From: Eledone cirrhosa
Taxonomy: Eukaryota
Direction: 5' to 3'
NCBI GenBank assembly: GCA_964016885.1
Contig: OZ024745.1
Coordinates: forward strand, 106,764,001 to 106,828,000
DNA: 64,000 nt
Shown here: positions 1 to 64,000 of the stretch, in pieces
How positions within the stretch are numbered: position 1 is the stretch's first letter
How the letters are laid out: every line of letters begins with the position of its first letter
Position numbers and translations under genes: made by a program
Notes under the pieces: model-generated
What the model was told of the DNA's origin: nothing
The model's input: the letters and a program-made list of their open reading frames with translations, nothing else
The model's database searches: none

Positions 1-1186
1 ATAAACATGTTTTAACGGTTTGTTCTCCTTTATTTACTTCTCCACACACACACACACATATATATATATATACATATATGTATATAAAAACAATTTAGTA
101 TACATGTACATTTTATTGTATTAATAACATAAATTATATTGAAATAACAAAGGTATCATTGTTTATAAATGTTCAAAATGCTTGCCATTAGCAATTTGAT
201 CTGGGTTAGCTTCCGCTAACTAAAAACTAAAAGAACCTTCGTGTTTGCTATACATCTGTTAGAAATATCAGCCACAGGTCCAACAGATCAGGCTCGGCTG
301 TCTTTAAAATTGAAAAATACATTACAACCAAGAATGGGCTCCTATGTGGGCCTTCGTCAGGTTATAATTAATGGTAAAATGACTCTCAAATTACACTACG
401 ATTAAGATAATATACTGAAAAATATGGGTCTCAGATTATTGCGTTATGTACCTGGAAAAGGGACGGGTTGATCTTAGCTGATGTCCCTTTCACCATATGT
501 ATGTTCCATAATATATTATGCTAGGCTGGAGCCAAATAACAGCAATTAAAACGCATGTATGCTGTTAATGAATATATTAGCAGTAACAGCTAAAGTTTCA
601 AATAAATCAAAAACTATCGTATTCATGAAATGATAGCATATCACTGCTCATAGCTTAATCAGAGCTTGCCTAAACTTAACCAACAACAGCTATGCGTATT
701 CTGAGCGTGTGATGAATCCTCTAAGCCAGGGATACTTAACGCTTCATCTCTCATATACACCAACCACTTGTATTTCACTAAATACCTCCTTACATTCTTG
801 CTGAAATGTATACTTCATAAATGCTAGCCCATTTCCCTGCTTGGTCGTTATCTTTTAGAGTCGACTCTATAAGTTTGATCATTTTTATAAAGAATTTTTA
901 TCATATTTCCTTATCTGTTATGCTTGATTTGGAACATTAGCTATCCTAAATCCATGAATATATTAATGTTTTAAGGCATTCATTGTGTTCGATAAGCAGA
1001 AGCGCGAAAATTTAAGATACAGAGGATTAAAACATTAGCAAGGATTAAAGAAAATGTCGTATGTATGTATGTATGGTGGGGGGAGGGGTGTCTACACGTG
1101 TTGTGTGTGTGGAAATATATTTTCTTATACCACTATCAATAAATCCATATTTATAGAGTGTTTGTTTCTATTATTTATGCAAAAAA

Positions 1187-2005
1187 GGCGGTGGATTGGC
1201 AGTATTGGTAGAGCATCGGACAACATACTTTCAGTCATGTAGTTTCGGTCCTTTACGGTTGGAGTTCAAATCCCATCGATGTTAGCTTTGCCTTTCATCC
1301 TTATGGAGTCGATGAAATAAAGTACCAGTCATGCACTGGGGTCGATTTAATCGACTTTCCCCTCCCCAAAATTGATGGACTTGAGCCTAAATCAGAAACC
1401 ATTATTTTGGCAGTGGATTGGCAGTATCGGTAGAGGGTCGGACGCCATGCTTTCCAGCATAGTTACGTCCCTTTACGATCTGAGTTCAAATCCCGCCGAG
1501 GTTGACTTTGCCTTTCATCCTTACGGGGTCGATAAAATAAAGTACCAGTAATGCACTGGGTAATTGCTGGCCTTTTGCCTAAAGTAGAAACAATTATTTT
1601 GGCAGTATCGGTAGAAGGTCGGACGCCATGCTTTGATGCATAGAGTTACGCCCCTTTCAATTCTGAGTTCAAATCTCACCGAGGTTAACTTTGCCTTTCA
1701 TCCTTACGGGGTCGATAAAATGAAGTACCCGTAATGTACTGGATAATTGCTGGCCTTGTGCCAAAAGTAGAAACAATTATTTATACAAAAAAAAAAAAAG
1801 AGGTAGATTGACAGTATCGGTTGGGGGTAGGACAACATAGTTTGAGGCATGTAGTTATGACCCTTTAGGGTCTGAGTTCAAATCCTGCCGAGGTTAGCTT
1901 TGCATTTCATCATTACGAGGTTGATAAAATGAAGTACCAGTAACTCACTTCGGTCGATTTAATTGACTTTCCCCATCCAGTCAAATTGCTGGCCTTGTGA
2001 AAGTA
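1187..2005 (+). mobile_element. Head-to-tail array of four tRNA-derived SINE copies (main family)
   Basis: Unit: ggtggattggcagtatcggtagag (A-box-like)...gagttcaaatcc (B box)...gcctttcatccttacggggtcgataaaataaagtaccag...gctggccttgtgccaaaagtagaaacaattat. The central domain resembles, from memory, the MetaSINE core. Confidence 0.85.
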
Positions 2006-2025
2006 TTTAATAGAAAATAATAAAT

Positions 2026-2229
2026 CCCAGTGGAAGAAAGACGCAGTAGAGGAAGACCACAAAAAACATGGGCGGAGATGGTGAGAGCTGACCTTAGATC
2101 GCTGAAGCTCACGGAGGAGATGACGAAGGACCGTGACAAGTGGAGAGATGTTGTGCTGAATAGGACCCGTCCCACCCTTGTAAGCAGGGAAAAGCGGACG
2201 TAAAATGATGATGATGATGATGATGTTGA
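2026..2229 (+). mobile_element. RTE LINE 3' end with (TGA)n tail
   Basis: VEERRSRGRPQKTWAEMVRADLRSLKLTEEMTKDRDKWR... (RGRPxxTW...DRxxWR) followed by TGATGATGATGA. Confidence 0.8.
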
Positions 2230-3385
2230 TGGCAGTGGGTCGGCAGAAGAGTTGAAGCGCCTAACAAAACGTCTTGCGGCATTTAGTTGCGGATTTTTTC
2301 GTTCTGAGTTCAAATCCTATCATGTTTATCATCACTGCCTTCCGCGATCAATAAATCGTTTTTCCTGTTTTTCCAAAATTGGCCTTCTGCCTAAGCGAGA
2401 AACCATTATTTATACAAAATATATAGAAAGTTTCATTTAATCTAGAAGCATTTTTGGCTACTTTATTGTTGCCTTTATATTTATTTTTCAATTTCGTTTC
2501 GTTATAATATTATACTTTATGTTATTGTTGCTGCGTAGTTTTATTATTGTTGTTTGTCTATTAATTTGAAATTGTTCATATTGACACTAAGAATAGAAAT
2601 GTTTATTTTTATAGATGTTAACGATTTATTTCTACTGTTCGCTTGCGTCTTCTTTCGTGGCAGGTTTATTGTTTTTGGTGAAATTCAACAAAAGAACCTT
2701 CTTATCCAGTTGTAGACAGAAACTATTTGTTAATGATGGTTATACATCAACAGTTCCTACAGGAATTAATTGATGCTTCTGTAAATTTACGTATTTGCAT
2801 CAAATGTATAATAAAATAGGTCTCTTACATGATAGCTTTATATGTATGCTTAATCGTGATTGTGTTGAGAGTACAACAGCGTACGTGCTTCTGTGCATGT
2901 GTCCACGCTTGCATTTGTTCATTTGACCAGGCCTTGCACGAATGCGAAAGAAAATCAGTTTGTATTTAAATAAAGATTTTACACGCACCGGCCTAACACA
3001 TATTTATACACATGTATACACGCACACACACACACACACACACGCACATATATATATATATCAACACATACACACACACACATAAGCACTATGTGTTGGT
3101 GGAATCTTAGATTTCTTTCTGTATATCTTTGAAAAATATGTTTAGAATTTTCCTCCATAATTATCTATCTTTGTATTATATATCTTTATTTAAAAAAATT
3201 TATTTTTCAAATTTACTTTTGTATAACATCTCTTACCCACACTGTCATATTATATAAATTTTATTTGTTCATACCTACATGTTTTCTTTAATTCCACACA
3301 TGTTTTTAAATTTTCGTATTGTATGTATGAATGACGATGCATGTAAACGCTCTCGGGAGTGATATGAAATAATTTAGCACTATAA

Positions 3386-4283
3386 TAATTGTTTCTACTT
3401 TAGGCACAAGGCCAGCAATTTGAAGGGATGGGGGGAAAGTCGATTAAATCGACTTCAGTGCATTACTAGTACTTTATTTTATCGACCTCGTAAAGATGAA
3501 AGGCAAAGCTAACATCGGCGGGAATTTATCACTATAATAATGACTTCTAATTTAGGCATAAGTCCTGAAAATTATGGGAGGGGAAAACTGATTAGATTGA
3601 CCCCAGCATTCGATTGATACTTTATTTTATCGACCTCAGATCGATGAAAGGCAAAGAGAACCTTGGTGGGGTTTAAACTCAGAACGTAAAGAGCCAAAAC
3701 TAAATACTGCAAAGCATTTTGCCCTATGCTCTGACGATTCTGCCAATCTAATATACCGAGAATGGTGATAGTAATAATAATTGTTTCTACTTTTGGCACA
3801 AGGCCAGCAATTACTCAGTACATTACTGGTATTTTATTTTATCGACCCCCGTAAGGATTATTGGTGGATTGGCAGTATCGGTAGAGAGTCGGAAGCCATG
3901 CTTTCCAGCATAGTTACATCCCTTTACGATCTGAGTTCAAATCCCGCCGAGGTTGACTTTGTCTTTTATCCTTACGGGGTCGATAAAATAAAGTACCAGT
4001 AATGCACTGGGTAATTGCTGGCCTTGTGCCTAAAGTAGAAACAATTATTATAACAACAACAATAATAATGGATTGGAAAAATCGTTAGAGCGTCGTACAA
4101 AATGCTTTGCAATATTTAGTTGTGGTCCTTTACGTTCTGAGTTCAAATCCTGCCGAGGTTAGCTTTGCCTTTTATCCTTATGGGGTCGATAACATAAAGT
4201 ACCAGTCACGCACTGGTGTCGATTAAATCGATTTTCCCTTACCCAAAATTGCTGTCCTTGTGCCTAAATCAGAAAAATTATTA
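3386..4283. mobile_element. Cluster of five main-family SINE copies or fragments (three minus, two plus)
   Basis: Same diagnostic motifs on both strands; orientation switches at about 3860. Confidence 0.8.
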
Positions 4284-4509
4284 TCGTGTCAATTCTTAAA
4301 TTCTTAAATTATCTTGCTCAACAACACAACAAGCCGCCAGAAAAGAAACTCATGACCTTACGATCATGAGTTAAATAGTCACTCTGAAAATACTATTTTT
4401 GAAATCTGTGGAAGTGGGAGATGGATCACTTTTAAGTAACACAATACATTTAGATATCTAATAAAATAACTTTAAAAACTTGATTTAGTGGAATGATACG
4501 TGATTTGAA

Positions 4510-5085
4510 GAACCCTGCTGACGAGGACGCGGCATGGGGTTACCGACGAAAGAAACGCCGGCAAAGCCTGTGAGATCGAGGACCGGAGGCTAAGGCTGCC
4601 ATGCCTGACAGCTAAAGTGGCCTGTTGCCATCCAATGTCGTCAAACTTGATGTTGCATATCTCCTCGGCTGCTGCTCGGATACAAGTATCGAGGTCAGCG
4701 AGGAGAGATCCGTGGGTGTAGCACGGAGCGCTGCGAAGAGTATAGAGGAGCTTCGGCATGGCGAAGCAGTTCCTCAACAGAAAGAGAGCTGGGTGGCCGT
4801 CAATCAAGCCCAGTCGGCTCGTGAGAGTCTGAAGTTGTTGAAGCCTGGACCTGATGGTGGAGCGGATGGCCGGCGGGTGGATCGGTAACCCGATGATGAG
4901 GATATCCTCTTTGGGGGGTCACCTGTATCTGGTGGAGAATGGACCGCACGTCCGAGACGGAGGCTGCAAAGCTCTCAGCATCGTGGCTGACATTCACCAC
5001 CTCCGACTTGACAGAGGGGGCTCGGCTGAGGCAGGCATCGAGCAGATGGTCCCGACGTAGGCAGTTGAAGGCATTCCTCATGTTC
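4510..5085 (-). mobile_element. Non-LTR retrotransposon RT fragment, CRE-like clade
   Basis: GC-rich island. Frameshifted peptides RNAFNCLRRDHLLDAC and LFLLRNCFAMPKLLYTLRSAPC...WQQATLAVRHGSLSLRS...ALPAFLSS resemble the CRE motifs NAFNxxxR and ATLPxxxGGLGxR...A.PAFLAS. Confidence 0.7.
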
Positions 5086-5507
5086 GTATCTAAGCTATGG
5101 TTACATCAATTTTTGAAGTAGAATGAAGTCTTGTAGTTGGTGTATCGATATAAGGCGCGGGGTGTCTTCTAGTCTAATTGACTTCTAATCTGTTGTTGAT
5201 TTGGGGCTAGAGTTTGGCTCTTTGAATACATTTTTTGATTGCCGGTATTTCTGTCCCTGGCTTCGATATATCTTTATTTGTATTCTTGAACTTATCTATA
5301 TGTTTCTTGGGGGAGAATCCAAAGTATAGCTTAATAAATACTTATTTGTTTAGTTCAGCTTGTACCAATAAGTAGTATGATCTATGTGATTTAGTTTACG
5401 CTACAAATTTATGTAAATGACTTTGTATCTTTGTTGTTAGCACACTATAAGTACATTTTGTTAGCAACAATTGCTACTTTGCTGTAGAGACAATCACCCG
5501 GTTCCAT

Positions 5508-5906
5508 TGTAACTATAATCAGTAACTACTGTAGCAAGCTACTTTCCTTTGGCGCATTGATAGGCTGTTCGTGCGTGATTTGGCTAAGTAAGGCCAATCG
5601 TGAGCCGCGCACGAATATATATTACCAGCTTCCGCCCAGAGATTTTCCCGCTACTTTCGATTTACTCTCTCTTGTTGCTTTAATCATGGAAAGGTAAACA
5701 CCATTTTTCTTTTGCCGTTCGACCACTAGCCAATATGTAGCGACAACAACATAACTACGGCCTGGCCAGCACCTCGGGCAGGCGACTGTACCTTCTTAAC
5801 TCTTAATTTGTTTATTCCTTTGTTTGGCATGCCAGCTCAACCTTTGTAATCGGTTTGTAAATAAATGATATAAAAACTTGTGAAGTCTTGTGATTCTATC
5901 ACCACA
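5508..5906 (+). mobile_element. Possible solo LTR
   Basis: TG...CA termini, flanks tccat/accat (4/5 match), CCAAT at about 5594, AATAAA at 5860-5865 about 40 nt before the end. Confidence 0.35.
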
Positions 5907-6434
5907 ACCATAGCCTTTAAATGTGATATGGAAAGATCCTTTCCAGAGTTATTATCACTGCAGCAACAGAACTTGGGACTTACAGCCGAACCTCAATTCA
6001 ACTAACATTGCCATATAACAAAACCGTTACATTTATTGATATAACAAATCTATACCTTTCCTGCTACAACGCAAACACATATTATCATTGTTATAAATAT
6101 TATTAATATTATGCCAACATGGCATAATATTATTTTCTACTATACTACTATATCATACAGAGTGAACTGGATTAGAAAAAATACATGCAGAAAGTCCAGA
6201 ATGTCCGAAACAGGATACAGTACTATAATGTGAATAAGTATTATGTTCCTCTGCCATATATACCTATATACTAAAAATGGCTGTTGATTTCATGGGTCTT
6301 GATCCAAGTTGCATGTTTAATGCAAGGCTGATTCAAATTTGAAATTTAAATCGGTAACAGATCTGCGTTAAACAATATATTCCGTGTAACGACCGTATAA
6401 TGTGCAATAGTTTTATCTATGTGCAATAGTTTTA

Positions 6435-6686
6435 TCTAAAACAGAGAATGTCTGTCTGTCTGACGCCCTAAAACTCGAGAACCAGCCAACCGATTTTTTT
6501 TCAAACTTTACACATTTAATACTTATGGTCGTGTGATTGTTTTGAGCAAAAAATATTTCAAATTTTCAATGCCATAGGATAGCCATTAGATAGCTATAAC
6601 GTCGCGCCCTTATAATATCTGTCTGTATGTCTGGCTGTCTGCATTACGACATTATGACACTATCTGAGTGTGTGTGTGTGTGTGTA

Positions 6687-6774
<88 letters not shown>

Positions 6775-7184
6775 TGTGTATGTATATATATATAGTGTGT
6801 AACGTTTTTCGAAATATTTACTTCTGCGTTCAGAGATTGATCTTTTTAGTTTCAGAAAATCCCGTTAAGGGTGAAAGCAGCAGCGATTCTTCGCTTAAAC
6901 TTTAATCTGTTATTTTAATACACAATAACAAATATAAACAAATGTATTTATTTCACGAGGCTCGACAGCAGCAAAAACAACAACAAAAAAGAGAGGGAAC
7001 GCAATTACATGATTTTGAAAAATGTTAATGGAAAAATTATTTGCCTATTCACCTAAGGCGACTTCAATTTTTATTAGGATTTCTGCATCAATTGGTGAAC
7101 ATACGACGAAACTGTTTTAGAAAGGAGGGATAAACATGCCAATCTATGTTTAGAATCCCGAGCAACACCGGGCCATTCTGCTAG
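6435..7184 (+). mobile_element. Non-autonomous Helitron-like element
   Basis: Starts A|TC with (TCTG)n near the 5' end. Ends with a cccg-agcaacac-cggg hairpin 8 nt before CTAG|T. The internal segment 6800-6918 recurs at 52288-52405. Confidence 0.6.
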
Positions 7185-7740
7185 TCAACCTTATATAGTC
7201 TATGTTATTAATGACTGTTCTACAAGTTGAAGACCTATAGTGCAATACATATATACACACATATTTTATATACATATAAAGACACAGAGTACTTCCTCGG
7301 TTTAAGTAAACGAAGCATACACAAAAATACTGTCAAATTTTAATATACAAAATATAGAGGCATTATGGAGAGACAATTGACGTACACAAACAAAAAAGTT
7401 AAATGGCACACATATTACTTACATCTAAATTCCGGTAACCCATCATACAGATCTAGGTCATTTTAATAATTCAGATAAAAATATGCTTTCTCCATTCTGT
7501 CCGCCGGGGCTGTGGGGAGGCCTGCGTGGGACCCCATTTGCTCATCATACAGAGAGATAGGGAGGGCGAAAAAGATGGAGGAAATGACAGTGGGAGCTCG
7601 GCTCTTCCACGTACGGACCATAATATCCTTGTGGTTGTGTTTATTATCTATATAGAAATGTATTTATTTCTTTGTAAAATATGCTTATTAAACTATTCCA
7701 CGGGTTCAAGATCATTGCTCATGGTCATTATTAAACTTAT

Positions 7741-7917
7741 TGGCAGTATCGGTAGAGGGTTGGACGCCATGCTTTCCAGCATAGTTACGTCCCTTTACAG
7801 TCTGAGTTCAAATCCCGCCGAGGTTAACTTTGCCTTTCATCCTTACGGGGTCGATAAAATAAAGTACCAGTAATGTACTGGGTAATTGCTGGTCTTGTGC
7901 CAAAAGTAGAAACAATT
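7741..7917 (+). mobile_element. Main-family SINE with TSD
   Basis: Flanked by attattaaacttat on both sides. Confidence 0.85.
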
Positions 7918-7944
7918 ATTAAACTTATCCTTACCATCGGTGGC

Positions 7945-9110
7945 GTCATCATCATCATCATCAACAACACAATCATTATCACATTTAAAACAACCATCTC
8001 TAACATTATTATCAGCAGCAGTACCCCCTCTAACATCGACACTATCGTCAACAACGCCATCTTTATCATTATCATCACCCCCCCCCCGTCCACTTTCATA
8101 ATAACGACAACCACCACCACCACCACCACCACCACCACTATCACTTTTATCACCATCACCATCACCACCACCACCACTATCACCTTTATCACGATCACCA
8201 TCACCATCAACCACCACCACCACTATCACCTTTATCACCATCACCATCACCATCACCACCACTATCACCTTTATCACCATCACCATCACCATCAACCACC
8301 ACCACCACTATCACCTTTATCACCATCACCAACACCACCACTATCACCTTTATCACGATCACCATCACCATCAACCACCACCACCACTATCACCTTTATC
8401 ACCATCACCATCACCACCACTATCACCTTTATCACCATCACCATCACCATCAACCACCACCACCACTATCACCTTTATCACCATCACCAACACCACCACT
8501 ATCACCTTTATCACGATCACCATCACCATCACCATCACCACCACTATCACCTTTATCACCATCACCATCACCATCAACCACCACCACCACTATCACCTTT
8601 ATCACCATCACCAACACCACCACTATCACCTTTATCACGATCACCATCACCATCACCATCACCACCACTATCACCTTTATCACCATCACCATCACCATCA
8701 ACCACCACCACCACTATCACCTTTATCACCATCACCAACACCACCACTATCACCTTTATCACGATCACCATCACCATCACCATCACCACCACTATCACCT
8801 TTATCACCATCACCATCACCATCAACCACCACCACCACTATCACCTTTATCACCATCACCATCACCATCACCATCACCATCACCATCACCACCGCTATCA
8901 CCTTTATCACGATCACCATCACCATCACCAACACCACCACTATCACCTTTATCACCATCACCATCACCTCCACTGACCCCCACTAACTCCACTACCATCT
9001 CCACCATCATTATGACTCCTATCACCACCAGCCAGCACCCCAATCATCATCATCATCAGCAGCAGCAACACCACAATCATCACCGTGACCAATATTACCA
9101 TCATTCTCAT
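7945..9110. repeat. (CAC/CAT)n-derived compound repeat with 124-bp higher-order period
   Basis: Recurrent cactatcacctttat(caccat)n; equivalent positions at 8450, 8574, 8698 and 8822. Confidence 0.9.
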
Positions 9111-9654
9111 GGCCTCCATTTCTAGCCCCCGCCCCCTCCCCCTCTCTCTCTCTCTCTCCCCCAACCCCGCCTCCTCCCACCATTTATCAGTGACCGTAAT
9201 TATAATGTATATAGTTTTTCAACGATTGCCATGAGAGAGATTCCAAATTGAAAGAACTATATATTTATCTATCATCTATTCACATCATTAGCTATTACCA
9301 TTATTTATTAAACTACTTATTTATATTCTATCATATCTTATTTTGTTTTATTATTCACTATTTCAAAACCGTATCTTTTTTTCTTCCCCCTTTTCGGAGT
9401 GGAAGCTGGGACTATGTTATTTAATTACAAAGAATAAAGATAACGTTTGAAAGTAGAAAAAAAAAAAAAAAATATCGACATTAATTTTACTTTTGTATTA
9501 TTATTATTATTTTTTATTCGTTTTTTTTTTTTTTAAGTTAGACTTATTTTTAACAATATTTATTGGCCGATTGAACAAACAAATTTATTGAATACCATTT
9601 ACCCATGTCAATCCATTTCACCCAACCTTTTGCTTATAATTGATTATTCACATA

Positions 9655-11008
<1,354 letters not shown>

Positions 11009-12020
11009 AAAACGTATATACATACATCCATGCGTGAATGTGTTTGTAAGAGAAAAATGTAGAAACAAATCCCCCAAAAACAACTGACCTTGTAAAATAA
11101 CTTGATTACTCCGCCAACCTTATTCCCTGTAAATAGTTCATCTGCAATATCCAATTTCAACCAACAAAATATAGTAAAAGCAAAAAGCAAAATACGAGAG
11201 ATAAATCGTTAAGTTTGGGTGTGTTATAAAAGATTAAAATATATTTCGAAATTTTTCATCGATGTTATTTAACTTGCTGAAGCAAACTATTTCACCACCT
11301 CTCCTTTTTTCTAGTGATGCCGGTAAACGTTTGTATTAATATACTCTTGTTGGTATTGAACGAAGAAAAATAGACAATTTTTCAGAGAGGATTGAATGAA
11401 ATAACATCGTGATGAACAATTGAAGAATAAGAAATATATAGAAACAATTAAATAGATTAAAATTTACTAAAATAACAGAACATAAATAACTTCCTGAAAT
11501 TTTATATGAGAATGAATTACAAACGCTTGTAATATGGCGACAGAATAATATGGCTGTGTTTCCTTATAATACAAATTTCAAAACGAACCCTTATAGAAGT
11601 AGAAGTTTGAAAAGAAGAGAAGAATGAAAAAGAAAAAAAATACACAAGATACGCATAACAAAATAAAGTGACTAAAATCAGAACCCCCCCCCCCCCCCAA
11701 CCCTAAACGAAGTGATATTGTTTCTAAACTAACGTGTGAGTTTAACGACTTTGTTGGTAAAAAGAAAGAAACAAAGCCAAATGTTATTGTTGTAAATTTG
11801 TTAGTTATATGCAATTTAAATAACAAGCGTTTCTTTTTAAAATGTTTCCATGCGAATGTTTCCAATTTTGTTTTATTTAATTTTCTCACTCCCGCCCCCG
11901 CTCCACATTTGGGATATAAAATTAAGATAATTTACAAATTTAATTCAAAATGACCTGAGAAGTATTTACAATACCTATCTTTATTTAGCAGGTTTAGCCA
12001 TTAGACTTCACGTTCTACAC

Positions 12021-12311
12021 CAGGCATGGGCAACCCTTTTGAGAAGCGGGCCGCATGAGATATGGCTTATCATCAGGCGGGCCGCAAGCGCTAAGTTACA
12101 TTCGTGCCCACATTAAAAAAAAGGGTGGTAACTCGGGTTGTTTTGATTTGTTTCTTCAGAATTCGTACACGTTGTTTTCCTCGATCGTAAAAATGTTGGA
12201 AAGATAAATTACGACTGAAAAGTTGGGGTAAAAAAAATCAAAAAGATTTCATTTAGGTGACTTAGGCGAGCCATTTAGAAAGCTTCGCGGACCGCAGGTT
12301 GTCTGTGGCTG
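12021..12311. mobile_element. hAT (Charlie-like) MITE
   Basis: Imperfect TIRs CAGGCATGGGCAACC / GGTTGTCTGTGGCTG, subterminal GCGGGCCGC motifs, and a perfect 8-bp TSD TTCTACAC at 12013-12020 and 12312-12319. Confidence 0.85.
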
Positions 12312-12444
12312 TTCTACACCAACATAAGAACATGGCAGTCATATTAGTCATATGCTCATAATATTTCATTCAATAAATTTGTCGTTTCGTACCGGGGGAG
12401 AAAAAAAAAAAAAAAAAAAAAAAAAAAACTTTTTTTGAAATAAT

Positions 12445-12628
12445 TGTTTCTACTTTTGGCACAAGGCCAGAAATTAACCAGTACATTACTGGTACCTTAT
12501 TTTATCGACCCCGTAAGGATGAAAGGCAAAGTTAACCTCGGCGGGATTTGAACTCAGATCATAAAGGGACGTAACTCTATGCTTCAAAGCATGGTGTCCG
12601 ACTCTCTACCGATACTGCCAATCCACCA
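12445..12628 (-). mobile_element. Main-family SINE, full length, with TSD
   Basis: TSD ttttttgaaataat at 12431-12444 and 12629-12642. Confidence 0.88.
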
Positions 12629-12860
12629 TTTTTTGAAATAATGATTAGGTGTTCGATACAATACAATTAAGAAAGAAAGGTGACACTGGGATAAAAGGGA
12701 GAGAAAACAAAACAAAAGGATGGTTTTATCTAATATATTTCCTCGTGATATTTTGAGGTAAATACCTTCTATTTAAATGAATGTAGAAAACCGAGGTGTT
12801 ATGTTCACGCGAACCTTTCCTATATTGTTTGTGTGGTCGATAGCTGGATGACACATGCGC

Positions 12861-13592
12861 AGAGTGGTCAGTATAGCTAATAGTTAGTAATAAAACAGAG
12901 CTACGTGGAGTAGAGTGGTTATTATGACCGCTCCATGTACTAATTAGCAATAGAACAGAGCCACATAAGCACGGTGTACTAATTAACAAGAGAACATAGC
13001 TACATGGAACAGAGTGGCTATTGTGACCACTCCATGTACTAATTAGCAAGAGAACAGAGCTACATGTAGCAGAGTGGCTGTTATGACCGCTCCATGTACT
13101 AATTAGCAATATAATATAGCTACATGTGACAGAGTGGCTATTATGAACGCTCCATGTACTAATTAGCAAGAGAATATAGCTACATGAAACAGAGTGGCTA
13201 TTATGACTGCTCCATGTGAAAATTAGCATTATAATATAGCTACATGGAGCAGAGTGGCTATTATGACCGCTCCCTGTTCTAATTAGCAATAGAACAGAGC
13301 TACATGGAACAGAGTGGCTATTATGACCGCTCCATGTACTAATTAGCAATAGAGCATATTATGACCGCTCCGTCTACTAATTGTTTCTACGTTTGGCACA
13401 AGGCCAGCAATTAACCAGTACATTACTGGTACTTTATTTTATCGATCCAGTAAGGATGAAAGGCAAAGTTAACCTCGGTGGGATTAACTTTGCTCCATGT
13501 ACTAATTAACAATAGAACAGTGCTACATGTAACATAGTGGCTATTATGACCGCTCCATGTACTAATTTACAATAGAACAGAGCTACATGGAG
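12861..13592. repeat. 60-bp minisatellite, about 10 units, interrupted by a truncated SINE (13379-13493)
   Basis: Unit agagtggctattatgaccgctccatgtactaattagcaatagaacagagctacatggaac; rows 13021-13321 align in register. Confidence 0.9.
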
Positions 13593-13689
13593 AGCTCCGT
13601 GTATGTGCAATTCAACTATCGACCACACACCCAGACACAACATGGGAAATGTTGGCGAGAACCGGAACAGAGCACCTCGTTTTTCCACT

Positions 13690-13878
13690 CGGACTCAGAC
13701 TCAGAAGCTCCCGCATCTTGCGACGCATGAGGCAATCATAGTGTTCCACCGCGTTCGGTCAGCAGCCAGTTGCACAGCGTCCCGCCATTGTCTGTTTGTC
13801 GCTCGCAGGTCCCTCTCAACTGTCTGGCGCCAGTTCATTTTGGGTCGCCCTCTCCGTCTGCTTCCCTGTGGGTTCCAC
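13690..13878 (-). mobile_element. RTE LINE 3' end with (TGAGTC)n tail
   Basis: Minus strand reads WNPQGSRRRGRPKMNWRQTVERDL...AADRTRW, followed by tctgagtctgagtccgagt. Confidence 0.78.
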
Positions 13879-15458
13879 ACTCATTTGAAATATGAAGAAA
13901 TATATTGGGTAAAAACATCGTTTTGCTTTGTTTTCTTTCCCTTTTACTCTAGTACTACCTTTATATTTTTATCCATATTGTACCGGCTTTCCAAACACTT
14001 TACCATTTATTACATATCTCACAATGCGTCACGTAAATATTTTTTGAAGCTTATTTTTTTCCTTTTAGTATCGGAGAGTGCGCGTCGGGTTCAATTCTCA
14101 ACTGTAGGTAAATCACCTTTTTCATTTACACTTCTTTTACTAAAAGCAAAATGCATAAACGCAAAAACTTCAATTTCTTTCATTGTTCTCAAATACCCCA
14201 CCTCAACCTCCAAACTACCTCTGATTAGAAATATATAATTTATATATTATTTCATAAGACTGATGTAATGATGGTATCTATCATATGGTTTAGAGAATCA
14301 AAATTCAGGATGGTGTGATATTTGCTGATCGTTGCTGTGAAGGCAAATACCTTGTTGCATTTCATATGTTTTTTGGATGTTTTAATTATAAGCGTCCAAG
14401 TCCTGAGAGACAGTTTAGCACTCTTTGCATGATGTTTTTATTTCGAAACGAACAGTATGTTTCTGTTTGCATGTTGTTGTGTATAGTCTCAGACCTAGCT
14501 TAATCGAGTAGACCTATGTTCGAATGTATTCCAATTATGACCATCTTAATTTTTGTGTATCTAGGATTATATTATCCTTAACATTATTTCCAATGATAGC
14601 TCCACCGTTGGTTTCCCATATGATGATTCCAGTTTTTCGATCAACCGAATTGCCTACTCATTGAGTTATAGTCTAATTGGTTGAATGTCTCGCAGATACA
14701 TGTATCCTATGTTAACAATCACCCAGAATGAGCGTAACACTGTGTATAACAAAACTGTCTCTTCGACATACTACCAAAGTGTTTCCGTCTGCACAATTTC
14801 ACCAACAAGGCTTGCTTCCAGCCAAAACTTATGATAAAAGAAAAGTCTGCCCATGATCGCACACAGTTGGATGAAATCCGGGATCCTATGACTGTGACAT
14901 TTTTGTCTTCAATGGCAGGAAAAGAGTAGAAACATGAATTTCAAGATTATATTTCTCGTGGTCTTCAGTTGCATTCCTATACATTCTGTACTTGATAAGA
15001 TAAGCATCAGATTAAATAAGTATCAAACAAATACTAAGGGATCAAATCGAACGCCTGTACATTCACAGAAATTAATTGTCTATTGCTCACACGTGACGAG
15101 ATTTAAACATGTACAGAGCAGATGAAATGGGATGATGTGGGGTGTTGGGTGGCGTTCACAGGGTCACCAGTAAGGCGAGATAAAATACTTTTTTTGGTTG
15201 CTATTTCAAGCAGGTCAAAGGAATCCATAAGGGCTCTCTCAAGGGCTTGTTTGGCAGAGACATGTACACTAAAAGAGGATCTGCTTGTTCAATTCAAGTA
15301 TACTAAGATGTTCACATTGGGGTGTATGTTGCAGTTCACAGAACATGCAGAGGAAGACAATTTATTTCCAGTACTCTATAGAGTAAATGGTATTTCTTTA
15401 ACCTGAATTCAATGGCTATTTCCATCCGTTCTGTCATTATAATAGCGAATGAATGGTC

Positions 15459-15645
15459 GGTGGATTGGCAGTATCGGTAGAGGGTCGGACGCCATGCTTT
15501 GCAGCAAAGAGTTACGGCCCTTTATGGTCTGAGTTCAAATCCCGCCGAGGTTAACTTTGCCTTTCACACTTACGGGGTCGATAAAATAAAGTACCAGTAA
15601 TACACTGGTATAATTGGTGGCCTTGTGCCAAAACTAGAAACAATT
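15459..15645 (+). mobile_element. Main-family SINE with TSD
   Basis: Flanked by attataatag(c/t)gaatgaa. Confidence 0.85.
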
Positions 15646-15753
15646 ATAATAGTGAATGAAGCATGTAGATTCTTAAAATGAAACAGCGTTTCGATCGATT
15701 TAGTTTTCCTTTGTCACCAGATGCTATCATCACTTATAATAATTTCCCACATG

Positions 15754-15794
<41 letters not shown>

Positions 15795-15862
15795 TAGAAC
15801 TAAGTGGGGAGATTTTCAAGCAACACCTACAGAATGAGTGGTAGTAGAAAAAGGAACGTTCA

Positions 15863-15899
<37 letters not shown>

Positions 15900-16477
15900 G
15901 TGTGTGTGTGTCAGACTCTGTATTAGTTACGCTGACCTTCCTACTCCCTTTTCGCTATCTCTGTCGAAAATGTTAAGTTCATGTGTTCGATTCCTGGCTT
16001 GGATGATACTTTGTGATCTTAAGCAAGACGCTTCATTTCACTTTACTTTTCATTAGGGATACAACCTCGCAGGTGGCCAGCTAAACTTGTATAGGTGTGA
16101 GCACTAAAATTTATTCCATTTTTCTTTCATTTATTTTCTTTTTAGTACATGAAATAGGGTAATTGACATCACCCTTCCCTTCTGACTAAAAAATAATTGT
16201 TTCTACTTTCAGCAGAAGGCCAGCAATTATCCTGACTAAAAAATAATATTACTATTTTACTTTATATATTTGTATCATCTATTCCTCCTTAACATAATAT
16301 ATTCTAATGCTTGCTCTTATCGCATCTGAAGCTTTAAGTAGACCTATTGACTGCTTCAATGATTTTTCTCTCAGGGTGAAATGTCCTGGCCCGTATACAT
16401 ACCATAGCGCCTTTCTTTTCTCACTCTCACAGCACTCACTACTTCCCACTTTCTATCTCATTGATTCCACGCACGCA

Positions 16478-16554
<77 letters not shown>

Positions 16555-17049
16555 GCACACACGCAGACACACACACATGCCTTGCCATAAATGCTATAAT
16601 CGATTCCTGATTACCGTTGTCGCTGGTCGTTGTAGCAAGTCACTGTTATCTTTTAGATCTGTCCCATCCTACTACACAAGCGCGTACGCCGGTTCGTGGT
16701 GGATTAACAACAAAAGTAGGCAGACAAATACGCGAGCACATAGCTAAGGACAAATATATCCCGTCACAGAAAAACGCACAAGCTCTTGTGCACTCCGTCA
16801 ACGTGTACGCACACACATACACACACACATTTGTCTAATACACACATTAAACATACATTAAAATAAGGATACACAAAGAGTGTCGAATCAATATAATTTC
16901 TGTTATTAATGTCGACAGTCAATTGACAAGATCCCAGACATCATTCGCTTAACGAGTGGGGTGGAGCTCGTCAAATCGGACCGAGGAAACAATGTTTCCA
17001 TTGGTCTTTCTATCTATCATTGCTAATACTATCTATCAGTCGCAGCTCC

Positions 17050-17178
17050 AGGTAGAAGGAACAACGTGAAATAAAGTGTCTTGCTCAAGGACATAACGCA
17101 TCGCCCGGTCCGGGAATCAAACTCACAACCTCACGATTGTGAATCCAATTCGCTAACCACTTAGCCACCTGCCTTCAC
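17050..17178 (-). mobile_element. Second tRNA-derived SINE family (CORE-SINE-like)
   Basis: Minus strand gtgaaggcaggtggctaagtggttag...gtgagtttgattcccggaccggg...gtccttgagcaagacactttat. A related head is at 62718-62789, with fragments at about 4310-4375 and 45150-45260. Confidence 0.65.
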
Positions 17179-17410
17179 CTGTTATTAATATTGACGGTTT
17201 ATTTCGAAGTTTCACCGAGGTTACTGGCTTATCATAACAATTCATTAGATCTCAGTTTGAATTATTCTCTTAGCAACTTGGCTGGACTAGAAAGGTCAAA
17301 TATATAAAAACCATAACTAAATGCCGCAAAGGTGTTCTAACGATTTTGCCAATCCCTTATCTGACTGACAATAAAACCGAAATGAAAGTCAACTGGTGTG
17401 TTTGTATTAT

Positions 17411-17596
17411 TGGATTGGCAGTATCGGTAGAGCGTCAGACATTATGATTTGCAGCATAGAGTTATGGCCCTTTGAGTTCTGAGTTCCAATCCCACCAGGG
17501 TTAACTTTGCCTTTCATCCTTACGGGATCGATAAAATAAAGTACCAGTAAGGCATTGGGTAATTGCTTGCCTTGTGCCAAAAGTAGAAACAATTAT
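17411..17596 (+). mobile_element. Main-family SINE
   Basis: Diagnostic head, B box, core and tail motifs. Confidence 0.8.
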
Positions 17597-18002
17597 CCAA
17601 TGTGTACTTTTGTAAGATGGTGGTGTGGGAAATGAAGAAAATTTAGCTGTTATTTCTAACAGATTGAGTGACCATTTTCAGGCTCCTTAGTATACTCACC
17701 TGTATGCTTGTAGTTTCTTTTGATGACCACAACAATTGCGGTAGATCAGTATTTGAACACCGAGACACAAGCGATGAAGTGCTTAAAATTAGAGATTTTA
17801 GTCAACCATCTTCGTCCTTTTGCCACTACAGTGTGAGTGAGTGTTTGTAGTAGACTTGTTGATGATTGTTACTTGAGTGGATGAAAGAGGAGAACATATA
17901 CAAGAAATAGTGATATAGAATAATAGAGAAGAGAAATGGAGGATGTTGCAACAGTATATATGTATATACGCACACACAAACACACGTGTGTGTGTGTGAG
18001 TT

Positions 18003-18043
<41 letters not shown>

Positions 18044-19409
18044 ACACACATATATAAATATATATATATATACACACATACACACACATATATAAATATA
18101 TATATATATATATTATATATATATATATTATATATATATAATATATATATATATGCAAACATTATTTGAATGAATGTGTGCGTATGCGTTTGTACGTCTG
18201 TGTATGTATGGGCCTTCATGTATGTGTGTGTGCGTCCGTGCGTGTGAGAGCATTTATGAGGAATGCTGTAGTGTGTTAAAATATGTACTTGGGAGCTATA
18301 ATTGGGATTTGGTTGATGCCATTGACAGGTTTATGAATGAGCTGACCTCATTAAGCTAGGATCTCCACAGCAACGTATATTGACCACATCGGCTTTTGTT
18401 GACCAAAGCTGTTTAAGTCGATCGCCCGGTCAAATCCCTCTCTGACCAGCTGAAGCATGCTTGCTACTTAAGTTAAGCTAGTCAGTATAGTTCAGCTGAA
18501 GGGTCAGTTAAGATGACAACTGGATGGTGTTCCAAGTAGAACTCAATTTGACAGGCTTTCAACAAACCGTTTTCTTGCAAGATAATTTGTGTAGAAGGAG
18601 AATTGCAGCGATGTCACAAAATCTCATTTCCCACTTGAGTCGATGTATGGAATAAATTGCTTTTGACACATAACTAACCATTGGTATGGTGGTTAAACAT
18701 TTTCAGTGTCCAATTTCACAGCAACTAATTCGTGCGTTCGAATTCTCTCGCGAACGCATTTTGGGCAAATATCTTCTAATATAGCTTTTGGGTGACCAGT
18801 AATTCGTAAATAAAATTTGGTAGACGGAAACCGATCAGAAGCCGCTCGTGTATATGCGCGTGCAAGTTTACACACCCTGTTTTTGTACTGTAAAATAGAT
18901 GTTCGGCAAACTGAGGTCGATAAAATATGTACCAGACTTGAAAAAAACAAGTCGATGTGATTGACAGAAGGTGGTGCCCCAGCATATTCGCAGTCTAATG
19001 ACCAACACCAGTAAAAAATGATATACCATGAAAATATGCATGTTTATACTCCTTTGAAGAATGACCCCTTCCTGTAAAGTTATCAAGACACACCTCCTTT
19101 TGTAACCTAAGAACGTATTTTATTTTACGTTAGTTATAATTTGAAGACGAACGTAAATCAATACAACAAATAGGTAGTGCCGTTGATCGAACGTTTCAAA
19201 CACACATCGTCGAAACTGGGAGAGGTAAATTATTAATTAATTTTATTCTAACCATTGAATGAATTTTGAAACCATTACTATTTCTAGGTAAGTTGTGAAT
19301 AAGTGGGACACTTTGTCGATTCACCCCCTCCCTCCCCGCCTGAAATGAAGTATTCTAGAAAATATCCCGAAACTGTGCAATTTTACAAGAACCAAACCGA
19401 TGTATGTGT

Positions 19410-19699
19410 CTAAAGATCTATGGCAAACTCCCTCGAGCCTCTGCCCTTCTAAAATCCCGGAAAGCTCAATTTGCTGGCCACTGTCACCGTGCCAGCAATG
19501 AAATCATATCAGCTCTCTTGCTCTGGAACCCTGACTCCAGCCTGACTAGGAGTAGGAAGCTGTCATTCCCTGACGTTATCTCTAGGGATACGGGAATCAG
19601 TAGACAGGACCTGGGGGCGGCGATGGGGGACAGGGAATTCTGGGGCATGAGAGTGAGATCCATCATCTCGACAGTAGTCGACGAATGATGATGATGATG
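19410..19699 (+). mobile_element. RTE/RTE-X-like LINE 3' end with (TGA)n tail
   Basis: IYGKLPRASALLKSRKAQFAGHCHRASNEIISALLLWNP...DVISRDTG...AMGDREFW, stop, then TGATGATGATG. Confidence 0.75.
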
Positions 19700-19899
19700 T
19701 GTGGTGAGATCACATATATAGAAAACCTCATATAAACAAAACTCCTTGTTTCATAAAGAGATTATTGCGCAATGTTTGGCATCATTTGGTGAGGAGAATT
19801 TGAATCTCTTCAATTTAGGCGTCTTAAAAAGTTGTATAAGCTTAGCTTTGATTAAACAAAGCATTATACCTGATGCTCTATCGATCGTGCCGACCCAGT

Positions 19900-20870
19900 A
19901 ATAATAATTGTTTCTACTTTAGGCACAAGACACAGGCCAGTGCGGTGGATTGGAAATATCGGTGGAGCATCAGATACCATACTTTGCAGTATAGAGTTAT
20001 GGCCCTTTACGTTCCGAGTTCAAATCCCGCCGAGGTTAGCTCTGCCTTTCATCCTTACAGGGTTGATAAAATAAAGTACCAGTAACGCAATGGGGTCAAT
20101 TTAATTGACTCTTCTCCCACCACAAATTGCTGTCTTTATATACATTGATAAGCACATTATGAAACACACTCATACTAAGTATATATTAGCAGACACCCAC
20201 ACTGAACGCAGTATTTCTACTAGTCCTCCTCGTTAGTAGTTAATATCTATTATTAATGGTGGATTGGAAAGGGCGGTGGATTGGCAGTATCGGTAAAGGG
20301 TCGGACACCGTGCTTTGCAGCATAGAGTTACGGCCCTTTACAGTCTGATTTCAAATTCCGCTACGGTTAACTTTGCCTTTCATCTTCACGGGGTCGATAA
20401 AATAAAGTACCAGTCATGCCCTGGGGTAATTGCTGGCCTTGTGCCAAAGGTAGAACCAATTATTAATGTTATTGGGCTCCTAAAACAGAGTACCAAAAGC
20501 TATTTTTCCAGCTTTTTTACATTCCGAGTTCAAATACAGCTGAGGCCAACTTTGCCTCTCATCCTTCTAGTGTCGATAATGTGAAGTACCAGTTAAGTTT
20601 TCGGTCGATATAATCGACTTTCCGATTTCCCCAAATTGCTGGCCTTGTGCAAATGTTAGTAAGAGTTATTAAGGCGGTGGACATGTAAAATCGTTTGACC
20701 ACAGAAAAAAAGTGGCTTGAAGTATTTTTTCCAGCTTTTTTACATTTCGAATTTAAATATCTCCGAGGTACACTTTGCCTTCGATAAAACATACCTAACA
20801 AGTACTGGACTCAATATAATCAACTGCTCCTTCTTTCTATTTTTCTGTCCTTGTACCAATGTTAGAAATC
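19900..20870 (+). mobile_element. Cluster of main-family SINE copies and older relatives
   Basis: Copies at about 19941-20135 and 20272-20463, with degenerate copies further on. Confidence 0.7.
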
Positions 20871-23833
20871 TGGAGATTATTCAGCCGAATTCATGATAAA
20901 TGGATGTTATCATATAGTATACATAGTAACGGAGAAATTGTCTCTTAGTATGTAGTGACGTCAACTTTGTTATTCTTCAGGGTTGGATACAATGTGTGCC
21001 ACATCAAGTACTGGGGTCGATTTAAGCAAGCATATATATTGTTTGATGTTCATGCATTTCCCAAAAGGAATTAGTGGCAATAAAAAATGGAAATGGCACG
21101 TCCCCCACTCGTGAAAAATAGACTCACACACTAAATTTGCTTTACTTGAAAATTACCGCCCTTTTATAATTTTCGTTATTGACATACACATATATTCTAA
21201 AGCCGGATACGTATGTCATCCATCTTTTTTTCTATTTTTATATTTTGGCATTCACATTTGGGAGGTGGGGCATTTACACACACGCGTACGGTTTGTTTCT
21301 TTTCCACCAGCCTGGCTCAAACTCACCCTTTCCCTCATTCTGCTATCCGATCACTTCTTGTCCAAATTTTAATTGCTTTTCCAGTGTTTTAGAATATATT
21401 AACGTTCACTTCTCTTAAGAAAAGCAAAAGAAAAAAAAAGTGCGATCTTTATGAACATATGTATAACACACACACATATATAATACACACACGTATGTAT
21501 ATATATAGATAGATATATATCCATACGAGTATTCATATACTACATTTACATACTGTTTGATGCTGTACGCACACAAACTTGTGTATGTTCTCACACACAC
21601 ATGCCTGTGTAGTAGTTAATCCTATAACCCAATGACATTTTAATGCTAATGTTGAAGCAGGCAAGCAATCCAAAATCTGTTCCCCAACCACCACCATTTT
21701 CCAGTCTCGCTGAATTTTAGGCGCTTGCTGTTCGCCAGTTTGGTGGCGCCCTCTTGTGCCGACCCAGTGACCGGATGGAGCCGAGAGTGATGAGAAACGA
21801 AATACTTATCCCAGAAGGTGAACCTGGTAGTTGACTAAGCAAAACGAAAACAAGGGGAATTATCAACTGTTAGTTGCTGTGAGAGAACGGTGTAAAGCCA
21901 GGCCTGTGTCTATTCAGTTGATTAATAAATTTCTATCAATTGGCTTTGTGATTATTTTTTTCTTTCTTTCAAATTTCCTTCCCACTATAGCGTGCATACT
22001 CGTATTTTCTCTTACGCATGAGTTAAGGTGGTTTTCGTTACCACAACACAGGATGTGTGTGTTCGTGTGAAAGGCATAATAGGGTTGTTTGTTGCGTAGC
22101 CCCAAATGAAGAAAACCTAAGATCAAGGGGTATTTAACAGTACCTATGCTATCTTTCCTCCATATACAGAAGCAGGAACACATGTCAGAAGGATAAATAC
22201 ACAATAAAAATTAACCCGTGGGGAATACAGAGGTATTTTTGCAATTACATATATACTACTATACTGTGTGTAATAAACATGTGTTTAGGCAGTTGTGGTG
22301 TGATGGTGAGGTTAATTTCTCACTGCCCGTGAACAGGGAATTATGAGATGGTAGTGGGATAAATAAACGTGTATGAGAAGCGAGGTGGTGAAAGAGAAAT
22401 GTGAGATAGATGTATGACTGATGTAGAGTTTTGTTTAGCATCAGGTCAACCTTGATTGAGGAGATCCATGAGGAGTTCAACGATATTCGTGCCTCGACCA
22501 TCCGATTTTTCTCCAATCTGTTAGGAGCCGTCATCCAGATTATCCAACGTTTCATTTTTATACAATGATAGAGTGTCGTTTGAAGATTTAGCTGCTGTTT
22601 CTAACAGATAAAAATACAGCACAAAAGCTCATTGTGTAGAGAAGGGAAGGAAAGACCAGCAAGATATATTTAACAGTATGAAACAGAGAGAGAGAGAGAG
22701 AGAGTCATTATGTAAATGTAACGCTGCGTGTGTAGAGTTGTAGGATGGAGGCGAGGCATTTTCCAGAGTATACGTGATAGAAGTTTTGAAGTGAAAGATT
22801 TAGAGTTGTGAAACCCAACAGTAAAATAAAATAAAACCGTAACGCGACAAGTAGAGTGTATGTGTGAGAGTGGGGCCTTTTTCTATATGTCTGCAGTATC
22901 AATAGACAAATAAGAACACTTGTGTAAATATCAAATAGTTCAAGTGGTTGCTATGGGATACGTCTCTTTTCATGATCAGCAGTATGTGTATGTTTGTTGA
23001 GAGTTCTTATATTTGTGACTACAATATGTTATTATATGCTATGTTATTCAGCGCTAACATGACAGTGTCGTTAGCTATGAATTCAAATCCCACCAAGCCC
23101 ATCAAAGGCAAACATTCTTTCGGGGTCGATAAATAAAGTACCATCCGAATGTAGAAGGGTGCTAGCGTGTCAGTCTTGCAGTATATGTTCTCTCTTTTTG
23201 TGGTTATGACATCAATACCTGCGATGGCACATGTGTCACGATGAAAGTATAGGGAAAACACTTGAAAGTATGGGCAAAGGGCAACTACTAGGCCTCCACA
23301 AATAAAACAAAATGTCCAGTCCTATGTCTTAGTGAGGAAATTATCAGGCACATGTAAACAGTCTTACGAGACGTACATATATCAATAACTTCTACAAAAT
23401 CAATATTGCATTTCTATGAAATTATTATCTATGAAGTAAAGGGCGGTGGATTGGCAGTATAGACATGCTTTACAGCATATAATTACGGCCCGTTACGTTC
23501 TGTGTTCAAATTCTGCCGAGGTTCACCTTGCCTTTCGTCCTTACCAGTAATGTACTGAGGTTGATTTAATCCACTTTCCTCTTCCCTTCAAAATTGCTGA
23601 CCTTGTACCAAAAGTATAAACTATTTTTCAGGCAAAAGATAACACGTACTTATTAGAGCGTCGGACATATGTTGGCTCTGACATAAGGCGCTCCAGCTTT
23701 GACCGTTCCAAAATGTTTCAAGAATACACGCACACATATATATATATATGACTATATAATTTTGACTATATTACATTCAACGCTTTGGAACGTATTGAAA
23801 AGGATGAGCGTGAACGGCACAATAGTGAAATTA

Positions 23834-25488
23834 CACTGGTCAACAGCCAAAATGCTTCTGAGACCAAAGTAGCAATTTCTAATGAATATCATGGTTAAAA
23901 CTGCTTGTTAGCTCTACTTTTCAACATACACGGACGTTTGTGGCGTATAACTACTATGGTTATACGGCACAGAAACGTTGTATAACTACTCTGGTTAAAA
24001 ATGCATACCTATATTTTGGATGCAAGATTGGTGACCAGGATAAGAAGTGGGCTCTTCACATATGCTGCAACACTTGTGCTACAAACATTTACCAATGGTT
24101 GAACAGGAAGATGAAAGGAATGCCTTTTGCTGTGCCAATGTCGTGGCAGGAGCCAACAGACCATACCAGCAATTGCTATTTCTGCATGGTACTTCCAGTA
24201 AAAAGGGGCTTGTCAAAGAAGAAAAAGGAATCCGTTGAATATCCAAACATTCCATCAACTATTCACCCAGTTCCGCATGGAGAAGGTGTACCTGTTCCTG
24301 ATGCACCAAGTTTGGTATCCTTCAAGTCAGATGAAGAAAGTGTTGAGGAGGAGAGCAGAAAATGATGACCGAGTGACCCAAATTTTGATAAAGCACTCTC
24401 CTCTAAACAAAGAACTCCATAACCTTGTCAGGGATCTACAACTACCTAAGCATAAGGCAGAGCTACTAGGCTCTTGTCTTCAACAGTGAAATCTCCTAGC
24501 ACTGATGTGAAGATTTCAAAATTCCGTGACTGTCAGCAGCAGTACAGCAATTCCTTCCTAATGGAAGGTGATTTATTGGCCTGCAACAATATTAATGGTC
24601 TGATGGAAGCACTTAATATATGTAAAAGCTATGGACAAATCCAGTCAAGGATTCAAGTATTTAACATCAAAATTCCCCTCACTGAGCAACGCTAAGATAG
24701 CAGATGGAGTCTTCACTGGTCCTCAGATTGGTGAGCTTCTTAAAGATAGTAACTTTGAATCAGCCCTTCAAGGGGAGGAGAAAGCTGCTTGGGAAGCATT
24801 CAAGTTAGTGGTGAAGGGAAGGAACCTATGAAGAATAGGTGGAAAACCTCATCGAGACTTAAAAGAACATAGGATGTAACATGTCACTTAAAATCCACTT
24901 TTTAGACTCACATTTAGACTTTTTTCCAGCCACCTGTGTGACAGTTAGTGACAAACATGGTGAAAGGTTTTGCCGAGATATTTCAAAAATGGAAAAGTGG
25001 TACTAGGGCAAATGGAACACAATGCTTGCAGACTATTTCAGGACAATGACAAGAGATGATTCTTCAGCCCACTATAAGTGTCAAGCATAAAAGGTAGAAA
25101 GTAGATACGAACTAGAGCTTAAAACATAATGACACATATTGTTCATTATAATAAAATAATCAAATATTACATGCCATATATCTTTAAGCCTATAGCTAAT
25201 AAGCATTCATCAAGGTGATTTTTGGATTCAGTACATGAAAATACATAAGAATTAAATATTTGTTTCTACTTTAGGCACAAGGCCAGCAATTACCCAGTGC
25301 ATTACTGGTACTTTATTTTATCGACCCCGTAAGGATGAAAGGCAAAGTCAACCTCGGCGGGATTTGAACTCAGATCGTAAAGGGACGCAACTATGCTGGA
25401 AAGCATGGCGTCCGACCCTCTACTGCCCATAAGAATTAAATAATCTCATTTAAAAAGCACACAACTTTTCAAAAATTGTTGACCAGTG
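23834..25488 (+). mobile_element. Decayed, internally deleted DNA transposon, probably Chapaev3 (CMC superfamily)
   Basis: 12-bp TIRs CACTGGTCAACA / TGTTGACCAGTG with flanks tta / ttg. Frameshifted transposase pieces: YFGCKIGDQDKKWALHICCNTC...MPFAVPMSWQEPTDHTSNCYFC, ELHNLVRDLQLPKHKAELLGS, FKYLTSKFPSLSNAKIADGVFTGPQI, MSLKIHFLDSHLDFFP...SDKHGERF. Superfamily assignment is from memory of CAC termini and 3-bp TWA TSD. Confidence 0.8.
25259..25427 (-). mobile_element. Main-family SINE nested in the Chapaev3-like element
   Basis: 15-bp TSD cataagaattaaata at 25244-25258 and 25428-25442. Confidence 0.88.
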
Positions 25489-26350
25489 TTGTTAAGGAAT
25501 CTGCATGATGAGCAACAAGCTGCAGTGAGAGTAGAAAAGACACTCACAGAATGGTTTACAGTAAATAGAGGAGTCCGACAGAGAAGCCTGGTGTTGCCTT
25601 TGGCATTCAATCTTTACTCTGAGGAGGTGATGAGAAAGTCAGTAAATATGCTCTCCTGGATCTGGGTTCACTGTTGGTGGGGAAAATATCAACAACCTGC
25701 CATATGCTGACGACATAGTGCTCATAGCAAACCTACAAACATTGCTGGATAAAGCTTACAGAATTTCGAGGGAATATAGTCTGGAGATCAACATCAAAGA
25801 GACAAAAGTAATGGCAGCAACTATACAGAAGAAAGAAATGAATATATGGTGTCAAGGTGTTAGGCTTGAACAAGTTGGTTAATACCAGAGCAGACGGCAG
25901 AGGGAAGTTGGGAAATAAGGGCAAAACTAGCAAGAACAGTCCTGAACACACTCAGTGGCCTTTGGAAGGATAGAATTCATACAAAGTTCACCAAAAGGAA
26001 AGTAATCAAAAGATTAGGGTGGCCATAGCTTTATATGGTTGTGAGTCATGGCCTTTAAAGACTTGAAACGACGGAGTGCATTTTAAATGTCATGCTATAG
26101 GCGTGCACTTAGAATTAGCTGGACAGCTCAGAGAATAAATGAATCTGTCTTGGAAGAGATTGGTGCCAATCGACAGTTGGTTGAAGCAGTAAGGAAAAGG
26201 AAACTTCAGTATTTTGGACCAGGGGACGGCAGAAAAGGAGATGGACAGGAAAAGATGGAGAATGCTGGTCCATAAGTCCATGACGCCCGACCCTCAGATA
26301 TGAGGATGGGATGAAAAGGAAGAAGGATATTATAAATCGAGAACACATTC
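25489..26350 (+). mobile_element. 5'-truncated RTE-clade LINE, decayed reverse transcriptase C-terminal half
   Basis: LLRNLHDEQQAAVRV...EWFTVNRGVRQ...FNLYSEEVMR, then INNLPYADDIVL in another frame, YGCESW, CYRRALRISWT...NESVLEEI...RKRKLQYFG. Confidence 0.85.
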
Positions 26351-26696
26351 GATAAGGACGGCAGGCAAAGATTTGAAGGAGATTTGATAACTATTTCTGG
26401 CAGGACATGCCAGCCTGAAACTAGAAGTTATTCATATATCTATACAAATTTATGGGAACTTCTTACTTCATGTATGTACTCTACTTAGAGAAATCATAGC
26501 TTACAACCACTCATGAAATATGCAATGAATATTGAAAACTGCTATCATGTACCTGCAAGCTACACTTTGTAGATCATAAGAAGTAAACAGTTTTGAGCTC
26601 GTAATAACAGGTGAAACAAGTCGAGTTGTTCAACTGAGAGAGAAAGAGTGTCATGTATTTCAATCATTATGTGCATTTGTAAAATGAGGTTAAATG

Positions 26697-26748
26697 TTTA
26701 TTCATTAAATGTATGCATGTAAATTTATTACAAATTCATCTCTTTATT
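26697..26748 (-). promoter_or_regulatory. Candidate polyadenylation signals for the RGM 3' UTR
   Basis: Three TTTATT (AATAAA on minus) at 26697, 26724 and 26743, about 560-610 nt downstream of the stop. AT-rich background makes chance occurrence plausible. Confidence 0.3.
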
Positions 26749-27304
26749 AGTGTGTGTCTGTGTGTGTGTGTGTGGGTGTGTGGGGCGCATTAAGTGAACA
26801 ATCCAATGTACCTTGTGGTATTTATTTCCGGCCGAGTCATGGAAAAGGTGCTACAATTGGTATTGACAAACCCCCCCCCCCCCCCCCCCCCCAAGGATGG
26901 TGCACAGTATGGCTGGTGCCAAATGGCAGACAAACAAATTAGATAATGAAAAAAAAAATTCAACTCCAAGGAAAATAATTCAGACGAGTCAACATGTATA
27001 ATTAATTTGTTTTTATAATCATTAATTAATATTATTATTTACTTACAGAGTTCTAGTTGAGGTGATTTTATACAGAAATTTACAGTTAATGACACAAGAT
27101 ATCTCACAGAAACAAATATATACAGGAAAAAAAAAAAAAATAAAAGACTGCAGCAAAATATGTTGTGTCATGCAAATTATATAATTTTGTTTTGCTTTTT
27201 GATTCATTTACAAAGTTTATATTTTCTAACATAGAAAAAAAAAATAACGTTCAGTGAATGAATGTTCGTTCGTTTATTTATTTTTTCCTCTCTCCCAATC
27301 AATT

Positions 27305-27994
27305 TTACAACCTGTGCAACCAAATGGTTAATAATATACAGGAAAGCACCAATAGATTTGTAAACATTGTAGGTCCCAATGGCAACATTCCTGAAAATCT
27401 ATCATCGTATATTCTAAGATTTGTTCGGTTGCGACCATTTTTAGCAATCTCTGGATTTAAATTAAGAAGGTCCTGCCAGGCATTGTATGCAGCTGCTGTG
27501 AAGTTGTTATCGCCAGTGGTCATCAAATCAAAGACACAAGAGTCGAAGTAGAAACCTGCAACATTGGCATCACGACATGCCATTTCAGCTTCGACTCTCA
27601 ACATGGCAACTTTGTTTTTTATTTCGTATTCCTTGAGTTTCTCTTGTCGCTGAGCAAGAAATTTTTGGTAATTAATTTGTTGCGTCTTTGGACAGCCATT
27701 GACACACAACTCGGGTTGTTCATCAGGTGTAGATGATTGTGCAATTTCCTCAGGCATTCGAATCGAAAATGTAAAGTAGCGGCCAATGTGACGAACTAAA
27801 ATTGTAGTGTCAATGTATTTTATATGGATTTTGACGTATTTCGAAGGTTCTAGCACCTTTATTTCAATTCCTTTGCCGTGTCCGTAGTGTGTGCTTCCAC
27901 CTTCGAAGGTATTCGGCAAACTGCGTTCATGGGTGACGTATGTTATAGGTCTACTTGATCCACATTTATCGTTTTTTTTTATCATGACGGTTAA
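27305..27994 (-). CDS. RGM: Terminal coding exon of a repulsive guidance molecule (RGM/hemojuvelin family) gene: C-terminal vWD-like domain plus GPI-anchor signal
   Basis: 229-aa open frame LTVMIKKNDKC...SLPNTFEGGS...YVKIHIKYIDTTILVRHIGRYFTFSIRMPEE...LCVNGCP...C...FYFDSCVFDLMTTGDNNFTAAAYNAWQD matches RGM_C motifs I recognise (IxVRQxGRYLTFAIRMPE, LCxxGCP, YFQSCVFDLLTTGDxNF). Hydrophobic C-terminal tail LLVLSCILLTIWL*. Preceded by a polypyrimidine tract and acceptor ttctctttcatttcag|TTA (AG at 27996-27995), phase 0. Confidence 0.93.
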   Translation of the reverse strand, partial: LTVMIKKNDKCGSSRPITYVTHERSLPNTFEGGSTHYGHGKGIEIKVLEPSKYVKIHIKYIDTTILVRHIGRYFTFSIRMPEEIAQSSTPDEQPELCVNGCPKTQQINYQKFLAQRQEKLKEYEIKNKVAMLRVEAEMACRDANVAGFYFDSCVFDLMTTGDNNFTAAAYNAWQDLLNLNPEIAKNGRNRTNLRIYDDRFSGMLPLGPTMFTNLLVLSCILLTIWLHRL

Positions 27995-28049
27995 CTGAAA
28001 TGAAAGAGAAAAAATAACATTGTAATATAATGATGATAATAATAATAAT

Positions 28050-29090
28050 GATTTCTACTATAGGCACAAGGCCAGAAATTTTTGGAGAAGGGAATGTCGA
28101 TTAAATCGACTGCAGTGCATTACTGATGCTTTATTTTATTGACCCCGTAAGGATGAAAGGCAAAGTTAACTGCCAAGTAATAATAATACTTTATTGGCCA
28201 GAATAGCTAAGATGTTTTTTTTGGCACAGCACAAAAAATATATGGGATACAATACAAAAATATTTGGGCATACATGAATATGAGTAAAAATAAAACAAAT
28301 TATAAAATATCAATGATGAAAGTTCCACATAGGGCCAATTGAGAACCCTTACAAATTCAGAATTGGTGTAACCAGCAAGTGTAACTGGACTCTCCCAGCC
28401 GTCATTTTCTTGTATTTAGACATTATGTTTTGCCACTCTTACCCACTATTAAAGACATTTACCCCAAGTAGAATAATTGTTTCTACTTTTGGCACAAGGC
28501 CAGCAAATACCCAGTGTATTACTGGTACTTTAATTTATTTATCGACCCTGTAAGGATGAAAACGGTAAAGTTAACCTCGACGGGATTTGAACTCAGAATA
28601 GCAAGGGCCATAACTCTATGCGTCAAAGCATGGCGTCTGACCCTCTACCGATACTGCCAACCCATCGCCCAAGTAGAATAATAATGGTTTCTGATATAGG
28701 CACAAGGCTTGGAGGAGGGGAAAGACGATTAAATCCACCCCAGTGGTACTTTATTTTATGAACCCCGTAAGGATGAAAGGCAAAGCTAACCTTGGTGGGA
28801 TTTGAACTCAGAACATAAAGGGCCGTAACTCTATATTACAAAGCATGGTGTCAGACGCACTACTGATACTGCCAATCCACCATATAATAATTATATGATT
28901 TAGGTACAAACCCAGCAATATGGGGTTGGGTGGGAAGGGGAATGTTGATTAAATTAATTGTTTCTATTTTTTTGGCACAAGGCCAGCAATTATCCAAGTG
29001 CATTACTGGTACTTTATTTTATCGACCCCGTAAGGATGAAAGGCAAAGTTAACCTCGGCGGGATTTGAACTCAGACTGTAAAGGGTAAAT
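28050..29090 (-). mobile_element. Tandem cluster of main-family SINEs immediately upstream of the RGM acceptor
   Basis: Four copies or fragments on minus; one is flanked by TSD cccaagtagaataat. Confidence 0.8.
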
Positions 29091-29966
29091 TAATAATAAC
29101 AAATCAGTTATCCTGAGGGAAACCTTTTATTAATACTGAATACAACAAGGAATAATAGAATTTCATTATCTTGACCCAATACTTGACTCATGTGTTACAA
29201 AAGATTCATAGGAGGACTATGAAGCAGTGTGGTTAGAGTTGTGATTTCTTTGCAGGCATTAATTACAACCCTTCTTAATAACTGCATGGTTTCTTTCCAT
29301 GGACTATGTGGAAAAATAACCCTCATTTGGTCATTGCATGACAGTGTCTTGTTCAGCCTATGAACCTTTTAGCCGAACTTCATGTTGACCTCAGAAGGAT
29401 TCAAACTCAAAACGCGCCACAAAGTATTTTGTCCGATATTTCTAAGGAATCTGACAACCCACAACCTAGCAGCGGTAGTAATGAGGAGGAAAAATAGGGT
29501 CCCTATTATTCCAGTCTCGACGTTATCAAGTCAGCAAGGGAAGACTTACATTGCTATTCGATCAGCTAGAAATAAGAACTAAGTCTCTTTACAATCACAT
29601 TCTACTAACTTTTAAAAGATCCAATTCATCTAAGTCGGAATGTGTTTAAGTATGTGCATTTTATCAGAGCTACACAACAACTAGACGCATCTGTTTAAAT
29701 ATGTATGGATATCTCTATCCATACACAAGTAACTGCTATATATATATATACATATGGACCTCAGTATGTATATACATACATGTTCACATTCATTAAAACA
29801 TACATATTAATAGGCATTCACTAACATGCGTACATATATCTATTCATATACATGCGTACATATATCTATTCATATACACGCATACCCATTAACACATACG
29901 TGTGCATAAATACACATTTCACACGTTTGACAATATGTATGTAATTATATACATGCGTAGTCACTA

Positions 29967-30000
<34 letters not shown>

Positions 30001-30046
30001 GTATATGTGTATGTATATATACATATATATACATATATATATATAC

Positions 30047-30080
<34 letters not shown>

Positions 30081-30940
30081 GTGTGTATGTATATATATAC
30101 ATATACATATATATACATATATATATATATATATACATATATATACATATATATACATATATATATATACATATATATATATACATATATATATACATAT
30201 ATATACATACATATATATATATACATATATATACATATATATACATACATATATATATATACATATATATACATACATATATATATATACATATATATAC
30301 ATACATATATATATATACATATATATATACATATATATACATACATATATATATACATATATATATATACATATATATATACATATATATATACACATAT
30401 ATATACATATATATACACATATATACATATATATACACATATATATACATATATATACATATATATACATACATATACATACATATACATATATATACAT
30501 ATATATACATACATATACATATATATATACATATATATACATACATATACATATATATATACATATATATATACATATATATACATACATATACATATAT
30601 ATATACATATATATACATACATATACATATATATATACATATATATACATACATATACATATATATATACATATATATACATACATATACATATATATAT
30701 ACATATATATACATACATATACATATATATACATACATATACATACATATATATATACATATATATACATACATACATATATATACATATATATATATAC
30801 ATACATATATATATATACATACATATATATACATATATATATATACATACACACGCATACGTACACACACACACCCATATGCATACACACATACAAACAC
30901 TTTTGTAGACACGCACACACACACACACACATATATACTA
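29967..30940. repeat. (TA)n/(CATA) microsatellite block
   Basis: Seen directly. Confidence 0.95.
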
Positions 30941-31418
30941 TATATGCCCATGTTATGTATTTTGGGAGCAACAGCTGTTGTTTCATAAAAGGAAACGACA
31001 GTGTAAAGAAACGTGGTCCTCGGGTTCAGTTGTACTGGTTACACCCCCTCCACACACACGCTAGAAGAGAGGGGTGCAGGTGGGGGTGGGCTTTGTTGGA
31101 ATGGAGCAATGGTAGCGATGGGTGTGGGTGGACAGGGGAAGAAGTGACTTGAAACGTAGACTATATTTCATGTGCCTCCCACTAAACCCGGCTAAAGTGA
31201 AGATGTTCGCATGATGATGATGATGATGATGATGATTACAGGATGGTAATATGGAGGGGGAGGAAACAGAGAAGTAGAGCGAGAAACTGCGAGAGAAAAA
31301 AGGAGATAGTGAGCAAAAAACATGTCTCCACCTCTATACTTCCTTATAAAGCCGCTTTAAGGCGATACTGGTAACAGTACCTGAAGATAATAGACTTCGG
31401 CTTACTTTCTTGGTATTG

Positions 31419-31424
<6 letters not shown>

Positions 31425-31499
<75 letters not shown>

Positions 31500-32010
31500 G
31501 GCGCGAGAGTGAGAGCGGGCGCGAGAGTGAGAGCGGGCGCGAGAGAGAGAGCGGGCGCGAGAGAGAGAGCGGGCGCGAGAGAGAGCGGGAGTGAGCGGGC
31601 GCGAGAGAGAGCGGGAGTGAGCGGGCGCGAGAGAGAGCGGAAGCGAGCGGGCGCGAGAGAGAGCGGAAGCGAGCGGGCGCGAGAGAGAGCGGAAGCGAGC
31701 GGGCGCAAGAGAGAGCGGGAGCGAGAGAGAGAGGGAGAGAGAGAGGGAGCGAGAGAGAGCGGGGGAGAGCTGGAGCGAGAGAGAGCGGGAGCGAGAGAGA
31801 GCGGGAGCGAGAACGGGAGCGGGAGCGAGAACGGGAGCGGGCGAGAGAGAGCGGGAGCGAGAACGGGAGCGGGCGAGAGAGAGCGGGAGCGAGAACGGGA
31901 GCGGGCGAGAGAGAACGGGAGCGGGCGAGAGAGAACGGGAGCGGGCGAGAGAGAACGGGAGCGGGCGAGAGAGAGAGCGAGAGAGCGAGAGAGCGGGAGA
32001 GAGAGAGAGA
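31425..32010. repeat. (GA)n grading into a GC-rich gagcgggcgcga(ga)n minisatellite
   Basis: Seen directly. Confidence 0.9.
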
Positions 32011-35000
32011 GTGCTTTAACCGTACCGAGACCTTGCATTCATTATAGATGATGAGGCTTTACTTTGGATAAAATTTAGCAGAGCGGGAACCTCTACATGC
32101 TAGAAATAGCAGCTAAGTAAACGTTATGCATGGAAAGAGAAACATTGTATAATATAACCCCTCCTAGATATGATGTTTTGAAAAATATTAATTTAGTCAT
32201 GGCTGAAAAACAGTTGCTCGAGGGTTAAACATCAACACCAAACACAAACACTCGGTAACAATAGCTGAACCTCCTATTAAAAAAAAAAAAAAATAATAAT
32301 CATAATCAACCGCCTTAAAAAGTCTAAGATATGTTGGATGTATACATTAATCATGGATATACAAGAAGTTGTTATGGTTGTGGTTTGAACATCTTTGATA
32401 ATGAAGTTATTCATTCAGAGGTGTATTGGGGTTTACATCAACACCATTGCCACAAAAAGGGCCTCTACGAGATTGCCGGTGTTCTGAAATTTCAGGGAAT
32501 TTGGCTGTTGTCTCTAGCTTCCTTTGTCGTAAAGAATGGCCACTTTTCGGCACTGAATCCTACATTTCTCTAATAGATGGTCACAGTTAGAATACCTTTT
32601 ATCATAGGTCTGCCGAATGAGGGTAGTGCCGAGACCAAACAAACAAACAAACAACAGTTATCAGTCATAGAATACACTAACAGTACTATCAAAAGGAGAT
32701 CTGACCTTATTTGTTTCTATCACTAATAGAAGATAGCCCACCAAACAAAAGAAACTATAAACGCCGCCATGTTTTAAACCTTCATCCTTCACTTAGCTAG
32801 AGTGAAACACACACACACACACACTTGTAGAACTCTTCTCTCATGTTTTCCACTCTTTCCTTCAGATTGCACTGTAACACAAAACGTATATTGGTTGGTA
32901 AAACGATCTTTATGCAAGCTTTGTAACCACCTCTTCCCCAACTACACACAACCTAAAAGAAAACACATGCACACACACATTACCTGCCACTCAAATTCTA
33001 TCTATCTTCTACACTATCATACACACAAACAACGAATGACATGCTTTATGTCAAACAACAAGTTGACATATTCATGTCATCAAAAAGTGGAGAGATAGAG
33101 AGAGATAGAGAGGGGGGGGGGGGGGAGATAGAGAGGGGGGGAAGAGATAGATAGATAGAGAGAGCGAGAGAGGGAGGGAGAAGAGATAGATAGATAGATA
33201 GATAGAAGAGAGAGGAAGGGAGAAAGAGAGATTGATCATTTATTCACTCGTTTCTTATTTTTGTTTCTTTAGTCTGTTTATGCCATCAACAGAGGGGGAG
33301 TGTGAGAGAAATAGACAGAGGGGGGAGAGGATGCGAGAGAGGGGAGAGAGAGAGAGCACAAGAGAGTAAGATAAACACAGCGAATGAGTGAGAAGTATAA
33401 GTTACAATGCCACAGATTTGTGTTTTCCTCATTTTCCCTCTTCTTCAGTCTTGCTTTCTCTTTAATTTTTCTTAGTTTTGAAGTTAACTAGTGAGAGGGC
33501 GTATTAACGCACTGTTGTATATAGTAGCACTATCACCACCACCACCACCATCGCCTATCTCCTACCTAGCTAAACTCCACCAACAAGGAGAAAAAAAAAA
33601 AGACGTTTCGTCAGATAGGGAAGTCAAGTAATATAAAGGCTGCCATGTTGCAAAAAGACGTTGAATAAGGAATGAAAATACAAAATCTAAAATATATACT
33701 AAACAAAATTATTCTGCGGTTGAAAATGTAAAAAAATGAAATAAGGTAAAATAAACAGATATAAATATAATAAAATAAATAAACGTGAAGAATTACGACA
33801 AAGGCTTTGTTGGCATTCTGTTCCAACAGAAAACAAAAAGCTTACTTGGACCAAATATTCACCGATTGAGTTATGTCCCTTGACTATTATATTTTTAATT
33901 ATGTAAATTATAGTACCCCAAATAATTTATAATTAGATGTTTATATCAACTAATCAAGTCGGCTTGAGTTGACCAATACTATGCTGATAAGGTCTAATAG
34001 AACCAAACATCAAGTGTCTGTACAAGGAAACCTCATTTTCCTCCTCCCGCAAGGCATGTAAATTAACTTTTAGTGATTAATTCTTAATTTTTCTTTTAAA
34101 TTATTATCATTATTATTAATCCCTTTTTTATTGCGAGTTTTAACGGCCGGTAGATATTTTTGTTTTCTTTCACAAGCTAAAAGGGAAATTTCAATTAATT
34201 AAGAACTTGCCAACAGCAAGTTCTTTTCCATTACGCTCAGTTTCTGTATTACGTGCACAATAATTTCCTTAACACATAGAAACATCTGTGAATTATGGCA
34301 CGGACGCTTTACATACGATAACCCCCCCCCCCCCACCCCCAAGGTATAAACAAATACATCTAAATAACCAATATCCCTAAAATAATACCATATTAGAGAA
34401 AGAAAATCTCATTGGTTAACCAAGTAAATCTACTAGTTGGGAGAAAAACCGGAAGACCTCGACTGGAATGCCTTATTTTAAACACAAGTCTGCAGGATCA
34501 AGGCAAAAATACCACACAGTATTAACAGAACATTAACCTTCCCAGCATGATCAAACTGATTATGCCTTCCCACAAAAAATATTCTGCAGGCATATATGCC
34601 ATCAGAGATAAGTGCACAACAACCGCTCGGGTAATCGATCGGACAATGGAGAATATGCAAAAGGCATCTGAGCCAATTAGGGACCCACCAAGTATTCTCT
34701 TGACGTATAAGAAATAGCAACTAACCCCTCCTCAAAGCACCCAACTCCATCATCTTAAACAAAAAAATGCATTGGAAAATGTTGTTCAGAGTTCTCTTGC
34801 ATAAAGGATAAGGAAGGAATGCTCCCGACTGAAATGCCTCCTTTAATCATAGGTCTGGTAGATCTGATCTGGGATTCAGCATAACAAAAAAAAAACATCT
34901 GCCAAACTCAGTGCCATAGGTCTGTTTTATCAGGGATGCTTCCAGACTGTCACGAAGACATCAACTTGATCAATATTAAAGATCGATCTAATTAAACCTC

Positions 35001-36131
35001 GTAATATTGATCAAGCATGGTTTGCAGATTTGCTTAACATCGATATTTGTAAGTGTGCGAGATAGGGACTGGCATAAAACAGTTGGCATTCACCTATTAT
35101 CCATATATTGCGAACACCTGAACCAATACGGTTGATCAGCATGCTAGAAAAAGTAACCAAATTTTTAAAAAAGAACACGTTGGCTATGCTCTGCACATGG
35201 GGAAAAGACAGGATGGCTAGGGTTGAATGTCTTTGATAATATCATTACTCCATAACGGTTGGTGCAGGGGTTAAACTGCATCATGAAAACGTGGCTACAC
35301 GCACTAACATACATACACAATTCCTTTTTTGATAAGCATTGAAAAATAAGAGATAGAAAGACATGTAGAGAGAGTGGGAAACAGTAAGGAAACAGATGAA
35401 TGGAAGAGAGAGCAGAGTGTAAGAAAGAGAAAAGCGAGGAATGGTGGAAGAGAAAGAAAGAGAAAAGCGGGGAATGGTGGAAGAGAAAGGAAGAGAAAGA
35501 AAGACAATGTGAGGGATAGAGATGTTGGTGAACATGTGTGCGAGGGGTGGATAACGTGAGGGCGATAGGGGGATGATGATGAAAAGACAAGCAACAAACA
35601 TGAAGTAATAGAGAAGGTTCCTAAGAAATCTAGACGTTTCAAAACATTCATTTTCAACAGCGTGCAATAATTCCTGACTACATGCAGCTAAAATATGCAT
35701 CGCAGCTGTCACACAAACTGCAGTAATTGAAAGTTAAGAAACCCCCATCCTTAAAATTCACATTACCACCATTACTATTTCCAGACAGGCGATGGTGATA
35801 TATATAAAGTGGTTAACTTCGGTATAATATTATATACAGAACTCACTCCTATTGGCCTCCCCATCAACAAATATATTTTATTCTTAAACATTTACATATT
35901 CCTCATGTCACTATCAAATACTTCACAGTAACAGAATCAAACATTAAAACTCATAAAATAAATAAATCAGATCTAAATCTACTCAGATACCGACATTATA
36001 TATATATATTGCTTTTAATATACTGTACATTTTTACACCTAAATATAATTTGTATAAATGAAGCTCCACAAAGTATAGTATTTATCCTGCATGTAATATG
36101 GCTGAAATAGTTTTATTATAGTTTATTTTAG

Positions 36132-36212
<81 letters not shown>

Positions 36213-37837
36213 TAAAGAGAGAGAGAGAGATGTGTGTGTGTGTCTATATATATATATGTATAGTGATGTTTGAGGCGGAAGATCTCTGGACAAAAATACA
36301 TTGTGATTGCAATTGTGTCTCTTCTGAATTCAAATTCCACACAAGTCCACTTTTTCCTTTCAAACTCTTGAGGTCGATGTCATCGACTACCTTATAAAAT
36401 AGAGTGTGACCCAGCAAGGCCACACTGCAATGTATTGACGGCTATGTTACCCAATGTATTCTTTACTTTTTAAAGATAATGCAGGTTCAACTTGTGAGAG
36501 ATTTGGCTGTTAATTTTAACATATCAAGTGCCTGCGTAGAGTCACTAGTTGACCACCGTGTCATTTAATTGGTGTACGAATTTATCCTAAGTCATGTACT
36601 TCACTGAGTAATTTATAGTTACGTATTTCGTCACAATTTTCCTTCATCTCCGACTTTTACAACCTAGTATTAAGTAATGTGAAGCAGTGCATTTGTAGAC
36701 TGGTTGCAACGGTATTTGCACAACATGTTCCCTTCAAGTGCCAAGTTGCGGATTTATCATATTGCCAGACACGCCAAAGTTACCACCACAATATAAAGAA
36801 TAATTATCTGAGCGAATAAGGAGGTCACGATCTACCAGGCATTGTAGCTGTAGCTAAACCTCACCATACTGTTTTTCAAATGGAGAGAATTTAGCCATGA
36901 ATACACGAAGAAAAAAAAAATGTCCGTGGATGGAATGCCTTTGTTCAAGGTTATTCAATCAAGACTAACCTGAGACTAAGCAACAACCACATTACTATTG
37001 CATGGTATACAAATGAGGTAACCTTCTCATCATCACACGACCTGGTCCAAAATGGATAAAAGGGAAAGGTGAGGAGGCCAAGACTAGAATACCTTCGATA
37101 ATAGATCTCAACCAAAGCTGACTTAGTGGCTTTAAAATACAAAACAAAATGAAACAGAAATAAGTAAAATAAACTAAACAAACAAATAATTATATATATA
37201 TAATACTTTATGAACATTTAAAACTATCACTTTGTAGAAGATATTCTATTTCTTGTGATAATCAACAGAACTTGCTTCCGGATAGGCGAGAATCGTTGAT
37301 AAGTTAACTTAACAGTGATTTATTTTTTTTTCTTTTAATGCTGCGGTTGTGTTTGTGACAAATTACTTCCTTAGTTTAACATATATAAGATACAGAAGAG
37401 GAAAAGAATAAAAAGTATCAACAAAACCCGTAGAACTTATCTCAGAATAGAGAGAGAGGAGGAGAGAGGAGGAGAGTTTGCGCAGAGGACTGTATTTGAC
37501 ACAGAATGATTGATGAGAGATTGTTGCTAACCAGAGAATTCAGAGGTGTGAATTACCGATTCTGTTCGCAAATCCTGACACGAAATGATATTGCTGCAAA
37601 TTTGAACTACAGCCGCAGATATAACCCCCCCCCCCCCCCCCCCCCCAACAAAAACCAACAGTAAACTATTGGAAAATACTATTATAATAGTAGCTCGTTT
37701 GAGTTTTCTCTCCCTCGATGGCTGGTGAATTAAGTAACAGTTTAAGTAGATTTTAAAAAAAAAGGGGGGGGGGGGCGACGACGACACCTCCCCAACTCCT
37801 CCTAATGTTATATTCTGTTTATCTTAGAAATATTTAG

Positions 37838-39040
37838 GGTGGTGGATTGGAAGAATTAGTAGAGCGTCGAGCAAATTGTCTTATGATATTTAGTTAACTC
37901 TACTTTATATTCTATCAAGTATTTTTATGCACGAGTCGAGTTAACCCAAGCCAATCCCCACCTCTAGTTTCGACAAAAATAACTGGAATAACACCATGAT
38001 AGGTTGGTGATTGGCAGTATCGGTAGAGCGTCGAACAACATGCTTCGTGGCATATAGTTCTGAGTTCAAATCCTGCCGTGGTTAGCTTTGCCTTTTATCC
38101 TTGAGGGAGTCGATAAAATAAAGCACCAGTAGTTCACCGCTGTCGAATCAATCGACTCCCCCTTCCCCTCAAATTGCTGGCCTTGTGCCTAAATTAGAAA
38201 CCATTATTATTATTATCCATTCTAGGGTGGTGGATTGGCAGTATCGGTAGAGCGTTGGACACCATGCTTTGCAGCAGAGAGTTAGGCCCTTTATGATCTG
38301 AGTTCAAAACCGGCCGAGGTTAGCTTTGCCTTTCATCGTTAGGGGTCGATACCTAAATCAAAAACCAGACTCCATGCTGTTTAACAGAGTTATGGCCCTT
38401 TACGTTCTGAGTTCAAATCCCGCCGAGATTAACTTTGCCTTTCATCCTTGCGGGGGTAGATAAAATAAAGTACCAGTCATGAACTAGGGTAATTGCTAGC
38501 CTTGTGCCAAAAGTAGAAACAATTATTATTCATTCTAGGGTGGTGGATTGGCAGTATCGGTACAGGGTCGGACACCACGCTTTGCAGCATAGAGTAACGC
38601 TCCTTTACGGTCTGAGTTCAAATCCCGCCGAGGTTAACTTTGCCTTTCATCCTTACGGGGTGGATAAAATAAAGCACCAGTAACGTACTGGGGTCGATTT
38701 AACCCCCCCCCCATTACTGGCCTTGTACCTATATAAGAAACCATTCGTCCAGCATAGTTACGTCTCTTCACGGTTAACTTTGCCTTTCATCCTTACGGGG
38801 GTGGATAAAATAAAGCACCAGTAACGTACTGGGGTCGATTTAACCCCCCCCCCCCATTACTGGCCTTGTACTTATATAAGAAACCATTCGTCCAGCATAG
38901 TTACGTCCCTTTACGGTATGAGTTCAAATCCCGTCGAGGTTAACTTTGCCTTTCATCCTTACGGGGTCGATAAAATAAAGTACCAGTAATGTACTGGGTA
39001 ATTGCTGGCCTTGTGCCTAAAGTAGAAACAATTATTATTA
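37838..39040 (+). mobile_element. Head-to-tail SINE array with an internal ~135-bp duplication
   Basis: Several copies. ggttaactttgcc...gtggataaaataaagcaccagtaacgtactggggtcgatttaac(C)n attactggccttgtac.tatataagaaaccattcgtccagcatagttacgtc occurs at about 38632 and about 38772. Confidence 0.8.
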
Positions 39041-39689
39041 TCCATCCTAAATTAGTATGTAGACAGAGCACAAAGAATAGAAATCTGTCGACCCCGATAC
39101 CAACAAAGCTGAAGTGTATCTGTACGAGAGTATGAAATGTGGAAACGAACATGGAAACACTTCGAAGAATGATTCACGCGCGATCCCGTACAGCACATAC
39201 GCAAACAAAGGCACACACAGATATAGAAACACACACACACACACACGTGTGTGTGTGTGTGTGTGTGCGCGCGCGGTATTCGTTGCTAAAAGACAAAAAG
39301 TCTCCTCTTTTAATTACATACAGTTCAGAAATGACAAGACCCTCCCTTCCAAAATAGATATTTAATTACTCCAAACATGTTGTAAGAGCACATTACAACA
39401 CCAAACAAAACGCCGGCATCGCCACTATCATAAATAATAATAATTCTTCCACCATCCTCATCATCACAATGCAAGGTAAATAACTTTAATTCCTTCATAG
39501 CCAAACCTTTTTTTTCTTAATTTGCTTGTTAGTTTTTTTTCTTCTAAAAATAAGAACAAAACAACCTTACACTCCAGTAGTATCCTACATACAGCCACAG
39601 GTTATACATAAGAAAGTATCAGCACTTTGGAGAGTAATAACATGTAAATGGTTAGGGCTATATATTTATCCATACAGCTATATATAGAT

Positions 39690-39693
39690 ATAG

Positions 39694-39734
<41 letters not shown>

Positions 39735-40185
39735 TATATATATATGTACACCCGCATATATATATATATAAATACATACACACACACACATATGTACATA
39801 CGCATATATATATATACACACACATATATATGTACATACGCATATATACACACATATATGTACATACGCATATATATATACACACACACACATATGTACA
39901 CACGCATATATATATATACACACACACATATATATATATGTACATACGCATATATATATACACACATGTACATACGCATATATATATATATATATATACA
40001 CACATGTACACACGCATATATATATATATATATACACACACATATATGTACATACGCATATATATATATATACACACACACACATATATGTACACACGCA
40101 TATATATATATACACACACACACATATATGTACATACGCATATATACACACACATATATATGTACATACGCATATATACACACAT

Positions 40186-40224
<39 letters not shown>

Positions 40225-40225
40225 T
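39690..40225. repeat. tgtacatacgca(ta)n(ca)n minisatellite
   Basis: Seen directly, about 14 variable-length units. Confidence 0.9.
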
Positions 40226-42021
40226 ATGTAGACATATGTGTGTGAGTGAGTGTGTGTATATGCACACTCATTTTTCTTCTCTAACCTCGCTCCCACCCAC
40301 ACCATAACGTAACAAAGTAGAAATCTAAAAATATACAAAATAAAAATACATTTTCATATCAGCAACATACCCAGAGGTTAGAATCAATTTTCCATGTTTT
40401 CCTTTATTTTCTATTCATTATTATTTCATTATTATTGTTGTTGTTGTTGTTGTTATCATTATTACTTTTTTCGTTCTTTTTTTCTTTTTTTTTTTTTTCT
40501 TTATTACATTTTAACACGGATAAGTCTGCAAGGGTTTTATATGCAGGAAATTACAGTCAGCGGTGTGAGTGTCTTTGTATCGTACCCACCCGCCGTGAAA
40601 ACACCTAGCCAACAACACCACCACCACCACCACCACCCTCATCACGACCAGCTTCATCACTTTCCCCCATCCCTGACACTCCCCAATAACAGCAGCCTAA
40701 ATCAGCATTGGCACCACCACTACCACCACAGCTACATAAACAACCACCACAACGACAAATCATGTGTGGTATGCTACGGATAGACTGAAGGTTTACAGTA
40801 CAGGAAATTACGGCATTTCCAACTTGTCGAATGTAATGTTTCATTTCAAAACCATTATTAATACAATCTAGTCGAATGTAATGACAAACAATAGCCGACG
40901 GGTGGTAGAGGCAATGATAATGGTGGTGATGATAGCGGTGATAACATTGGATATAACATCGTTAGACGTATTTTTTTTTTTTTAGAAGAGTGTGTGTGCT
41001 TTTTTTTATATGCTCTGATACTCACACACCACACCTATTACAAACATTCCAAGCATCACCAATGCTATACACCATTAGCAAAATCCCATCAAGCCAGCTA
41101 AGAAAACTCTATGCAGTGGCTCGATATGCTGAAAATAATAGCCAATTCCGCCTCACACCCACTACTCATTACTCATTACTGTCTTAATGGGGAATACACA
41201 TTAACATAACTAAATGCACTCCTAGTCGGATTATGCCCGACAAAAACAAACCAATCAAAGACGGGGATGGTTTTGGCTGGAATTTCTTCAATTATAGGTC
41301 TATATGACCAGAGTCCAACAGACCATTGCTAGATCCACTCTAATACCGAATTTTCTATATTTTCCAAAGGGTCAATTGATTTATTTTATTGTTGCAGTCC
41401 CCCTTGCTCGTTGTTTTTAGATTTTTAATAATGTTATATAGAATATTTATCTACTAAGTTTATCGATAACAGCAACTAATCGAAGTTGTTCAACTCACTA
41501 TAACATGTACGTGAGACCGTACCTTGAGGCATTTGCTAGAAATAGCAAAAAATCTTTCATATAAGTCTCCACACCTTACTGGCTTTATACAAGGGTAAAG
41601 AATGTTTGGATAATAGATTCGAGATAAAAAAAGAAAGGAAAAAAAGATGTGGTTGTCAAGGTTGGAACCCCTTTAATCAAGGGATTGATCGGACAATGAT
41701 TACATACTATCGCTAAAACAGTATAACACAGCACAAAGCATAAGTAAAAATTAAATCATTATTATTATTATAAGCTTATGCGCATATATGCATGAGTGAG
41801 TGCGTGCCAGGAAGGGGAATGGCTTTATAAAAGAGCATATTCCGAAAGGAGAATGATAAACGCTGCCAAGTTGTAAACAATGGAGAACCCCAAGTTGGCT
41901 CGGATAAACTGTATTGTTGTTTAACCATAAGTCAAGCTCTGATTAAGCAAAGTTATGACCAAAGGCGTTCTTCAGTCATGACCACCCCATTCTTTTTTTT
42001 TATTCGCTGGCTTTGTAAAAC

Positions 42022-42082
<61 letters not shown>

Positions 42083-42772
42083 GCAGAGTGGTGAATAACA
42101 AGATGTTTTTGAACCGTGCAGTAAAGGGTTGGTTGGCAGGTCGAGTTGACACGCGCTGAAGGAATCTCCTAGTTAAATTAAGATCAAAGAGATGTGTTGT
42201 TTTTTTTGTATATATTTCTAGAGACTAATTATCTTGCACAACGTCATTTGTTAGCCATCACTACCTCCTACTCCTCCTCCTCAATAACAACATGAAAGTT
42301 GATGAGAGTGTCAACTTCCATAGAATGTTAGTGAAAAGGTGAGATGATCATCAATGCAGGTGGTAAGTGTCAACGAAGAGAATTAGAGAGCAAAGGGATT
42401 AGACAGCGGTAAACCAGTCAAAATAATTACTATGAACTTGAAAAGAGGTCTCGCAGCAGAACGAATAAAAACGTGTATGGGGCGGTGTGGGGCCATTGAG
42501 CATTTAATTAAAAGAACTCATCCCAAACTAGATTCCACGTGGAAAACGGAAGCTGGTGATCGCTTTGATGTCGGTGAGTTTACAACAACAGGTATTATTA
42601 ATTACACAAACCAACGAGAGAGCCTTTACACGGTTACTCAAACTGCTAGAACTTCCAGCCAAATCGTACACTACCTTTGACACATTGAATAATATTGTAC
42701 TGAATAAAAGAGATGTTGACGGTTGGAATCAGGGCCTACCTGCTGTTAAACAACTCCAATAGCATTAATTAA

Positions 42773-42820
42773 TGCCGAAAAGGGTGTGGTGCTGATCACA
42801 GCCCCACACCCTTTTCGGCA
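42773..42820. repeat. GC-rich hairpin
   Basis: tgccgaaaagggtgtgg-t-gctg-atca-cagc-c-ccacacccttttcggca: 17-bp perfect stem, 1 mismatch, 4-bp stem, 4-nt loop. Confidence 0.85.
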
Positions 42821-43637
42821 AAAACACTGCGTTCAAATCCAAGAACTGTCCACTCTGCTTTTCATCCTCAAATAAGTAACTTCAAAAGTCGATCATACTA
42901 TTATTATACAAAATTTGTGGAACTGTGTCAATTTTAGAAATCTAGGTTTAATGAAATAAGCTTTAGTAAAAAAATGGGGTCAATTTTCTTAACCATCTGT
43001 GTCAGCCTTAGAAATCATTAATTACTATTCACGGAATAAGGTTAATTTGACTTTGTAAGGTTAATTTGACTTTGCATGATGTCTCAGTTATTGTTGTTTT
43101 GGCTCAAGTCAATCCAAAGTGAAGAAATCTATAACGATATATTTCTAAGCAGTGAATATTCCATTTGCTCCTACTTAATAGTACAACGAGAACTACATTA
43201 CCTAATGTTTCTTCTCTTTAGACAACCGAGTGTATTTATGGGAAATTTACTAAGCGTTTCCAACAGGTAAAATAACTATATACTCTATCTCGTTGATTGA
43301 TCGTCTCTCTAATTTACTGTTGTTGCTCTTTATCCCTAGTTGAACCCTAGTCGAGAAGAAGTCTGTCTAACTTATCACCCAGTTGTTTGGAATAATATCC
43401 TACTTAAAGAAGAAATTCAATAAAATTGCACATGAACACAATTGCAGAGAGACAAAGTATGACCGACTGGAACCTTACGAGATGTACATTAAACAATACT
43501 GTTTTAAGATGTTTCAATTAAACCAAATGGAAAGAAGACGCGTGAAACCATTTTATGGTATAAAGCTGAACAATTTGCAGAGCTCCAGTGAGGTACTATG
43601 TGCAGAAAAATAACGTCCACATTTTGAAAACCAAACC

Positions 43638-43683
<46 letters not shown>

Positions 43684-45745
43684 ATGTATGAATGTTTTAG
43701 AGACAGATAAATAGATGGGGAGGGACGTAGTGAATTATATTCTCCGGGTTATATACAAATACAACAGACAAAAAGATAGAATATAACCATGGCATGAATA
43801 CCTTTTGATAAAGCCGGTTATATTCAGCAGAACCGACTTGGAGCTAAACAGCAAGAGCAGCAATCCGGATCACTTAAAAACGAGGTGAACGAGACATGGG
43901 TGGGAGGGAAAAACAGACACGCATCAACAAAGGAAAATGTATTCAGATGGAGATGGCGAAACCGAAACTGGGTAGTTTGTGGTGTGGGGAAAAACAGGAG
44001 TGAGAGATAGATAGAAGGGTGTGGTTTTGTATACTTGCTTCCCAGAGGCAAACTCCCCATATATATATATATACACACACATATATATTATATATATATA
44101 TATACACACATATATATTATATATATAATATATATCTCCAGAAACATGCCACCCACTTTCAGGTCTAATTCACTAAAATAACAATGACTAGATTGAATGC
44201 AGCCGAGAAATTTCCAAAGCTTACTGATTGTTCGAGAAAGTGTGAGAAGTAGGAGGAGGTGTGGATGGGAGAAAGGGGTGAGCGGGGATGATGAAGCAGG
44301 AAAACATGGCGACGGTCTGTTTTGATAAGGAAATTTAAGATGAAAAAAGGTAAGGTAGTCAAAACCACGTTTCCGGTCTCTTTGGAAGTAGTAACTAACC
44401 CACAGAGACTAGGCAGGATTATATTGTAAAAAGACGGTAGAGGTAACTTGTATTATAGAAAGAGAGAATGAACGAAATAAAAGTGTGTATGTCTGTGTTT
44501 GGCACGTACTTGCCTGAGTGCGTGCACTTTTGAGTGTGTGAATGTGTGTATGTGTGTATGTGCGTGTGTATGTGTGTATGTGCGTGTGTATGTGTGTACG
44601 TGCGTGCGTGTGCGCGTTTTATGGAAAAGCAGACCAAGTAAATAAAGAGGATAAATTAAGAAATGGATAGTAAAATAAATGGAAATACGAATTATGAAGA
44701 CAAAGTGGAAATATGGAAAGAAGGAATTTTCATCAACGTATAAAATAAATAAATAGATAAAAGGGTACCTATATAAGGAGCATGCAGTTTATAAACAAGA
44801 AACAAACATCAGATGAGTGGCTAGCAAATAGTGCATTAAAAAAAAGAAAATACGCTTTGTATTTATTCCAACCAAATTTCACATTCTTGCTACTCTTGCC
44901 ACCAGAAATGCAATGAACCAGTAATTGCTCCACTGGATATTTATAACCGACGAAACTATTGTTCACAAAATGCACGATTTAAAAAAACAGAAACCTACAA
45001 AAGTAAGTTTGTAAAATACCCTAGGCAATTCACAAATTACTTTTCCGTACACCAAGAAAATTTTCGAGAGAGTGGTAGTACTCAGTCAAGTTAGGTATTG
45101 CTAGGCTCCATTCGGTCATAGTGAAAACGCGTTAACCCCCCCAGCAGTTAAGGTTTTGAACTCAAGATCATACGGTTGTGGGTTCGATTTCAGGACAGGA
45201 CTCACCGCCTCATATCACGTTGATTTTCTTGATACAATTGAGCACCCCTATCATTGAAACCAGTGTGAGACAACCACGTACGAGGCCAACTAAACATGCA
45301 TAGGTGTGAGCTGTAAAATCTGAAAGAGCTCTGAGATCCAGCATATATTTCGCCACGCATATTAATCCGATGCTTTAACGAATCTGTTAATTCGCCCTCT
45401 AAAGGTAGACAATGACACAAATAATCGATTATCATATTATAATACTAGTTTAAAATTACATTTTGAACCATATGGAAGCAGGCAACAACCAACCTCCTAG
45501 AGCCACTAGATAAAGACGTTTAAATCGGCATTTTAAAGGAAAGAGCGATGTACTCTGGTGGAACCAGATGGCAGCGTTAATGATTTTTCTTGATTTGTGA
45601 AGGAGCATAGCTTAATGGTTACGGTGTTCGGCTCAAGACGTTAGTTCCATTCAGTGGAATGCTCAGGCACTTGTAAGTTAATTTCACGAGTAGGCAGTTC
45701 TGGGGATTAAACAACAGGAACGTTTTCCGCCGGAGCCATACATAC

Positions 45746-46033
45746 CAGTCTACGAGGGACAAACTAGTATTTATTACAATACCATTCAGTCTACGAGGGA
45801 CAAGGGGACTGACTAGTATTTATTACAATACCATTCAGTCTACGAGGGACAAGGGGACTGACTAGTATTTATTACAATACCATTCAGTCTACGAGGGACA
45901 AGGGGACTGACTAGTATTTATTACAATACCATTCAGTCTACGAGGGACAAGGGGACTGACTAGTATTTATTACAATACCATTCAGTCTACGAGGGACAAG
46001 GGGACTAACTAGTATTTATTACAATACCATTCA
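45746..46033. repeat. 49-bp minisatellite (5 near-identical units plus one 41-bp unit)
   Basis: cagtctacgagggacaaggggactgactagtatttattacaataccatt starting at 45787, 45836, 45885, 45934 and 45983. Confidence 0.95.
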
Positions 46034-46458
46034 AAAGTCAATGAAGAAACACACATACACAGCAGCTTCTGGTATTTGTGTATTTATTTTAACGACCTTG
46101 GAAGGGTGAAAGAAAGTTGATCTCGGCGTGATTTGAACTCAAGATGTAACCACAAGGTATTTTATCTCATGCTCTACCGACTTCGCTATACACACACACA
46201 TGCATGCATGATAAAACATTTATATTTAGGTGATCCTATTTCATGCGTCTATCCCGGTAAATATCTTCACACCAGATGTGTGTGCGTGGGAGCGCGTACG
46301 TGTTCATATTGCATATGTCTGGACTCAATTTAGCAGAAAAGGACTTATAAACCATTAAGGATGTTTATACTTCATATATAAACTAAGCTGATAACAAATT
46401 GGAATATGGTGTATGTACTTATATAGGGGCCTCTCCGCTCTCCTCACTCTCTCTCGAG

Positions 46459-46960
46459 GGGGAGAGAGAAGAGAAGAGAGAGAGAAGGAAAGAGAAGAGA
46501 AGAGAAGAGAAGGAAAGAGAAGAGAAGAGAAGGAAAGAGAAGAGAAGGAAAGAGAAGAGAAGAGAAGGAAAGAGAAGAGAAGGAAAGAGAAGAGAAAGGA
46601 GAGAGGAGAGGAGAGAGGAGAGAGGAGAGGAGAGAGGAGAGGAGAGAGGAGAGAGGAGAGGAGAGAGGAGAGGAGAGAGGAGAGGAGAGGAGAGAGGAGA
46701 GGAGAGGAGAGAGGAAAGGAGAGAAGAAAGGAGAGAAGAGAAGAGAGAAGAGAAGAGAGAAGAAAGGAGTGAAGAGAAGAGAGGAGAGGAGAGAGGAGAG
46801 GAGAGAGGAGAGAGGAGAGGAGAGAGGAGAGAAGAAAGGAGAGAAGAAAGGAGAGAAGAAAGGAGAGAAGAAAGGAGAGAAGAGAAGAGAGAAGAGAAGA
46901 GAGAAGAGAAGAGAGAAGAGAGGAGAGGAGAGAGGAGAGGAGAGAGGAGAGGAGAGAGAG
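46459..46960. repeat. Polypurine (AGAGG/AGAAG) tract
   Basis: About 500 bp of almost pure A/G on the plus strand. Confidence 0.95.
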
Positions 46961-47468
46961 ATTTGCAAACACACACAATGCCTACACAGAGACAAAAATC
47001 TATTTAATGTCCTGTTAGTGAAGATGTCTCATCAGAATGAAATTATCACTGTCCTCAAAACACTGAGTAAAGATGATTCGAGATCTCAGCAGTCGTTTCT
47101 ACGTATGTTTCTCTTTCTTTTTGGAATTATTGACGTAATGTGGAAGGAAATAGGGATTTTAAAAGTGTGCGTAACACTGGGTTCATTCATGGAAGGTGTT
47201 GAAGGGTAAGCTAAACGAAAAAATGCCCACGTTTTCATAATTATTTTCAAGTATGACAATTCAATAACACACATACACAACATATTCGTAACCCGAGTTT
47301 GACAGAAATACAAACCACATAGTATATTTGCATCAAATAAAACGAGGACCGGATGCAACTGCAATATATATATATATGCAGAGGTTATATTTAATTTGTT
47401 AGGATTCAACAAGCTTAAACATTTTTATAACTAATATAAAGCACTCAACAAGTTAGTGGAGTAAAAAC

Positions 47469-47857
47469 ACAATATATTAATAAATGGAAACTATATTTAT
47501 AAAACTATATTTATTTTATGATATATATATATTTCAAGGGCAACCAAGGCAAATTATGGTGCGCTTTCATCAGATAAAATACAGATTTGTTTTATAAATA
47601 AATATTGACATACCCGGAAAAAAGACAACCTTAACGGTTGAGGATAGTGGAGATAATATTTTATTGCGGGTAATCGAAATATCTCCACCATCCAGGAAGC
47701 TTCAACCGTTAAGGTTGTCTTTTTTCCGGGTATGTCATTTATTTATAAAACAAATCTGTATTTTATCTGATGAAAGCGCACCATAATTTGCCTTGACATA
47801 TATATAATAAAATAAATATGGTTTTATAAATATAGTTTCCATTTATTAATATATTGT
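47469..47857. repeat. Long fold-back inverted repeat (about 170-bp arms) carrying HHR-A; Penelope-like pLTR remnant
   Basis: acaatatattaataaatggaaactatatttataaaac...gacatacccggaaaaaagacaaccttaacggttga is mirrored by tcaaccgttaaggttgtcttttttccgggtatgtc...gttttataaatatagtttccatttattaatatattgt. Confidence 0.9.
47512..47581 (-). ncRNA. Type I hammerhead ribozyme motif (HHR-A), complete
   Basis: Minus strand: uauuuuau-CUGAUGA-aagcgca ccauaauuugccuugg u ugcccuu-GAAA-uauauauaua-UC-auaaaaua. Stem I is 8 bp and perfect. Stem II is aagcgca/ugcccuu (1 mismatch) plus cca/ugg. Stem III is an alternating-AU palindrome. Predicted AUC cleavage between 47520 and 47519. Confidence 0.75.
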
Positions 47858-47900
47858 ATATATATATATAATTTTTTTTCTTCTGTGATATATATATATA

Positions 47901-48100
47901 TTAATATAGAAAAGCTTCTACAGGACTAGAACTGTTTCATTCGTAAGAAATCATCAGGAAGCTGACTGTCCAAGTATGATGATTTCTCACGAATGAAACA
48001 GTACTAGTCCTGTAGAAGCTTTTCTATATTAAAACATTTATACTCTGCTATGTATTGAGTACCTTACTTACTGTGGTTACCCCCGATTGAACCCGGAATA
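47901..48100. repeat. Fold-back (56-bp arms 47901-47956 and 47977-48032, 2 mismatches, 20-nt loop) carrying HHR-B, plus the family 3' extension
   Basis: ttaatatagaaaagcttctacaggactagaactgtttcattcgtaagaaatcatca vs tgatgatttctcacgaatgaaacagtactagtcctgtagaagcttttctatattaa. Related sequence recurs at 50824-50963 and 63674-63735. Confidence 0.9.
47913..47963 (-). ncRNA. Type I hammerhead ribozyme motif (HHR-B), complete
   Basis: Minus strand: agcuuc-CUGAUGA-u uuc uuac gaa u-GAAACAG-uucuaguc-CUGUA-gaagcu. Stem I is 6 bp and perfect. Stem II is uuc/gaa closed by U.U. Stem III is ACAG/CUGU with a near-palindromic loop. Predicted GUA cleavage between 47919 and 47918. Confidence 0.8.
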
Positions 48101-48134
48101 ACACACACATACACATATATATATATATATATAT

Positions 48135-48223
48135 GAAAAGAGTCAGGACACCGACCGTTTCGACAGTTCGGATTTAGCTGTCGAAACGGCCGGAGCTCAG
48201 CCGTCAGGGTCCTCACTCTTTTC
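48135..48223. repeat. Fold-back containing the 3' half of a hammerhead (GAAAC-ggc...gcc-GTC)
   Basis: Outer arms gaaaagagt/actcttttc and inner 12-bp arms ccgtttcgacag/ctgtcgaaacgg. GAAACGGC-cggagctca-GCCGTC forms a stem III plus GUC site, but there is no CUGANGA upstream. Confidence 0.7.
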
Positions 48224-50175
48224 CTACTACCCACTCCAGTACCCTAAGTATGGTGCATTATGGTGCACCTGGTATCTTACCACACCCTTTTTGTTTTTAT
48301 ATATATATCCATGGGCCTTGATCATGAAGTCGTGGGACGTCGTAACGTAACATACGGTGTGTCTTGGGCATTTTGACCATCAAGGCCCGTTTCCTTCTGA
48401 GAGAGAAAGAGAAAAGGGGGTATGAATCGACCCTAGCACTCAACTGGTACTTTATCGACCGAAAAAAGATGAAAGCCTAAGTTCAATTCACAGGGATTTG
48501 AACTCGTAGTGCAGAGCACAGGGTCGAATATTGCAAAACATAATATCCGACGTTCAAGCAACTCTGCCAACTCACATATATATATATATATATATACATA
48601 TGTGTGTCTGTGTGTGTATGTGTGTATGTGTGTGTAACAAACGTTAAACACCAAGTAGTGTGCGCGTGTTCGCGTACACGTGCATGTGTGTTGGTGAATA
48701 TTTGTAAAACGAACAGAAATGTGCACATAATGCACATTAAGTCGCAATACAATGGGTAACAACAGATGGCAATAAGCCAGACGACACCTGATAATTAAAT
48801 ACGAGGTCATTCTGGGCGCTTACATATTTGCATCTGTCTGTACATGTGCGCAGGTTCGTCGTCGATGTCGCTTTCTATCCATAGCTTTTGTCAAAAGTAA
48901 TCAATTTGAGAGAGAGAAGGGGGCGAAGTTAGGAATATACACATACACAGTGAATTAGAGGGAAGAGAAATCGGATTAGACTGGATACCACACACACAGA
49001 GTATATATATATATATATAGTTATAGGAACACCAATTCCACACACATTGTCATCATTACTCGCCTACCTCTACCGAGGTAATGTAAACACACTTAGAAAC
49101 TGAAGACAACACTAGTGTTTCAATTGGACGCTACTTTAGTCTCTAGTCGAGACAGAGATATTAGCTAGCCAGCGCTAATCTTTAAAGAATTAATCGTATT
49201 AAAACTTTGAAGTAATTTTAAAATCAATCTCACCGTGTTATAGTAAGCAATCCAGAGAAATTAAGCTTGCCCGTTCCCAAACTAAACCTTGTCTTTAAAA
49301 AAATGGGAAGAACACATTGAATAGTGTTATAAATACAGGGTTTTAATACCTGGAACGCTATAATAGGTCTGCTTGGATAACAGCTCACATTGGATACATT
49401 GTCTAAAAATAAATTAGGATTATCATGGCTTGAACAATTTGATCTTAGACATGCTTGATCACAGTTGATCTGAGATTAAACAACCATGGATATACGCGCC
49501 GACAATAAGTTGAATATCTCAATTTGGACTCTTGGAAATATAGATTAATCTGAAAGAAGTAGAATAATCGTTAGCTGATTACAATCTGATCTGCCTTCCC
49601 TAATTGATATGTAAATCTGAAAGATTCTCAAAGATAGTAGGGAAGTTTCAATGGTTTGAGAAGGAAGAAAAGGAGGAAATATATAAAGTAAAATCTAATA
49701 GAAGAGAAATCTGTAAACTAAAATACAATCTTAAACGAATTTCTCACTAAATAACCTTCAATAAACTATAAAAATCGCAAAAACATATGGGGATATCAAT
49801 ACACCTAGAATCCATAACTCATATACATACACACACAGAGTCAGCAATTCATAAATAGAAATCTCACTAATAGCAATGTGAAGTTCACACAGGACGACAA
49901 AATAACACAGCAATAACAGAACTAACAATTTCCAGCGACTTTTAATATTTAGCTGACTAGCCAATCTTTTCATGAACAAAACATCATCACGCATATGGTA
50001 GCTTGTTTACTAGTCACCCGGAGCGGAGCGCGGCTGAGGCACCACCCGGACTGGGGTGAAGTGTCTATCCCTGCCACCCTCCCTTGCTTTTTTTGTTGCT
50101 TGATCCTTTTTTTATTTTTCCTCTTCGTTCCATTTAATAGTGTTTTGTTTTTCCTAGATTCTGTATTTCTATATA

Positions 50176-50355
50176 ATTGTTTCTACTTTTGGCACAAGGC
50201 CAGCAATTACCCCAGTGTATTACTGGTACTTTATGTTATCGACCCCGTAAAGATGAAAGGCAAAATTAACATCGGTGGGATATGAACCCAGATCATAAAG
50301 GGCCATAACTCTATGTTGCAAAGCATAGCGCCCACCCTGTACCGATACTGCCAAC
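50176..50355 (-). mobile_element. Main-family SINE
   Basis: Reverse complement of the family motifs. Confidence 0.8.
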
Positions 50356-50507
50356 ATGACATTGAGAGATTTTGTATATTGAATGTGTTTTGCATTTCAA
50401 TTATTTCATTTGATAATTCGAAAAATGAAACTACAGTTAATTATTTTATGTTGTTCTATCTGTAAGATATTACTTTACTTCATTTATTAAACACATCTAA
50501 CTATAGA

Positions 50508-50538
<31 letters not shown>

Positions 50539-50823
50539 TATATTATATTACCGGAGTAGTGGTTTTATATATCCAGCTTCCTTTACACTACCACATTTAA
50601 CGAGGTTTGAAAGTACCAGACGACCTGGCCATACTTGAAATCAGAAATGTCAAACATTGATTATAGTACAGTACTAATACTGAGACATCTATAATCATCA
50701 ATGATGGTCAAACTAATAGATATAATAAACGTTCCCCAACCCCCAAACTGGCTACATTCTGGCTGAATTAGAAATCATTATTGATATTCCTATTTGCGCA
50801 CGCCCGAGAATATGCGTGTAAAT

Positions 50824-50963
50824 CCCAAGGTGAAATCGGGAATAACCACAGTTAAAAGGGTACTCAATAGAGCGTAAACATTTTTTAAATATAGGAATGC
50901 ATGCCAGATGATTTCATACGAATGAAACAGTTCTAGTCCTGTAGAAGCCATTTCTATATTAAA
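50824..50963. repeat. Second, inverted and decayed copy of the HHR-B family
   Basis: 50833-50895 is the reverse complement of the family extension at 48021-48090. It is followed by cagatga-tttcatacgaat-gaaacag-ttctagtc-ctgta-gaagc (core mutated CUG->CAG). Confidence 0.8.
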
Positions 50964-52287
50964 TATATATATATATATATATAATCTATATATATAAAAC
51001 AAAATATGTATTTTCCCGCATTTATACATAGCAGTTCATGGTTATAAAACTGTCCCTAAACAAAAACAAATAGGTATGAAAAACGACAAAGAACCGGTCC
51101 CCCTCCACCACCACCACCACCACCACCACCACCACCTTCAGTTGAGGAGAGAGGGGATAAAGAGAAAGAGATAAGTGATAGAGATTGTGTAGTAAGACTG
51201 TAAATTGACACAGGTCGTCTTAATTCATACACTTCATTGGCCATTATTTACATAACTATTCAAAGTTTTACAAGGCTTAATGATATCTGGCTGGCAGTTT
51301 TGAAGTGGTATGACAAGAGAGCTGCGAAGAAATTTTATTTTATAGTGTGAAAAGTACATTGTTGGCGAAAAAATTCTCACCGAGTCAGTTTGTATGGGTA
51401 CCGGTCTGGAGGTTAGCAAAGAGAGCCTTCCTGGTTAGGTGTACACACACACAATGTATATATATATATATACACACACAAATAAAATATAGAGTTACAC
51501 ACTCATATAGGTACCCTGCAATGAAAACAAGCTCAAAGTATAAATACCGAGCATTATATAGTAATATATATGTATAAATATATATATATATATATATAAA
51601 AGATTAAATTTTTAAAACATTAGTGGTATCTTATACCCTCGTAATTTTAGACACGAAATTTACTGTGTTTATTTATTTATACACACACACACACACACAC
51701 ATATCTATATCTATATATATACTACGGTTTAGTAATAAAGATTATCTTATAAACGTGTAGTACCTTCACTCACGCACCCGGATGTATTGATAAAGCAATA
51801 TAAGACCACATCGTAAAACTATATATAGAAAGATGATAACCATTACGTGGTCACTTAGTTGGCTAGAAATACCAGTCAAATATTGCCTGAAATTAGACAC
51901 TACTCTCTCTCTAAGAAAGCAAAAATAGAGACACCAAGAAAGTATGCATATGGGATTTAAAGACACGATTGAGCTGGTTTTGAACATCAAACAAATGTGG
52001 GTAAATGTGTGTGTGCGCGCGCATGCCCATGCCGCTGGCTTCTCGGACAACATAAGACTGTCTAATAATATCATTGACCATCTCCAGTTTCGATACTCCA
52101 CCTCGCGCCACTTGCATGTGTTGTCTTGAAACACCAGCTTAACACTGATCGAATAGAACTATATGACCAAAAGCATTTCATCAATGATTATCGTACGTAT
52201 ATGTGATATGTAGGGCTACATAATTTAATATGGTGTGTGTGTGTATGTATATAGTAATAATAATAAATTTGAAGACTAAAATCTTGC

Positions 52288-52405
52288 AACGTTTTTTTTG
52301 AAATATTTACTTCTGCGTTCACAGATTGACTTTTTTAGTTTCAGAAGATCCCGTTAAGGGTGAAAGTAGCGATTCTTTGCTTAAACTTTAATCTGTTATT
52401 TTAAT
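52288..52405 (+). repeat. Dispersed copy of segment 6800-6918
   Basis: aacgttttt...gaaatatttacttctgcgttca.agattga...tttagtttcagaa.atcccgttaagggtgaaag...cttaaactttaatctgttattttaat is shared between the two sites. Confidence 0.8.
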
Positions 52406-52642
52406 TTAAAAAAAATATATATATATATATATATATATAAGCTGTTTTTACAAAACGTTTTTTTTTCCCCATTTCAAGTAGACGCACGCCATCATCCACT
52501 TTTAAAAAAAAACAAATCATACACAAAACGCCAACACCAACAGATATCAACATGAATGGACCTGTTATTTTTTACCTGAAGACATTTTTTCCAATTCCAT
52601 CCCCTCCCCCCGTCACCTCAATCTATTTTATTTCTCATTCTT

Positions 52643-52680
52643 TCCTCTGATGAAAGACTAGCACCCGAAACGTTAAGATC
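52643..52680 (+). ncRNA. Degenerate minimal hammerhead motif
   Basis: ct-CTGATGA-aagactagcaccc-GAAAC-GTTA-ag: core and palindromic AACGTT stem III present, but stem II and stem I pair poorly. Confidence 0.4.
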
Positions 52681-52765
52681 CTCTTTCTGCTATATCAAGC
52701 GTTAACCTAATATATACCTTCCATATACTGTACCGATTGTGTTGTTATTTCTGTTTACCTTTTAC

Positions 52766-52874
<109 letters not shown>

Positions 52875-53541
52875 ATTGGAAGAAATCTCAGCTGCCAATT
52901 CTAACACTATTCTTAAAATAAAAAAGCAAAGCATGTTTAGCTGGCACCCTACAAGGTTACATCTCATACGAAGATTCTAGGGTGTTAATGATATGGATCT
53001 GAATCTTATCATGAAGATCAAAATAAAATGAAAGGCCTTGCCCAAAATTACAACGCACATCCATTGAAACTCGGCTGGTTTCACTTGGGGATCCAGCCGG
53101 ATCAATTGGAGACTGTTGTTTCTGACAAACCCGCTGAAAGGATGACTCTACCCTCTACGGCCCTTTCAGGAATAAGTGGACGAAGAAGATCATCTGGTTT
53201 GCTCTCTCATGTAAACAGATATATGATGTATGTATTCATTTGGCATACAATTTAGAGCAGACAATAACCAAGAAACATGTTTAACAGTGGTCGGTTTCTA
53301 ACCAGCAATGACTTTACTGTCTAGTTTCCATTCAATAAATGTACAATCAACAGCAGATCAACAAGTCTGTTGTTCGATCTACTACAAAGGCAGCCAAACA
53401 TTTAAACAACTATCATATTAAAAGAAGTAGAGAAACATTGAGTTATGTAAAAAGTTTAGATTAAATTGGTTTCAGATATTTTAAGTTGTTGTTTTACTCT
53501 AAGTTTACTTTACTGATTTATGGTTTGACGTATGTTATATA

Positions 53542-53845
53542 ATGATTTCTACTGCAGGCACAAGGCCAGCATTTTTGGGGGTGGTGGTGGTGGTGGCGGG
53601 TCAAAGAGTCGCTCCAGGTAGAGTTGCTACGTCTCCGAATTGAGAGATCACAGCTTCGATATTACGAGCATGCGGTTAGATTAAATCGACCCCAGTGCAT
53701 TACTGGTGCCCTTATTTTATCGACTCCTGAAAGAATGAAACGCAAAGCTAACCATGGCGGGATTTGAACTCAGAACGCAAAGGGCCGTAACTATGCTACA
53801 AAGCATGGTGTCCGACGCTCTACCGATACTGCCAACCCTCCGCTT
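53542..53845 (-). mobile_element. Main-family SINE interrupted by about 80 bp of unrelated sequence
   Basis: Tail at 53542-53580, foreign segment about 53600-53678, remainder 53679-53845. Confidence 0.65.
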
Positions 53846-56800
53846 AGGTTAACAAAAATGTGTTCTCGACTAGGGCTGACTGACCTGGAATAAGCAACAA
53901 AACGAACAAAAGTTGTGTTATTTTATCTAGCCTCTTTCGAAAATCTGCTTTCAACACCCACCGACGCCACCACCACCTAGCTTTCTAGTTATGTTTACCT
54001 TTTACATTCTATTCATTTCTATTTTTCCTTACACTCATACAAAAATCAAGCACTAGCTTTTGTTTTGATAGTATGTATGTGCATTTGGGCATATGCATAT
54101 AAATGTATAATACGCCGTGTGTGTGTGGTGTGTGCGGTTTCTAGAATATACCATTTTTATTTAACGTATTTAGATAAGTATTGTAAGAAGAAGAAAAAAA
54201 AAAGAGGGTGGAATAGAAAAGTAACATAATTTGAATACATCTACTGAAAGAATAAGAGTATCTCTCTCGCCACATACACATACAAACACGCACCTAGCTT
54301 GTCGACACACCTATAGTGTGTATAACTGTTAAAAGTTTTATGGTGGGCGTGACATTCCAAATTGACAAATCCCGTTCTTGAGAAATAGAAAGCGGCATAG
54401 AAATTATTATTATTATACAAAGTGCTCTTCAGTAAGTGCTACCAGACCACAAAAACTGATTTAAGTAAAAAAACTAACTAACTGGGTGGAAAATGAAATT
54501 ATTATTATTATTATTGGTGAATTCGCCAAGTCGTTAGAGCGTAAGACTAATCGATAGCAGTATTCTTTACATCTTCTCATTCTGAGTTCAAGCCCACCCG
54601 AAGTCACCCTTGCCTTTCATCCTTCTGTGGTCGATAAAGTGCCAATAAAGGTCTGGGATCGCGGTAATAGAGCCTCACCACCACCAAACTGGTGGCTTTG
54701 TGCCAACATTAGAAATCATTATTTCACTGAGCTTAGTCTCGTCAACAGGCTGCGATCATAATGCAGAAAACCTTTCAATAGTATAGTGGGAAAGCACCAA
54801 TGTAACTACTTGATTATCGTCCTCAGTAAGGTGAAAATCATCGTCGATATATGCAGGATTTGAACGCGGAACTGATTTGTATAATACCAAATACAAAGTG
54901 TTTGTGTATATGAAAGTAGGTCTATAAAACTCTGCAACTCTGCTTTGCCCTCGGACCTGCCAGAAACAGTAGCCAAATCTCTCTTTAAAAAAAAAAAAAA
55001 ATAAAAAAAAATTAACCTTATTGCTTTAAATACATGATGGGGTTGTCACGGCTCCCAATGCCTCATATCAACACCCCTATCAACAACAACATCAACACTA
55101 TTAAAGTAAAATAGGTTTCAGCAAGCATGCCCTACTTATTCTCTACAATGAAAGGTGCTGTCAAATGTTGGAGACTACTTGCAAATGCACATATAGTAAG
55201 CAGACCTCCCTACTCTCCGTATCAAGTCATAATGCCAACACTAATCCTACGATCCCCACCGATATCACTTCAATAAGATGTATACTATTCTACACAAGGA
55301 CAAATTGTACGTCTGCCTGGTGTAATTTGATACGAGGCTCACACACACACACACGTATGTATGTGTGTATGTGTGTATGTGTGTGTTATTCGAGCTTCTA
55401 CAGAAAACACACCAAGTAAACATTTGTTGACCAGAAATAAAACCGTATTACTATAATCTTTTTATCAGAAACTTTTAGAAGACAAACTTACTCTCACCAC
55501 ACAACATGAGCACCAACCCTCATAGTACACAAAATTATACAACACTTTGTTATTACTGCGTAACATAATCTACTGGATGTTAGCTGAGAACATGCCTAGC
55601 CAACAGATGTTTGAAGTTAGTCAACTAAAGTACTACTTCTGTGAACTTACCAAAGTAACTGCATAGTTAGCTATATATATATATATCAACAATAACTGTG
55701 TTACCTCCAAGTTCTGAAAAAACTAGACGAGAATTAGTTCATCTCCAGGAGACCATGAGCTCGTAAATTGTTCCAATCGGCCATCTTTCAATCATAGGTA
55801 CAGTATATACAATTCACCAAATAACTGAATTAAACTGCGACAAGTCAGCATTGAAACAAAGGGAGGAAGGACACTTTGGATATAGTTTTCGATATTCATA
55901 CAAACGGCGGGATGTTCAATGCTGGATTCAGATTGATCATAATTTTGCTATATCAAGCTTGACCTCAGTTAAATATGTAATATCTACTACACCATTCTTT
56001 CCTCAATGACGTACTTAGTGCCACTCTTACATTTCTGCAAGAAGGCAAAAAGATCTGACAAAACGACTAGAAAGCCCCTAGTTATTCGCCCAACTTTTGG
56101 AAACAACATAAAAAAAAGGAGACAGGTTATGTAGTTGCGAATTCACTAAACTAGAATAGAAGTCGGAAGAGTTATGGATCAAGCGCTACAGATCTGTTCA
56201 AGATAGAGCTAAAGAACAGCAATAATATCAAAACCAACTCAATATTTACACGGCTTGATCTTGTTTGTTGTCTTTCCTTTTGAAACAATAGTATGTGAAT
56301 TGAAATAAAATGTGTTGCTATCTCTCACAAAATATACCCGTACGGTATATGCGATTAATGTGTAAAACTAACATTTTTTTTTCTTTTTTAAACAAGTATT
56401 TCGTTCAGCATCTCAATTGTTTCATGGTAGTAATGATACCACAATATGCAAAACTTTTTCTCTCCTCATCTCTCTCTCTATATATTTTTGGAGTCTACTA
56501 AGGCTCAAAATGTAAAAAAAAAAAAAAAAAAAAAAAAAAGCCCTTGTGAATAGAATTTCGTGGTCGGAAACTGCAAAACCCCGTGAAGTAAGTAAGTAAA
56601 GTGAGTGAGTGAGTGAGTGCGTGTGTGCGCAAGCGCACGCGTATCTCCGTTGATGTTTATAACGCAATTTAATGGCTCGACAAAAGTAAATGAGATCAAT
56701 AAAATAAGTAGCAGGTTTGAGAAAAAGTTCTGGAGCGATATACTCGACTAAATTAAAACGATGCCCCAGTATGGCCAGTCATAGTGAAATTGGGCAAAAA

Positions 56801-57996
56801 TGTAAGAGAATATATATTCTAATTGTCAAAATCTAAGTGACACTACTACAATTACTACAACTATACAAATACTACTATTAATAATAGTGGAGGTGATCAG
56901 GGTCAGATTGAAACAACCTAATGCCTACTCCCGTACAATGAAGAAGAGGGCAGGCTTTGTGTATATGAATGTGTGCGCGCGCACATCTATGTGTAGTGTC
57001 TGAGTAGAAGGGAAAAAAAATATAGAGAAGAGTCAATGTTTTAAAAAGGTAGCAGCTGTGTGTGGCTTGCCCCGCTGCCAATGAAATAATTGGTAATGTC
57101 TTGTAGGCATGTCAGTCCCATAGGAGTGTGTGAAGTGTTGAGTATAGTAATAGGCATGACACAAGTAAAGTCCTCTTGAACAGAAGGAGACATTCTTTTG
57201 ATAAAGGAATAAATAATAGAGAAAGAGAAAAAAAAAAACCCCGCTAAAATGAAAAGGAAAAAATAAGAAAAAAATAACAATCCTCCCCTACAAACTAACA
57301 TACGTTTTTTTTGTATATATATATATTCTTAAGTGACAGGAACATATAAAGGAGTAATTCTGTTAAATCTATATACTAAGTACTTGCCTAAGGATCAAGA
57401 TCTTAAATCATTTCCTTGCCATCAAACAGAAACACTTTCCAATTTGCTGCAATCAAAAGATTTACCCTAACCACCAATGATTGACTGATTATCGCTTAAA
57501 ACGGCAGTCTAACAAAGTCAACACTTTTAACATGAACGATTTTCTCTTTTTATGTACAGACAGGCAGACCCCACTTTTGAATAAGAAGAGATCAGATTCT
57601 CCCAATAAGTGTGGGGAAATTCTCTCTGCTGCAAATTCAATAAACAAAATAGTAAATTACCAATATCAATATGCAATAAATGACAGGTGAAATTTCTGTA
57701 TGGATTTAATTATGGAACTTTACGTTCTGAGATCAAATCCTGCCGACATTAACTTTGCCTACCATCGTTCCTTGATTGATAAAATTAAACACCAATCGAG
57801 TAGTAGTTCGATTTTGTCGACTTATCCTCTCTGTTTTCTTTTGTCGACTTATCCTCTCTAACCCGCCAATCTGTCGCATCCGGAGTAGTTAGTATTTATG
57901 TTAACTCAACATTTCCTCTTTACAGTGTTGCAGGAGAAAACCTTTTGAAAACTAAACCAACAATAAGTAGTGACAAACAAATGTCTATCATTTTTG

Positions 57997-58042
<46 letters not shown>

Positions 58043-59426
58043 GTTATGAATAACGCAGCTGATACTCAGCAAGAATAACTCCAGGAGAAAATGTGAGCGG
58101 AGTTCAAAGCTTTGCATTCAATAACAAATATATAAAGACAAAATAGGATATTGTGCCAAAAAGAGAACCTCCACGTAGTCACTCGAAATGCAAGAAACAG
58201 CAGCCAAATCTTTCAAAAAAATACATATTACCATTCTTTTCTAAAGGACATGTTGGATAACGCAGTCTGAGATCATGTGTCTGAAACCAATAGGATGGAT
58301 GGTCATGGCGAGAATGCCTTTATAAATCTGGCTCGATCAAAGATCACTCTAGGACTAAACAACGACGAATGGTGATTTGTAGTAAAATAAACAAAGAGAA
58401 AGGACAGATAAAACGGTCACAGAATTCTTTCCATCAGTACTACTATTTCTGATCTATGAAACAGACTGAAAGATTAAAAGAATTGTGGATGGTGGGCAAA
58501 GAAATATACCATCAACACATGGAAGAAGTAAGTTTACAAAAAAAGTAAAAAAAAAAAAAAAAAAATACATCCTGATCTTTCTTTATTTGATATTTATATA
58601 AATAAATATTGGTCCATTCTAAGTAAAAGACTACCAGTTGTATACAAGGTTTTCTTCTTTTTTCTTTAGTTTAATGATAAAAACATGTTTTTGAAAGACA
58701 AAGTTCAAAGGAAACCCTGAAAAGTCATACACATATATACGCAACAACAACAAAAGATAAATAGAAACATAAATTACAGAGAGAGCGAGAGAGAGAGAGG
58801 GTAAATATTGAGTGTTTGAGTCAATTGTCCATATGAAACAGCAGCATGAAAAGTCGAAACCTTAAAGACAGAAAGACTATAACAAATGACACAGATCTAT
58901 CAACTGGGAATGTTAAAATGACAAGGCTTTCAACTGAATATATATATCTCCTGAATATATAGGTCTATACTCTTCCCCACCCCCCTCTCTCAAACACAGA
59001 CACACACACATTCATTTCAGTTTGAAAAATAAAAGGGTAAGACCGTAAGCTTCCATAATTGCACCCGGTGACCTATTAGATGGTTGGTTATCCATTAGTT
59101 TGAGTGTACACACACACATACACAGACATATATATATATATAGTTAAATAAAATAAAACAAAACAAAACAAAACAAAACAGGAAGCAAAATTAATATATA
59201 CATATATATATATATATATAGATTGGAAAACGAAAAATCAGTGATGCAATTTATTGTGTGTTACAATTGTTTCCCCGGCGAACAGCTCGAGGTGCGATCC
59301 GTGTGTGGATCTACCTGACTCTAGACTCGCAGGTTCCTCGGACACGTCTATTGATTTCGGAGCATATCCTCTTTCTCAACCGGCATACCACCTATAGAAG
59401 CATCTTAGCTACCATTAGACACACAC

Positions 59427-59470
<44 letters not shown>

Positions 59471-59514
59471 TATGTATGTATACGTACATACATATATGTA
59501 TACAGACGTACAGT

Positions 59515-59574
<60 letters not shown>

Positions 59575-59707
59575 TGCACGTATCGGTTTACCGAACATTT
59601 ATTATAATGCTCGGTTTGTTTGTTTGTAAACAAACAAACAAAGCCCGAATTACGCTGTACAGTGTTTAGGCAACCACGTCACCTTTTTGTTCAACACTGA
59701 CACAGGA

Positions 59708-59750
59708 ACGATGTACTAGTTTCAAGCTTATTAGCTATCGTCAGCATCGT
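59708..59750 (-). ncRNA. Minimal type I hammerhead ribozyme motif (HHR-C), Penelope-type
   Basis: Minus strand: acgaug-CUGACGA-u agcu aaua agcu u-GAAAC-ua-GUA-caucgu. Stem I is 6 bp and perfect, stem II is 4 bp, and stem III is reduced to the palindrome ACUAGU. Predicted cleavage between 59714 and 59713. Confidence 0.82.
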
Positions 59751-59869
59751 ATACCTTCCTGCCAGATGGTTGAACGTCTGAAAGTATATACTTTCCTTAT
59801 GCATATTAACGGCTGAGCAGCCTAATTTGCATATCGAGTGAGATCAGTCGGCCGGGCACACCGAAAACG

Positions 59870-60021
59870 ATAAATGGAATAGAATGAAACGAAATTTCAT
59901 TTCTCACTCTTAGTACGGCACTTACTTAAATGTAAGTATGTATGTATACGTACATATATATTTAAGTAAGTGCCGTACTAAGAGTGAGAAATGAAATTTC
60001 GTTTCATTCTATTCCATTTAT
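59870..60021. repeat. Perfect 62-bp inverted repeat with 28-nt spacer
   Basis: 59870-59931 ataaatggaatagaatgaaacgaaatttcatttctcactcttagtacggcacttacttaaat is the exact reverse complement of 59960-60021. Confidence 0.92.
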
Positions 60022-60568
60022 ATATATATATATAGAATAACCAGTTATCGTTATAGGTAATCCATCAAGCGATTAGCGAGCTCTAGACCTACCAGATCAA
60101 CGAAACAATTGTCAGCACTGTGAATAAAGCCCTTATTGTACAGCCAACCATGTTACTCTTCTTTAAAATTATAATGATATTATAATGAAATAGTATGGTA
60201 GAATATTAAGTCTTAAATGTTAATCGAACAAGTACTTTCATGATTTCGGAATGTTCAGGTTCATATTCAGTGGTGACAGTCAAGCCTGCAATTTTAGCTC
60301 TCTTTCTTTCTCTCTGTATATATATAAGAGAGAGAGAAAGAGAGAGATATCAAGTAGAATTGAAGACAATGTTACAGCATATTTACAAAGTTTATAGTCA
60401 TATTGCAACTGTACAAATATGCTGCAACACTGAGTTCGATGCTACCTACTTGATCTATTTACACTCTGCGCACTACAGCCGTCTTAACTCTGGAATACAA
60501 CTCATACGAGACGGACCTCAACAGTATTGAATGCTTCGAACGGCGCGCCGCCTGAAACTGTAAACACA

Positions 60569-60606
<38 letters not shown>

Positions 60607-62002
60607 AAGCCGCCATCAATGAACAAAATTGAAATCTGTGTGTGCGTGTGCTTATTTTTCAAATGTATTCTGTTCTTATGTGTTTCCTTGGTTGTTTGTT
60701 TGTGAGAGTTGTATGTCACTTGTTATTTTGTCCAAATCACCTAATTTGTTACCTTGCTATATATATAATTATATTTTCTCTGACATTGACACCGGGTCTC
60801 CTTGGTTTTTTGTAGTACGATTGACTTAACAGCAAATTGACAGCATCCATTTATTGTAAACTAAATTGGCCTGTCATCAAATTGAAAGGAAAACCTGTTA
60901 AATTTCTACGAGTTCTGGAGTAGTTCCAGATAGATGACTGAATTGCTGATTATAAAAAGGATGCTGGATCGTGGATAATACTACTGGTTAACAGCAATTG
61001 TCTTGGTGTTCTTGAAAACAACAAATGTTAATAAAAAATGTTTCTTTTAAATCAAACAAGATGCCGTTAGACTTTCACCGATATAACATTTCCAGTATCT
61101 CTTTCTCTCACTTCCTCTTTCCAAAGAGAAAGTAACGAGTTAGAGAAACAGATCTATGTTAGCTGCAAATTGTTAATAGCTTTTCAAAGAAGGACCTAAT
61201 TGTTGCCCAGAGTAGTGTTTGTCTTGGCCAGACAACACCAACAAAAATAGAATGTGAGCAGCGGTTCTTAGTGATTTACAATAGGATAAAACCCGTTGAT
61301 AAAACCAAGAAACCGAGCTAGTTGCAATTCAACGCACCCTAGCATACATCCTTCATCGACCATGTTGGATCTTAGAGCAGCAGACCTGTCCAATATCTAT
61401 ACAATTTCTTTAAATCATCGCAGCTCAGTAATTCCATGTGCGAGAGCCCATCTCAAAAGGAACAGTGCGTTTAACCCTTCGTCCAATGCGAAAATAAAGG
61501 TCAAAATAAGGAACGTTACAGCCACAATAAACAAATAAACACAGAAAGTAACAAGGCAAAGCAGGAGCTCCTATGTAGTTCCTCAACATGATAGCAAACA
61601 AACCCCCGCTCATTATACCATACAACCATCTATAAAAAAGGCTGATGTAAATTATATAATGTAGTCCTACCAAAAATAGATACTGTATCTAGAGCAATTA
61701 TAGAGAAGCTTGATCAATAATGATACTCATTCAGGATTTGACCCGGGACTAAACAACAATGATGAAGACAAAATAACTGCTAGTATCTTTATTCATAGGC
61801 AAACACAAAATTGATTCTAGTCATTTATTGATTTCTTGCAATTAATGATTTAAAGCTTTGATAATTGTTACCAATTCAGACACTCCCATGTTTTAGTCTT
61901 TGGGGGGTTTCACTGCTTGAACTATTTTAATTTTGAACTCTTTTTAAAATATCTAAAAAGTAGTCACAACTGTGTAAATACATATTGGTAGAAGCTTTAG
62001 AG

Positions 62003-62329
62003 CATAGGTTCTCAAAGTGGACGCTTGCCTCCACCCCACCGGGGGTTGGCGTTGAGAATGACGAGGGCTCGCTGGGGTGGCGATAGAGATGATATAATAG
62101 TATATGAAATATCAAATGATAAATATATAGTAAAATAAAAAAAATATATAATATTTATTTATACATAGTATATATTATATTATTATATAGAAATTAACGA
62201 TTATATTTATTACATATTTAGAATTTGCGTGTGTAGGCAGGTCTCTCTGGAAATAGGGGGGGGGGGGGGGGCTGAGGGCATTACATAGCCATGAAAGGGG
62301 CAGTGGCCCAAATATTTCGAGAACCTCTG
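62003..62329. mobile_element. hAT (Charlie-like) MITE
   Basis: TIRs CATAGGTTCTCAAA / TTCGAGAACCTCTG and a perfect 8-bp TSD CTTTAGAG at 61995-62002 and 62330-62337. Confidence 0.85.
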
Positions 62330-62784
62330 CTTTAGAGGATCGGACGAAATGCGCTGTTGTGTATATTCAAGCCCTGCGTTGTTAATTCAAATACCACAGA
62401 GGTCAACTTTGCTTTTTACCCTTCTGTCGTCGATAAATAAAATATAGCGTGAGGACGATTGACGGAAAAGTCGATAGAGCAACTGACAGAATGCCTTGCG
62501 CTTATTGGTTAAAGTGCTTTGCTTTTCTGAGGTGAAATATGACCATGACCTACTTAGAGTCACTCACCTCAATACAACTACGAGGCCATTGGGATGCTTT
62601 TAGTGAAGACTACTCTGTTGCAATCTTTCTGGCAAGGTCTCCGGTTTGATAATACCCCCCCCCCTCCTTCCATTAGTTTTGTCACTAAGTGTCAAAACTA
62701 AATAAAATAAATAAAAACGGTCCAGGAATCGAACTCACAACCTACGATTGCGAATCCAATTTTCTAACCACTCAGCCACGCGCC

Positions 62785-62824
<40 letters not shown>

Positions 62825-63673
62825 CTAAAAAAAAAAAAAAAGAAATTATTCTTTGAAAAAAGACAATAGTCTCAGGTGCAGATACGATTTAGCCACAGGA
62901 CAATCCTCAAATAGACGTTTGACCAAAATACTTTCCATTTGTAACGATGATTTCAATCTCCGCTCCGAGTGTATATCAACGTTAGGGCGGGGGAGAGAGA
63001 GAGGGGGGAGAGAGAGGGGAGGGGGAGAGAGGGGGGGGGGGGGGCTATCATTAAAACCACAAAGAAACTTCCTTTGGGATGCAATCGCCTAGAACGTCAG
63101 CTAAACCTGTATAAGGTGCAAGCTGTAAAATTCATTCTCAATGAATAAGCCTCAGTGTGATCACATGGCTAGCAAGAAGTAGCAAAACATTGACACCAAT
63201 AAGATTAATACCACTTTTGTCTGCCTACGGTGAGAGAAAAAAAAAATGTACTGTAGCAATTGTGTTTACCTTTCTTTCACACCGACGTTAAATATTGTAT
63301 GTTTGCGAAAGGCTTGCCTTACATTTCAAATTATCCTGAATAACACTGTTTAGTGCATAATTAATACACACACATTATATATATACATATATATATTTTG
63401 TATATATAGACACAAGATAGTAACACTGCCTATATATATATATATATATATATAACGTAAAAGGACGTCAGATCATGCGGCAAAAAGAAGAATAAGACTA
63501 AGAAAATCTCTCTCTCTCTCGATATATAATCGTTTAAACTTGTATAATTAATGCTCGTGAACTAATCTTCATGGACCTTTTTTATTTATTTATTGAGAAT
63601 CATAATCAACATACTGTATATTTTATAGGCATCGATTAAATATACATTTAGTGTGTAATATAGAATTGAAACT

Positions 63674-63735
63674 ATTTCTATATTAAATATTTATACTTTG
63701 CTATGGGTTACCCCCCGATTGAACCCGGGATACAC
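63674..63735 (+). repeat. Third remnant of the HHR-B family (downstream segment only)
   Basis: tttctatattaaatatttatactttgctatg-ggttaccccccgattgaacccggga matches 48021-48098 with an internal deletion. Confidence 0.7.
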
Positions 63736-63898
63736 AGAGACAAAGAGAAAGAAATGGATAAAAACGAAAGAAAAGAACGATCAATGGAATGTGTTGTTAT
63801 TTGTATATATTTTAATTATGTCCATGGTTCTGAAGGAAGGAGCTAAGAGTCTTAGTATCATGAAACCTCTGGTAATGCAGAGATAAGTCAAACTAATA

Positions 63899-64000
63899 TA
63901 ATTGTTTCTACTTTTGGCACAAGGCCAGCAATTATCCCAGTGTATTACTGGTACTTTATTTTATCGACTCCGTAAGGGTGAAAGGCAAAGTTAACCTTGG
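63899..64000 (-). mobile_element. Main-family SINE cut by the window edge
   Basis: aattgtttctacttttggcacaaggccagcaatt...ggcaaagttaacc. Confidence 0.8.

Follow-up and report, generated by a model that had tools for sequence, protein, structure and literature searches.

A type I hammerhead in a head-to-head fold-back unit of a high-copy octopod repeat, probably a dead Penelope-like insertion into (TA)n

The minus-strand hammerhead described here, HHR-A, probably lies in a dead insertion: we read the locus as a fold-back, head-to-head pair of a hammerhead-bearing, high-copy octopod repeat, likely left behind when the 5'-truncated end of a Penelope-like element (PLE) inserted into (TA)n, and we infer PLE membership for the repeat itself. 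HHR-A occupies positions 47512..47581 of the window (the whole 64-kb stretch of DNA analysed), in which a descriptor scan finds it to be the sole strict type I hammerhead, and sequence, descriptor script and folds all have every core position intact. The original prediction of a complete hammerhead on the minus strand only is borne out by both sequence and descriptor (47581-47512).

On the minus strand the motif opens with the helix I 5' strand, tattttat (47581-47574), which forms eight Watson-Crick pairs with 47519-47512, followed by the core CUGAUGA (DNA CTGATGA, 47573-47567), a 31-nt helix II (47566-47536) with nine pairs, one C-C mismatch, a bulged U and a 10-nt loop, GAAA (47535-47532), the helix III insert TATATATATA, which is a (UA)5 palindrome (47531-47522), U16.1 (47521), the predicted cut-site base C17 (47520), and the helix I 3' strand, ataaaata (47519-47512); the descriptor script delimits the core, GAAA, the insert and the 3' strand of helix I. 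Cleavage is predicted between 47520 and 47519 on this strand, and the labels A14, U16.1 and C17 follow the usual hammerhead numbering. In the descriptor script CUGANGA, GAAA and U16.1-H17 are all present in the left arm, as type I membership demands, and three helices surround the core, of 8 bp, 9 bp and, for helix III as a monomer, up to 4 bp, with the open ends in helix I. Helix II is closed by A-U, not G-C, and has no bulge at that place. Folding further predicts an outer AU-rich helix, 47589-47598 with 47505-47496, that would lengthen helix I (predicted pair probabilities of 0.82-0.96).

The hammerhead is one part of a larger unit. Inverted arms had been proposed for 47469..47857 and are indeed present, but the unit is larger than that span, running from 47364 to 47870 with its tail and (TA)n junctions in the order (TA)n, 91-bp tail, left arm, shorter right arm placed head to head, and (TA)n. 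It begins at an (AT)7 tract (47364..47377), the likely insertion target, where the depth of the repeat also begins and before which loose ends are TA-rich in 81 contigs of sequencing run X1. The tail, a 91-bp 3' extension on the minus strand (47378..47468), belongs to the left arm only: it is covered by X1 at a summed depth of 3e5-5.5e5, compared to 4.48 in the unique flank, and by reads in X9 and X5, and its sequence is not present after the right arm. Arm alignment and family reads mark the left arm (47469..47679, minus strand) as the longer 5'-truncated copy of the element 3' end; 24 nt of it (47656-47679) have no mirror partner, and family reads extend from the left into 47648-47671, with a common change at 47667. 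The right arm (47680..47857, plus strand) is the shorter, inverted copy beyond the head-to-head joint, and the two inverted stretches, 47469-47655 and 47680-47857, are identical at 166 of 170 aligned positions. The closing (TA)n tract (47857..47870) is such that any target-site duplication is indistinguishable from the tract itself. No unit-length tandem copies were found at the locus, and the unit contains neither a palindrome at the arm junction nor a reading frame between the arms. The hammerhead lies near the element 3' end; its start is 113 nt away from the common end and 204 nt from where the tail stops.

The unit belongs to a dispersed high-copy repeat of the octopod genome. Sequencing runs were mapped to the left arm and its flank (47000-47700) at 80% likeness; X9 is a RAD (reduced-representation) library in which a few loci dominate the read counts, X5 comes from another organism than X1, and X6 was excluded from all counts (20 short low-complexity pieces). 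In X1, 5,641 contigs aligned and the summed depth reached 2.9e5 to 2.1e6 over 47360-47623, relative to the 4.48 of the unique flank, and 30,217 of 12,467,656 X9 reads aligned as well. X5 also carries the family, in 60 contigs, one of which is identical over 47552-47640. Family depth is confined to approximately 47364-47670, and the depth ratio corresponds to thousands to tens of thousands of copies, a crude figure that is not a true count. Copy ends cluster at 47364 and at 47474-47482, with TA-rich loose ends, and many copies stop at 47474-47482 just like the right arm. Further opposite-strand joints lie at differing places, for example 47581/47615 and 47394/47615, and head-to-tail unit joints are absent, both among 15 of the 27 joints. 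The 47581/47615 joint, at the first helix I base, was seen in one X1 contig and 16 X9 reads (3 starts), and a loose end at 47581 also occurs in two X5 contigs; some family copies may start at the 5' edge of the ribozyme. A candidate insertion ending at the cut site was rejected, as the loose ends at 47524 turned out to be the element's own continuation and not host DNA.

This anatomy points to a PLE. The inverted 5'-truncated copy with a tail at one end is the arrangement expected of EN+ PLE insertions, and the (TA)n preference of the Hydra clade is found at both junctions, with TA-rich loose ends at 47364 and 47474. A second hammerhead-like family adjoining the unit has the same anatomy and was counted for the PLE-type reading. 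The 91-bp tail, the missing G10.1-C11.1 pair and the missing extra base after A9 count against it. The arms contain no reverse transcriptase or GIY-YIG reading frame, their 5' ends translate to nothing recognisable, and no copies with long flanks were found in the metagenome (44 of 64 parts), prokaryote and viral scans. By modelling and by analogy with known PLEs, the unit would behave as a PLE dimeric hammerhead within a PLE-type insertion. Within a tandem element that is still active, helix III, a short palindrome (A-UAUAUA-U or A-UAUGUA-U), would be unable to close on itself, so that two ribozymes would join through this helix into a double hammerhead, cut after UA and process the element RNA. 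A parent element would supply the GIY-YIG endonuclease and the reverse transcriptase, which would then insert truncated cDNA at (TA)n, building the inverted arm and the one-sided tail, and the stump would decay in both arms after insertion.

A short non-autonomous hammerhead retroposon of about 300 bp, either retrozyme-like or a SINE-like PLE derivative, moved in trans by a PLE and with the same ribozyme chemistry, is a rather unlikely substitute for a truncated PLE end. Such a unit would fit the approximately 150-fold fall in X1 depth from 47600-47623 to 47648-47671, but steep 5' truncation yields the same depth profile and a private 8-nt loss near 47640 in the left arm also clips alignments there. 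At the 5' end, one X5 contig continues into a (GA)n tract, as a short unit would have it. Animal retrozymes are reported as PLE derivatives in the accessible part of a preprint (bioRxiv 10.64898/2026.07.22.740005), which also speaks for this possibility; however, retrozymes are head to tail in the available portion of PMC7229834, while the copies here are head to head, with no tandem at the locus or among 15 of the 27 joints. Nor does the locus, or the same set of joints, show the head-to-tail 150-450 bp units, each with its own hammerhead, that define non-LTR retrozymes. The truncated PLE end is the preferred reading.

The right arm carries a broken hammerhead (47759..47814, plus strand) in which the 3' strand of helix II is gone and GAAA reads GACA (C at 47797). 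With GACA and a broken helix II it fails the type I core test, and loss of A14 abolishes hammerhead cleavage. Its TA insert is 6 nt, 4 nt shorter than in the left arm, and UA instead of UC stands at the cut position, which is the common state of the family. Two alignments would explain the damage, either a 10-nt deletion between CCTTG repeats plus an A-to-C change, or a single 14-nt deletion plus a T-to-C change; in the sequence comparison, the CCTTG-bounded reading takes fewer events when measured against the family state. The lost helix II segment and the GACA that had been predicted are both there, and the CCTTG-bounded deletion is one of two alignments. That the mirror copy had been inactivated holds to the extent that the right arm is broken, but this is better read as neutral decay, as the left arm carries private damage too, namely the 8-nt loss mentioned above and a base at 47506 that differs from 96-99.5% of the family depth. 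Both arms have likely been drifting after insertion, the left one gaining 4 nt in its TA stretch and acquiring C as its cut-site base, and the right one losing half of helix II and its GAAA.

The left-arm form of helix III is not that of the family. At 47520 the plus-strand base is T, which is A in the RNA, in 20,756 of 22,408 X9 reads, and 1,365 of 22,413 have a 4-nt gap (160 starts). T and gap together make up 98.7% in X9, 93.7% of the depth in X1 (80 and 24 contigs, respectively) and 98% in X5, and in 19,528 X9 reads the GAAA side follows immediately behind 47528. The common form is therefore GAAA, a 6-nt insert and then UA. The insert reads UAUGUA in 14,276 of 21,775 X9 reads, 32% of the X1 depth (29 contigs) and 11% of the X5 depth (1 contig), and the remainder is mostly UAUAUA. 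The long (UA)5-UC form with C17 accounts for at most 1.3% of X9 reads, approximately 6% of the X1 depth and 2% of the X5 depth, even though the alignment favours the long form, and among 12 of the 39 indel rows the only other insert length is the 4-nt shorter one. Our statements on the helices draw on 40 of the 117 variant rows and on these indel rows, and those on loose ends likewise on a part of them. The (UA)5-UC form of the left arm is rare, and it likely arose at this locus or in a small subfamily.

Energies computed for these forms are secondary-structure estimates that leave out Mg2+ and tertiary contacts. With the left arm folded alone, helix I has pair probabilities of 0.20-0.60; helix II is at -6.0 kcal/mol with 0.77-0.99 for the eight scored pairs, and helix III reaches just 0.02-0.04 as a monomer. 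The helix III hairpin is unstable by itself, at +4.7 (6-nt) and +2.3 kcal/mol (10-nt), and the two-strand duplex is stable, at -3.2 or -2.2 (6-nt) and -8.0 kcal/mol (10-nt), so that by computation the palindrome needs a second copy to form a stable helix, as in PLE-type dimeric hammerheads. The best fold of two left-arm motifs is a double hammerhead, at -24.6 kcal/mol versus -16.0 kcal/mol for two minimum-energy monomers, which agrees with the original prediction that helix III could pair two RNAs; its description of helix III as an alternating AU palindrome is likewise upheld, by the sequence and the dimer folds. In a separate study, small PLE hammerheads reportedly cleave as dimers. In an in silico repeat series, the double hammerhead minus two monomer ensembles comes to +0.8 (n=3), -4.6 (n=5) and -6.9 kcal/mol (n=7), and the share of the active monomer fold is below 0.0001, 0.0015 and 0.010, respectively, never exceeding approximately 1%. 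Since the energies shift with repeat number and the active monomer stays at or below approximately 1%, length would matter physically, and (UA)5 is still predicted to need a partner. Folded as a whole, the inverted unit is at -235.8 kcal/mol with ribozyme pair probabilities of 0.0, and a transcript reading through both arms would, by this prediction, fold into one long hairpin in which the ribozyme is concealed and none of its helices forms. Trans-cleavage targets were searched for in the window, and none matched besides the two arms themselves.

It had also been suggested that a microsatellite used as helix III could vary in length and tune activity. The physical part of this idea stands in that the computed energies do shift with repeat number; the length-variable microsatellite as a design of the family does not, with the 6-nt insert commonest and (UA)5-UC rare. 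That repeat number varies among active copies and sets the balance between monomer and dimer cleavage is improbable. The helix comes in no fewer than two lengths, (UA)3 and (UA)5, and the computed dimer preference and the active monomer share both grow from n=3 to n=7, but the long C17 form is rare in X9, X1 and X5, many copies have a G within the repeat, the sister arm of the same insertion has the common 6-nt length, and the predicted hairpin would lock the locus. A sharp drop in X1 depth over 47517-47528, where X1 contigs break, could conceal some heterogeneity. With 143 tracts of at least (TA)5 in the window, slippage would be expected even if selection played no part. Instead of a tuning device, the long helix III is likely a local slip in a likely dead copy, and the AU repeat probably represents the self-pairing dimer helix that is usual in PLE hammerheads. 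What looks like a microsatellite is the simplest palindrome available to AU-rich RNA, extended in a single copy that is likely dead.

There is an equally slim chance that an abundant octopod PLE family builds helix III from its own UA target repeat, such that an RNA ending in (UA)4 after the UA cut would anneal to nicked (TA)n DNA and prime integration, with slippage alleles resetting a monomer-dimer switch. The analogy is with endonuclease-less PLEs, in which telomeric repeats beside hammerheads anneal to the target in a similar way. If true, this would link ribozyme cleavage to microsatellite targeting; however, the observed copy ends cluster 40-155 nt past the cut site instead of at the site itself, and few alleles are long. 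Under the reading as a truncated PLE end, one cephalopod family is added to the known PLE hammerheads and a high-copy repeat is marked, and the natural (UA)3, UAUGUA and (UA)5 forms of helix III offer a ready series on palindrome length versus dimer dependence.

Most of the variants covered look compatible with pairing. No change in CUGAUGA or GAAA is found among 40 of the 117 variant rows. Positions 47516, 47517 and 47524 often carry G in place of A, which still allows U-G pairs in the minus-strand RNA, whereas plus-strand pairs would break. At 47561 and 47541, which pair with each other in helix II, the bases vary as a C-G to U-A exchange requires, at 699/1,388 and 509/1,093 in one read direction and 252/1,655 and 155/678 in the other (unphased). 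The bulged U at 47543 is absent in 587 of 1,776 reads, and in the part of the loose ends covered, consensuses carry alternative helix II sequences that still pair. A change at 47562 (661 of 3,047 X9 reads; CpG) would break a helix II pair unless its partner at 47540 changes too.

The original prediction had named a chance match in AT-rich DNA as what would speak against it, and the controls indicate that the motif is not one. Out of 300 block-wise dinucleotide shuffles of the window, two gave any match with helix I of at least 4 bp and helix II of at least 3 bp, and none had a helix I of at least 6 bp. Long TA tracts are not kept by shuffling, and a second control from metagenome core-pattern matches therefore matters: 0 of 120 (118 loci, 44 of 64 parts scanned) combined helix I of at least 4 with helix II of at least 3, and the 118 loci had zero BLAST similarity to the element. 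None of seven viral core-pattern matches passed a relaxed descriptor or had hammerhead helices, and later pattern scans found no copies of the element in viral sequences or in prokaryote genomes. Rfam returned zero hammerhead matches at the gathering score and none among the 24 matches up to E=10, with only hairpin-type chance matches below the gathering score; the missing match lowers membership of curated Rfam families only. A chance hammerhead in an AT-rich, MITE-like DNA fold-back element is very improbable, since 0/300 shuffles and 0/120 pattern controls reach the structure, the variants covered appear to keep pairing, and the uneven arm ends, the one-sided tail and inversion points that differ between copies are unlike fixed terminal inverted repeats, despite a GC content of 0.37, many TA tracts, the lack of an Rfam hammerhead and an isolated 83-nt fold with no extra stability over shuffles (z = -0.14).

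Several other features of the window were recorded. The second hammerhead-like family lies at 47891-48093 and 50829-50974 and reads CTGATGA-ttcttacgaat-GAAA-cagt(a/t)ctag-TC; it has head-to-head arms, a tail of approximately 60 bp on one side and (TA)n on the other, and all three copies end at or just before the core, with helix I incomplete. At 52647-52675 (plus strand) and 59744-59714 (minus strand), CTGANGA...GAAA strings are followed by short palindromes (CG, CTAG) and fail the helix II test; they may be decayed PLE hammerheads. Nested inverted repeats at 48150-48240, beside (TA)n at 48115-48134, may be a further small fold-back insertion. A common dispersed repeat (families D16 and D17), presumably an octopus SINE, has copies at 46114-46140, 48452-48505 and 50236-50289. 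A large exon of repulsive guidance molecule (RGM) occupies 27305-28054 (minus strand) and is 84% identical to the Octopus bimaculoides RGM protein, which marks the host as an octopod, with no upstream RGM exon found within the 64-kb window, and open frames at 4472-4918 (minus strand) and 23886-24365 (plus strand) presumably are fragments resembling non-LTR reverse transcriptase and a DNA transposon protein, respectively.

Our findings are closest to the minimal hammerheads of metazoan PLEs as they appear in the accessible parts of Cervera and de la Pena 2014 (PMC4209133). These are type I motifs with CUGANGA/GAAA, a palindromic helix III, alternating AU included, and a long helix II, all of which the unit shares, together with AU-rich flanks, dispersed truncated copies and opposite-strand pairs, the latter given there as 100-700 bp apart; dimer cleavage and low activity are reported for them, and the dimer view is upheld in the portion available of a later review (PMC6765202). 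Fig. S3 of PMC4209133, as far as available, lists GAAA-UAUA-U(C/U) in Drosophila virilis Penelope and four further Drosophila entries, and the searched supplement file gave no cephalopod entry. In contrast to the PLE hammerheads of these sections, the helix III insert is longer here (6 nt in the family, 10 nt at this locus) and helix I is 8 bp, and the G10.1-C11.1 pair and the extra base after A9, both in the consensus at over 80%, are missing. Exceptions to the closing pair of the PLE consensus are found among Hydra-clade motifs in the available text of Craig et al. 2021 (PMC8557442), a source that also describes the in vivo role of PLE hammerheads as still unclear.

The insertion itself resembles the PLE unit with an inverted pLTR, which the consulted portions of Arkhipova et al. 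2013 (PMC3846280) describe as head to head with a tail and those of PMC8557442 describe for EN+ PLEs as an inverted 5'-truncated copy, a tail at one end and (TA)n targets. Shared features are an inverted copy with the shorter 5' end, a one-sided tail and an AT-rich target; unlike these units, ours has a tail of 91 bp instead of 30-40 bp, no inter-arm frame and no junction palindrome. Animal non-LTR retrozymes, in the available parts of PMC7229834 and bioRxiv 10.64898/2026.07.22.740005, are likewise short, low-GC, high-copy type I hammerhead units found in molluscs, but they form head-to-tail tandems, in contrast to the head-to-head inversion seen here. Searches of the literature within reach, from which most subscription papers fall outside, found no report of this family or of a microsatellite helix III, and five short family probes had no match in the supplement of PMC8557442 as searched. 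The motifs listed for the Hydra clade in the accessible part of that paper differ in sequence from the unit. Points of likeness are their helix III, with 3-4 pairs and a loop of 1-3 nt, and A, U or C at the cut site; Neptune elements likewise favour microsatellites. In O. vulgaris, PLEs occur in abundance and some of them are recent, according to the available portion of PMC13282606. A close likeness in PMC8557442 is with the Hydra-clade EN+ PLEs, including Hydra-1_Obim of Octopus bimaculoides, which share with our unit the (TA)n preference and a hammerhead approximately 100-200 nt from the 3' end and, in the case of Hydra-1_Obim, an A-U pair beside the core as in HHR-A.

Follow-up and report, generated by a model that had tools for sequence, protein, structure and literature searches.

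Three unrelated fold-back repeats in a compound TA microsatellite of Eledone cirrhosa: likely stub insertions of Penelope-like elements, two with type I hammerhead motifs

Introduction

Inserts of Penelope-like elements (PLEs) carry an inverted, 5'-truncated copy, bear a tail at one end and are biased towards microsatellites (PMC8557442). The tail lies on one of two inverted, head-to-head pseudo-LTRs (pLTRs; PMC3846280), and both strands are cut and extended, with two starts of reverse transcriptase (RT) bounding the tail (PMC11167929). Pairs of hammerheads on opposite strands, 100-700 bp apart and derived from truncated PLEs, were already reported in 2014 (PMC4209133). PLEs make up 6.83% of the Octopus vulgaris genome, in 190 families (PMC13282606, supplement), and the Naiad elements of octopuses favour (TA)n (PMC8557442, supplement).

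Here we describe a cluster of fold-back elements, E1 to E3, in a 64,000-nt stretch of Eledone cirrhosa DNA (the window, to whose first letter all positions refer). Like the EN+ PLEs Neptune, Penelope/Poseidon and Hydra (PMC8557442, PMC3846280, PMC11167929), E1-E3 consist of inverted 5'-truncated copies with a tail on one arm, a type I hammerhead motif lies close to the 3' end of E1 and of E2, and the targets are AT-rich or microsatellite, with many short copies. They differ from them in tail length (68-91 nt, against 30-40 nt in the published tails), in that no ORF is seen, and in that three families lie adjacent. PLEs of Schistosoma (Cercyon) and of other metazoans carry minimal hammerheads (PMC4209133) with which the present motifs share the opposite-strand pairing, a long stem II and a palindromic stem/loop III suited to dimers; unlike in those, stem III here has 4 bp in both motifs, formed by (UA)n in E1, and the G10.1-C11.1 pair is absent. 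E2 further resembles axolotl HHR_Amex2 (PMC7229834), also of type I, in that the base of its stem II is a U.U mismatch. The HHR_Amex2 monomer cleaves weakly (22% in 1 h), its dimer better (PMC7229834). Non-LTR retrozymes, in contrast, are head-to-tail tandem units of 150-450 bp that give circular RNAs (PMC7229834), where E1-E3 form inverted pairs; among 79 tandem-repeat (TRF) rows there was no head-to-tail hammerhead array.

Results

Three fold-backs between microsatellites

A sequence-only reading of the window had proposed three, possibly four, mutually unrelated, microsatellite-bordered fold-backs within some 900 bp. Three of the four are real, unrelated and abundant. The arms of E1 (47469-47857) are alike in 166 of 170 aligned columns, with 3 gaps, those of E2 (47901-48032) in 53 of 55, and those of E3 (48135-48223) in 29 of 32, with 1 gap, while no pair among E1, E2 and E3 aligned significantly above shuffles (lowest 21/200). 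The boundaries first given to them were too short, since one arm of each stops at (TA)n and the other continues through a repeated one-sided tail of 68-91 nt to the next microsatellite (Table 1). Once the tails are included, all six ends abut a microsatellite or AT-rich target, so that the proposed bordering is true on both sides. E1, E2, E3 and a further E2-family copy near 50.9 kb all pair 5'-truncated copies head to head, and in E1-E3 the 3' ends face outward.

The fourth fold-back (48313-48388 in that reading; E4) is single-copy. Its fold has a z of -2.9, matched by 1 of 200 shuffles, and its depth is 11.5 against 12.5 in the flank, with 0 reads from run X7. Its arms have only 11-12 bp. 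We considered E4 as a decayed hammerhead and member of the set, and rejected it: it is single-copy and the core motif is absent.

Table 1. Features of the window
Feature	Positions	Strand	Basis or remark
Last coding exon of RGM gene	27308..27994	-	85% identical to Octopus sinensis RGM
(TA)n at E1 tail end	47364..47377	.	Sequence; unique-flank X1 contig ends just within E1 at 47389
E1 long arm: PLE-like 3' end, truncated 5', that includes the tail and an intact hammerhead motif	47378..47656	-	Summed depth 8e4-8e5 vs 12.5 in flank
E1 tail, ~91 nt, missing from short arm	47378..47468	-	Repeated in other copies
Hammerhead motif 1 (E1)	47512..47581	-	8-bp stem I, CUGAUGA 47573-47567, GAAA 47535-47532, AUC site
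E1 short arm, ends at (TA)n, holds broken hammerhead copy 47759-47814	47657..47857	+	Arm alignment
(TA)7 / 18-nt spacer / (TA)6 separating E1 from E2	47857..47900	.	Sequence
E2 short arm, hammerhead motif intact, (TA)n at the 3' end	47901..47976	-	Sequence
Hammerhead motif 2 (E2)	47913..47963	-	6-bp stem I, CUGAUGA 47957-47951, GAAA 47938-47935, GUA site
E2 long arm, begins at U4 of core, includes 68-nt tail 48033-48100	47977..48100	+	Tail depth 1.4e6 in X1, 5.5e5 in X6
(CA)n(TA)n separating E2 from E3	48101..48134	.	Sequence
E3 short inverted arm, 14-nt internal loss	48135..48166	-	Alignment
E3 long arm with GAAA 48183-48186, a palindromic loop on a 4-bp stem, GUC and the 74-nt tail 48224-48297	48165..48297	+	Depth 9e4-4e5; Naiad-like by eye
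(TA)5 at E3 tail end	48298..48308	.	Sequence
E4, short imperfect hairpin, single-copy, outside the set	48311..48390	.	Fold and depth
Second E2-family copy, more decayed: inverted tail, stem I junction, core broken at U4, (TA)n end	50834..50963	+	
Third fragment of the E2 family, limited to the 3' part with tail	63676..63732	+	

At the junction of E3 the two arms have AG (48165-48166) in common. Three of 112 window frames match Pfam, only RGM_C above the cut-off; none of the 112 holds a remnant of RT or of the GIY-YIG endonuclease, and no ATG-led frame passes through the tail of E1 or E2. Upstream exons of the RGM gene were not found within the window.

Hammerhead motifs of E1 and E2

A descriptor search found exactly two complete type I hammerhead motifs in the 64 kb, at 47581-47512 and 47963-47913, both on the minus strand; the same descriptor gave 0 hits in 100 shuffles of the window and 0 in 5000 shuffles of the region. 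Both contain CUGANGA, GAAA, NUH and three stems, all in type I order, with predicted cuts at 47520/47519 (E1) and 47919/47918 (E2). In E1 a long stem II includes a C.C mismatch and stem III is (UA)n; the TA run at 47522-47531 is this stem and not a landing site. In E2, stem II is a U.U followed by 3 bp, and stem III has 4 bp. The canonical G10.1-C11.1 pair that closes stem II is replaced by A-U in E1 and by the U.U mismatch in E2. Folded in isolation, each motif has its hammerhead within 1-2 kcal/mol of the minimum-energy structure. Between 44000 and 52000, Rfam models with an E-value of 5 or less included no hammerhead; the only matches were to simple-repeat miRNAs and scored below gathering.

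That E1 and E2 would each pair a complete minus-strand hammerhead with a broken plus-strand copy holds for both minus motifs and for the plus copy of E1, which is 14 nt shorter in stem II/III, has lost 10 nt between two CCTTG repeats, and reads GACA in place of GAAA (47797). The plus copy of E2, however, is 5'-truncated at U4 of the core and not mutated.

Other copies argue that the hammerhead core has been kept. Among the 40 of 189 variant rows listed, the A at 47797 that keeps GAAA is present in 11530 of 11590 and 2160 of 2173 X7 reads (>99%), and the H site of the family's hammerhead is AUC or AUA. Three pairs of stem II are exchanged on both strands (A-U to G-C, G-C to A-U and C-G to U-A), with the C.C mismatch retained, in a variant carried by 4038, 10663 and 4317 X7 reads. 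At the outermost pair of stem I, E2 has A-U where most of its family has G-C, by eye among the rows listed, and the three window copies of E2 vary in loops II and III with stems II and III constant. This covariation was read by eye from consensus lines of loose ends (24 of 1444 listed) and from the 40 listed variant rows; so read, the sequences support a kept core and covarying stems in both families. The hammerhead is probably part of the copied pseudo-LTR and would be expected to act in the parent RNA, probably as a dimer through the palindromic stem/loop III. After insertion, the fold-back is predicted to hide it, at a penalty of 63-70 kcal/mol.

Abundance and ends of other copies

Copies were sought in sequencing runs from three studies, X1 and X6 as contigs and X7 as 12.5 million reads. 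Summed depth in X1 over E1-E3 is 6e4-1.7e6 against 12.5 in the flank, a measure that differs from copy number and that we take only to mean thousands or more. Of the X7 reads, 46,067 were placed, 0 of them on the left flank and 0 on E4. E1-E3 are therefore multi-copy, as proposed, and for E1 and E2 the high depth, the kept GAAA and the stem covariation show arms that are not single-copy and a core that is preserved. Along E1, depth declines 5'-ward from 1.7e6 through 6.6e5 to 6-8e4. In X6, E2 stands at 6e4-5.5e5 and E1 at 0-83, so the families differ in range; the depths in a further run, X5, are small and were excluded as evidence of range. Exact-pattern scans of viral contigs, prokaryote genomes and metagenomes, collections not expected to contain octopus repeats, gave nothing.

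The (TA)n target recurs in other copies as well: 45 X1 contigs pass from 47469 directly into (TA)n, 820 X7 reads do so from 48295, and the 50.9 kb copy has the same kind of end. Within the (TA)n in which the element ends lie, no target-site duplication is legible, and no empty-site joint occurs among the 15 of 260 joints listed. Among the same 15, the junctions of E2 vary (47942-48068, 47946-47991, 47960-48050/48051/48055 and 47963-48057), with a strand switch at 47954/47957-47960. Furthermore, E2-family contigs leave the window sequence at 47960, the 5' edge of stem I, 484 times in X1 and 463 times in X6 (agreement 0.41-0.42).

E3 and the Naiads

E3 had been read as holding the 3' half of a hammerhead. 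A GAAA half is indeed there: GAAA is followed by a stem of 4 bp, GUC and a putative strand of stem I. E3 is at most a candidate hammerhead, however; CUGANGA is absent both from E3 and from the 30 upstream letters listed for the 2210 X7 reads of other copies that diverge from the window sequence before 48165 (median loose length 70). A type II permutation and a twister motif were tried and rejected by eye, since the pairings do not close. A coding role for its 44-codon open frame was likewise dropped: the reads carry a stop upstream, and not one of the 4 candidates from a protein search had an E-value of 10 or less.

The 3' ends of Naiad_Obim and Naiad_Ovul (PMC8557442, supplement) share with E3, in order, CGCCG, TACTGC, TGTCGAAAC, CCGT-GGGG and CTGA, motifs that were picked by eye, without alignment, after seeing the Naiad text, with CGCCG and TACTGC of E3 taken from upstream reads. 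In both, ACAYCCTTTT is terminal before (TA)n, and the distance from GAAAC to the end is 110 nt in E3 versus 103 nt. E3 and the octopus Naiads also have a (TA)n preference and no canonical hammerhead; between the shared motifs they are unlike, and no ORF with the Naiad order of N-terminal GIY-YIG, CxC linker and C-terminal RT is attached to E3. In the 584,131 characters of that supplement, TGTCGAAAC, a word chosen after the fact, occurs twice, both times in octopus Naiad 3' ends. Short words from E1 and E2 are absent from the Naiad/Chlamys/Hydra supplement, in which line breaks may hide words. Possibly, then, E3 derives from a Naiad. E1 and E2 likely come from the hammerhead-bearing clades Neptune, Penelope/Poseidon or Hydra, with no finer placement.

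Discussion

E1-E3 are multi-copy and unrelated to one another. Each joins two 5'-shortened copies head to head, and we consider it quite likely that they are separate stub insertions of PLEs. They look like undescribed octopod PLE families whose hammerhead motifs are well formed; the head-to-head architecture itself is not new, and the stubs are likely not a new kind of element. Judged by analogy with the Poseidon element of Anolis, the PLE GIY-YIG endonuclease would nick both strands of a (TA)n tract, and reverse transcriptase would start at two sites on the element RNA, the tail end and the tail start. Both cDNAs would stop early and then be joined, leaving the 3' ends outward. In E2 the two arms likely stem from one source molecule, because they agree with each other in letters at which most of the family differs. 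Each insertion would moreover split the TA tract and leave new targets, so that a compound microsatellite would gather stubs from several families with no need of a special landing-site mechanism. Against PLE stubs speak the lack of an RT or GIY-YIG remnant in the window frames, tails that exceed the published length, and, for the hammerheads, the missing G10.1-C11.1 pair and the missing Rfam match. It should be noted that the assembly may itself have been built from X1, which leaves the adjacency of E1-E3 without independent support.

The sequence-only reading had described tiny non-autonomous families, PLE- or retrozyme-like. Distinct high-copy families with PLE-type architecture are what we find; the lack of head-to-tail tandem units gives no support to a retrozyme-like nature. 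Elements of fixed, tiny size are likewise unsupported, for inversion points vary between copies and the depth of E1 drops 5'-ward as in truncated retrocopies. Nevertheless, E2, and perhaps E1, could be a true non-autonomous RNA, a short hammerhead-plus-tail molecule whose 5' end is fixed at stem I and which is copied in trans by a PLE, which we hold to be possible but doubtful. The hundreds of contigs that diverge at the stem I edge point to a preferred 5' end of E2 and not to random truncation, which counts against the PLE-stub explanation; among the 24 of 1444 loose ends listed, those of E2 pile up at 47954-47964 in two species without common upstream sequence. The window has three E2 pieces in 64 kb, none with coding sequence, and retrozymes have been argued to be non-autonomous PLE derivatives (bioRxiv 10.64898/2026.07.22.740005). 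On the other hand, a pLTR-only copy of an autonomous RNA would also end at the RNA 5' end, as we infer from PMC11167929, and the contig counts speak more for unique flanks than for shared sequence that has collapsed. E1, for its part, continues upstream of stem I for 75 nt or more, its depth declining there, and tandem units are lacking.

Could the site itself attract insertions? A real hotspot, in which the fold-back or a flanking TA hairpin or cruciform draws PLEs beyond what the abundance of (TA)n would give, seems to us unlikely. Three of the four fold-backs of the window (arms of about 30 bp or more, abutting (TA)n) fall within 920 bp, against 40 merged (TA)5+ loci, and a decayed E2 copy is only 2.7 kb off. 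However, the site was chosen because it is clustered, and a rough Poisson estimate with an assumed 0.05-0.3 insertions per TA locus gives ~40-6700 such triples per 3 Gb; nor is there a family-to-family link among the 15 of 260 joints listed. Given the abundance of PLEs, three adjacent stubs may arise by chance, and special convergence is not needed. A hotspot and PLE stubs are compatible, and neither excludes the other.

A bolder proposal gives the ribozyme fold a role apart from cleavage. E2 would then be a non-autonomous hammerhead-plus-tail retroelement of ~140-190 nt in many thousands of octopod copies, its 5' end the first stem I strand, and the hammerhead helices would set where RT stops and folds back, making the fold a template-switch signal for the palindrome. 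In two species the listed loose ends and strand-switch joints concentrate at 47954-47964; stem I is also where the 50.9 kb copy is joined, and the junction of E3 falls within its putative stem II. Yet the junction of E1 lies ~75 nt upstream of the motif and that of E2 in this cluster is not at a helix, and we regard the proposal as distinctly unlikely.

DNA transposons of a MITE-like or fold-back type, targeting TA and with hammerhead motifs as passengers or chance, would fit the long near-perfect inverted repeats, TA flanks, high copy number and missing ORF, but are highly improbable in view of the asymmetric ends with one-sided tails, the variable inversion points, the 5'-ward fall in depth, the stems that covary around a conserved core and a motif seen in 0 of 5000 shuffles. 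That the palindromes are chimeras of assembly or amplification is barely credible: although no listed contig spans the stretch, the arms differ by substitutions and indels, strand-switch joints occur in X1, X6 and X7 alike, and the separately decayed 50.9 kb copy has the identical plan.

For the PLE stubs that we favour, several consequences follow. If the cluster lies in an intron of the RGM gene, as we infer, the fold-backs would give 55-170 bp of double-stranded RNA in the pre-mRNA; the animal group of the octopus is known for heavy A-to-I editing. Families of this type are probably missed by ORF-based annotation, or mislabelled as MITEs, and a 2026 paper on the repeats of O. vulgaris leaves ribozymes unmentioned in text and supplement (PMC13282606). 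Because the short copies number in the thousands, their 5' ends and inversion points can be placed on the ribozyme structure, and such mapping is a cheap test of how PLEs form inverted pLTRs and of what purpose the hammerhead serves.

Results

Three long inverted repeats (E1, E2 and E3) are real, and the claim of the sequence-only reading that they bear no obvious similarity to one another stands, since no pair of different elements aligns significantly better than shuffles. The possible fourth, E4, fell away: it is a short hairpin without a hammerhead core, whose depth in X1, one of the sequencing runs aligned to the locus, is 11.5, near the level of the flank (12.5-18.4 across seven left-flank bins). 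Because repeated sequence continues past each inverted repeat on one side, E1-E3 each consist of a short arm stopping at (TA)n and a tailed long arm, with the 3' ends outward. Other copies end at (TA)n too, as seen in 45 X1 contigs at 47469 and 820 X7 reads at 48295.

Features of the cluster and the surrounding window
Feature	Position	Strand	Description
E1	47469-47857		arms agree at 166/170 aligned columns
E1 extension	47378-47468		one-sided repeated sequence
E1 hammerhead motif	47581-47512	minus	type I
E1 tail-end palindrome	47359-47382		24 bp; TA run flanked by 5-bp inverted pair CTGCA/TGCAG
E2	47901-48032		arms agree at 53/55 aligned columns
E2 extension	48033-48100		one-sided repeated sequence
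E2 hammerhead motif	47963-47913	minus	type I
Second E2-family copy	50834-50963		same plan as E2, different junction
Third E2-family fragment	63676-63732
E3	48135-48223		arms agree at 29/32 aligned columns
E3 extension	48224-48297		one-sided repeated sequence
E4	48313-48388
SINE-like repeat	48416-48570		diverged copy of an abundant repeat, adjoining E4; about 20 other places in window
Further fold-back	59873-60018		near-perfect, 95% over 148 columns; right end abuts (TA)n
Inverted pair	42773-42820		48 bp; two copies of E3 tail-end 12-mer; not beside (TA)n
Last RGM exon	27308-27994	minus	Pfam RGM_C
Minisatellite	12975-13358		60-bp unit, 6.4 copies; no hammerhead motif in window-wide scan
Minisatellite	45756-46033		49-bp unit, 5.7 copies; no hammerhead motif in window-wide scan
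Stop-free frame	23886-24365	plus	no Pfam match
Stop-free frame	4472-4918	minus	no Pfam match

Four runs were aligned at 80% likeness to 46965-48570, among them X1 (same species label as the window, possibly the source of the assembly), X7 (raw RAD reads of a different study) and X6 (a different species label). X1 depth reaches 6.4e4-1.7e6 over E1, 5.3e5-1.4e6 over E2 and 8.7e4-4.2e5 over E3, while the bin 48099-48152 (depth 7.3) falls in a repeat skipped by the mapping; in X7, 46,067 of 12.5 million reads matched the locus, none of them on the left flank or E4. We read these depths, which are not copy numbers, as thousands of copies or more. X6 depth is 6e4-5.5e5 in E2, up to 1.9e3 in E3 and 0-83 in E1, and the three families therefore have separate histories. 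E1 depth declines 5'-ward and the junctions (inversion points between arms) of E2 copies vary, which is the pattern that separate truncated insertions would give. The further fold-back, which lacks a hammerhead core and resembles none of E1-E4, is possibly the stub of another family.

The complete minus-strand type I hammerheads proposed for the first two elements were both found by a descriptor tolerating a single basal mismatch in stem II. They are the only two complete motifs in 64 kb, against none in 100 shuffles of the window or 5000 of the region; a stricter version detected the E1 motif alone, and an Rfam search gave no hammerhead match. Both motifs lack the usual G10.1-C11.1 pair, and axolotl HHR_Amex2 offers a precedent for the U.U mismatch seen in E2 (PMC7229834). 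In isolation, the motifs lie 2.0 (E1) and 1.0 (E2) kcal/mol above the minimum-energy fold, and forcing the hammerhead within the whole element costs 69.5 and 63.5 kcal/mol, respectively. With a few flanking bases, the minimum-energy folds are not hammerheads and z-scores are unremarkable.

Conservation was read from the rows listed, namely 40 of 189 variant rows, 15 of 260 joints and 24 of 1444 loose ends (reads or contigs departing from the window sequence). Among these, the E1 family carries A at 47797 (11530/11590 and 2160/2173 X7 reads), so the GAAA break in the short arm of E1 is private to the window copy, and the cleavage triplet alternates between AUC and AUA. Listed loose ends at 47528, 47794 and 47798 (4038, 10663 and 4317 reads) have a consensus with an alternative stem II, in which, paired by eye, three pairs are changed on both sides and a C.C mismatch is retained; the CUGANGA of these reads lies beyond the 30 letters displayed. 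In the listed E2 rows, the distal stem I pair is G-C in the family majority and A-U in the window copy, both arms of which depart identically. Across the three window copies of E2, loops vary while stems II and III are constant, and the copy at 50.9 kb has a broken hammerhead core.

Discussion

By analogy, the anatomy of E1-E3 fits published insertions of Penelope-like elements (PLEs) point by point, tail length excepted. PLE insertions are described as having an inverted 5'-truncated copy and, at one end, a tail of 30-40 nt, with a bias towards microsatellites (PMC8557442), whereas the tails of E1-E3 are longer; copies lie head-to-head, with the tail on one of the inverted pseudo-LTRs (pLTRs; PMC3846280). 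A 2014 study linked hammerheads paired on opposite strands at distances of 100-700 bp to truncated PLEs (PMC4209133). The Poseidon protein from Anolis cleaves AT-rich DNA on both strands and extends each of them, reverse transcription begins at two sites bounding the tail, and insertion did not require hammerhead cleavage (PMC11167929). Two primed cDNAs would then be joined end to end, although self-priming, as proposed in PMC3846280, would yield an identical product. No parent PLE ORF was found by E3-frame protein search or by Pfam search of the window frames.

Departures of E2 copies from the window sequence fall within a short interval along the 5' edge of stem I, including 484 X1 and 463 X6 contigs at 47960, which agree poorly past four letters and whose counts favour unique flanks. 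Because departures concentrate there, a preferred 5' end is suggested for E2, which fits either a non-autonomous RNA or pLTR-only copies of an autonomous RNA. It seems unlikely to us that E2 is a true miniature element whose fold-back point is set by hammerhead helices.

E3 carries GAAA, a 4-bp stem with a palindromic loop, and GUC; CUGANGA is absent from the 30 letters upstream of 48165 in 2210 reads of other copies. By eye rather than by alignment, and with motifs picked after viewing the Naiad text, E3 shares its short-motif order and its ACAYCCTTTT terminus with the 3' ends of Naiad_Obim and Naiad_Ovul, PLEs that are themselves listed with (TA)n preference and, in the case of Ovul, half a hammerhead core (PMC8557442). 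We treat this resemblance to octopus Naiads as a lead. Three perfect copies of the 12-mer from the E3 tail end occur in the window, where 0.21 would be expected if one mismatch were allowed.

Microsatellites are abundant across the window, whose single coding exon is the last one of an RGM gene (85% identity to Octopus sinensis RGM, 73% to Argonauta RGM), which places the host among the octopods. Since only homologue residues 532-760 map in the window, the upstream exons being absent from it, 28-64 kb is probably a single RGM intron of over 36 kb containing the cluster. The pre-mRNA strand would be the minus strand, with both intact hammerhead motifs probably in sense orientation. The two stop-free frames resemble what we take to be transposase and non-LTR retroelement remnants.

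The window holds 40 merged (TA)5+ loci, and in O. vulgaris 190 PLE families account for 6.83% of the genome (PMC13282606). At an assumed 0.05-0.3 insertions per locus, with the PLE figure from that different species, about 40-6700 triples per 3 Gb would be expected, or 0.001-0.14 per window. With TA loci numerous, PLEs abundant and triples expected at such rates, the cluster requires no special cause under this model. No description of the three families was found in the mostly open-access literature on octopus and cephalopod hammerheads and related topics, and the available part of a retrozyme preprint does not mention molluscs (10.64898/2026.07.22.740005); repeat catalogues such as Repbase and Dfam may already list the three among octopus Penelope families. 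E1-E3 represent families for which we found no description, and not a new kind of element.

Follow-up and report, generated by a model that had tools for sequence, protein, structure and literature searches.

A hammerhead-bearing hairpin in an RGM intron of Eledone cirrhosa as a likely by-product of PLE-type insertion

Introduction

Within a 64,000-nucleotide stretch of the Eledone cirrhosa genome (assembly GCA_964016885.1, contig OZ024745.1, positions 106,764,001 to 106,828,000; referred to here as the window), a minus-strand hammerhead motif lies head to head with an inverted copy of most of itself. The initial annotation of this sequence described an intact ribozyme locked against its own antisense copy and proposed that the inverted duplication acts as a built-in off switch, which lets a self-cleaving motif be tolerated in a transcribed intron. 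The question raised by the locus is whether such a lock was selected or comes with the way in which the sequence was inserted. The analysis reported here favors the latter: very probably, the hairpin consists of the 3' ends of a hammerhead-carrying repeat, joined head to head, which the reverse transcriptase of a Penelope-like element (PLE) is likely to have placed in a (TA)n tract. In that case, the lock is likely a side effect of the insertion rather than a switch that selection has shaped.

Results

Structure of the hairpin and its host gene

Both Pfam searches of the genome recovered a single RGM (repulsive guidance molecule) gene. RGM_N and RGM_C 2-58 were found in one exon on the minus strand, 22 kb past the window, and RGM_C 57-237 on the minus strand from window position 27994 downward. 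Because RGM exons lie on both sides and the splice signals between them are in phase, the insertion is placed inside a 58-kb intron, where the complete motif runs in the same direction as the gene (Table 1). The intronic position assumed in the initial annotation agrees with the predicted gene structure. The same intron contains 18 listed fold-backs of at least 40 bp, some of them overlapping, so that the hairpin at 47901-48102 is not special as a candidate ADAR substrate. A single A>G difference at 47945 in the four contig runs was rejected as a sign of editing; G is the commoner base of the family at this position and was attributed to other copies.

Positions within the repeat are given on a natural copy, L030 (q1-506), in which C3 is q379, H17 is q417, the short end is q435, and the tail end is q506.

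Table 1. Coordinates of the hairpin, its flanks, and the host gene (window positions unless a contig is named).
Feature	Position	Strand	Basis or remark
Tail-less short arm	47901..47976	-	98.7% to natural copy L030, q360-435
Minimal type I hammerhead motif	47913..47963	-	U.U at 10.1-11.1; predicted cut 47919/47918
Initiator-like hexamer	47960..47965	-	Stem I begins with its A (47963), which is also where transcription of the element would start
Inverted arm, 5'-truncated one base past C3	47977..48032	+	Antisense to the hammerhead on minus-strand RNA
3' tail of ~70 nt, plus arm only	48033..48102	+	L030 q436-504
Left (TA)n target	47886..47900		Sequence
Right (CA)n/(TA)n target	48103..48135		Sequence
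Downstream RGM exon	27305-27994	-	Pfam profile search
Upstream RGM exon, carrying the GDPH motif	G000:C5:106850247-106850714	-	Pfam profile search
Window part of the 58-kb RGM intron	27995..64000	-	Continues to extended position 86249; GT and AG in phase

The conserved core elements (CUGANGA, GAAA, and UH) and three stems are all present in the minus-strand motif. Stem I pairs 47963-47958 with 47918-47913, and the core occupies 47957-47951; stem II has 3 bp and a 4-nt loop, GAAA lies at 47938-47935, and stem III at this locus has 4 bp and an 8-nt loop. H17 is the A at 47919, which matches the cut that had been predicted at 47919/47918. The completeness of the motif was likewise borne out, with every core element and stem located within 47963-47913, and so was the description of the opposite arm, which begins at 47977 and lacks both C3 and the 5' strand of stem I. 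The claimed pairing of 54 of 56 nucleotides was recovered between 47901-47956 and 47977-48032; on minus-strand RNA, the two differences between the arms become one U.G wobble and one U.U mismatch. The energy of the fold-back is -90.1 kcal/mol (z = -18), and none of 200 shuffles was equally good. The word "intact" holds for the sequence motif; the initial annotation had left out the U and U at 10.1/11.1, as well as the run of the plus arm to 48102, with a 70-nt tail that is absent from the minus arm.

Besides the whole hammerhead motif and the short 3' end of the family, the short arm includes 13 nt from upstream of the putative start. The TATA box that stands 31 nt upstream of this start in long copies is missing from the copy at 47901-47976. 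At this locus, the tailed arm ends at q380 and the short arm at q360, so neither arm ends at +1, and the two are joined without an inserted base. Read on the minus strand, the tail contains a splice-donor-like GTAAGT (within 48048-48078), sense to the host gene.

A hammerhead-like variant that the hairpin is predicted to silence

Positions 10.1-11.1 are U.U, not the usual G-C, in this copy and in 217 of 221 sampled family motifs; neither the standard G10.1-C11.1 nor another standard pair closes stem II, and the motif is therefore called a hammerhead-like variant. Changes at 10.1-11.1 reduce the rate of hammerhead cleavage. Rfam yielded no hammerhead match in the 64-kb window at the gathering score and none among the 21 matches to 47450-48300 at E values up to 10. 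The miRNA matches in that interval were dismissed, being far below the gathering score and merely reflecting the hairpin.

Sequence variation within the family nevertheless follows the fold at one position of stem I, where a second subfamily swaps one pair on both sides: over 142 scored arms, this pair is C-G in 104, A-T in 28, and something else in 10, in a sample biased by the search patterns and for a covariation that amounts to one event inherited many times. The covariation suggests that the hammerhead fold is under selection somewhere. The remaining variation falls mostly in loop II.

In folding calculations, the three-stem structure had a probability of 0.02 when the motif was taken alone; adding its native flanks lowered this to 1e-4, and the entire fold-back to about 1e-44. 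The mechanical part of the earlier proposal, that the antisense arm is made first on minus-strand RNA and blocks the ribozyme fold, thus agrees with the model, in which the predicted probability drops from 0.02 to about 1e-44; the prediction for RGM pre-mRNA is a folded hairpin in which the motif is silenced. There is probably little to lock, however. According to the available text of PMC4209133, PLE hammerheads show high conservation of G10.1-C11.1, and no cleavage was detectable for a single metazoan PLE motif; the portions of PMC11167929 available describe an Anolis PLE hammerhead that cuts only with its protein, the main template being uncut RNA. Given the U.U at 10.1-11.1, the weak fold of the motif alone, and the reported inactivity of PLE hammerheads, the motif is probably near-inactive anyway.

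Other hammerheads and repeat remnants in the intron

The hairpin has several neighbors of related structure. A fold-back of another family (47462-47864) carries a minus-strand hammerhead motif at 47581-47512, whose stem III is a palindromic (TA)n run; the inverted partner of this motif, at 47750-47819, is damaged. A third family is represented by a solo minimal hammerhead on the minus strand (59750-59708), in which stem II is also flanked by U and U and upstream of which octamer-like and TATA-like motifs occur; no second match to this motif was detected in the 87 kb searched. Next to the tail of the studied hairpin is a GC-rich hairpin repeat (48137-48230), related copies of which flank other loci (L047 and L118).

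Remnants of the same family are present as well. In an older insertion (50834-50966), an inverted tail piece is joined to a plus-strand hammerhead arm (q378-439). Further remnants in the RGM intron lie at 63675-63732, extended 68161-68197, and extended 76277-76151, the last of which is a second-subfamily sense copy cut off at C3, with stem I lost.

A repeat family with PLE-type insertion marks

The hammerhead motif is part of a repeat that is dispersed across the genome. A first look yielded 1,837 family candidates, with 45 matches shown, and an exact 23-base core has 1,982 genome copies, 606 of which have an inverted arm no more than 30 nt away. The head-to-head junction pattern was found at 5,799 loci, compared with 2 for the reversed control; this pattern is looser than the core and spans several subfamilies. 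For an unpicked sample, all occurrences of the exact core in the first 166.3 Mb of contig C1 were taken, giving 91 arms at 81 loci. An inverted partner lies upstream in 48 of these 81 loci and is adjacent in 41, counts that miss distant partners given flanks of ~600 nt for most loci. Exactly one arm carries the tail in 40 of the 48 pairs, with the tail on neither arm in 7 and on both in 1, some of these being misses of the script; read by eye, 19 of 20 hand-picked pairs have a one-sided tail. A microsatellite follows within 8 nt of the tail end in 109 of 119 cases, and upstream of long copies there is also a microsatellite.

According to the available portions of PMC8557442, PMC3846280, and PMC2377424, PLE insertions can be told by a 5'-truncated copy that lies inverted against the 5' end, by a tail confined to one side, and by microsatellite targets. 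It is the combination of these three features in the present family that leads to the reading of PLE-type insertion.

No ORF continuous with the repeat was found in flanks of ~1.5 kb on each side of 90 loci; the tail continuations share no coding sequence, and downstream of the tail there is no common sequence. No head-to-tail hammerhead tandem occurs in the loci examined. Within 1.5 kb of six copies (L005, L006, L027, L046, L131, and L139), there are ORF fragments, not continuous with the repeat, that we take to be PLE-like RT or GIY-YIG on the strength of their motifs; these are probably nested insertions. Because no RT/GIY-YIG ORF is linked to the family, the mobilizing enzyme is inferred, and the family is filed as PLE-mobilized, not as an autonomous PLE. 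The repeat thus inserts like a PLE and is probably non-autonomous or truncated.

Arm ends and an extra G at the putative start site

The 5' ends of the arms are not spread evenly. Among the 91 sampled arms, with end positions good to about 2 nt, 59 end at q371-380 and 6 at q346-370, and 26 continue through the TATA box. Thirty tail-anchored copies, this locus included, start at q373-380 (12 copies), at q381-430 (15), or further up (3), with none at q105-372. The genome-wide core behaves in the same way: extended by 7 bases downstream, as a control for decay, it keeps 1,583 of 1,982 copies; extended to q373, it keeps 728, a drop that also loses the second subfamily; and with 5 bases more, 290 remain against about 620 expected, a fall that is somewhat overstated since the pattern misses an upstream variant present in 6 of 60 long arms. 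Position q373 is both the first base of stem I and, in long copies, the A of the initiator-like hexamer. Upstream of this +1 position, L030 has TATA at -31, CACCC at -56 and -72, and CCAAT at -83, which we take to be promoter motifs along with the initiator. Together, the motifs and the pile-up of ends would fit a start site inside the terminal repeat. Separately, L026 and L030 were seen to contain a ~210-nt internal duplication of the promoter-like region (oriented positions 1100-1400), with a CCAAT box in each unit.

A second regularity concerns the base in front of +1. Over 72 junctions, this base is G in 51, A in 11, and T in 10, where the background share of G is 0.21-0.23; as the test fixed T at -2 and excluded templated C, these numbers are not the share of all +1 ends that have a G. 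The excess was measured at +1 ends, with the background share and the long arms as the comparison, and G occupies -1 in 0 of 60 long arms. In the first 30 junctions viewed, the G follows unrelated flanks in 19, some of them pure (TA)n; of the 7 with T at -1, a natural variant with long copies accounts for 5. A subfamily with a templated upstream G was considered and rejected, for the flanks of the 19 G loci differ and none of the 60 long arms has the G. For example, in L207, L211, L216, L225, and L226, the extra G stands at +1 directly after (TA)n or host DNA, with no inverted arm, and L219/L220 (G000:C2:206321030-206321069) is a perfect palindromic junction with an extra G on both arms. In the 51 cases with G, the -2 T is preceded by A 41 times and never by T.

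An extra G also precedes full-length L1 insertions, where the available text of PMC11702581 reads it as a copied cap. On the evidence of the genome copies, the end pile-up and the extra G suggest run-off copying of a capped, uncleaved RNA. Given the preference for A before T, the G could instead reflect terminal-transferase bias and not a cap; it would still mark the end of the template. Truncations at the predicted cut (q416-419, in 3 of 30 tail-anchored copies) might have pointed to cleavage, but such joints are equally well accounted for by stem I complementarity, and this reading was set aside.

Proposed insertion route and its alternatives

The following route is proposed. A PLE enzyme would nick both strands of a (TA)n tract, and priming would take place inside the sense RNA at two fixed sites, q506 (the tail end) and q435 (the tail start). 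Each cDNA would be copied toward the 5' end of the RNA, most of them running off at a capped start that coincides with the first base of the hammerhead, and run-off would often leave an extra G; the two cDNAs would then be joined head to head. Here, copying of the tailed arm would have stopped 7 nt short of the start, and that of the short arm would have continued 13 nt past it; the latter needs an upstream template, either read-through RNA or the 3' copy, unless the joint is what a later deletion left of a longer palindrome. A locus on another contig (L004) has nearly the same joint as that at 47976/47977. In vitro, as far as the available sections of PMC11167929 describe it, a PLE cuts and extends both strands, and two internal start sites bound the tail. 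We regard this full account of the fossil record (a cap at the hammerhead's first base, two-site priming on uncut sense RNA from both (TA)n strands, G at run-off, and head-to-head joining) as evenly balanced between right and wrong.

The same PLE origin could have produced the inversion differently, through snap-back of the cDNA at the base of stem I or self-priming of an antisense RNA; neither two primed strands nor a capped start would be needed, and the verdict on the off switch would be unchanged. The 5' strand of stem I contains a 4-nt palindrome at which many junctions are indeed centered, and L053 and L054 join through the stem I complement itself. Precedents are given in the available parts of PMC3846280, where self-priming on an antisense template is proposed for head-to-head Penelope repeats, and of PMC11371274, where snap-back after full-length cDNA is described for R2. 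However, a subfamily without the 4-nt palindrome folds back at the same place, and the extra G at +1 in the five loci that have no inverted arm, as well as its presence on both arms of L219/L220, argues against snap-back. At the locus studied here, each arm holds junction sequence that is missing from the other, which speaks against plain snap-back of the tailed arm. We therefore consider such a route rather unlikely. A DNA transposon (a MITE or foldback element) or an assembly artefact is highly improbable. The short non-coding palindrome, the AT-rich target, and the failure to find a coding partner would suit such an origin, and none of the four contig runs spans the hairpin stretch. Yet the asymmetry largely refutes it: the arms are unequal in a fixed way, with the tail on one side. 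Moreover, junctions vary base by base between loci, solo copies and long directional copies with promoter motifs exist, and the two arms at this locus differ at 2 of 56 positions.

There remains the selected off switch, according to which only antisense-locked insertions are tolerated in transcribed introns, as the RGM pre-mRNA would otherwise be cut. Several observations are in its favor. The motif is sense to the host RGM gene; the predicted lock is thermodynamically overwhelming, with the antisense arm made first; stem I covaries across subfamilies; the neighboring sense motif at 47581-47512 is likewise paired with an inverted copy; and the other sense family copy in the intron, at extended 76277-76151, has lost stem I. 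Against this, inversion arises at insertion in about half of the loci, and the same intron contains a motif-complete sense hammerhead (59750-59708) that is unlocked in the 87 kb searched. Solo copies account for 8 of 20 fully intact arms, as counted by the lack of a partner within the flank and irrespective of gene context. The motif alone also reaches the three-stem fold only at the low probabilities given above, and single metazoan PLE hammerheads showed no detectable cleavage in the available text of PMC4209133 and PMC11167929. With the inversion being the ordinary insertion product of the family, as the 5,799 junctions and 48 of 81 sampled loci attest, and with unlocked intact copies present, the claim that the inverted duplication evolved as an off switch is not supported, and we judge it improbable. 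Introns can tolerate ribozyme cleavage.

Discussion

The hairpin belongs to a known kind of structure, and the single locus is ordinary, one of thousands of PLE-type hairpins. The part worth pursuing is the family-level pattern of start site and extra G. The distribution of ends, together with the G, makes several aspects of PLE replication testable, namely, the choice of template strand, whether hammerhead cleavage precedes copying, and the reason why inversions are head to head. If the run-off model is true, head-to-head Penelope palindromes would be explained without an antisense template, there would be in vivo support for an uncut ribozyme in the copied RNA, and each "strong-stop" insertion would lock its own ribozyme and seed long dsRNA in host introns. 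The PLE-type route mass-produces near-perfect intronic hairpins and is thus a plausible supply of candidate editing substrates.

Comparison with known systems

The closest parallels are the endonuclease-bearing (EN+) PLE insertions described in the available portions of PMC8557442, PMC3846280, and PMC2377424, which resemble the present family in the inverted head-to-head copy adjoining their 5' end, the tail at one end only, the microsatellite targets, and the hammerhead within the repeat. TATA and initiator-like motifs in the repeat, as seen here, are described in those sources for Adineta Pen2a. By contrast, the tail is given there as 30-40 bp compared with about 70 nt here, where the whole insertion is only about 200 nt, and EN+ PLEs carry an ORF with a telomerase-like RT and a GIY-YIG endonuclease between pLTRs, whereas none joined to the repeat was found in the flanks of the 90 loci. 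In the literature searched, mostly open access, no description was found of PLE ends that accumulate, with a cap-type G, at a start site on the first base of the hammerhead.

The metazoan PLE minimal hammerheads, as characterized in the accessible text of Cervera and de la Pena 2014 (PMC4209133), resemble the motif in type I topology, intact core, dispersal as single motifs, close opposite-strand pairs, partly palindromic loop III, and expected low activity; here, in contrast, U.U replaces G10.1-C11.1, stem II has only 3 bp, and stem III is longer. Anolis Poseidon PAc, in the sections of PMC11167929 available, is alike in its two tail-bounding start sites just downstream of the hammerhead, its AT-rich targets, and its uncut RNA template, but is autonomous, with an ORF that starts inside the hammerhead; in the present repeat, no start codon was seen to lead into an open frame. 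Animal non-LTR retrozymes (bioRxiv 10.64898/2026.07.22.740005, in the part available) are likewise non-coding, tied to PLEs, and equipped with a type I hammerhead, although they are built as tandem hammerhead units, unlike the loci examined here. Finally, L1, as presented in the accessible part of PMC11702581, has a non-templated G at the inferred start, as does the family described here; the differences from L1 are that the G is deduced solely from genome copies and that it belongs to a PLE-type repeat primed internally.

What the first reader, a model, noticed from the sequence alone, without database searches (positions are those of the whole stretch)
59708..59750. HHR-C: textbook minimal hammerhead with no antisense partner nearby
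Seen: perfect stems I and II, CUGACGA/GAAAC core, GUA site and palindromic ACUAGU stem III. Established: minimal PLE hammerheads with palindromic stem III cleave efficiently mainly as dimers. It lies in a unique-looking island (about 59575-60021) between (TA)n tracts and is a different family from HHR-A and HHR-B. It is the best candidate for real activity in the window.
Basis: partly seen in the sequence, partly recalled or inferred. Interest (0 to 1): 0.72.

Follow-up and report, generated by a model that had tools for sequence, protein, structure and literature searches.

The report
Hammerhead ribozyme in common octopus retroelement
A hammerhead (self-cutting RNA) motif lies on the minus strand inside one copy of a very common repeat of a likely octopus genome; the repeat is likely a protein-less Penelope-type jumping element and this lone copy is predicted to cut poorly without a partner, so it is an ordinary new member of a known kind.

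Summary
The motif is real but on the MINUS strand (59750→59708): intact core, 6-bp stem I, palindromic AC-UA-GU helix III; 1 of 500 shuffled windows gave such a match. Stem II is not perfect: 4 bp with U opposite U at its base, a known natural variant. The island is not unique: 9,673 contigs of one run and 0.58% of the reads of another lie on it. The four best-supported variable places in the motif spare the core and keep stem I paired. The carrier is a ~466-bp unit between (TA)n tracts with a 24-nt terminal direct repeat and a head-to-head inverted 65-bp piece, the layout of Penelope-like element (PLE) insertions; read joints show it at other copies. No ORF or autonomous partner was found. 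Best reading: a solo copy of an abundant non-autonomous PLE derivative (retrozyme type) whose ribozyme is predicted to need a dimer. It probably lies sense in the last intron of an RGM gene. Cleavage and expression are untested. New member of a known kind; interest 0.25.

The parts
59708..59750 (-). Type I hammerhead motif: stem I 59750-59745/59713-59708; core 59744-59738; U (59737) opposite U (59724); stem II 59736-59733/59728-59725 with loop AAUA; GAAA 59723-59720; palindromic helix III 59720-59715; A17 at 59714; predicted cut between 59714 and 59713
   Evidence: Sequence, descriptor scan, shuffle control 1 of 500, pair probabilities stem I 0.56-0.93 and stem II 0.90-1.0 in the 297-nt context
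59689..59775 (-). Predicted extension of stem I through internal loops, with an unpaired U at position 1.7 (59707)
   Evidence: Fold prediction; an unpaired U1.7 contacting the last A of loop II is described in PMC11875169 passages; the contact is untested here
59574..59869 (-). Body (H) of the carrier repeat, hairpin-rich, with AATAAA at 59603-59598 on the minus strand
   Evidence: High depth in runs X1 and X23; 170 X1 contigs run from 59574 into simple repeats; folding z -5.4 (minus) and -4.65 (plus) against -1.65 to +1.89 for 12 control folds; AATAAA
59870..59934 (-). Segment S, joined to H in other copies too; likely the optional terminal 'tail' of the PLE template
   Evidence: 6 of the 8 listed X1 pieces cross 59870 with 7-20 other letters (table 8); the tail role is inferred from PMC8557442
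59957..60021 (+). Inverted second copy of S (64 of 65 nt), head to head with the main copy, ending in (TA)n; makes a 152-nt hairpin
   Evidence: Inverted repeat I1, alignment
59933..59956 (.). Right copy of an exact 24-nt direct repeat; likely the 5'-truncated start of the insertion
   Evidence: Exact 24-mer found only here and at 59467-59490 in the window
59467..59573 (-). Simple-repeat-like spacer that ends in the left copy of the 24-nt repeat (59467-59490); sets a 466-bp period; likely the 3' end of the insertion, followed by (TA)n
   Evidence: the order S-spacer-H on the plus strand is also seen in 94 X23 reads from 8 starts (joint 59935 to 59574, letters between not known)
27308..27994 (-). 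Context, not part of the element: last coding exon of an RGM (repulsive guidance molecule) gene; its upstream exons are not in the window, so the motif likely lies sense in the last intron
   Evidence: Pfam RGM_C E 1.3e-48; 85% identical to Octopus sinensis RGM; acceptor site at 27995 and no tblastn match for aa 1-531 better than E 3.8

Best explanation
The motif is a minus-strand type I hammerhead inside one solo copy of an abundant ~466-bp repeat that is likely a non-autonomous Penelope-like (retrozyme-type) element of an octopod, and this copy is predicted to cleave poorly alone because its palindromic helix III would form only with a second copy. Shown: the motif, the high copy number, the partial-tandem plus inverted layout in (TA)n, and variation among copies that keeps stem I paired. 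Inferred: tandem or circular source RNAs fold as double hammerheads (stem I and a 6-bp helix III formed between two copies), cut at GUA, and are reverse-transcribed into TA-rich targets by the RT/GIY-YIG protein of an autonomous PLE. That leaves 5'-truncated copies joined head to head with a short inverted 'tail' piece. This copy would be a passenger in an RGM intron with no partner in cis.
For: Motif and chance control. Copy number: 9,673 of 16,285,364 contigs in X1 and 72,739 of 12,467,656 reads in X23 lay on the 369-bp stretch at >=80%. Variation: of the 40 rows shown (of 83), five fall in the 43-nt motif, at four places: N7 (C to U), loop II, and the two sides of one stem I pair, which by co-tracking read shares reads A-U, U.G or G.U in three groups of copies; none falls on 16 core or helix III positions. 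In X1 all five changes at plus-strand A are accounted for, so U4, both U at the base of stem II, the loop III U and U16.1 have no variant at >=5% of depth. Layout: unique 24-nt direct repeat, 466-bp period; inverted 65-bp S; 6 of 15 shown joints link H cut at 59696-59774 head to head with S (59916-59935), away from the AATT sites of this copy. This matches the PLE signature in PMC8557442: 5' truncation, partial tandem, adjacent inverted copy, tail at one end, microsatellite bias. The S-H junction is shared by other copies, and one X1 contig joins 59877 to 59594 over 9 letters that match 59585-59593 (head-to-tail H), which points to a short master with no ORF. Energies: monomer with a 1-bp helix III -1.7 kcal/mol (P 3.5e-6) against a misfold at -8.5; double hammerhead -20.2 against dimer MFE -20.4 and -17.0 for two monomers. 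U opposite U at the base of stem II is known in natural hammerheads (PMC3088659) and in the axolotl retrozyme HHR_Amex2, which cleaves better as a dimer (PMC7229834). O. vulgaris has 31 recently active Penelope-like families (PMC13282606).
Against: No autonomous PLE or ORF was linked to the family: no RT or GIY-YIG match in 63 of the 134 window ORFs scanned, no genome held, 0 matches in three collections. Absence of variants in the core is weak alone (chance 0.16); 43 rows of the table were not shown, and 12 X1 changes at C, G or T are unplaced. Pairing changes are inferred from marginal read shares, not haplotypes, and in X1 the two sides of the pair do not track (0.63 vs 0.39). The six joints rest on 57-143 reads from 1-2 starts each, in one RAD-seq run, and none of them is listed in the three contig runs; 89 joints were not shown. 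The 24-nt repeat is low-complexity and could be a target-site duplication. Long tandem arrays, the usual mark of retrozymes, were not seen. S (about 65 nt) is longer than the 30-40-bp tail in PMC8557442. Rfam has no hammerhead match.
Confidence: 0.68

Rival explanations
1. It is the 5'-truncated 3' end (pLTR) of an autonomous PLE, such as a Neptune-type element; the ORF is simply missing from this insertion and there is no separate non-autonomous family.
For: Most PLE insertions are 5'-truncated and most min-HHRs occur as single motifs; (TA)n target and inverted piece fit; depth drops about sevenfold at 59840-59865 in X1 and loose ends there differ, so the 5' part of H is heterogeneous.
Against: Six listed X1 pieces with 7-20 other letters cross the same S-H junction, and a head-to-tail H-H joint exists; no ORF nearby; helix I of 6 bp and helix II of 4 bp fit the 'canonical' type better than the min-HHR type of PLE ends.
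Confidence: 0.2
2. This copy is active in vivo, as a protein-assisted monomer or by pairing in trans with another family transcript, and cuts the RGM pre-mRNA in its last intron.
For: Sense orientation to RGM and likely intronic place; intact core; stems I and II form in context; the dimer fold is within 0.2 kcal/mol of the dimer MFE; a PLE hammerhead was protein-assisted in vitro (PMC11167929).
Against: Monomer active fold P 3.5e-6; single min-HHRs showed no cleavage and dimers little; no RNA-seq reads began or ended at the cut site of the anole PLE. A sense intronic place is expected often for a family this common, and an insect-like locus shows the same arrangement beside a neurobeachin exon (L006). 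The intron is inferred, not shown.
Confidence: 0.06
3. The carrier is a DNA-transposon derivative (MITE or foldback) or a chance stack of unrelated fragments in a microsatellite, and the hammerhead is a passive passenger.
For: A near-perfect 152-bp hairpin at 59870-60021; high folding z on both strands; X1 and X4 loose ends show S starting after (TA)n.
Against: The inverted repeat is at one end only; S is joined head to head to H at six different cut points and directly to H in other copies, as 5'-truncated retrocopies would be.
Confidence: 0.05
4. The hammerhead match is chance.
For: No Rfam hammerhead match; the 43-mer folds only at z -1.5.
Against: 1 of 500 shuffles; structure-sparing variation; a 30-of-31-nt identical motif with a different 6-bp stem I in an unrelated contig (L015).
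Confidence: 0.01

Closest known systems
PLE hammerheads with small palindromic helix III (Drosophila virilis Penelope type; PMC4209133)
   Same: Type I, core CUGANGA followed by an extra U, helix III with a 2-nt palindromic insertion, mostly solo motifs, dimer-dependent.
   Different: No G10.1-C11.1 pair; helix I 6 bp and helix II 4 bp instead of short helix I and long helix II; no PLE ORF found beside it.
Non-LTR retrozymes of animals (coral, Mytilus, axolotl; PMC7229834; bioRxiv 10.64898/2026.07.22.740005)
   Same: Non-coding unit of a few hundred bp with one type I hammerhead, GC under 50%, strongly self-paired RNA, high copy number; axolotl HHR_Amex2 has the same U.U at the base of helix II.
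   Different: This locus is a monomer plus a 24-nt overlap, tail and inverted piece; long tandem arrays not seen; unit slightly longer (about 466 bp with a simple-repeat spacer); circular RNA untested.
PLE insertion structure (Penelope/Poseidon, Neptune, Naiad; PMC8557442, PMC11167929)
   Same: 5' truncation, partial tandem, adjacent inverted copy, tail at one end, (TA)n or AT-rich targets.
   Different: Tail about 65 nt rather than 30-40; no ORF. The octopus Naiad families listed there lack canonical hammerheads, and none of ten short motifs of this element matched their supplement, apart from one hit in what reads as coding sequence.
Metagenome contig L015 hammerhead
   Same: 30 of 31 nt identical over core, stem II and helix III, same U opposite U, 6-bp stem I.
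   Different: Other stem I sequence and flanks; 1,075-bp repeat period; followed by short TAACCC repeats.

Membership tests
Type I hammerhead ribozyme | Core CUGANGA ... GAAA ... UH with A15.1-U16.1 | tested here: met
   CUGACGA, GAAAC, GUA, exact
Type I hammerhead ribozyme | Helices I and II form, with the open ends in helix I | tested here: met
   Pair probabilities 0.56-0.93 and 0.90-1.0 in context; pairing kept among copy groups
Type I hammerhead ribozyme | G10.1-C11.1 pair (highly conserved, not obligatory) | tested here: not met
   U opposite U, fixed in the family in X1; the U.U variant is documented in natural, cleaving hammerheads, so this lowers expected rate, not membership
Type I hammerhead ribozyme | Match to a curated Rfam hammerhead model | tested here: not met
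   0 matches at gathering score; none among 90 at E<=10
Type I hammerhead ribozyme | Self-cleavage 3' of H17 | not testable with these tools
   Needs in vitro transcription or RNA-end data
PLE-associated dimeric hammerhead | Short palindromic helix III that pairs only in a dimer | tested here: met
   ACUAGU; double-hammerhead fold -20.2 kcal/mol against -1.7 for the monomer active fold; computed only
Penelope-like element (autonomous) | ORF with PLE-type RT and GIY-YIG endonuclease | tested here: not met
   No such match in 63 of 134 window ORFs of >=80 aa scanned; the island holds no long ORF. Elsewhere in the genome not testable
PLE-mobilised insertion | 5' truncation with partial tandem and adjacent inverted copy, tail at one end | tested here: met
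   24-nt direct repeat, inverted S; 6 of 15 shown joints repeat the pattern, each from 1-2 starts
PLE-mobilised insertion | Microsatellite or AT-rich target | tested here: met
   (TA)n on both sides; 170 X1 contigs leave 59574 into simple repeats
Non-LTR retrozyme | Non-coding unit of a few hundred bp, high copy, one type I hammerhead per unit, strongly self-paired | tested here: met
Non-LTR retrozyme | Tandem arrays with two or more complete hammerheads | tested here: inconclusive
   Not at this locus; one X1 contig shows a head-to-tail H-H joint; array length unknown
Non-LTR retrozyme | Expressed as linear and circular monomer RNA | not testable with these tools
   No suitable run was available

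The most novel reading that the evidence does not exclude
An undescribed, very abundant octopod PLE-derived RNA family whose solo intronic copies pair in trans through the ACUAGU palindrome, so that one transcript licenses cleavage of another. Host pre-mRNAs such as the RGM transcript would then be cut in a dose-dependent way, while the 65-bp S hairpins supply long double-stranded RNA.
Probability: 0.06. Interest if true: 0.7.

Novelty: new member of a known kind. Interest (0 to 1): 0.25.

Why it matters
As a single locus it matters little: one monomer among very many copies. As a family it would extend retrozyme-type elements to cephalopods, where my searches found no report. Its short unit with clear tail and inverted-junction marks is a handy natural template for studying how PLE proteins start reverse transcription and what the hammerhead does for them, which is still open. 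Trans-cleavage of host introns would matter more but has no direct support.

Tried and rejected
Own-genome search: no genome held. Expression: no RNA holder listed among 24 runs; run X4 is of unknown kind and was not used as expression evidence. Exact family patterns: 0 matches in metagenome, viral and prokaryote genome contigs. Relaxed pattern: 108 loci returned, scan stopped at 19 of 64 parts; 111 matches, 24 with stem I >=4 and stem II >=3 (20 with bulged U plus a 10.1-11.1 pair, 4 with U.U). Pfam on 102 ORFs from 45 of 53 hand-picked loci found no RT or GIY-YIG, so this gave no direct PLE link; the 654-aa ORF beside L006 resembles a neurobeachin exon. Five of the 11 opposite-strand joints shown (at 59635 and 59658) were set aside as possible library chimeras because other copies carry the AATT cut site there. 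Rfam miRNA matches at 59870-60021 are all below gathering score and only reflect the long hairpin. An ATG inside the motif opens only a short frame and is lost in most copies (sequence; variant at 59747). Three look-ups in earlier findings returned nothing. The Lunse/Weinberg/Breaker paper on dimeric PLE hammerheads was not held and the PMC7229834 supplement could not be read; either may list cephalopod motifs.

Full report
Observation. The motif lies on the minus strand, 59750 to 59708. It has a 6-bp Watson-Crick stem I, the core CUGACGA, the segment U-AGCU-AAUA-AGCU-U, GAAA, the palindrome ACUAGU and a GUA site. With a descriptor asking for the exact core, stem II >=4 and stem I >=5, the window has 1 match and 1 of 500 shuffles had one. 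Stem II is not perfect: its base is U opposite U. Rfam finds no hammerhead (0 matches; none of 90 at E<=10). No second family copy lies in the window.

Host and place. The window holds the last coding exon of an RGM gene (27308-27994, minus; Pfam E 1.3e-48), 85% identical to Octopus sinensis and 73% to Argonauta, so the host is likely an octopod. Residues 1-531 of that homologue have no match better than E 3.8 in the window, and an acceptor site precedes the exon. The motif, 31.7 kb upstream on the same strand, is therefore probably sense in the last intron. This is inferred; the upstream exons were not seen. Of 134 ORFs of >=80 aa I scanned 63, chosen by eye to lie outside simple repeats; none matched RT or GIY-YIG.

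The island is a common repeat. Laying four runs on 59567-59935 at >=80% gave 9,673 of 16,285,364 contigs (X1), 121 of 762,587 (X4), 6 of 23,643,904 (X5) and 72,739 of 12,467,656 RAD-seq reads (X23, 0.58%). These are not copy numbers; thousands of copies or more is my inference. X1 may be the source sample of the window. Of 83 variant rows 40 were shown. Five fall in the motif: N7 C to U, one loop II change, and both sides of the third pair of stem I. By strand-split read shares in X23 (0.54/0.50 and 0.05/0.06 for one group; 0.34/0.27/0.31 and 0.84/0.81/0.76 for another) the pair reads U.G or G.U in two groups of copies and A-U in this copy's group (11-23%). These are marginals, not haplotypes, and in X1 the two sides track poorly (0.63 vs 0.39). 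No shown row hits the 16 core and helix III positions, which alone has a chance of 0.16. In X1 every change at plus-strand A is placed, so U4, U16.1, the loop III U and both U at the base of stem II have no variant at >=5%; 12 of 43 X1 changes, at C, G or T, are unplaced. U.U is thus the family state, not decay of this copy.

Carrier anatomy. An exact 24-nt direct repeat occurs only at 59467-59490 and 59933-59956, giving a 466-bp period. In minus sense the insertion reads: 24-nt spacer end, S (59934-59870), H (59869-59574, with the hammerhead and an AATAAA), spacer (59573-59467), then (TA)n. An inverted S (59957-60021, 64 of 65 nt) abuts its 5' end and runs into (TA)n. Other copies share the order: 6 of the 8 listed X1 pieces cross the S-H junction with 7-20 other letters; 94 X23 reads from 8 starts link S back to the start of H; one X1 contig joins 59877 to 59594 over 9 letters that match 59585-59593, a head-to-tail H-H joint. 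Of 15 joints shown (89 not shown), 11 change strand. I set aside five at 59635 and 59658, where other copies carry the AATT at which reads end. The other six join H cut at 59696, 59705, 59728, 59744, 59755 or 59774 head to head with S starting at 59916-59935; each has 57-143 reads from 1-2 starts in X23 and none in the contig runs. H folds at z -5.4 (minus) and -4.65 (plus), against -1.65 to +1.89 for 12 control folds. Both strands fold, so this shows hairpins, not RNA function.

Mechanism. In the monomer the best fold pairs C3-U4-G5 with the helix III loop (-8.5 kcal/mol); the fold with a 1-bp helix III is -1.7 (P 3.5e-6). The double hammerhead, with stem I and a 6-bp helix III between two copies, is -20.2 against a dimer MFE of -20.4 and -17.0 for two monomers. 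These are nearest-neighbour estimates that ignore tertiary contacts and proteins. An unpaired U1.7 and an A ending loop II are present, which PMC11875169 (passages) describes as a rate-enhancing contact; untested here. I infer that tandem or circular source RNAs self-cleave as dimers and are copied into TA-rich DNA by an autonomous PLE, with S as the optional tail, and that this copy is a passenger.

Comparison with the literature. PMC4209133 (parts 1-2 of 4; passages of one supplement file, another not searchable) defines canonical type I motifs (helix I 6 bp, helix II 4 bp, short palindromic helix III) and PLE variants with an extra base after A9; a single motif did not cleave and dimers cleaved weakly; its alignment lists Lottia and Crassostrea and gave no 'Octopus' hit. 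PMC7229834 (parts 2-3 of 6; supplement unreadable) describes retrozymes of 170-400 nt, about 5,000 motifs in Mytilus, and axolotl HHR_Amex2 with a U.U at the base of helix II (22% cleavage in 1 h as monomer, more as dimer). PMC3088659 (passages) reports natural U10.1-U11.1. PMC8557442 (passages and supplement searches) gives the PLE insertion signature and two octopus Naiads with (TA)n preference. PMC11167929 (parts 1-2 of 4) ties the tail to two RT start sites, finds the hammerhead protein-assisted and dispensable in vitro, and finds no RNA ends at the cut site. bioRxiv 10.64898/2026.07.22.740005 (parts 1-3 of 5) argues that retrozymes are non-autonomous PLE derivatives, with 42-44% of Xenopus copies intronic and 1 of 9 dimers cleaving. 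PMC6765202 (passages) reviews the dimer model. PMC13282606 (passages; supplement listed, not read) counts 31 recently active Penelope-like families in O. vulgaris and never mentions ribozymes. Searches for octopus with hammerhead ribozyme, octopus with retrozyme, and cephalopod with self-cleaving ribozyme listed no paper devoted to such a family; Repbase, Dfam and unread supplements may hold it.

Related motifs elsewhere. A relaxed pattern returned 108 metagenome loci (partial scan); 24 of 111 matches have both stems, 20 in the bulged-U register and 4 with U.U. L015 matches 30 of 31 nt with its own 6-bp stem I. No RT or GIY-YIG was found in 102 ORFs near them, so these support the motif class but not the PLE link.

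Verdict. Observation partly confirmed; interpretation partly supported. It works like a dimer-dependent PLE/retrozyme hammerhead. Membership as a type I hammerhead motif is met on sequence and fold, with a known U.U variant; it is not an autonomous PLE here; retrozyme membership lacks tandem-array and circular-RNA evidence. Best explanation 0.68. New member of a known kind, interest 0.25. The most novel reading, trans-licensed cleavage of host introns, has probability 0.06 and would deserve 0.7.

Noticed in passing
window 27308-27994 (-): Last coding exon of an RGM gene, 85% identical to Octopus sinensis RGM; upstream exons are absent from the window, implying an intron of 36 kb or more.
   Followed up: partly
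window 59273 (-) and 60102 (+): Two GAAAC-AATT-GTH ends (palindromic helix III) without an intact CUGANGA, pointing outwards on either side of the island; likely decayed hammerheads of other families stacked in the same microsatellite cluster. blastn found no match between the two flanks.
   Followed up: partly
window 47512-47581 (-) and 60225-60263 (-): Weaker hammerhead-like matches: exact core with 8-bp AT-rich stem I but poor stem II; one-mismatch core with palindrome AGTACT.
   Followed up: no
window 59870-60021: A 152-nt near-perfect hairpin (65-bp arms) that would be long double-stranded RNA if transcribed.
   Followed up: partly
L015:747-789: Hammerhead 30 of 31 nt identical to the window's motif, in a contig with a 1,075-bp repeat period and short TAACCC repeats about 60 nt downstream; resembles telomere-linked PLE ends.
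   Followed up: partly
L025, L037, L097 and related loci: A family of hammerhead-like motifs with only 2-bp stem I; these three contigs carry two copies in opposite orientation.
   Followed up: no
L006:2500-2642: Hammerhead-like motif with A10.1-U11.1 about 110 nt downstream of, and sense to, an insect neurobeachin-like exon.
   Followed up: partly
window 1418-1782 and 38632-38917: Tandem pairs of a shared repeat (183 and 143 bp periods) that I recall as an octopus SINE; the name comes from memory, not from a call.
   Followed up: no
window 12975-13358 and 45756-46033: Minisatellites of 60 bp x 6.4 and 49 bp x 5.7.
   Followed up: no
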